Source: Guillardia theta CCMP2712 (Eukaryota; Protista; Cryptophyta). From it: a stretch of DNA of 35,093 bases. The notes under the pieces were generated by a model, which saw nothing but the letters and a program-made list of their open reading frames with translations, ran no database searches and had not been told where the DNA came from. Location: contig NW_005434572.1 in the NCBI RefSeq assembly GCF_000315625.1, forward strand, positions 1 to 35,093, given 5' to 3'. Position 1 is the first letter of the stretch, and the number at the start of each line of letters is the position of its first letter. Positions 1-35,093 of the stretch are shown one piece after another. The translations under genes were made by a program, and so were the position numbers.

Positions 1-262
1 TGGAGGAGGAGGAGGAGAATAGAGACCAGAAACTGTGTAACAGCGATGCTCTGCTCTCCTGGAGATCCGCTTGCGTTCTGTTGGAAGAATCTGCGATGGA
101 GGAGGAGATGCGATATCTTCCCCGCCAGCTCCACGGGCTCCCAGTCCAGCTGGAGGAGCGAGGCGAGGAGCTGCACCTCGCAGAGTGAGGGAGCAGAAGA
201 AGCAGAGAAGCAGCGGTCTTGAGGGAGAGACCAAAGAGGAGGAGTGAGGAGGAAGTGGAGCA

Positions 263-302
<40 letters not shown>

Positions 303-309
303 GTGATGG

Positions 310-344
<35 letters not shown>

Positions 345-917
345 CCGACGACAACGACGACGATGGTATGATGGTCATGACGATGATGATGGTCATGAAT
401 AGAGGAGGAGGAGTATCTCACTCGCAAGGCTCGCTTGAATTCGATGAAGCTCATCTCGTTTGCGTCTGTATTCTCCTCCTTGGACGACGAGATCGCCTTG
501 CGAAAGAGAGATGTCGCCTCCTCTGCTCGAGCTGTCATGGCGAGCGAGGCAAAAAGATGCAAGAAAAAGTGAAAGAGGATAAAGAGTAGCAAGAGAATCC
601 GGTTTGGGGGGGGGGGGAGAGGAGTGTGGAGGAGGAAGATTTGGAGGAGGAGGAGGAGGAGGAGAACCTTTGGTCAGGCGAGCAGGAAGAAGCTTTAGCA
701 CGCGAAGGAAGTGGAACCACTCGGAAAGGTCCATGCTGACCGCGCGATAGTCGAGACTCTACGAGGAGGGTCAAGGAATTGACAAGAACGACAAGGAGGG
801 AGAAGAAGAGCAGGTGGTTGAGAACGATAGTTGGTAGGAGCGTTGATGAGGACAAGGACAAGGAGAAGATGAAGACAGCAATGGAAGGAGGAGGAGGAGG
901 AGATGCTGCTGCTGCAG

Positions 918-996
<79 letters not shown>

Positions 997-1486
997 GCGG
1001 TGAAACATGGCAGCACCTTGATTACGTTCTTGCGAACGTCATCCTGCAGGTTGGCGAAGCGAAGGAAGGAGAAGGAGTCTAGCGAGACTGCCTGGAGGAC
1101 CTCGACGTACCAGCGACTCTCAGGGTCTCCCGGCACGAAGGTCCGGACATGCTCGTGCTCAGAAGGGACGGAGAGGACGGCAGTACCCCAGTGAAGCTGC
1201 AGCCTCCCGCGGTCTGAGAGCTTGAAGTGCGCGAGGAGAGAGACGAGGGTCGGAGACTCTCCTCCTGACTCGAAACGTCAGCCTAGGTGGAGGAGGAGTT
1301 GGAGAAGATGGAAGAGGAGGAGGAGGGGAAGGAGGAGGAGGAGGGGAAGGAGGAGGGGAAGGAAGAGGAGGAGGAGGAGTTGGAGCTCACGGGCAGTCAA
1401 GGAGTTTGCGATCAGCTCGTTTACAGCTTTCGAAGCTGCGAGGACCTGAAGGACATGAGGGGCAAACAGGAGCGGAAGACAGGAAG

Positions 1487-1572
<86 letters not shown>

Positions 1573-2702
1573 GGAGGAGGAGGAAGAGGAGGAGGAGGAG
1601 GTGGTGGTGGAGGAGGAGGAGGAGGGAGAGGGAGAGGAGGTGAGGACCTTGTCTCGTTCGTGCATGGAAATGACGCAGCCCTTGCCGTAAGCGAGGAAGT
1701 CAGTTCCTCCAATCTGCGGGATCCTCTCCTGCTCCTTGTTTCTTGTCGCAGCTCTCAGGTCAGCGAAGAGACTCGCGCGGCTGTCCATCATGCTGGGAGA
1801 AGAAACCCCTCGCTGCTGCTCGTCGAGACTGTCTGACGCCCTCCGCAAGTCCTTGAGGATGTTGGCGCGCTGAGTGTGAGAGTCGACGAACTCGTAGTTG
1901 AGGTGGATGATGCTTGAGATTCGCTTCTCCCGCATCCTCCCGTCCTTCCCCTTCACTTTGGAGCAAAAGTGCGACAGAGCTGCAAGCTCCGACTCGCATC
2001 GGATGATGATGGTGTTGGACGTCTTGCTCCATTGGCACTCGAGGACCCCCTGGCCGACCAGCCGCGGGTCAGGAGGAGGGTTCTTGACCCAAGGCAGCAG
2101 CTCCCGCAGCTCTCCGCTCACATACTGCTGGATGATGCCGGTGAAGTGGGTGGTGAACGCCTGCTACACGTCAGCTCCACCTCCTCCGCAGCCTGCGCCT
2201 ACCGCCTTGACGAGCTTGCTAAAGGCAAACTCCTCCAGGTTCCTCCTTTGAGTCGTGAAGATGCCGTCGTTCCCTTCCTGAGTCACCAGCAGGATGGCGA
2301 CATACTGGCCAGGGTGACTGTGGAGAGGTAAGGGAGAAGGGAGGACGAAGGCGAGGAGGAGGCTGACCTCAACTTCAAGAACTCGTCGATCACGTTCTTT
2401 TTGGTCAGGTTTGCCTTCCTCTTCTTCTTGATCTCACCATTCTGACTGAAGTACCAGCTCTGCAGGTGCCCGCCCTTGAAGATGACGGTGTGCGGGATGC
2501 TTAGGGAGACGCTGCTTGTGCCATGCAAGGTTTGAGCCTCCAAGGGCGCGTCGTGGGCGTCGGAGGGAGAGAGGTCGGCGAGAGAGGGCTGGTCGAGACC
2601 TGACTCGATGCTCCTCCTCCCTCCTCTCGCCCTCCTCTCTCGGCTCCTCCTCCTCGACCCCTCCCACAGCAGCTCCAGGAGTTCCTCCCACTGTATGTAC
2701 AT
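1..2702 (-). CDS. Multi-exon uncharacterised protein (3' end at or beyond window edge); N-terminal conserved flagellate-type domain and C-terminal EF-hand/p25alpha-like segments
   Basis: ATG at 2702 (MYIQWEELL...). Exons joined by GT-AG introns (e.g. 2367-2318) give IPHTVIFKGGHLQSWYFSQNGEIKKKRKANL, GIIQQY, VLECQWSK, AHFKLSDRGRLQLHWGT, then MDLSEWFHFLRVLKLLPARLTK and EMSFIEFKRALR. Introns are filled with (GAT)n/(GCT)n/(GAG)n. Confidence 0.7.
264..345. repeat. (GAT)n microsatellite, intronic
   Basis: Visible tandem GAT triplets with a few GGT variants. Confidence 0.95.
904..995. repeat. Compound (GCT)n-(GAT)n microsatellite, intronic
   Basis: Direct reading. Confidence 0.95.
1488..1572. repeat. 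(GAT)n microsatellite, about 28 units, intronic
   Basis: Direct reading. Confidence 0.95.
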
Positions 2703-2852
2703 GGCGCTGTCCGTTAACAAATGTACTAGGGGTGGGGTGATACCCCCCACCCTCATGCTAGACAGAAATCGATCTGTAATAGCTACTGAAGGGGTGGTGA
2801 GGTCATGGGGTAGGGTGGAGAGAACGAGCGATCACTTTGACAAGTTGCGAAA
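2703..2852. promoter_or_regulatory. Putative bidirectional promoter with GGGGT[A/G] motifs and a GGGTGGGG/CCCCACCC inverted pair
   Basis: 150-bp spacer between divergent ATGs (2702 minus, 2853 plus); inverted arms at 2730-2737 and 2745-2752. Confidence 0.55.
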
Positions 2853-4058
2853 ATGAGCAAATCGAACGTGGCGTTCGACACGCTCATGAGGTGAGAGAGG
2901 AGGAGGAGGAGAGGAGAAGGAGAGGAGAAGGAGAGGAGAAGGAGAGGAGAAGGAGAAGGAGAGAAGGAGAGGAGAAGGAGGAGGAGGAGGAGAAGGAGGA
3001 GGAGGAGGAGGAGGAGAGGATGAGAGGGAGAGGGAGAGGATGAGAGGAGGTGGTGGGAAGCAGCGGAGCCGAGGAAGGGCGGGGGGAGGGCGGCTGCTGA
3101 CCCCGTGAACTGCAGGGCTCGTGAGGAGGCTCGTAGAGCTGAATCCGAGCAGCGCATCGCAGCTCGAGAGCTCCGCATAAAGTTGCAGGCGGAGAGCGAG
3201 AGGAAGATGAAGGAGTCGCTGGAACGAGATCAAACGATCCTGACCAGGAGGACGCAGGCACACATAGAGAAGGAGCGAGAAGATAACCAGAGGTAAGCCT
3301 TCGCCCCTTGTGCCGCTCTAACTCGCCGGCCGTCGCAGAATCGTCGAGAGGCTCACCAACCGATATGCCCGCGTGATGAAGCAAGACCCGCGAGGAGCAG
3401 GAGAGATTCGCGTCAGCCGGAGAGAGGAGAGCAAGGAGAGCATGCAGGAGACGGATCGAGTGAAGAGGATGATAGAGAAGCGACTTCAACCTGCTGTCGA
3501 GAAGAAGTCCAACGCACAGCTCGCGGCAGAATACAGAAAGAGAGCAGAAGCCAAGGCAAAGCTCAGGAAGGAGGAGGAGGAGGCGGCGAGGGCGGCGGAG
3601 GAGGAAGCGTTTCTTGACAGGATAAGGAATTTTGAGCTCTTTCCCGCTCCCTCCCACAGGCCGAGATCTCGCAGCCCTTCCAGCCGAACACCAGCGACCT
3701 TACAAGGTGAGACAGCGGGGAGGAGGAGGAGGAGGAGAGAGGGGAGAGGAGAGAGGGGAGAGGATTTCTCAGGTTGTCTCAGGTGGGCAGAGTGCCAAGA
3801 GCTCACAGTCGGCGAGGTCAGTGACCAATGTATCGGAGACGGTGAGAACATCTGAGAGGGGAAGGGAAGGGAAGGGAGGAGGAGGAGGAGGAGGAGGGAT
3901 GGGAGGAGAAGCAGCAGCAGCACGAGGGTTCGGGTACATTTCTGACACGATGAGGCAGGAGAGTGAAGCCGCTGAGCGACAGCAACACGAGCATGACGTC
4001 TGGCAGTTCTCTCATACGGTAACAACGTTCAACACCAACCCCCTACACACCCTTGTCT

Positions 4059-4106
<48 letters not shown>

Positions 4107-5491
4107 CCTTCATCTCTTCCTTCTCCCTCTCCTTTCTTGCGACTTCTTTCTCTCTGACGCTCGGTCTAAGGTGAGGGAAGCCATGATCAACGCCAAGCTT
4201 CCCGTGCTGAACCTGCGCGGCATGCTGTGGGCGGGCGACTCTTTCATCGGCCGCGCGTACAAGAACCTGGACCGCATCCAGATGAATTGCCCGCTCATGA
4301 TGGACGCCTCCTCCGCCCTGTTCCTCCTCGCCGACGGCCATCACTCCATACGTGCATGTGAACACGTGTGTAATCAGGTGAGAGGAGGACGAGGAGGACG
4401 AGGAGGACAAACTGGTGCTGGTGGTTGTGAGTTGAAGACGAGGAGCAGATGGCGGCGTGCATCGGCAAGAGGACAACAAGAATAGGGAAGAACATCAGCA
4501 AGGAGACGGTGGAGGCGCTCAAGCAGGGAATTCTGGACTGCGATGACATGTATACGAAAGACCCGACCTCCCCAAGTACGACAAGGTCGGCAGCGGCTGC
4601 GCCGTCCTCCTCCTCTTCCTCCGACTAGGGACACTTTACTGCGCCAACCTCGGAAGCAACAGAGCTGTTCTGTGCTCTGGAACTGACGCTGAAGTAAGGA
4701 AGTCCAACCGCCTCAACCTCCGTCCTCCTCTTTCATCTCCTCCTGCTCCTCCTGCTCCTGCTCCTCCTGCTCCTGCTCCTGCTCCTGCTCCTCCTGCTCC
4801 TCCTCCTCCATCTTCGCCTTCTCCACCTTCTCCTGGCATCTCGTCCTCGTGCAGTCTTGTGTCTTTCCTCTCGCTCAGCCTCTTCTCTCAGGATCTCTCG
4901 AGGGACCACGTGGTCTGGAACCCGCTAGAGAAGAAGAGGATCAGCTACACCCGAGCTGAAATCCGCGACAACCAGCTGACCTTCTTCGACGAGGAGACAA
5001 GAAAAGAATTCACAGCTCCAGTCACCCGAGGGTGACGAGCAACCTGCTCCTGCTCCTCCTGCTCCTCCTGCTCCTCCTCGTCCTCCTCTTTCTCCATCTC
5101 TTTCTTCTCCTTCTCCCTGTGCTTGTCCTCCTCCCTCTCTTCTCCTCTCCTCCTTCTTTTCCTCCTCCTCCTCCTCCCCTCCATGTGCTCATCCTTCGCC
5201 TCTTGCTTGCCCTCTCTTCGTCATGCTGCTGCTCACACTCTGACATGCTGCTGCAGCATTGGGTTCGCGCGACTGAAACAATCGGGGGGATGACGAATCG
5301 TCCGGAGATCAGCGAGCACGAGCTGACACGCAAAGATCGCTTCCTCGTCGTTGCATCGCGCGGCCTCTGGTCAGTCATGAGCAGTCAGGAGGTTGTGGAT
5401 CAAGTGAGGGAGATGCTCATTGAGGTGACGCCTCCTCCTCCAGCTTCAGCCTCTCCTCCTCCTCCAGTTTCAGCCTCTCCTCCTCCTCCTC

Positions 5492-5539
<48 letters not shown>

Positions 5540-6316
5540 TTCCTCCTACTACTCATACTACTACTCCTACTCTCACTCTTACTCCTCCTCCTCCTCCTAC
5601 ACTCCTCCTAATCCTCCTCCTCCTTCTACTTGTCCTACTCATACTCATTCTCTCACTCACTACTACTCCTCCTCCTCCCCTACCTCCTCCTTCCTCCTCC
5701 TACTCCTCCTCCTCCTCCTCCTCCTCCTCCTCCTCCTCCTCCTCCTCCTCCTCCTACTTCTCCTCCTGCTTGTTCCTGTTCTCTTCGGTTCTACTCCTGC
5801 CGTCCCTTCACTTCTCTTCGTTGCCTCCTTTGACTTTCTCCTGCAGTGGCCGAGCCGCGTGGACTCGACAGCCTGCAAGGCCGTCTGCTCGATGCTGTGC
5901 GAGCTCGCCATGGAAAAGGCTCGGAGGAGAACATCAGCATAATCCTTGTGCGAACCTCCTGCTGCTCCTGCTCTTCCTCTTGTAGCTATTGCTTCCTCTC
6001 CTTACCTCCCCTTCAGATTATCTTTGACGACGTGGCTGAGCTCGGCCTTCGCGATCTCTACGAGAAGAAGGCCAAGACTGCGAGCTACTCGCAGAAGCTG
6101 AAGGTCTCGGACAACCTGCTCCTACCCTCTTCCTGCCAGTCTCTCTTCCCCACCACGTCTTCCTCTCTCTTCTCCATCCCTCTCCCTTGGTCTCGGCATG
6201 CCTTGTCGCTGGTTCATCCTGTCCTCATCCTCACGCTCTTGCAGGACATCAACCTCCGCCGCGGGGATCTCACTCCTTCCCACCACCACGAGCAAGGGAT
6301 CGACGCTCTCGACTGA
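2853..6316 (+). CDS. Coiled-coil N-terminus plus PP2C/PPM-family phosphatase domain with degenerate active site (probable pseudophosphatase); two apparent frame breaks
   Basis: PPM motifs occur in order across exons: GRAYKNLD, LFLLADGHHS, GSGCAVLLLFLRLGTLYCANLGSNRAVL, LSRDH...EKKRI, VTRGIGF, PEISEHELTRKDRFLVVASRGLWSVMSSQEVVD, SEENISIIL. Stop at 6314-6316. Confidence 0.8.
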
Positions 6317-6526
6317 CCTCCGACCTCCCATGTCCCTGCTCTCTCTCTCTCCCATGTCCCTGCTCTCTCGCTCTTTCCTGTTGCATCTCCTCTGTTTCTA
6401 CGCTCCTCCTTCCTCTCTCCTCTGTTTCCTCTCTCTACCCTTCTCTCGCTGTCTGACACTCGTTGCGCATGTCGATAAAGTATTCGAGCGAGCAACAGGG
6501 AGAAGATGATGAAAGCGAGGGGCACA

Positions 6527-6900
6527 ATCACCATCACCAGCACCAGCACCATCACCAGCACCAGCACCATCACCAGCACTAGCACCAGCACCAGCACCAG
6601 CACCATCACCAGCACCAGCACCAGCACCAGCATCAGCACCAGCACCAGCACCAGCACCAGCACCAGCACCAGCACAAGCACAAGCACAAGCACCAGCACC
6701 ATCACCAGCACCAGCACCATCACCAGCACTAGCACCAGCACCAGCACCAGCATCATCACCAGCACCAGCACCAGCACCAGCACCAGCACCAGCACCAGCA
6801 CAAGCACAGGCACCAGCACCATCATCAGCATCATCACAAGCACCAGCACCAGCACCAGCACCAGCACCAGCACCAGCACAAGCACTAGCACCAGCACTAC
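6527..6900. repeat. (CACCAG)n hexamer satellite with CACCAT/CACAAG/CACTAG variants
   Basis: About 370 bp of tandem hexamers between the PP2C-like stop and the thioredoxin gene. Confidence 0.95.
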
Positions 6901-7051
6901 TAGGCTAGCACAAGCGTTGTTACTACAAGTAACAACAGTTTGAGGGGGGCCTGCTTTAGCAAGGGACTCGAGAAATGCAGACTTGGGTAGGGGCGCGGGG
7001 GAAGGGAGAGGAGGGGGCGAGGGCGAGGGGGGAGGGGGGAAGGGAGGAGGT

Positions 7052-7975
7052 GATGGGGACAGTGGGAGGTCTCAGTTGGCTGCTCCTCGCTAGTCTGATC
7101 GCCTGGTTCGTCGCTGTTGAACGACCGAAGCTGGAGGGGCTGCAGGAGGTGAGACGACTGGCGGTGGAGATGCAGGGGAAGGTCCATGATCTCTCTGAGG
7201 AGGTGAGAAGAGAGAGGAGGGAAGAGGGAGGCAGCTTGCATCAGATGCTGAACATCTTCAGGTTCAGAAGCTGAGAGGGGAAGCGACAGGTCGAGACGTA
7301 GCCATCCGCGAGCTGCATGAGAAGCTGGAGAGGCGGGTGAGCCGCTGGCAGGAGGGGGTGGAGGAGAAGCTTGCTTCCTCCAAGCTCATCGTCCAAGACT
7401 TACAACGGCAGCTGGAGAGCGACAAGGCTGGAGGAGGAGAGAGGGAAGCCTCCCTGCGAGCGGCACTGGGGAGGCTGGAGGAGCATGTGCGGCAAGTCAC
7501 AAGAGCATTCGAGGAGCTGCGGGAGGACGTGAAGAGCTCGGAGAGGCTTGACGAGGCCTTCGCTCGCTTGCAGCAGTCTCAAGGCGCCGCGCAAGGGGAG
7601 GAGAGAGGACAGCAGGACATGCAGGAAGCAACGGGAGGACGAAGGCGGGGACAAGAAGCGACAGGAGGTCTGGTGGAGGTGCGGGCAGGAGACTGGGAGA
7701 GGATGAAGAAGGAGGGCGACACCTGGGTCGTCATGTTCTACTCGCCCTGGTGCGAGCGGTGCGCAAGCATCGCCCCCTCCTTCCAGCAGGCTGCCCTGCA
7801 GGCTCCCGTCCACTTCGCGCGCATCGATGCAGCTGAGCATCCGGAGGTGGCAGAGGAGGAGGAGGTGCGAGAGTTTCCAACCATCCGCAAGTGGGCGAGA
7901 GGACGAGTGATCGACGTGCTCGAGGAGGAGGCGAATGTGCGAAACCTGGTCGCCTTCGCCAAGAAGGAGAAGTGA
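7052..7975 (+). CDS. Signal/anchor, coiled coil and C-terminal thioredoxin (PDI-like) domain, active site WCERC
   Basis: MGTVGGLSWLLLASLIAWFVAV hydrophobic N-terminus; intron 7203-7261 restores frame with ORF 7337-7975; TWVVMFYSPWCERCASIAPSF...FARIDA...EFPTI (cis-Pro loop). Confidence 0.85.
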
Positions 7976-8060
7976 GGAGGAGAAATGCGAGTAGACGTGA
8001 AGGGAGGTAAGCGAAGAGGGCGAGGGACGATGGAGATGTCATGCTTGAGCTTTAATCGAG

Positions 8061-10448
8061 TTATGCGTGTTGGGGGTTGGGTTGGATCGAGATCCACTGG
8101 TTGTTCTGGTTGATCTTGAACGGCTGCCAGCCCGTCAGTCTCTCCACTCCCTCTCCCTCTACCCTCCCCCCCCCCCCTCCCCCTCCCCTCTACCTGCACA
8201 GCCACCGTCCGCTTGTCCGCCGCTAAGATCGTCCAGTATTCATTTGCTGCTCGCGTGTCAGGCTCGAGCGCTAGATAGAAACCAGGGGAAGGGTATGCGT
8301 AAGAGAGGGAGATGAGGAGGGTCAAGGAGGAGAGGAAAGAGGCAGTGGCAGAGGAGGAGGTGGAGAAGGAATCGAGGAGCATGAGGGGAGGGGCAGGAGC
8401 AGGAGGAGAGAGAGCTAGAGGTACCGAAGGCCTGCTGGCGGGTCACGCCGTTGGGCTTGATCTCGTTGTAAACGTGCATGACGCCGTCGGAGCTCTGAAA
8501 CCCGAAGAACAATTTGTCGGGGGTCTTGTTGTCCGCGAAGATCCACACGATGGGGTAGCCCTTGGCGGAGGCCTTGGACGGCAGGAACTGCTTGTCGTTG
8601 TACACGTACGGGATGTTACCGACTGCCCCGGGAAGAGCTGCAGGAGGGTCAGGCCTGCGAGGCAGCAGCTTCTAGAGCACCGGCTGGGTTCGCGGGAGGA
8701 GCATCTTGCACGGAGCCAGACTGCGCGCCGGCCTGGGACTCAGTCACAAGAGGCGCGACATCACACGGGGAGAACCTGCTGCAGCTGAGGCTGAGAGGCG
8801 AAGGCAGGAGGAGCCTGCGGCAGAGCTGCGGAGGTCTCAGTGAGAGAAACAGATAGCAAAGCCTCACTTCCTGCCGACTGTTGCTGCGCTGGCTGGTAGG
8901 AGAACTGCGCCGTGCTCAGCTGCCCTTGGACAGGCTACCAGGAACAAGTCAAGGAGGGGAAGGCCGGTAGTGGGAGAGGTGAAGGCACCTGGGGTGGAGG
9001 CTGCCAGGCGAACTGCTGCTGAGAGTTTGCCGGGTAAGACGCTTGAGCAGGTTGCACGTTCAGCCCCGGCTGGGTCTGAGGCACATAGGAGAACATGGCT
9101 CCTGACTGCTGAAGGGCAACAGGCCCTCCTCCCCACCCGGCGTCCGACCCCTCGTCCATGAGCATCAACGACTGAGGAGAAGACCGGAGTCCGCCTGAGA
9201 GCGCTATGCTCTTACGCTTCACCCGCTCCTTGGCCGCATTGAGGTCACGGTCACGCTGCACGAGGGACTTCTTGTCGGACTGCCGGAGGTTCTGCCAGGT
9301 GTGAAGGTTGGAGGCGATCTTTGACAGCGTCGCTTCCACTTGGTGGTGGTCGGTCTTGCTGTCGTCCAGCAGCTCCTCAAGCGAGTCGTACTTCTTGTGC
9401 GCAGCTTTGAGGGCTGCCACGTCACGGAGAAGGTTCGCGCGAGCATTGAGCTCCTGTCCCTTGGCGAATCGCTCTCTCGCCAGCAGAAGGTCGTTGTGCA
9501 TCCTCGCCTTGTCCTTGTGCATCTCTCGCTTCGTTGCCGCCACCCGCTTACGGAAGAGTCGAGCCTTCGCCGCGAGCTGCTCCACTGTCTTCTTGTCTTC
9601 CTCCTCCTGCGCGCGAGCTCCTCTAGCAATTGCCTTGCGGGTATGCAGGCGTGCTTGTGCGTCACGCAAGACAGAGAGGTCGCCAGCTTTAGCAGCGTTG
9701 GTGACGTCATGCCTGGCCTCCAGTACTTTGGTCTCTCTGTCGTGAAGAGCAAGGATACTGTCGCGCTCGACGTGCCTCGCCTCTCGCAACTTCCTCTCTT
9801 CACTTCTCGCTAGGTGATGATCCTTCCGCAGCTGCTTGGACAGCTTCGCCATCGCTTGCTGTAGGTCATGGACCTGATGGAAGCAAAGATCAGACGCCTT
9901 CTAGCACAGACAACAAGCCAAAAAGCACTCCATGGAGAACGTTACCAGGCATGGAGGATGAATGCAGAGAGGAGGAAAGGAGAAATGAGGGGAGGGCGAC
10001 AGGAGGGGAAGAGAAAGGACCAAGAGGAGTGGTGGAAAGAATGAATGCAAACATACTATGATAATACTGTGACAACCCAAACATCACCAACCTGATCTTT
10101 GATCTCCCGCGATTTTTTGATCGCCTCGTTTGCGAGCATATTCTCTGCATCAACTTTGGAGCCACTTGAAATCATGAGCTTCTTTGTTTCTACATCCTTA
10201 AGCTTCTTCGCGCTGCTCGCCTGCTTGTCTGCTGCTGCCGCCAACTGTGACAGCTCACGGAGACTGCTGGCGTCTTTCTGTGCAATGGTTCGCTCGAGCA
10301 GCAGCGCCTTCTCCAGGTGTCGCTCCGCATGTCTGTGGTGGTTGGAGAGGAGAGCCAGAGCATCGTCAGAGGAGGAGGCCAGGAGCACCAGCGCCATCAT
10401 CGTCACCCCCACCCCGACCGCCGCCAGCGCCGCCCTCTTGTCCACCAT
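8061..10448 (-). CDS. Secreted or membrane-anchored long coiled-coil protein with Gln/Pro linker and an unrecognised aromatic-rich C-terminal domain
   Basis: MVDKRAALAAVGVGVTMMALVLLASS N-terminus; exons 10448-~10092 and ~9872-8989 (coiled coil); later exons GYPIVWIFADNKTPDKLFFGF, GFYLALEPDTRAANEYWTIL, PFKINQNNQWISIQPNPQHA; TAA at 8063-8061. Some internal splice phases are unresolved. Confidence 0.7.
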
Positions 10449-10908
10449 GATCCCCTGCCAGCCTGAGCAAAGCCAGGAGGGTAGGATAGACCAAACACAT
10501 TCTGAGGGGTAGGGTAGTCAATTATGAAGGGGTAGTGATGAAACCGAAGTCCAAACATAAGGCGAATTCCAAATTTTCAGGGGGACGACAAGATAAAAAT
10601 AGCACCTTGAAGCATCTAGAGAGCAAACCTGTAATGTACAGGGTAGGGTGATTAAAGTGGTTGGTGGGGGTGTCTCTTCTGGAGGTGGGGGTAGTGCGAG
10701 GGTTGGTCACCAAGGAAGGTCGAAGAGACACGTTAACTGAAAATAACTAGGAGTACCCACCCTATTAATTAGTGGTCAATTAGGGGGTAGAAATGGTAAA
10801 TTGAGGGGTAGGTTCAATATATTGAGGTACGGGTGCATTACCCCATAGATTAGGGGTGGGGTGGGCACGGGAGTATGCAAGGGGGTGGGGTGGGAAAGTC
10901 GGGTGACG
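10449..10908. promoter_or_regulatory. Putative bidirectional promoter, rich in GGGGTA/GGGTAG/GGGGTG motifs
   Basis: Lies between divergent ATGs (10448 minus, 10909 plus); many GGGGT[A/G] and TACCC words. Confidence 0.55.
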
Positions 10909-12678
10909 ATGGAAGAGGAAACATGGGGCATGCTGGTCGCCGCCGGCTTCTTCCGCGCTCGAGTGCTGGGGCTCGACGCCTTCGACAAGATGCTGGGAGG
11001 TCTTGCGTGGTGCCTGCGCGCCTCCAGCGTTGACGTCGAGGTAGAACTGCACTACGATGAAGCCATGACCCTCGGTCAGAAGATCATGCTCGGTGAAAAC
11101 ATCGCCGCCGCCCTGCGATCTATGCGCTGCCCCTTTCCCTTGATGTCACATCAGATTCGAGGGCTTGACTTCTCTGCATTGTTCCCCGTGATCCAGTGGC
11201 TGGTCAAGCAGGTGATCTCGACACGCGAAGAGCTTGCGGAGAAGACCAGGAGGCACGCGAGCCTCAAGTTCTCGCAGGCTCACGCGGACTCGCAGGCAGG
11301 AGAGGAGAGGGAGAGAGACACGTCAGCTCGTGCGCTGCGATCTATCAAGGACAAGTATAAGCCTAAGAGAAAGTATAGACAACGATCAGCCAGGAAGGAG
11401 CAGCCTGAGCACATGCACGTTCAGTGTGTGCTGCTGGAATACGGGCAAGCGCTCCCTCAGGGGAGAGGAAAGCATGCGGAGGACGAGACAGAGGGAGACG
11501 AAGAAGCAGAGCTCAGAGAAAACCTCGACGAAGTGGAAGGAGACCTCGAGTTTCTCTCTGGCAAGCGGGTCGGCGCGCTGGTCGGGATGCAGTCGGAAGC
11601 GATTCAATCCTTGACAGCAGAGTATGAGCAGCACTTCCAGATGTTCGGGGGAGACCCAGAGCGAGCCAAGCAGCAGGGCAAGGAGCAGGCGCACAAGCGG
11701 GCTGTCGCTGCTCTCACCAAGCAGATCAGCGTAGCCAAGACCAAGTGCAACGCGAGGAAGTCAGCGTTCGAGACCCTCGCGCAAGAAGTCAAAGAAACGC
11801 AGGCGACGCTGCAGCAGCAGAAGGCAGCGACGGAGCGTGTGAGCTCCGAGCTGGAGAAGCTCAAGGCTGTTGAGACTCCGGAGAACAAGAAGGACATCGC
11901 GATGCTGGAGGGCCTGGTGAACCAGAACGAGAGCTTGAAGGAGCAGGAGGAGGCGTTCCGTGAGCACTGCAAGGGAAGCAAGCAGGAGCTGCTGTATCGC
12001 CTCAAGGAGTTAGACGAGGGTCGCGGGCTCCCTCAAGACGAGCTGGAGAGGCTGGTGAAGGTCGAGGGCCTCTACCAGAGCGAGACGGAGAAGCTGCACA
12101 AGATCAGCGAGCTGCTCGCCCGCAAGACTCAGCAGGTGCACGTGCTGCGAAGAAAAATCGACGACGTGGCGAGCAGAGCAGAGCTGGTTCAATATGAGCG
12201 AAGGTTTGTGGAGCTGTACGAGCAGATCGCGTCGAACCTGGAGGAGACAAGGAGGTTCTACAACAAGTACAACTCGCTGACTGACTGCTCCAAGTTCCAG
12301 CACAAAGAGATCTCAATCCTCAACAGCATCAGCTCCTCGTTCTCGAGCGTCGCCGCCAGTGAGAGCAGAAAGGCTGACTTCTCGCAGCAGCTGCAAGTGA
12401 TCAAGAATGGCGTACAAGACAATCTCGCGAGGGTGCAGGCCAAACTAGGTTGATGAGATGGGGAGGCGAGGAATGGAGGAAGCGATAGGAAGAAGGGGGA
12501 GGGAAGGAGGGAAGGGAGGGAAGGAGGGGTGGGCGAGGAGCTAACTTGAGGTTCCAGATGAAGCAACAAAGAAGAGAGACGAGGAGGCTGCGAAGTTGGC
12601 GAAAGCGATGGAGCGACAAAGGATCTACTTCAAGGCCGTGAAGCAGTTCCAGGAGGAATGCCAGAAGAACGAGCAGCT
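10909..12678 (+). CDS. CCDC93: Coiled-coil domain-containing protein 93 (CCC/Commander complex subunit); stop codon lost in the gap
   Basis: N-terminal LVAAGFFRARVLGLDAFDKMLGGLAWC...TLGQKI...MRCPFPLMSHQIRGLDF..LFPVIQWLVK; C-terminal DDVASRAELVQYERRFVELYEQI; after intron 12449-12557, QRIYFKAVKQFQEECQKNE. Confidence 0.95.
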
Positions 12679-12990
12679 NNNNNNNNNNNNNNNNNNNNNN
12701 NNNNNNNNNNNNNNNNNNNNNNNNNNNNNNNNNNNNNNNNNNNNNNNNNNNNNNNNNNNNNNNNNNNNNNNNNNNNNNNNNNNNNNNNNNNNNNNNNNNN
12801 NNNNNNNNNNNNNNNNNNNNNNNNNNNNNNNNNNNNNNNNNNNNNNNNNNNNNNNNNNNNNNNNNNNNNNNNNNNNNNNNNNNNNNNNNNNNNNNNNNNN
12901 NNNNNNNNNNNNNNNNNNNNNNNNNNNNNNNNNNNNNNNNNNNNNNNNNNNNNNNNNNNNNNNNNNNNNNNNNNNNNNNNNNNNNNNNNN
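12679..12990. other. Assembly gap (N run)
   Basis: N characters. Confidence 1.
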
Positions 12991-13085
12991 GGAAGGGGAG
13001 GGAGGAAATGGCAGGAGATGAGGACGAGAACGAAGACCAATGGTGGAGATTGGGGAAAAAGAAAAACGAGGAGGAGGAAGAGGAG

Positions 13086-13117
<32 letters not shown>

Positions 13118-13507
13118 GGAGGAGGAGGAGACCTCGTTCTCGTTTCGAGATTCGATTGGGATCTCTTTCACCCCATCTCGTCGAGTCCAGTCGAAGGTGG
13201 AGGAGGGGAGGGCGACAAACCTGAATGACTGTGAGCATGAGAGAAGGTATTCCAATAACCGGAGGAGGAGGGAGAGAGGAGGGAGAGCGAGGGAAGAAGA
13301 AGGAGGGAGGAGGGAGGAGGGAGGGAGAGCGAGGAGGGAGGAGGGAGGAGGGAGGAGAGAGGAGAGAGGAGGGAGGAGAGAGGAGAGAGGAGGGAGGAGA
13401 GAGGAGGGAGGAGGGAGGAGGGAGGAGGGAGGAGGGAGGAGGGAGGAGGGAGGAGGGAGGAGGGAGGACTAGTTAAGTTGAGTGGAGGGGTAGACTGACT
13501 TGGAGGT

Positions 13508-16388
13508 CGGGTTCTGCAGTGACATGGTGATGTAGGAGCTTCCTGGCGTCAGGTGGGTCATGAGGGTCACGGGAGGTGGGGGAGGCACCTGAGAAGAAAG
13601 GAACGGGCGAGTCTGAGTGCCCCGACTGGATCACCGCGACCACATCCTTGGAGGCTTCGCGTCCTCGTCACTTCCCTCCCTCAAGGCGTCGCTACTCACC
13701 CGCGTAGGGCAGCCAGTTGTCGAAGAGCAGCACGTCCTCCCTCCACTCCTCCTGCAACCAGTCAAGCTCAGCCCCTCCTTATCCCGACACCCTCTCACCT
13801 CCAGCGAGAACACGAACACGGGCAGGATTCTCGTCCCTAGCGCCCACCTCCTGGACTTCTGCAGAGGCGTGAGAGAGACGCCTGGCACTCGCGCTCGTGA
13901 CCTGCTGCTTGTGCATCTCCTCCTCGCTCTCGAAGTCGGGGAAGAAGCGCTAGTACAAGACACAAAGTCAAGCATGAGGGGTGATACAAGTAAAGCAGTT
14001 GCACCTGAGAAAGTACGGGAGACGCAGCGATCAAGCCGGACGCGAGGTAATCACTGAGCCAGAATGGAAAGTCAACATGCAAAGGTTTTGGGCTGAGTAG
14101 GGGGAGGGAAGGAGGGAGGAAGAGGAGGCGAGAACAGCAAGAGATGTGTTGGAGGAGGGGCAGGTCACCTGCTCTCAGCCAGAGCGCGAAACAACAAGGT
14201 TGAGTCGATGTAGTTCTTCTGGCGTACCAGGTAACGCCCATGCTGTGATCGCACGTGTCATGCGAGCAACGAACAACAAATGAGGGGAAATGAAGTCAAA
14301 ATTGAAGATAAAATAGTCATCACTATCAGCGTTAGAGGTATATCATCACCTTGCTTTCGTGAACAGTGTCCGTTCGCATCGCATGATTCAGCGCCATCGC
14401 AATCCTCTCATGCTCCAACAGACTCTAGTGGGAAATCGGGTCAGCAGCTACCTGTCATTTGAGCAACAACTCGAATCTTCTCCTTGCCATCTCAGCCTTC
14501 TCCCTCTCCTCCCCTCTCCTCCCTTCCTCTCCCCTCCCCTCCCCTCCCCTCCCCTCCCCTCCCCTCCCCTCCCCTCTCCTCTCCTCTCCTCTCCTCTCCT
14601 CCCCTCCCCTCCCCTCCCCTCTCCTCTCCTCCCCTCTCCTCCCTTCCTCAGTGGAACTTCCTTGAAACGTGCCTTCTGCTTCAGGTCCAAATGACCCTGC
14701 GGAGGAGTGTGGAGGAGAAGGGAAATCGCCGCTGGCTGAGCGTGTACAGGAAGGGATACAGGTAGACCACTGGCACCATCTCCTCCTCCTGACTTTCATG
14801 ATTGCAGCAGCAAAGAGGTTGACAATCTAGGCAGAACAGTGTGGTCTGTTCAACCCTCCCTGCTCCTTGCTCCCCTCCCTGCCACCCTCTCTTCTACCTC
14901 ATTTTTCGATCCTCCCTTCCCCCTCCCCCCTCCTGTTTCTTCTCTTTCTTTTGTGACGCTCATGGTTTTCTTCCTCCCTGACGAGTGTCGCTCAGGTATC
15001 GAGGTCCGAGAGGAGCTCTGGCGGGTCCCAAGGTAATTGAAGGAGGATCAGGAGGGGGAGGAAGGGAGGGGAGGGGCGAAGAGGAAGAGGAAGAGCCGGA
15101 GGAGCAAGAGCGGGAGTGGGGTTGGGATGAGGAGGAAGAGGAGCAGAAGGAGGGGAGAGGAAAAGGGGGGGAGGAGAGTTTACCTCGAAGTAGATCATCA
15201 GTGAGCCCTGCGAGTCGCTCGTTTTTCATCGCCTGCCGCTCTCAGTCTNNNNNNNNNNNNNNNNNNNNNNNNNNNNNNNNNNNNNNNNNNNNNNNNNNNN
15301 NNNNNNNNNNNNNNNNNNNNNNNNNNNNNNNNNNNNNNNNNNNNNNNNATGTGAGACCAACAGCGCGTATAGTCGAGAACCGACCTGAACATCGGGAGCG
15401 AACACATACTGTATGGATGACGTAACGACTTGAGCAAGCTCAGCTTGGAAACGAAGACTTCTCCTCTGCAGCTGCGATCCGATCATTCCTTTCTTCTCCT
15501 CCTCTGTTTCTTTCCATTTGACGTCGTATCGTCTTGGCAGGCTATTCACTGTCACTGTGCCTTCACCGCTATGTGAACTTCCAAACAAGCAGGGACCGGA
15601 CGCGAGGTCAAGGACAACGAACCTCGACCGCGTCAAGAAGGCGTCGCTACCACTCGCCGAGTCGTGAGACATCTTGTAGCGGTAGATGTAAGAGGATCCA
15701 AGCGAGTGCGCCGACGCCTGTCTGCTATGAGCCACGTCGTCCGGCGCGATCGCTTGCTTGTCCATGTTGAGGATGAGAATGGAGTAAACCCCCTTGCCGT
15801 GCAGATGCAGCGAGTCGTCGTACTTGGCAGACTTGGAGTTGGCCTCGTAGATTCTCTCCAGCTCACTCTGCACATCTCCCTCAACGATCACGTCATACAC
15901 TGGAACAGCTTTGCTCTCCGCCTCCTCCTCGCCATCCACCTCCTTTTTGCCCCAGCTGGCGTCGGATGGGTTTCGAACCTCTCAGTTCGCCTCATGGAGG
16001 ATTTGATCACGCGAGCAAGGGAGGAGCTATCGGCATGGCTTGCATGGATGACATCGTAGAAGATCTCGAACGCGACGTGAAGCTTCTCGCCTGTCTCAGC
16101 ACACCGGGGCTGGTGCTCAGGCATCGTCTGAAACAGCAGCCGCTCGAACTCGTCCTTGTCGAGCCGGAAGGGAGGAGGCTCAGCTCCTGGCCCGAGGTCG
16201 ACGAGGATCACCTTGAGGATGAGGGGGATGTTCACTGGGCTCTCGTCCTTGTCGAAGGCGAACTTCGGTATGTGACGGGGCGCGCGCGTGGGGTCGACAG
16301 GCAAGGCGAGGAAGAGGAAGACGGCAGCTGCCAAGGGCATGTTCATGGACCACCTTGCGCTGCTCTTGATCTCTTGTCTCGTCGCCAT
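13508..16388 (-). CDS. KNS3/At4g16180-like ER protein family homolog; multi-exon, interrupted by a gap, 3' part missing, one apparent homopolymer frameshift
   Basis: Signal peptide (MPLAAAVFLFLALP), then collinear blocks matching plant At4g16180 as I recall it: SRFVVLDLASGPCLFGSSHSGEGTVTVNSLPR, QYVFAPDV, LLEHERIAMALNHAMR, GRYLVRQKNYIDSTLL, DYLASGLI, GTRILPVFVFSL, SKDVVAVIQ. Confidence 0.75.
14501..14648. repeat. (CCCCT/CTCCT)n pentamer pyrimidine tract, intronic
   Basis: Direct reading. Confidence 0.9.
15249..15348. other. Assembly gap (100 N, size probably unknown)
   Basis: N characters. Confidence 1.
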
Positions 16389-16943
16389 CGCTCCCTCCTT
16401 CACCTCGTCCTCTTCGCCTCTCCTCCTCCGCCCCTCCTCCGCCCCTCCTCGGATCCCGCCACGCATTGCTGTCGCTGGATCGCTGGGTGGGGGTGATGAG
16501 ACATGTAGGGTGGGGTACCCAAAAGAATATGTATGACTTTAATACTGGGGGGTGGGTCCTACAGAGGGGTGGAGGAGGTAGGAGAGGGTAGGGGTAGAGA
16601 GACGGCATGGGGTAGGAATGATGCAAGGAGAGCAAACTGCATGAAAATGGGGAACAAGAAATGGAAGAGAAGCGGCGGGGGGGGGAAGAGATGTAGAAGA
16701 GAGAGAAGAAGAAGAAGGCTAGTTGAGGAGAAGGTGGGGGAGAGGGGAGAGGCGATACGGTAAGGTTGGACAGCAGAAGCATTGGGAGCGAAAAGACCAT
16801 GGCAACTTACATGGACTGACGTTGCTGGAGCTAGGAGTGACATGAAGACACGCAAGCCCAAAGATAAGCAACATCTCCTCGTCGCCTTCTCTTGTGGTCC
16901 GAAGTCTGTGGGTTTCTGAGATCGAGCAGGCGGCATCCGAACC
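16389..16943. promoter_or_regulatory. Putative bidirectional promoter with GGGGT[A/G] motifs and a GGGTACCC palindrome
   Basis: Between divergent ATGs (16388 minus, 16944 plus); motif cluster at 16485-16616. Confidence 0.5.
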
Positions 16944-19900
16944 ATGGCCACGAATATTCACCTCGCAACATGCTCTACCGAGAAAGCGCTCCTGCATTAC
17001 GCGGAGGAAGGCGATGTGGAGGGGTTGAAGGCGCTTGTAGAAGCGAACAAGGAGAGTGGCCGACTAGATCTCAATGCGGCGGACAAGAGCGGCAGAAGTG
17101 AGAAGTTGAAGTTTCTCTTCCTGCTTTGACTTTTCCTTTTCCTTCAGCCATTCTTCACATTGCAGTGGAGAAAGGAAACATCGACATGCTCGCCGCCATC
17201 GTCAAGTTTGATAGAATCACCCTCCACGCTGTTGACCGCAAGGGCAGGAGTGCCCTCCATCTCTCCGCCCTCCATGCGCACGAGAGCGACGCTCATTTGC
17301 AGTGCCTATTCCTGCTCCTCGACTTGGGAGGGACGGTCATGGCCAGCCTGAAAGACCAGGAAGGATGGTCAGCTCTTCATGCCGCCGCGTCAGTAGGAGC
17401 GAGCAACACTTGCCGGCTCCTGCTGCAGGCCGGGGCTCCTTGCAGCCCATGCGATCATGACGGCATCAACCCGCTGATCGTTGCAGCGAGGAGAGACCAC
17501 CTTCAAGTCGTCGAGCTCCTCCTCGCGCATCGATCGTCGCTCGCACATGTCGACTTCGATGGCTGGAACGCCCTCACGCATGCGGCTGCCTGCGGGAGAG
17601 ACCGAGTGGTCTCCCTCCTCCTCGAGAACCTCGCAGACCCTTCTTGTCAGGACTTGCACAACGGAACTCCGCTGCAGCATGCTGTGAAGAACAGGCATCT
17701 GACCACAGCAGCGCTTCTCATCCAGGGTTTGTGTGCTGTCGATCTCTCTGACTGCGGGCTGCATGACGAGGCCTGGCTCTTCACCCTCTGCTCCTCCTGC
17801 TGTGCTGCTTCCTCTCTCTCCCTCTCTCGCAACGCCATCGACACCCTCAAGGCTTCGAGTGTTTTGACGGCGGTAGAGCGCAGCTTGCCAGCGCTCATGG
17901 TGCTGGACTTGTCGTGTAATTCCATCACGGACGGGCTGACGTTTCCGAGCCTGACCAACTTGAGGAGGCTCGACTTGTCGGACAACGGTCTCTCTGCTCT
18001 GCCGGTGGGAGTCGAGGCGATGCTCTCCCTCGTCAGTCTCGCCGTTTCAAAGAACAAGCTGCAGCAGGTGGCGCCAGAGCTTGCGAGGCTAGTGGGGCTG
18101 CAGCGGTTGGACTTGTCAGGAAACTGCCTGTCCTCTCTTCCTTGTTCCTTGTCAAGCCTGACTGCACTTGTCACGCTTGACCTCTCTCACAACGAGTTTG
18201 ACGAGCTGCCGGCCAGCCTGCTAGGCCTCTGCTCGCTGCAGGTCTTTGACTGCAGCTTCAACCGCCTCCAGCGCCTCCCCCACCTGCCAACGTCGCTCGT
18301 ATCACTCAACCTGGACAACAACAAGCTGGAGGAGCTGGACCCGCAGCTGGGGAAGGCAGGGCACCTTGAGACCCTTTCTGTGCGCAACAATCAGCTCGCG
18401 ACTATTCCTCCCACCCTCATCGCCACGAGCATCCGCAAGTCTCGCGATCTGCGGCTGGACGGCAACCCGCTGAGTGCGATCCCTGAGAACGTGCGAGGCG
18501 ATGCCGACGCGACCCTCGGGTTCCTGGAAGATGTCTGCGAGGGGCTGGAGCAAGTGCTCTTCATCCGAGTGATGGTGATGGGGGAGGCCGCCGCCGGCAA
18601 GACAAGCTTGGTCAGGTGTCTGCACGACCCCGACATGTCGCTCAAGGCTCTCCTGCGTCAGCCTCGCCTCCCCGACACCGGCGGCTCGACCTTAGGGGTG
18701 GAGGCGACACGAGCAGAGACCCGATGCCACGCGCTGGGCACCAACGTGTCGCTGCAGTTTTGGGACCTGGCAGGTCAGGCCTGCTACCTGGTGGGACACT
18801 CGCTCCTGATGTCCGACCGCCTCCTGCCCGTCTACGTGACGGACAGCACGAGCGACGAGGCAGCTGCGATGCAGAGCGCGTGCAGGTGGCTGGACACGCT
18901 CATGCTGGCGCTGCCCGGCGCATCCTTGCGTGGAGGTGAGCAGGAAAGCAGCAGGAGCTGTCAGCCTGCGCTCTCCGTCGTCCTCATAGGGACGCGAGTG
19001 GAAGCAGGAGGATGCGACAAGATCACAGCGTGCCAGAAGCTGAACAGCCTGGCGGACATGCTGGTGGCTCGCACGAAGAGCTTGCATGGACGAGTCTTGA
19101 GCGTAAAGGCGGTCATGGGCGTGTCAAACTCGACGCGAGAGGTCGTTGACGCAGATGGGAGGCGTTGCGATGACGCGCTTGAGCAGTGTGTGGATGCTCG
19201 GAACCCCAACGCTGAGTTCTCTTTCAAGCTCGTGCTAAAGAAGATCGCTGAAGTCTCCATCGGCATCCTCTACACGGACCCTCAGTACCCACGAGCTCTT
19301 GTGCCCATCGCCTACAGGTGGCCGCGATGTTTCTTGTTCCCTCCTCCTCTCTCACTCCTCGTCTTCTTTCGACGCTTCTCTGCTGACTGCCTTGTCTGTC
19401 TCCCTCCTCTCCGCAGTCGCTTGAGAAGCGCTCTGAAGGACAAGGCGTCCACCCCGGTCTTGCATCTCTCTCAGGTTTTTCTCCTCGCGCAGAAGCACGC
19501 GGGCATCACGGATGAGCCCAAACTCTTCCGTGCTCTGGCGATGCTTCAGTGCTGGGGAGTCCTCGTCCACCTGCAAGACTCGTCCCTGCTCAAGAGCACA
19601 GTGCTGCAGGTGAGAGCGGAGGAGTAGGAGGAGGAGGAGGAGGAGGAGGAGGAGGCAGTGACGGACGGCAGGCGCACTGGTGCTCGCAGCTGGTATACAC
19701 GCTCTTCATGTGTGCTCACCTTGCGAGCATGAAGCAGAGCCCGGGAGGAGGAGGAGAGTCGGAGAGGACGTGAGCGCTACTCGTCTCTTGCTGCAGCCGA
19801 GCCTAGAGAAGGTGATACAATAGATGGCAGGCTGGCGGACAAGGTGGACCTGGAGGCCCTGCGTTTGGCAGACCCCGCGGGCTCCCTCATACTGCGAGGA

Positions 19901-21616
19901 ATCCTGACACGACAAGCAGCCCAGGCGAGACGACGGAAGGGGAAGGAAAGGAGGGAAGAAGGGAGGGCAAGAAGGAGGGGAGGGAGGATGAAAGCAAGGG
20001 GGGGAAGAAGATGGGGTTGGTGAGAGCTTGGCAGGCCATGTTCGCGAAGCTTGCGAGAAGTGCTGGCTTGAATGAGATCGACTTGTGTCTACACCTCCTC
20101 GAGCATGTCGGGATCTTGTGTCCGGTAAGAGCAGGAGGAAGCACTGGTAGGTGTCGCTGAATGGGTTCAGGTTCGGAACCAAACTTACCTCGTCCCCTCT
20201 CTCTTCCAGAACTCCATGCCGCCAAGAATCCGTTCGAGTGAGGCTGCTGAGACTGAGAGCAGCTTCTTCTCTGACTTGCCTCTAGTCACCTGCAGCTCTT
20301 GGAAGCACCTTTGGAGTACTCATCGCGAGTACAGGTTCAACATCCTGCCGTACAAGGTACCGCACCTCTCCCCTCCCTTACCATTTCAATCCTCTCTGTA
20401 CTGCTCTTTCCGCCGCCTACATGCAGGAGAAGAGCCAGTACCTGCCTGTGCTATCCGCCTTCTCTCCTCTCCTCTTGTCCCTCTTCTCTTCTCGACGTTC
20501 TCTAGCTCATATCGAGCATCGTTTGGCGTGCGAAGCTGGCAGGAGCCTTGACGGTGCTGCTTTGTTCATCGGTGGATCTGCGAGCGGGTGAGAGCGAGGG
20601 CTTGCTTCCCCTCTGACGGCAGGCAGGAGCTGTCTCCGTCATCACCTGGGCCGAGGGACTCTTCCTGCAGAAGCAGGACGGCACCTCCGTCCTCGTGGAC
20701 ACTAAGCCTTCTCACTGCACCATCTGCGTGTACACAACTGAGAGGCGGCGAGGAGGAGGAAAGGGGCATGACTCTGAGTGCTGGGTGGAACGAGTGCAGG
20801 AAGCGATCGGCAAGTTGTCTTGTCGGTTCGCAGGAGTGTCGGTGGAGATCTGGATCAGCTGCCCAGAAGTTGGATGCCGGTGAGCTCAGCTTGCGTCTGA
20901 GAGCTAACCAGCTGACGGGGCGGCAGAGAGTTCCTCCCCTTCGAGAGGCTGTCGGGAGGGCGAGGAGGTCAATGGGAAGCGATGAGCCAAGTCTGGAAGC
21001 AGGAGAGGGAGGAGGAGGAGGAGGCCAACGCCATCTGCGGTCATGTGCCAACAGCGCACGCGTTCCCTCTCAGCACTTGGATACGCGGCAGAGAAGAAGC
21101 GCAGGGGAAGGAGGAGGAGGAGAGTTGCGAGGAGATCGACTCGGAGCTCATCCGTCGGAACTCGAGCAGGAGAACAGAAGAAAGGTTCGGAGGAGACGAG
21201 CTCCCCCTCAGCTTCTGCACTGCGTTGACCAGCTCAGCCTCCTTGAAGGCTGACAGCCAAGTCGCAAGAGGAGCAGGTGGACCGCACGACTTTTACTCGG
21301 GGGCTCAGCTGCTCGCTGTTGCTCCCATCCATCACGACGGGATTGAATTCGGCAAGGAAGTGTCGGCATGCGCAGGTGAATGAAGTTCTTCTCTTCTCCT
21401 GCTCCTCTTCTCCTGCTCCTCTTCTCCTGCTCCTCTTCTCCTTTACCTCGCTCTCCTGCTCCTCTTCTCCTGCTCCTCTTCTCCTGCTCCTCTTCTCCTG
21501 CTCCTCTTCTCCTGCTCCTCCCCCTCACTTCCTCGGCTTCTGTTCCAAGACGTTGAACCGACTCACTGCTAGAGGAATTCGCGCTATACATGAGAGACCC
21601 GATGAATCCCAACCAG
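16944..21616 (+). CDS. Roco-family protein: ankyrin repeats - LRRs - Roc GTPase - COR; C-terminus probably runs into the gap
   Basis: Ankyrin repeats (DRKGRSALHLSA, DQEGWSALHAAA, DFDGWNALTHAA); LxxLxLxxNxL repeats; P-loop GEAAAGKTSL; switch I STLGVE; WDLAGQ; LIGTRVE; COR LAMLQCWGVLVHL...HWCSQLV and later WAEGLFL. A further plus-strand exon (EFALYMRDPMNPNQ) ends at 21616. Confidence 0.9.
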
Positions 21617-21727
21617 GTCAGCTCCATCCCCCCTCCTCCTTCCCATCCCCCCCTCCTCCTTCCATCCCCCCCTCCTCCTTCCATCCCCCCCTCCTCCTTC
21701 CATCCCCCCCTCCTTCAGCCATCCCCC

Positions 21728-21827
21728 NNNNNNNNNNNNNNNNNNNNNNNNNNNNNNNNNNNNNNNNNNNNNNNNNNNNNNNNNNNNNNNNNNNNNNNNN
21801 NNNNNNNNNNNNNNNNNNNNNNNNNNN
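21728..21827. other. Assembly gap (100 N)
   Basis: N characters. Confidence 1.
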
Positions 21828-22068
21828 GCTTCACCGACTCCGGGGTGAACGTCACCCCCACCCGCATCCTCTGCCCCGCAGGTAAGCAGCCGTTCCGGAG
21901 AATTCCATCCCCGTCTCCCCTCATCCTGATCCACCTAGGAGGAGAAACTTGAGAGGATGAAACAGGGCATGCAGGACATGCGGGACTGGCAAGAGGAGGA
22001 GGAGGAGCAGAAGGAAAGGACGAGGACGAGGACGGAGACGGGACGGGGACGACGAGGACGAGGACGAG

Positions 22069-22136
<68 letters not shown>

Positions 22137-23300
22137 TGAGGACGAGGACGAGGATGAGGATGAGGACGAGGACGAGGACGAGGACAAGGACAAGGACAAG
22201 AAGGGGGGCATTGGTGCTGTAAGGCTGCTCTCTCACCTCTGACAGCTTGAGCGTCTTGTTCGCAACCGCCTGGCTGGTGGCGGGGGAGAGGATCATGGAG
22301 AAGTACAAGGGGATGTTCGAGAGGTTCAGCAGAGTGAAGTCGCGGTAGTAGATGCCTCCGGGCACGCAGGAGCTCAGCATGATCTCCGTGGGCTGCAGTG
22401 CCAGCACCGACTTGCACACTTGAGCAAGCAGCCTGACGCTGCAGGTGTGGATCTCCCCTCCCTCCGTCGACCCTCCCCCGAGGATCTTTCCGGTGAAGTT
22501 CAAGGTCCCGGACACGGACACAGGCGAGTTGACCGTCCCTGAGACTGGCCCGATGACGCTCTTGCTCGAGGTAAGGGAGACCGCGTCTCGCTGCCCTCCA
22601 ATGATCGTCTGCTTCGAGCTCAAGGCGTCATCTTGGTTCTCCCAGTCGTACCGTGCGGGAAGGTAGGTCAGCACGACTCTCTGCTCGCTCCGAGCTGGGA
22701 TCTGAAGCTCGTGGATAATTCCTATAGTGTTGAAGAGCTGATTGAAGTCGTTCTCAGCTCCTAGCGATGCACTCGAGCTCGAGTCACTGTCTGGCAGGTT
22801 GTCATTATGCAGCTGGAAGCTGATTTCCTGAGGACGATCGGAGCTCAGGTGGACCAGCATCGGCCCCTCCCCGTGGTTACGGATCTTGATCGCTCGGAGC
22901 ACATGGTTCCCGTTGCTCGTCACCTTCCCAAGGTCCAGCACTGCGCCCACATCCACGTCCAGCATGCGTTCCGACATCTCCAGCAACCCCTGGCTACCGT
23001 TCCGATCCTCTGCAATGTCCTGATTCATCCTCAAGGGCTGTCGATCACCACCATTCGCCCCTCCTCCTGCTCCTCCTCATGCTGCTCATGCTGCTCATGC
23101 TGCTCGTGCTGCTTTCTCCGTCTCTCCCACCAGACATGCGCATGTTGGTCTATGCCGTCAAGGCCTCATAGAGCCGACCTGGCTCATCCCTGCAGCAAGG
23201 TTTCACGTGGATGCATCCTGAACAGGTGACAGGCGCTGCTTCTCCTCGCCCGCTCTGAGCAGGTTCGTCGTCGTCTCGTCGGTGCTCGTGCAGAGCTGAA
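21828..23300 (-). CDS. 5' part of a large uncharacterised protein with Ig-like/ASH (PapD-like) beta-sandwich repeats; truncated by the gap, start uncertain
   Basis: Long exon with AIKIRNHGEGPMLVHLSS, ISFQLHNDNL, FNQLFNTI, IPARSEQRVVLTYLP, CVPGGIYYRDFTLLNLSNIPLYF; next piece LPAGQRMRVGVTFTP. The 'I.N.G...l.p.....v.v.f.P' pattern is typical of ASH domains. Confidence 0.65.
22018..22200. repeat. (GGACGA)n hexamer microsatellite, intronic
   Basis: Direct reading. Confidence 0.95.
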
Positions 23301-23851
23301 CAGCTTCGTGTGACAAGTTAGCATCGAGCAGATAGCAAGCATGCCCTATGATGACATACATGAACTTATAAGGCCTCTGTATTCATCAGAACTCATCTAC
23401 CTACTTGAACAACGTTCTACATCCTCTTCCGCATTGCCTCTCCAAAGAATTTCCTTGCCACGTTTCCTTACCGCTTTCATTGTGATGCCATTTACCCCGA
23501 TTCCACAAACGTGAAGCGCGTAAAACCTTTTTCTCCTCACACTCAGACTGTGTCAAGCCCTGCCTTCTCGATCTTTTGATCTCTCTCCTCCCTCTTCCTA
23601 CTCTACTCTACTCTTTCTCCTCTCCTCGTCCCTCCCTCCCTCCCTCCCTCCCTCCCTCCCTCCTCCCTCTCTGTCTTCAGCAATGGCATGCTCCACTGAA
23701 GGTGAGTGAGATAACTAAAACATTGGTTATATTATGAAGTAAAACATCTAGTACACTATTAAAATGCCTTGTATAAATGGTCTACTAAACTAAAAAGCTT
23801 TGTATAGCAAGGTCGTGGGAAAGGTAGCAAACATTTGCTGCCCTTTGCAAC

Positions 23852-24021
23852 TTTACTCAAAGTTAAGTTAAAAATTAGTACGAGGACAATCTTCCTTTAA
23901 AACTCACCGTTACTGCCGAGCGCCGGGGGCCCGGCTCCGCTGGGTCCGGGCGCCGCTCAGTCGCAGCCGGCCGCCCGGCCAGTCCGGGCCGACCTCTTTT
24001 ACTCAAAGTTAAGTTAAAAAT
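23852..24021 (+). repeat. 24-bp direct repeats TTTACTCAAAGTTAAGTTAAAAAT flanking a CCGG-dense GC-rich spacer
   Basis: Copies at 23852-23875 and 23998-24021. Confidence 0.85.
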
Positions 24022-25566
24022 GACCCCAAACTCAAGTTGACCGATGGTGCCACCGGGCGGCCCGGCTGCCGGCTGCCACCGGAGTGGGCCAGGGTGGCAG
24101 CAACGACACTCCCAGTTCCATGATTGAAGGCAATGCGGGCTCGGATTGAATCCACTTGTGACTTGAGCAGTCACGGTAAGATAGGAGTGCATATTAATTC
24201 ATATCTACAATCAAAAAACATCATTAACAACAACGAGCCTAATAAGACCACAAAATCTCAGTGTTTGTCTTCTGCTTTTGAAGGTAGGCGTCGAGGAATG
24301 TCTGATCCGACCACAGCACGACCTTCTTCTTGCAGGATCCTTGCTTTCCATCTTGACTTGACAGAACAGGGCTTCCACATTCCGAGGGGGAGCCACGAGC
24401 TACAGTAGTAGTGGTACTGTACATCATTCCATTGGGTTCTCAACTGGATTTTATTCCGTCTCGGCGGGGTCTTTTTCTACCTGGATTTTTCTGAATGAAT
24501 AGGTTTTGGATTTCAAAGCGAAAATTTTCCTTGAAATGTTTTACTTCTGTCAAACCACGCCATTTCAAATTGTGGGATCCTGCCAGCACCGTGCCATTTC
24601 TGGAATTTTTTTAAACGTTGTACAGAATGTACCAATGTTGTACACGGTGTCAGTTTGGGAGACTCACGTTCAAGCAGATCGCGCCCTGTGGGCACCATGT
24701 TGTGAGATGCATACATCAATGTGATGACAAGAACATCTTTTGATGCCAAATTTGACCAGATTTGAATGTATCATGTGGGAAAACGACTGCATGCAGAGTG
24801 TTTTGAGGATGATCATCGGATGCATATCATGTTGCAATAAGAATTTTGTGGAAAGGAAATATTTGAATCTCAGTTCGTTGAGTTGCGTGTAAATGCAAAT
24901 ATGCTTTGAAGCATTGTGAGCATAGTTGTAACTGTGCATTGACTTGTAATAGTGTAAGGTATGCATTCAAATTTGCATGCTCACGCTATCCAATAATTGT
25001 GTGACTTTCCTTGTCATACTTGCACTGAAACACCTCAATTCTGATGTGCCAAAGCCCTGATCAGCTGTTTTCACACTTTCAGAAGGGAAACATGAAAGGA
25101 ATCGATCAGAGAGGCAACCTTCGAAGACATAAAGGAAATGCTGTTCTCCTTATTGCGATGACGGCCTAGCTTCCTGTACCAGAATGCTTCGTCGGTTGTA
25201 TATGAAACATATTTCAAGAGACTTGCTGGTGCTTTGCCATGATTGCATTTTTTTAGGCTTCTCCCAACGCATTCCACAACAGTTTGAGTCTTGTGAAATG
25301 CTCTCAACAGCCAGTGGCATGGCGATTGTAATATGTCATTGGAGTTTGAGAGGCTGGGGGAGGAGAGATGAGGGGAGAGGGGAGGGGGGAAGGAGAGGGG
25401 ATAGGAGGGGTTGGAAGGAAAAGCGAAGCCTGGGAAGTATTGATATGCTGATCGCGAGAGACTGGGAGATGCCAGAGGAGAGACGGTTTACTCAAGACCA
25501 CTAGCGAGGAAGGGAGGAGGGCTTGGAGGAGAGGCGAGGAAGGAGAAAGCTTCGGGTAGAGACGGT

Positions 25567-25770
25567 TTACTTGATACCACTAGCGAGGAAGGGATGCCTC
25601 AGAGCCTCCTGTGCAGTCATCCTCGTGCGGGCATCGATATCGAGGCAGCGGCGGTTGAGGAAGTCCCAGATCGCATGTTTCTCCTCCACCACCAGCCAGC
25701 CCTTGCCTCCCGCTTTCGCGCTCAGGGAGCTTGATAAGGTCAGGGCATAGCTGAGATGCCGTTCGAATGG
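25567..25770 (-). pseudogene. Protein kinase C-terminal fragment (subdomain XI, CMGC/DYRK-like)
   Basis: AIWDFLNRRCLDIDARTRMTAQEALRHPFL followed by a stop; no intact upstream kinase subdomains found. Confidence 0.65.
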
Positions 25771-25795
25771 TAGCATCCCCAGGCTTCCCGCCACC

Positions 25796-25950
25796 ATATC
25801 ACCCTCATCCTCATCCTCACCCTCATCCTCATCCTCATCCTCATCCTCATCCTCATCCTCATCCTCATCCTCATCCTCATCCTCATCCTCATGATACAAC
25901 AACAACTACAATACCAACAACAACAACAACAACGATACCAACAACAACAA
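25796..25950. repeat. (CATCCT)n followed by (CAA)n-type microsatellite
   Basis: Direct reading. Confidence 0.95.
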
Positions 25951-26180
25951 TTTTACTTCAACGTCGAACTTGCATTCTTCGATGACATTTCTGATCTTAT
26001 CTCTGTACTGACCCGTTTACCCATAGTTGTGCTTCCACTCAGCGTCCATGCTCTTGATGTGCATGCGCAAGCTGCAGTGCTCAGACCATACAGTCAGACC
26101 AGCGCACTTACTTACACAATGAGTGTACCAGTAGATCTCCATGACCGCCATGTTGTCATGTACAGACAAACAAACAAACC

Positions 26181-26428
26181 AACAGTACGGACAAACGAAC
26201 AAACAAACAGTACGGACAAACGAACAAACAAACAGTACGGACAAACGAACAAACAAACAGCACGGACAAACAAACAAACGAACAGTACGGACAAACAAAC
26301 AAACGAACAGCACGGACAAACAAACAAACGAACAGTACGGACAAACAAACAAACGAACAGTACGGACAAACAAACAAACGAACAGCACGGACAAACAAAC
26401 AAACGAACAGTACGGACAAACAAACAAA
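26181..26428 (+). repeat. 25-bp minisatellite, about 10 units (AACAG[T/C]ACGGACAAAC[G/A]AACAAAC[A/G])
   Basis: Contiguous 25-nt units with no unique spacers. Confidence 0.95.
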
Positions 26429-28777
26429 CCTTCCCTTCAAATTTCAAAGTGTTAGCAAATTTTTTGGATGTGTGAAATCAGATTGGTTACATGTTATAAT
26501 CAGACGCAATGGGTCGGGCACGCATGTCGCGCCAACGATGATTGTTTCCTGGGGTTGAAACACGCATAAGCCCACAATCAGCTGCGTTGAGAGGCATCGA
26601 GACTAGAAGAAATGGAGATAATATGTCCTCCAATGAAAACATTGACTTTCAAGATGTGCCACCTTCCAGTTTACATAAACCCCTGTTCTTGAAGATTCAA
26701 AGTTCCTTCCTATCTCAACTTCAGAGTTCGATTGAAGTTCGATGGACAAATAGCACCCTGGGCTTACGGGTTCTTTTAACTCCTGGTTGTTGAATCCGCT
26801 ATCATGAAGATCACGATGATCTATGCCAGGTTGTTCACAGGTGCGTTTCCGCTTGGCAACAAATAGCAACGCTTAGCAGATGTGATTGTTTACACATCCT
26901 CATTGTCATCCCTATTGTGATCAGTAGAGTTTCAATTGTCTTTGGTGAAAATTCAAACCTTGTTGCCAACATGATTCATTTAGGATCCTGACACCTCTGT
27001 TTCGATTTGCATGCAACATCATTCTATTTGTTTGCATCTCCTTCTTTTGAAAAGTGTATCTCAGAGTGTTATACGGTCTACTGTGACATCCTCCCGAAGT
27101 TCCTCCTGTCCATTGCGTGCTTTGTGTTCTGTGAGCCGCTACTACCAGGACAGTGCTGCTTCAGAGCTGTTGTATACAAGGGACCACAGTAATCACCATC
27201 ATGGTCAAGCATCTTTTATTTGTTGGCAAATAAACAATCTTCAGAAACTGTTATTACGCAGATTCAAGTTTGCATGACTGATACAGCCTCTGCCTACTCT
27301 ATATATCGCTTGATCCCTGGTATCACAGCCTAGATGTCAAACATGCAATACTATCTCGGAGTGTGCAAGACACTTTCCTGAAATTGCATGGTTGGAGCAA
27401 TTGCGAGAAAGGATTTGCAGAGAGAATAAGCATTTGCACGGGTTGTCATGAAAGATGCTTCATCAACATCATCGGCAATGCCGCAGTAACACGATGATAC
27501 GATTCACTGCCGTGATTATCAGCGTAGAAAGGAATCTCATATCGACACGTCTGAAGCAAGCATCTGATACAAACGATTATCTTCTTAAAACTCTGAATAT
27601 CGCCAACCATATCATGTACCTGCCATTGTCCAATCAGCACATCTACAGTGTTCCCGATGCAACTCACTGGCCATATAGGTTTGTGCCACGAAGGATACCG
27701 TAGACCATGAGACAGAGAGAAACACAAGGTAGACACTGTTTCGTATGATGTTTTTGCTTACCATCACAGTTTCAAAATACATGCTGAGATCGGCTGTTGC
27801 TATGCCATCTTCTGTCCATTCTGAAATTACACTTGAACATTTTGAATGAATCGTCATTGTGCAAAAATTTGAATTTTTTGCTCAGCTTTGACATCATCTT
27901 CGGCCTAAGCTAAGTGATCTAAGTGGTCTTAGTGCAATTTGAGGCAGCGTGGTAATGATAGAGATGTTGCATTGGCTTTATGTTGAGGAAGAGATGTTGA
28001 GTTCAAATCTCTTGCTACTTCTTGAATTTCACAGAAGAGACCAAGTCATCACAAATAGACAAGTAACCGTATCTTCGTTTCCTGCATATCAATGCATGGT
28101 TAGATTCGAAGTCTCACATTGTTCATTATCGTCCTTACGCGCGTCAATGGGACAATCTCACCATCTCTTGTTCGTCGAGGGAGGGGGGGGCTGGAGTGGA
28201 GACAAATGGGGGGACCCCCTACCCATCATTTTCCCATTTGAAATTCAGAGACTGGGGGGTAGAGGGTGAACCTTGGTCAAATTCGAACCGTAAAACTCGC
28301 AACGCTCGAGAGTGTGACCCACCCTACGCGACAACGAGGTTTGGAATGGAAATAATGGGGTCAAAGGCGTGGCGATTCAAACCCACATCGCGGCCACCCC
28401 CCTCGAGTATAAGACTCTAGCTCAGGTGGGTGCTGTTTGACCACGCGTTCGAATCCTAACGGCAATCGAAGAGATTGCTTTTCAGCGTCAATTCCACTAC
28501 CAGAATGCCCAAGACTTTTATGATTCTCGCCCACTCCTGAAATCAGACTACCTACCCTGACTTCATCTCTTCTGAGACATACGGGTGGTGTAGAGGTGAT
28601 AGTCGAGGGAGCTCTGCCAGCCCACGGGAAATGCTGACATTGACAGTACAAACTTAGTACGGAGGGGAAAAGGGGATCCTGATACAAAAATCCTTGAACC
28701 CGGTAAAACTCAATTATACCTCGGTACAAACAGGCTAGCCTGGTACAAACAAATCCAGTCGAGAACCCAATGGAATG

Positions 28778-29233
28778 CACGCGATACCCGGAGGCAGCCG
28801 ACTGACCACTGTCAGTCGAGACGTCCGCTGCCGCCACAAAGCGGGCGGCCGCGGACGGAGAAAGGGCAGCCGCCGACAAGGAGCCGGCGTTGCCCGGGGG
28901 TCCGCCTGGGGCAGCGGACGGAGGGAGGCTGGACACATGAACACGGTACCGCTCGAGGCAGTCCTCCTCGCTAGCCTCCGAGTCAGCGGTAGCCGAGTCA
29001 GTGGTAGGCGGCGACGCCGCGGCAACACTTCGAGGTCGTCACTGGCGGGATTACACTTGGCGGCCTGCCTATCGGCACGGCCCCGTCGGATGGATTTCAT
29101 GCTAGTCAGCTCCGAGCGAAGGTTTCTAGCAACATAGGATTTACTGGCAGAAGGTAAAAAGTGCCTCAAGCAAAACAAAGCAGGAACAACCTAAACCTCC
29201 AGGCACACAGCACACAGCGAGAAGCTGCACAAA
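28778..29233 (-). mobile_element. Inverted fragments of the CRE-like retroelement: 3' UTR and terminus (29233-29134), unassigned segment (29133-29026), ORF C-terminal tail (29025-28778)
   Basis: Reverse complement matches about 31055-31154 and about 30641-30900. Confidence 0.9.
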
Positions 29234-31154
29234 CATAATGCTGGAGCGATCCTCTACCGTCGTGTGAAGGCTCCTGCACCGGCTGCAGATGGCGCGGCGA
29301 TCCCACCTGCCCCGGCTGCTGTGCCTGATGACGCAGGACGCCCCCCGGCATCTGTGGTACACATCCCTGGTTTGCGCGCTCTCGTCGACTCGTCTCATGA
29401 GCACTTCATTCCTCCGCCTGCGCAGCGAAATGTGACTCCTCTTGTCATGCGCGTCTTCCCTCGCCATGTGCATGCTCGCGCTGCGCTGACCGATCAGCAG
29501 CGTGATATCCTCACCTTGCACAGCCGCAGGACACACTCGCTCAAGTCGCAGGATAGGGTCTTGCAGTCTACCATCTTCGCTCATTTTCCTGAGCGAGACC
29601 TGAGCCACTCTCCGATGCGAGTCTCGAGCTACTACCCCCTCAAGGCCTTCCCGCACCGCTATGCTCAGATGCTCGACTGCTATCTCCATGGCATGCCGAT
29701 CTGCCAGTGTCCGACGGAATGTGATGGATGTCAGCGCGAGCTCGATCCCTCCGTTGCTGCACATCATCTCCAGACCTGCAAACGCCGATCCTCCAAGCTT
29801 CCAACGGCGCATGACAACCTTACTCGTACGATTCGGTCGATGCTGAACGAAGCTGGTCTTCAGAGCGTCATCGATACAGTGGGGGATCCTCGTTCTCGAC
29901 GGCAGGTACCCTCCCATCCTCATGGCCGCAAGATGAAGGGCGATATCCACATCCCTGGAATCCGCGATCGAGGGTCCGAGCAGTACGAGGGCTTGATGGC
30001 GGACGTGACGTTGGTCCACCCTTACATTGGTAGCTCTCCAAGTGGGGGGAGGTCAACCTCGACGCCCTCCATGTTGCAGCGTCTGAGAAGATTCGCAAAC
30101 ATCGCGCTGCATATGCTATGACTACTCCTCCTCGAGCGTTCATCCCTCTTGCCATCTCGACGGACGGTACCCTGCATCCTGACACCCTCCGCTTCATCTG
30201 GTATCTTGCGGACATCATTGCTCAGCGCTCGATGCCTCTTGAGGATGCGGCGTTTGGTCGGCACTTCGTGCCTGATGACGGACCTGCTGCTGAGGTCTTG
30301 GCTCGCAAACGCGCCGCCACCTATCAGCGCCTCACCATGCAGCTGACGCTGGAAGCGCTCTTGTCTGGTGCGCAAGCACTCCTCGAGCCAGAGGACAGCT
30401 CCTCCTCGGACTTTGTCGAGTCGCCCGAGGAGTCTTCGCCGGAGGTCTCCGACTCCGATGGGGGACACCCTTCGAGTGGCCCCGACGATGGGCGCGGAGC
30501 TGGCGACTCGGAGGCGTCTCCGTCCCTCACTGTGACGTCGGGTGCCTCCGGAGAGCTCGACACCACTGGGGTGCTTGCTGCTGGTCCGAGCTCGCCTGCT
30601 TCCTCCCCGGCATCGGTCGGGTCACGCCGGTCCTTGGGCATTGCCGCGGCGTCGCCGCCGTCACGGGCGGCTACCGCTGACTCGGCTACCGCTGACTCGG
30701 AGGCTAGCGAGGAGGACTGCCTCGAGCGGTACCGTGTTCATGTGTCCAGCCTCCCTCCGTCCGCTGCCCCAGGCGGACCCCCGGGCAACGCCGGCTCCTT
30801 GTCGGCGGCTGCCCTTTCTCCGTCCGCGGCCGCCCGCTTTGTGGCGGCAGCGGACGTCTCGACTGACAGTGGTCAGTCGGCTGCCTCCGGGTATCGCGTG
30901 TAAGGGATTTTCTTCCTCCTGCATGCTCCTGCTGCTTGTTGCTTGATTGCTTGACCCTTAGGCTGCTTGTCTGCGCGGCTTCGCGCTTGGGCTGGCGATG
31001 CCGCGTCTGGGTGCCAGCAGTGCTGGTTCTTTTCGGGCTTGTGTTTTGTGTGTGATTGTGCAGCTTCTCGCTGTGGACTGTGTGCCTGCCGGTTCAGCTT
31101 GTTCCTGCTTTGTTTTGCTTGAGGCACTTTTTACCTTCTGCCAGTAAATCCTAT
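29234..31154 (+). mobile_element. 5'-truncated CRE-like non-LTR retrotransposon copy 1 (zinc knuckle, RLE endonuclease, acidic tail, 3' UTR); frameshifted
   Basis: CDGC-x10-HHLQTC zinc knuckle, AHDNL, KGDIHI, ADVTLVHP, (after a frameshift) AASEKIRKH, FIPLAISTDG. TAA at 30901-30903; ends TAAATCCTAT. Confidence 0.85.
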
Positions 31155-33568
31155 GCCAGAAGCTGCGCTTCTTCCTCCAGGGGTCATCTCCGTTTTTCCC
31201 GCGGGTCCAATCACAGATTCGTCGCTTTGACCTCTCTGTCCACCTGGCGCTTGAGAAATACCACCTAAATCCTATATACCGCTGGCCTTCCTCGCAGTAC
31301 CTCGCCGCGCATCCCGACCTGCTAGAGTTTGCGAGGTTCAAGCGGGAGCTTCCGCATAGTCGGGGAGGGGACGAGTTCACGCCCTCTGAGGGTCTACACC
31401 CCGCTGTTTACTATACGGCTATCGGGAGGGGACGAGTTCACGCCCTCTGAGGGTCTACACCCCGCTGTTTACTATACGGCTATCGCTCGCTTCCTCGCTT
31501 GGTACTCTGACCAGCCCATGTCCCGGATGTTGCCCTCTCCTCATAGCCTGGACGTTCACTGCTCGAGATCTCTCCGTGCCCAGAAGCATCCTCTGGCGAC
31601 CTTCTTCGTTGAGGCGCACGACTTCGTTCATAATGCTGGAGCGATCCTCTACCGTCGTGTGAAGGCTCCTGCACCGGCTGCAGATGGCGCGGCGATCCCA
31701 CCTGCCCCGGCTGCTGTGCCTGATGACGCAGGACGCCCCCCGGCATCTGTGGTACACATCCCTGGTTTGCGCGCTCTCGTCGACTCGTCTCATGAGCACT
31801 TCATTCCTCCGCCTGCGCAGCGAAATGTGACCCCTCTTGTCATGCGCGTCTTCCCTCGCCATGTGCATGCTCGCGCTGCGCTGACCGATCAGCAGCGTGA
31901 TATCCTCACCTTGCACAGCCGCAGGACACACTCGCTCAAGTCGCAGGATAGGGTCTTGCAGTCTACCATCTTCGCTCATTTTCCTGAGCGAGACCTGAGC
32001 CACTCTCCGATGCGAGTCTCGAGCTACTACCCCCTCAAGGCCTTCCCGCACCGCTATGCTCAGATGCTCGACTGCTATCTCCATGGCATGCCGATCTGCC
32101 AGTGTCCGACGGAATGTGATGGATGTCAGCGCGAGCTCGATCCCTCCGTTGCTGCACATCATCTCCAGACCTGCAAACGCCGATCCTCCAAGCTTCCAAC
32201 GGCGCATGACAACCTTACTCGTACGATTCGGTCGATGCTGAACGAAGCTGGTCTTCAGAGCGTCATCGATACAGTGGGGGATCCTCGTTCTCGACGGCAG
32301 GTACCCTCCCATCCTCATGGCCGCAAGATGAAGGGCGATATCCACATCCCTGGAATCCGCGATCGAGGGTCCGAGCAGTACGAGGGCTTGATGGCGGACG
32401 TGACGTTGGTCCACCCTTACATTGGTAGCTCTCCAAGTGGGGGGAGGTCAACCTCGACGCCCTCCATGTTGCAGCGTCTGAGAAGATTCGCAAATATCGC
32501 GCTGCATATGCTATGACTACTCCTCCTCGAGCGTTCATCCCTCTTGCCATCTCGACGGACGGTACCCTGCATCCTGACACCCTCCGCTTCATCTGGTATC
32601 TTGCGGACATCATTGCTCAGCGCTCGATGCCTCTTGAGGATGCGGCGTTTGGTCGGCACTTCGTGCCTGATGACGGACCTGCTGCTGAGGTCTTGGCTCG
32701 CAAACGCGCCGCCACCTATCAGCGCCTCACCATGCAGCTGACGCTGGAAGCGCTCTTGTCTGGTGCGAGGCGCATGACGCCCTTGCGGCAACTCCTCGAG
32801 CCAGAGGACAGCTCCTCCTCGGACTTTGTCGAGTCGCCCGAGGAGTCTTCGCCGGAGGTCTCCGACTCCGATGGGGGACACCCTTCGAGTGGCCCCGACG
32901 ATGGGCGCGGAGCTGGCGACTCGGAGGCGTCTCCGTCCCTCACTGTGACGTCGGGTGCCTCCGGAGAGCTCGACACCACTGGGGTGCTTGCTGCTGGTCC
33001 GAGGCTCGCCTGCTTCCTCCCCGGCATCGGTCGGGTCACGCCGGTCCTTGGGCATTGCCGCGGCGTCGCCGCCGTCACGGGCGGCTACCGCTGACTCGGC
33101 TACCGCTGACTCGGAGGCTAGCGAGGAGGACTGCCTCGAGCGGTACCGTGTTCATGTGTCCAGCCTCCCTCCGTCCGCTGCCCCAGGCGGACCCCCGGGC
33201 AACGCCGGCTCCTTGTCGGCGGCTGCCCTTTCTCCGTCCGCGGCCGCCCGCTTTGTGGCGGCAGCGGACGTCTCGACTGACAGTGGTCAGTCGGCTGCCT
33301 CCGGGTATCGCGTGTAAGGGATTTTCTTCCTCCTGCATGCTCCTGCTGCTTGTTGCTTGATTGCTTGACCCTTAGGCTGCTTGTCTGCGCGGCTTCGCGC
33401 TTGGGCTGGCGATGCCGCGTCTGGGTGCCAGCAGTGCTGGTTCTTTTCGGGCTTGTGTTTTGTGTGTGTTTGTGCAGCTTCTCGCTGTGGACTGTGTGCC
33501 TGCCGGTTCAGCTTGTTCCTGCTTTGTTTTGCTTGAGGCACTTTTTACCTTCTGCCAGTAAATCCTAT
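31155..33568 (+). mobile_element. 5'-truncated CRE-like copy 2, starting in the RT thumb region; 61-bp internal tandem duplication; frameshifted
   Basis: QKLRFFLQG...RRFDLSV...RELPHSRGGDEFTPSEGLHPAVYYTA resembles the post-RT 'LP...GGLG....AAY' motif. Near-identical to copy 1 downstream. Duplication at 31363-31484. Confidence 0.85.
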
Positions 33569-33959
33569 GCCAGAAGCTGCGCTTCTTCCTCCAGGGGTCA
33601 TCTCCGTTTTTCCCGCGGGTCCAATCACAGATTCGTCGCTTTGACCTCTCTGTCCACCTGGCGCTTGAGAAATACCACCTAAATCCTGACAGTGGTCAGT
33701 CGGCTGCCTCCGGGTATCGCGTGTAAGGGATTTTCTTCCTCCTGCATGCTCCTGCTGCTTGTTGCTTGATTGCTTGACCCTTAGGCTGCTTGTCTGCGCG
33801 GCTTCGCGCTTGGGCTGGCGATGCCGCGTCTGGGTGCCAGCAGTGCTGGTTCTTTTCGGGCTTGTGTTTTGTGTGTGTTTGTGCAGCTTCTCGCTGTGTG
33901 CTGTGTGCCTGCCGGTTCAGCTTGTTCCTGCTTTGTTTTGCTTGAGGCACTTTTTACCT
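33569..33959 (+). mobile_element. Internally deleted copy 3 (thumb fragment fused to ORF end and 3' UTR), running into the gap
   Basis: 33569-33687 repeats 31155-31273, then jumps to GACAGTGGTCAGTC (ORF end) and the 3' UTR. Confidence 0.85.
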
Positions 33960-34347
33960 NNNNNNNNNNNNNNNNNNNNNNNNNNNNNNNNNNNNNNNNN
34001 NNNNNNNNNNNNNNNNNNNNNNNNNNNNNNNNNNNNNNNNNNNNNNNNNNNNNNNNNNNNNNNNNNNNNNNNNNNNNNNNNNNNNNNNNNNNNNNNNNNN
34101 NNNNNNNNNNNNNNNNNNNNNNNNNNNNNNNNNNNNNNNNNNNNNNNNNNNNNNNNNNNNNNNNNNNNNNNNNNNNNNNNNNNNNNNNNNNNNNNNNNNN
34201 NNNNNNNNNNNNNNNNNNNNNNNNNNNNNNNNNNNNNNNNNNNNNNNNNNNNNNNNNNNNNNNNNNNNNNNNNNNNNNNNNNNNNNNNNNNNNNNNNNNN
34301 NNNNNNNNNNNNNNNNNNNNNNNNNNNNNNNNNNNNNNNNNNNNNNN
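33960..34347. other. Assembly gap (N run)
   Basis: N characters. Confidence 1.
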
Positions 34348-34723
34348 GACACATGAACACGGTACCGCTCGAGGTAGTCCTCTCGCTAGCCTCCGAGTCA
34401 GCGGTAGCCGAGTCAGCATAGGATTTACTGGCAGAAGCGGTAGCCGCCCGTGACGGCGGCGACGCCGCGGCAATGCCCAAGGACCGGCGTGACCCGACCG
34501 ATGCCGGGGAGGAAGCGGCAGGCGAGCTCGGACCAGCAGCAAGCACCCCAGTGGTGTCGAGCTCTCCGGAGGCACCCGACGTCACAGTGAGGGACGGAGA
34601 CGCCTCCGAGTCGCCAGCTCCGCGCCCATCGTCGGGGAAGACTCCTCGGGCGACTCGACAAAGTCCGAGGAGGAGCTGTCCTCTGGCTCGAGGAGTGCTT
34701 GCGCCCGCAAGGGCGTCATGCGC
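34348..34723 (-). mobile_element. Inverted fragment of the retroelement C-terminal tail containing an 18-nt insertion of the element's own 3' end
   Basis: Reverse complement matches about 32769-33158 with deletions; insertion at 34418-34435. Confidence 0.85.
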
Positions 34724-35089
34724 CAGTGGGGATCCTCGTTCTCGACGGCAGGTACCCTCCCATCCTCATGGCCGCAAGATGAAGGGCGATATCCACATCC
34801 CTGGAATCCGCGATCGAGGGTCCGAGCAGTACGAGGGCTTGATGGCGGACGTGACGTTGGTCCACCCTTACATTGGTAGCTCTGCCGACCTGACCAAGTG
34901 GGGGGAGGTCAACCTCGAGCGGCCCTCCATGTTGCAGCGTCTGAGAAGATTCGCAAATATCGCGCTGCATATGCCATGACTACTCCTCCTCGAGCGTTCA
35001 TCCCTCTTGCCATCTCGACGGACGGTACCCTGCATCCTGACACCCTCCGCTTCATCTGGTATCTGGCGGACATCATTGCTCAGCGCTCG
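34724..35089 (+). mobile_element. RLE-domain fragment of the retroelement, lacking the 10-bp deletion seen in copies 1 and 2
   Basis: GDPRSRRQVPSHPHGRKMKGDIHI...ADVTLVHPYIGSSADLTKWGEVNLE. Confidence 0.85.
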
Positions 35090-35093
35090 GTAT

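What the first reader, a model, noticed from the sequence alone, without database searches (positions are those of the whole stretch)
28778..35093. Nested, self-associated array of a CRE-like RLE non-LTR retrotransposon
Seen: at least six pieces of one element, head-to-tail and inverted, fill the last 6.3 kb with almost no unique DNA between them. The CCHC knuckle, HD, GD..DV..K-type nuclease core, KIRKY and F.PLA.ST.G motifs appear in order. Established: this order defines R2/CRE-group elements, which are often site-specific (SL RNA genes for CRE1/SLACS/CZAR; telomeres for MoTeR and Cnl1, the latter forming arrays of truncated copies). Inference: a possibly undescribed algal CRE lineage that accumulates on its own copies, perhaps at a subtelomeric or heterochromatic locus.
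Basis: partly seen in the sequence, partly recalled or inferred. Interest (0 to 1): 0.8.

Follow-up and report, generated by a model that had tools for sequence, protein, structure and literature searches.

The report
Self-nesting retrotransposon island, candidate centromere
The last 6.3 kb of this Guillardia theta window is a pile of broken copies of one R2-like jumping gene inserted into each other. The family occurs only in such piles, one per chromosome-sized scaffold and far from the telomeres, which makes them good candidates for the alga's still unknown centromeres.

Summary
Of the read bases in 28778-35093, 99.8% belong to one non-LTR retrotransposon, present as at least nine pieces on both strands. 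The motif order CCHC, HD, GD, DVT, EK, F.PLA.STDG is real, but all three nuclease copies here are frameshifted and no RT core lies in the window.

The genome is Guillardia theta CCMP2712. Longer copies elsewhere show a single ORF of about 1,425 aa holding RT, then CCHC, then a restriction-like endonuclease. There is no APE domain and no poly(A); the 3' end is ...GCCAGTAAATCCTATA. A family profile and a predicted fold both match R2 proteins best.

CRE-clade membership could not be tested, because no named reference sequences were reachable.

The subtelomere idea is not supported. About 800 element 3' ends sit in one 2-25 kb nest per large scaffold. This includes three scaffolds with telomeres at both ends, where the nests lie at 56-67% of the length. 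Of 94 distinct 3' junctions, 93 abut another piece of the same element, at many positions and in both orientations, with no target motif. Related families in the same genome are dispersed.

The best reading is region-level targeting, probably to centromeric chromatin, convergent with Zepp and ZeppL of green algae. The assembly gap joins pieces of opposite orientation, so nothing reads across it. Earlier follow-ups of this scan reached the same reading on other scaffolds.

The parts
28778..29010 (-). Inverted fragment holding the last 233 nt of the ORF. It forms the left edge of the nest against unique DNA.
   Evidence: 99% complementary to 30668-30900 and 33082-33314.
29026..29128 (+). Short fragment of the region just after the RT core (ORF nt about 2005-2098).
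   Evidence: 91% identical to L024:2450-2543.
29133..29235 (-). Inverted fragment of the end of the 3' UTR. The element's 3' terminus lies at 29133.
29234..31155 (+). Copy 1, 5'-truncated at ORF nt about 2575. It holds the linker, CCHC (29702-29779), RLE motifs (29807-30168), a Ser/Ala/acidic tail, the stop codon at 30901-30903 and the 3' UTR up to the terminus ...GTAAATCCTAT. A 10-nt deletion after 30037 shifts the frame between the DVT and EK motifs.
   Evidence: The 10 nt GCCGACCTGA are present in other copies and in run X12.
31156..33569 (+). Copy 2, 5'-truncated at ORF nt about 2178 and joined head-to-tail to the 3' end of copy 1. It carries a 15-nt insert made mostly of the element's own 3' end at 31265-31279 and a perfect 61-nt tandem duplication at 31363-31484. 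CCHC lies at 32097-32174. It has the same 10-nt deletion as copy 1. The stop codon is at 33315-33317.
   Evidence: Copy 2 is 98.9% identical to copy 1 over 2,059 nt.
33570..33687 (+). Repeat of the first 118 nt of copy 2, including the start of its mini-insertion. Together with the 3' end before it, it is 100% identical to 31101-31273.
   Evidence: This could be a local duplication or an assembly collapse; the two cannot be told apart here.
33686..33959 (+). Extremely 5'-truncated copy holding the last 40 nt or so of the ORF plus the 3' UTR. The assembly gap cuts it 19 nt before the 3' terminus.
33960..34347 (.). Assembly gap (N). Its two flanks come from pieces of opposite orientation.
34348..34724 (-). 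Inverted fragments of the C-terminal tail coding region. They carry a 19-nt insert of the element's own 3' end at 34418-34436 on the - strand.
34724..35093 (+). RLE fragment with the GD, DVT, EK and FIPLAISTDG motifs. It keeps the 10 nt that copies 1 and 2 lack, but has a 2-nt insertion near 34919 that shifts the frame. It runs into the window end and a 5.5-kb gap.

Best explanation
The region is the left part of a nest of dead, mostly 5'-truncated copies of one single-ORF non-LTR retrotransposon of Guillardia theta.

The element is built as follows: a low-complexity N-terminus, RT, a linker, a CCHC knuckle, an R2-type PD-(D/E)XK endonuclease, a Ser/Ala/acidic tail, and a 252-nt 3' UTR with no poly(A).

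Shown: the nest grew by new copies landing inside or next to older copies, in either orientation and at many positions. Many events are abortive and left only 12-300 nt of the 3' end, with a few extra untemplated bases at the junction.

Inferred: each insertion happened by target-primed reverse transcription. Local duplication then added to the pile, because copies 1 and 2 share the same 10-nt deletion.

Shown: genome-wide the family is confined to one such nest per chromosome-sized scaffold, away from the telomeres, and the junctions share no target motif.

Inferred: the insertion machinery is directed to a chromosomal region rather than to a DNA sequence, most likely to centromeric or otherwise special chromatin. 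I put the centromere identification alone at about 0.5.
For: - Element identity. RT motifs and a weak RVT_1 hit appear in longer copies. The family profile hits PDB R2 proteins at 3.3e-18 with separate RT and CCHC/RLE stretches, against 6e-4 for L1 ORF2p. The predicted fold of the C-terminal part ranks six R2 structures first, then PD-(D/E)XK nucleases. Across 13 relatives D (DVT), H, K, F and P are invariant, and GD and the CCHC histidine nearly so.
- Nest structure..
- Genome-wide confinement. There are 797 matches to the 3'-terminal 17-mer against 0 for the control pattern. Scaffolds C1-C14 and C17-C19 each have one cluster. The protein and UTR searches give one cluster per contig on every contig they list, about 70 in all.
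- Position on chromosomes. C2, C5 and C8 carry (TTTAGGG)n at both ends in the outward orientation. Their single nests lie at 720-726 kb of 1.29 Mb, 692-706 kb of 1.23 Mb and 787-792 kb of 1.18 Mb.
- No sequence target. 93 of 94 3' junctions abut the same element, at coordinates 53-4518 and on both strands, with no motif.
- Sister families. Related families of 36-45% identity with the same architecture, some with intact 1,350-aa frames, are dispersed outside the nests.
- Independent assembly. A metagenome contig shows the same nesting of 3'-end stubs.
- Precedent. Zepp clusters in Coccomyxa occur 'strictly one cluster per chromosome', and ZeppL marks Chlamydomonas centromeres (PMC3446292, PMC8226300).
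Against: - No centromere protein data exist, so 'centromere' rests on position and analogy only.
- Two of the 19 largest scaffolds (C15, C16) show no nest, and C1 has one stray 3' end 25 kb from its nest.
- The nests are full of gaps, and the order of pieces inside this one is unverified. The window has a 100%-identical 173-nt duplicate and two gaps.
- The loci used for the junction statistics were fetched because they hold the element, so the figure of 93 in 94 is biased upward.
- I found no fully intact full-length copy in the assembly, and RNA support is thin: 64 reads in the raw-read run, plus contigs in a run whose RNA status is only a guess.
Confidence: 0.75

Rival explanations
1. Sequence-specific self-homing. 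The endonuclease recognises a site inside the element, as R2 does in 28S rDNA or CRE elements do in spliced-leader genes, so nests arise from ordinary site specificity.
For: RLE-bearing clades are mostly target-specific (PMC4640811). Nearly all junctions lie in element DNA.
Against: Insertion points span coordinates 53-4518 in both orientations. Base counts for 12 nt on either side of 66 well-mapped junctions show no motif. Pfam finds no zinc-finger or Myb DNA-binding domain at the N-terminus.
Confidence: 0.08
2. Random insertion followed by selection. The element inserts anywhere, but in this gene-dense genome only copies in a dispensable, already-ruined region persist.
For: G. theta is gene-dense. 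The window has ORFs up to about 23 kb and then a gene-free flank. The nests are gene-free.
Against: Sister families with the same architecture persist dispersed across the scaffolds. One search lists only one of about 100 3' ends well outside a nest, on C1. Copies are 97-100% alike, so they are young, and young dispersed copies should still be visible.
Confidence: 0.1
3. Assembly artefact. Collapsed or misplaced repeat reads, or scaffolds falsely joined through a shared repeat, create the appearance of one internal nest per scaffold and of this particular array.
For: There are gaps inside and after the array (33960-34347 and C102:35094-40630). The window has a 100%-identical 173-nt duplicate. 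Many other nests are mostly N. One contig of run X12 leaves the window exactly at the nest edge and continues into DNA of another scaffold.
Against: Unique flanks lead directly into element DNA within continuous sequence at many loci. An independent metagenome assembly shows the same kind of nesting. The DNA runs give element depth 10-250 times that of the flank, with a gradient rising towards the 3' end, as expected for many truncated copies. False joins would not be expected to give exactly one nest in each of three scaffolds that have both telomeres.
Confidence: 0.07
4. Subtelomeric or telomere-healing array, the first reader's suggestion, as with Cnl1, MoTeR or HeT-A/TART.
For: Head-to-tail series of variably 5'-truncated copies that all end at the same 3' terminus occur at C93:73306-74389 and C36:422411-423403. 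This resembles telomeric arrays.
Against: The nests lie hundreds of kb from the (TTTAGGG)n ends of C2, C5 and C8. The window holds no telomere repeats. Copies occur in both orientations.
Confidence: 0.03

Closest known systems
Zepp of Coccomyxa subellipsoidea C-169 and ZeppL-1_cRei of Chlamydomonas reinhardtii (L1-clade LINEs)
   Same: [quoted passage not shown] The clusters are mostly internal, 1.5-42 kb long in Coccomyxa, GC-rich relative to their surroundings and barely expressed, and are taken as putative centromeres (PMC3446292, PMC8226300).
   Different: Zepp and ZeppL belong to the L1 clade, which by my own knowledge carries an APE endonuclease and a poly(A) tail. The Guillardia element has an R2-type restriction-like endonuclease and no poly(A), and its host is a cryptophyte. 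The resemblance is therefore convergent, not inherited.
R2 (R2Bm, R2Tg and R2Pm in the PDB)
   Same: Both have a single ORF with RT, then a linker, a CCHC knuckle and a PD-(D/E)XK endonuclease. R2 is the best sequence-profile match and the best fold match. R2 also adds untemplated bases at 3' junctions (my own knowledge).
   Different: R2 inserts at one site in 28S rDNA, guided by N-terminal zinc-finger and Myb domains. Here there is no rDNA target and no such domain was detected. Identity to R2 is only about 15%.
CRE-clade elements
   Same: Both are RLE-bearing non-LTR elements with a CCHC + RLE module C-terminal to the RT.
   Different: Those elements target spliced-leader genes or telomere repeats, and this one does neither. 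Clade membership was not tested, because no reference sequences were reachable.
Dualen/RandI
   Same: It is an RLE-bearing non-LTR group, and earlier notes of this scan report it at G. theta telomeres.
   Different: Dualen also carries an APE endonuclease (PMC4640811). By my own knowledge it carries an RNase H as well. Pfam finds neither domain in full-length relatives of this family, and this family avoids the telomeres.

Membership tests
Non-LTR (LINE) retrotransposon | An RT with the LINE-type motifs, no LTRs, variable 5' truncation and a fixed 3' end. | tested here: met
   RT motifs are present in L024 and P0006. RVT_1 hits reach 2e-08 and the profile hits R2 and L1 RTs. UTR matches all end at the same base while their starts vary.
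RLE-bearing non-LTR group (CRE, R2, R4, NeSL, HERO) | A CCHC knuckle followed by a PD-(D/E)XK restriction-like endonuclease, C-terminal to the RT. | tested here: met
   The conserved pattern is C..C...HH..C, HD, GD, DVT..H, K..K and F.P. It aligns to the R2Tg CCHC/RLE region. The fold search ranks six R2 structures first, with probability 0.98-1.0.
RLE-bearing non-LTR group (CRE, R2, R4, NeSL, HERO) | No apurinic/apyrimidinic (APE) endonuclease. | tested here: met
   Pfam finds no Exo_endo_phos domain in the 1,511-aa relative P0198, in P0181 or in the G. theta N-terminal part.
CRE clade | Placement within CRE in an RT phylogeny. Clades are defined by RT phylogeny and domain structure (PMC4640811). 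| not testable with these tools
   No named CRE, NeSL, R4 or HERO sequences could be obtained. All relatives found are unnamed metagenome or G. theta proteins.
CRE clade | Site-specific insertion into spliced-leader RNA genes or telomere repeats. | tested here: not met
   The window has no Rfam gene. Of 94 junctions, 93 lie in the element's own DNA at many positions. The nests are far from the telomeres.
R2 clade | A 28S rDNA target and N-terminal zinc-finger/Myb DNA-binding domains. | tested here: not met
   There is no rRNA in the window and no ZF or Myb hit. This test used Pfam only, so a divergent domain could have been missed.
Dualen/RandI | An APE domain and an RLE in one protein, plus an RNase H by my own knowledge. 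| tested here: not met
   No APE or RNase H hit.
Zepp-type centromere-associated LINE cluster (a functional kind, not a clade) | Nested clusters of one family, with one cluster per chromosome. | tested here: met
   There is one cluster on each of 17 of the 19 largest scaffolds, and exactly one on each of the three scaffolds that have both telomeres.
Zepp-type centromere-associated LINE cluster (a functional kind, not a clade) | L1-clade element with an APE endonuclease and a poly(A) tail. | tested here: not met
   This is an RLE element whose 3' end is ...AAATCCTATA.
Centromere | Occupancy by CenH3/CENP-A, or kinetochore function. | not testable with these tools
   No chromatin data are available.

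The most novel reading that the evidence does not exclude
The nests are the regional centromeres of Guillardia theta's many small (up to about 1.3 Mb) chromosomes. An RLE-type LINE, from a group otherwise known for sequence-specific targets, has evolved chromatin-directed insertion into them, perhaps through its long disordered Ser/Ala/acidic C-terminal tail, which the dispersed sister family P0181 lacks. This would be a convergent counterpart of Zepp/ZeppL, and the first centromere marker for cryptophytes.
Probability: 0.45. Interest if true: 0.75.

Novelty: new variant of a known kind. Interest (0 to 1): 0.6.

Why it matters
I found no description of cryptophyte centromeres in the paper library. 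A sequence marker that occurs once per chromosome would let them be tested directly by CenH3 ChIP. It would also help to order scaffolds and to count chromosomes.

For transposon biology, this is an endonuclease class known for strict sequence targets that here behaves as a region-targeted, self-nesting element. The same lifestyle evolved independently in green-algal L1 elements. That argues that 'live in the centromere' is a recurrent safe-haven strategy in compact algal genomes.

Tried and rejected
- Pfam on the window ORFs alone gave nothing. The domains became visible only through longer copies and a family profile.
- Single-sequence phmmer against the PDB gave nothing. The profile was needed.
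- The very long 'open frames' (up to 5,858 aa) are runs of N, not genes.
- The word-based protein searches, two cluster look-ups and the Atlas search returned only G. theta or unnamed metagenome proteins. No clade phylogeny against named references could therefore be built.
- I looked for a target motif or target-site duplication at the 3' junctions and found none.
- Short-read contigs could not verify the window's own junctions. The raw RNA run gave only 64 reads, from copies other than the window's.
The flanks I already held are only mildly GC-poor (32-54% against about 58%), and I do not count that as evidence.
- I did not build a consensus of the element. All analyses used natural copies.
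Full report
**What is in the window.** Repeat finding and BLAST against copies taken from other scaffolds show that 28778-35093 is a patchwork of one element. Of its 5,928 read bases, 5,914 (99.8%) match the element.

There are at least nine pieces, on both strands:
- Two long 5'-truncated copies lie head to tail (29234-31155 and 31156-33569). They are 98.9% identical over 2,059 nt.
- Three short pieces sit at the left edge (28778-29010 on the - strand, 29026-29128 on the + strand, 29133-29235 on the - strand).
- Two further 3' pieces follow (33570-33687 and 33686-33959).
- After the gap come an inverted stretch of C-terminal coding sequence (34348-34724) and a third nuclease fragment (34724-35093).

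Inside these pieces are two tiny inserts that consist mostly or wholly of the element's own last bases: 15 nt at 31265-31279, and 19 nt at 34418-34436 on the - strand. There is also a perfect 61-nt tandem duplication at 31363-31484.

**The gap.** The left edge of 33960-34347 is + strand 3' UTR, 19 nt short of the element's end. The right edge is - strand coding sequence. The two sides are therefore not continuous, and any ORF drawn across the Ns is meaningless. The window ends in the array. On the scaffold (C102, 265,613 bp) a 5.5-kb gap follows at 35094-40630, and no element DNA lies beyond it. The nest is thus between 6.3 and 11.9 kb long.

**The motifs.** In all three copies, however, the frame changes between DVT and EK. 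Copies 1 and 2 lack 10 nt after 30037 and 32432, and the third copy has 2 extra nt. Other genomic copies and contigs of run X12 carry the 10 nt and read straight through. The window holds no RT catalytic core; copy 2 begins at about codon 726.

**What the element is.** The genome is Guillardia theta CCMP2712, since all named hits are GUITHDRAFT proteins. Longer copies on C32, C63 and C77, a 947-aa protein from a metagenome contig (P0006) and a 1,511-aa relative at 70% identity (P0198) give the full plan:
- one ORF of about 1,425 aa;
- a low-complexity poly-Ala/poly-Gln N-terminus;
- an RT with recognisable motifs;
- a linker, then CCHC, then the nuclease;
- a Ser/Ala/Pro/acidic tail of about 250 aa;
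- a 252-nt 3' UTR ending ...GCCAGTAAATCCTATA, with no poly(A).

Several tests place the protein:
- Pfam sees only a sub-threshold RVT_1 hit.
- An exhaustive HMMER search found 757 relatives, and 13 of them align over the C-terminal module. In that alignment D (DVT), H, K, F and P are invariant, and GD and the CCHC histidine nearly so.
- A profile of 16 family members hits R2 proteins of the PDB best, at 3.3e-18. The RT and the CCHC/RLE module match as separate stretches, aligned motif for motif. L1 ORF2p reaches only 6e-4.
- An AlphaFold model of the C-terminal part has pLDDT 65-90 over the nuclease. In Foldseek it finds six R2 structures first, then viral cap-snatching, Cas4-type and restriction nucleases.
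- No APE, RNase H, zinc-finger or Myb domain was detected.

It is therefore an RLE-bearing non-LTR element.

**The clade.** Whether it belongs to the CRE clade could not be tested. Clades are defined by RT phylogeny (PMC4640811), and every relative I could reach is unnamed.

**Where the family lives.**
- The 3'-terminal 17-mer occurs 797 times in the genome, against 0 for the control pattern. In the part of the list that is complete, scaffolds C1-C14 and C17-C19 each have exactly one cluster a few kb long. C15 and C16 have none, and C1 has one stray copy 25 kb from its cluster.
- Searches with the nuclease, the RT and the 3' UTR give the same picture on about 70 contigs. Hits on a contig always fall within one stretch of 2-25 kb.
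- The telomere repeat (TTTAGGG)n, a lead taken from earlier notes of this scan, stands at both ends of C2, C5 and C8 in the outward orientation. These scaffolds are complete chromosomes of 1.29, 1.23 and 1.18 Mb. Their single nests lie at 720-726 kb, 692-706 kb and 787-792 kb, that is 56-67% along.

The subtelomere idea is therefore not supported.

**How the nests grow.** In the loci I hold, 93 of 94 distinct 3' junctions are followed, after 0-12 extra bases (usually TATA plus a few untemplated letters), by another piece of the same element. These targets lie at coordinates from 53 to 4518 and in both orientations. Base counts for 12 nt either side of 66 well-mapped junctions show no motif. 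The loci were chosen because they hold the element, so the proportion is biased upward; the spread of positions is not.

Series of ever shorter copies that all end at the same 3' base (C93, C36), together with the 15-19-nt stubs, look like repeated and often abortive target-primed reverse transcription.

Copies 1 and 2 of the window share the same 10-nt deletion. A 173-nt junction segment is repeated at 100% identity. Local duplication, or assembly collapse, therefore also contributed here.

Two sister families in the same genome have the same architecture at 36-45% identity, and some keep intact 1,350-aa frames. They are dispersed outside the nests, for example at C22:193, 306 and 571 kb against that scaffold's nest at 646 kb. 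Confinement to nests is thus a property of this family. It is not a property of RLE elements in general, nor of how the assembler treats repeats. A metagenome contig assembled independently shows the same stacking of 3' stubs.

**Reads.**
- In the two DNA runs the element's depth is 10-250 times that of the unique flank and rises towards the 3' end. This fits many truncated copies, although the tool warns that these depths are not copy numbers.
- Run X12 behaves like RNA, because its element depth is about equal to its flank depth. It holds contigs of the intact version of the element.
- The raw RNA run gave only 64 reads, from copies other than the window's. Expression is low, and the window's own copies are not shown to be expressed.
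- Short contigs cannot confirm the window's own junctions.

**Interpretation.** The pattern is one nest of a single LINE family per chromosome, internal, gene-free and hardly expressed. [quoted passage not shown] Those are L1-clade elements in green algae. Here an unrelated RLE-type element does the same in a cryptophyte.

I conclude that insertion is directed at a chromosomal region rather than a sequence, and that the region is probably the centromere. The region-targeting part I hold at about 0.8 and the centromere identification at about 0.5. I found no paper on G. theta non-LTR elements or on cryptophyte centromere sequences in the library.

**Relation to earlier work of this scan.** Follow-up notes on three other scaffolds (s1-436954, s1-431607, s1-431620) reached the same reading of one nest per scaffold and a candidate centromere. 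My counts, the telomere check and the junction analysis were made independently here and agree with them. This window is one more instance, not a first sighting.

Noticed in passing
window 28513-28778 and L036 (C103:185678-188707): In run X12 a 1,595-nt contig covers the unique flank and leaves the window exactly at the nest edge (28778). It continues with letters that match C103:187178+ (29 of 30, unique in the genome). That C103 stretch holds no element DNA and does not resemble the flank, and there is no canonical splice signal at the break. A chimeric contig, a scaffold misjoin or an unusual transcript are all possible.
   Followed up: partly
window 23000-28777: The last large ORFs end near 23 kb. 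They are followed by about 5.7 kb without ORFs of 150 aa or more apart from one at 25891-26475. GC there is lower (42-53% against about 58%), and a 25-nt tandem repeat of 10.8 copies lies at 26160-26429. Flanks of some other nests are also GC-poorer (32-54%).
   Followed up: partly
G000 C22:193553-197260, C31:85972-89679, C19:796730-800500 and others: At least two sister RLE-LINE families (36-45% and 94-98% identity to P0181) are dispersed along the scaffolds. Some have uninterrupted frames of 1,350-1,400 aa and may be active.
   Followed up: partly
P0090 (metagenome protein, 1,577 aa): A distant relative of the family carries a full ubiquitin C-terminal hydrolase (UCH) domain (PF00443, E = 4e-29) N-terminal to its RT-RLE part. 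This recalls the Ulp1-like protease of Utopia/NeSL-clade elements.
   Followed up: no
runs X5, X8-X10 and X13-X16; L038, L039: Runs labelled lake-water, runoff and aquatic metagenome hold 53-60% of the sampled words of this element. Near-identical (P0006) and 94%-identical (P0013) proteins also come from metagenome assemblies. Either close relatives of G. theta are widespread, or G. theta DNA is a common contaminant or feed organism.
   Followed up: no
L037 (Logan SRR22388310 contig, 4,961 nt): This contig holds a full-length, uninterrupted 1,511-aa homologue at 70% protein identity from an unidentified organism. Its N-terminal region of about 400 aa is not low-complexity, unlike the poly-Ala/poly-Gln N-terminus of the G. 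theta copies.
   Followed up: partly
G000 C1:710935-710951: A solitary copy of the element's 3'-terminal 17-mer lies 25 kb outside the C1 nest (683-686 kb). It is the only out-of-nest 3' end in the part of the list that was shown.
   Followed up: no
window 1-6900 and 13000-14700: There are many long trinucleotide and hexanucleotide repeats (GAT, TGC, AGG, CTC, and CACCAG x61 at 6529-6897) with strong strand skews. They probably code for low-complexity protein.
   Followed up: no
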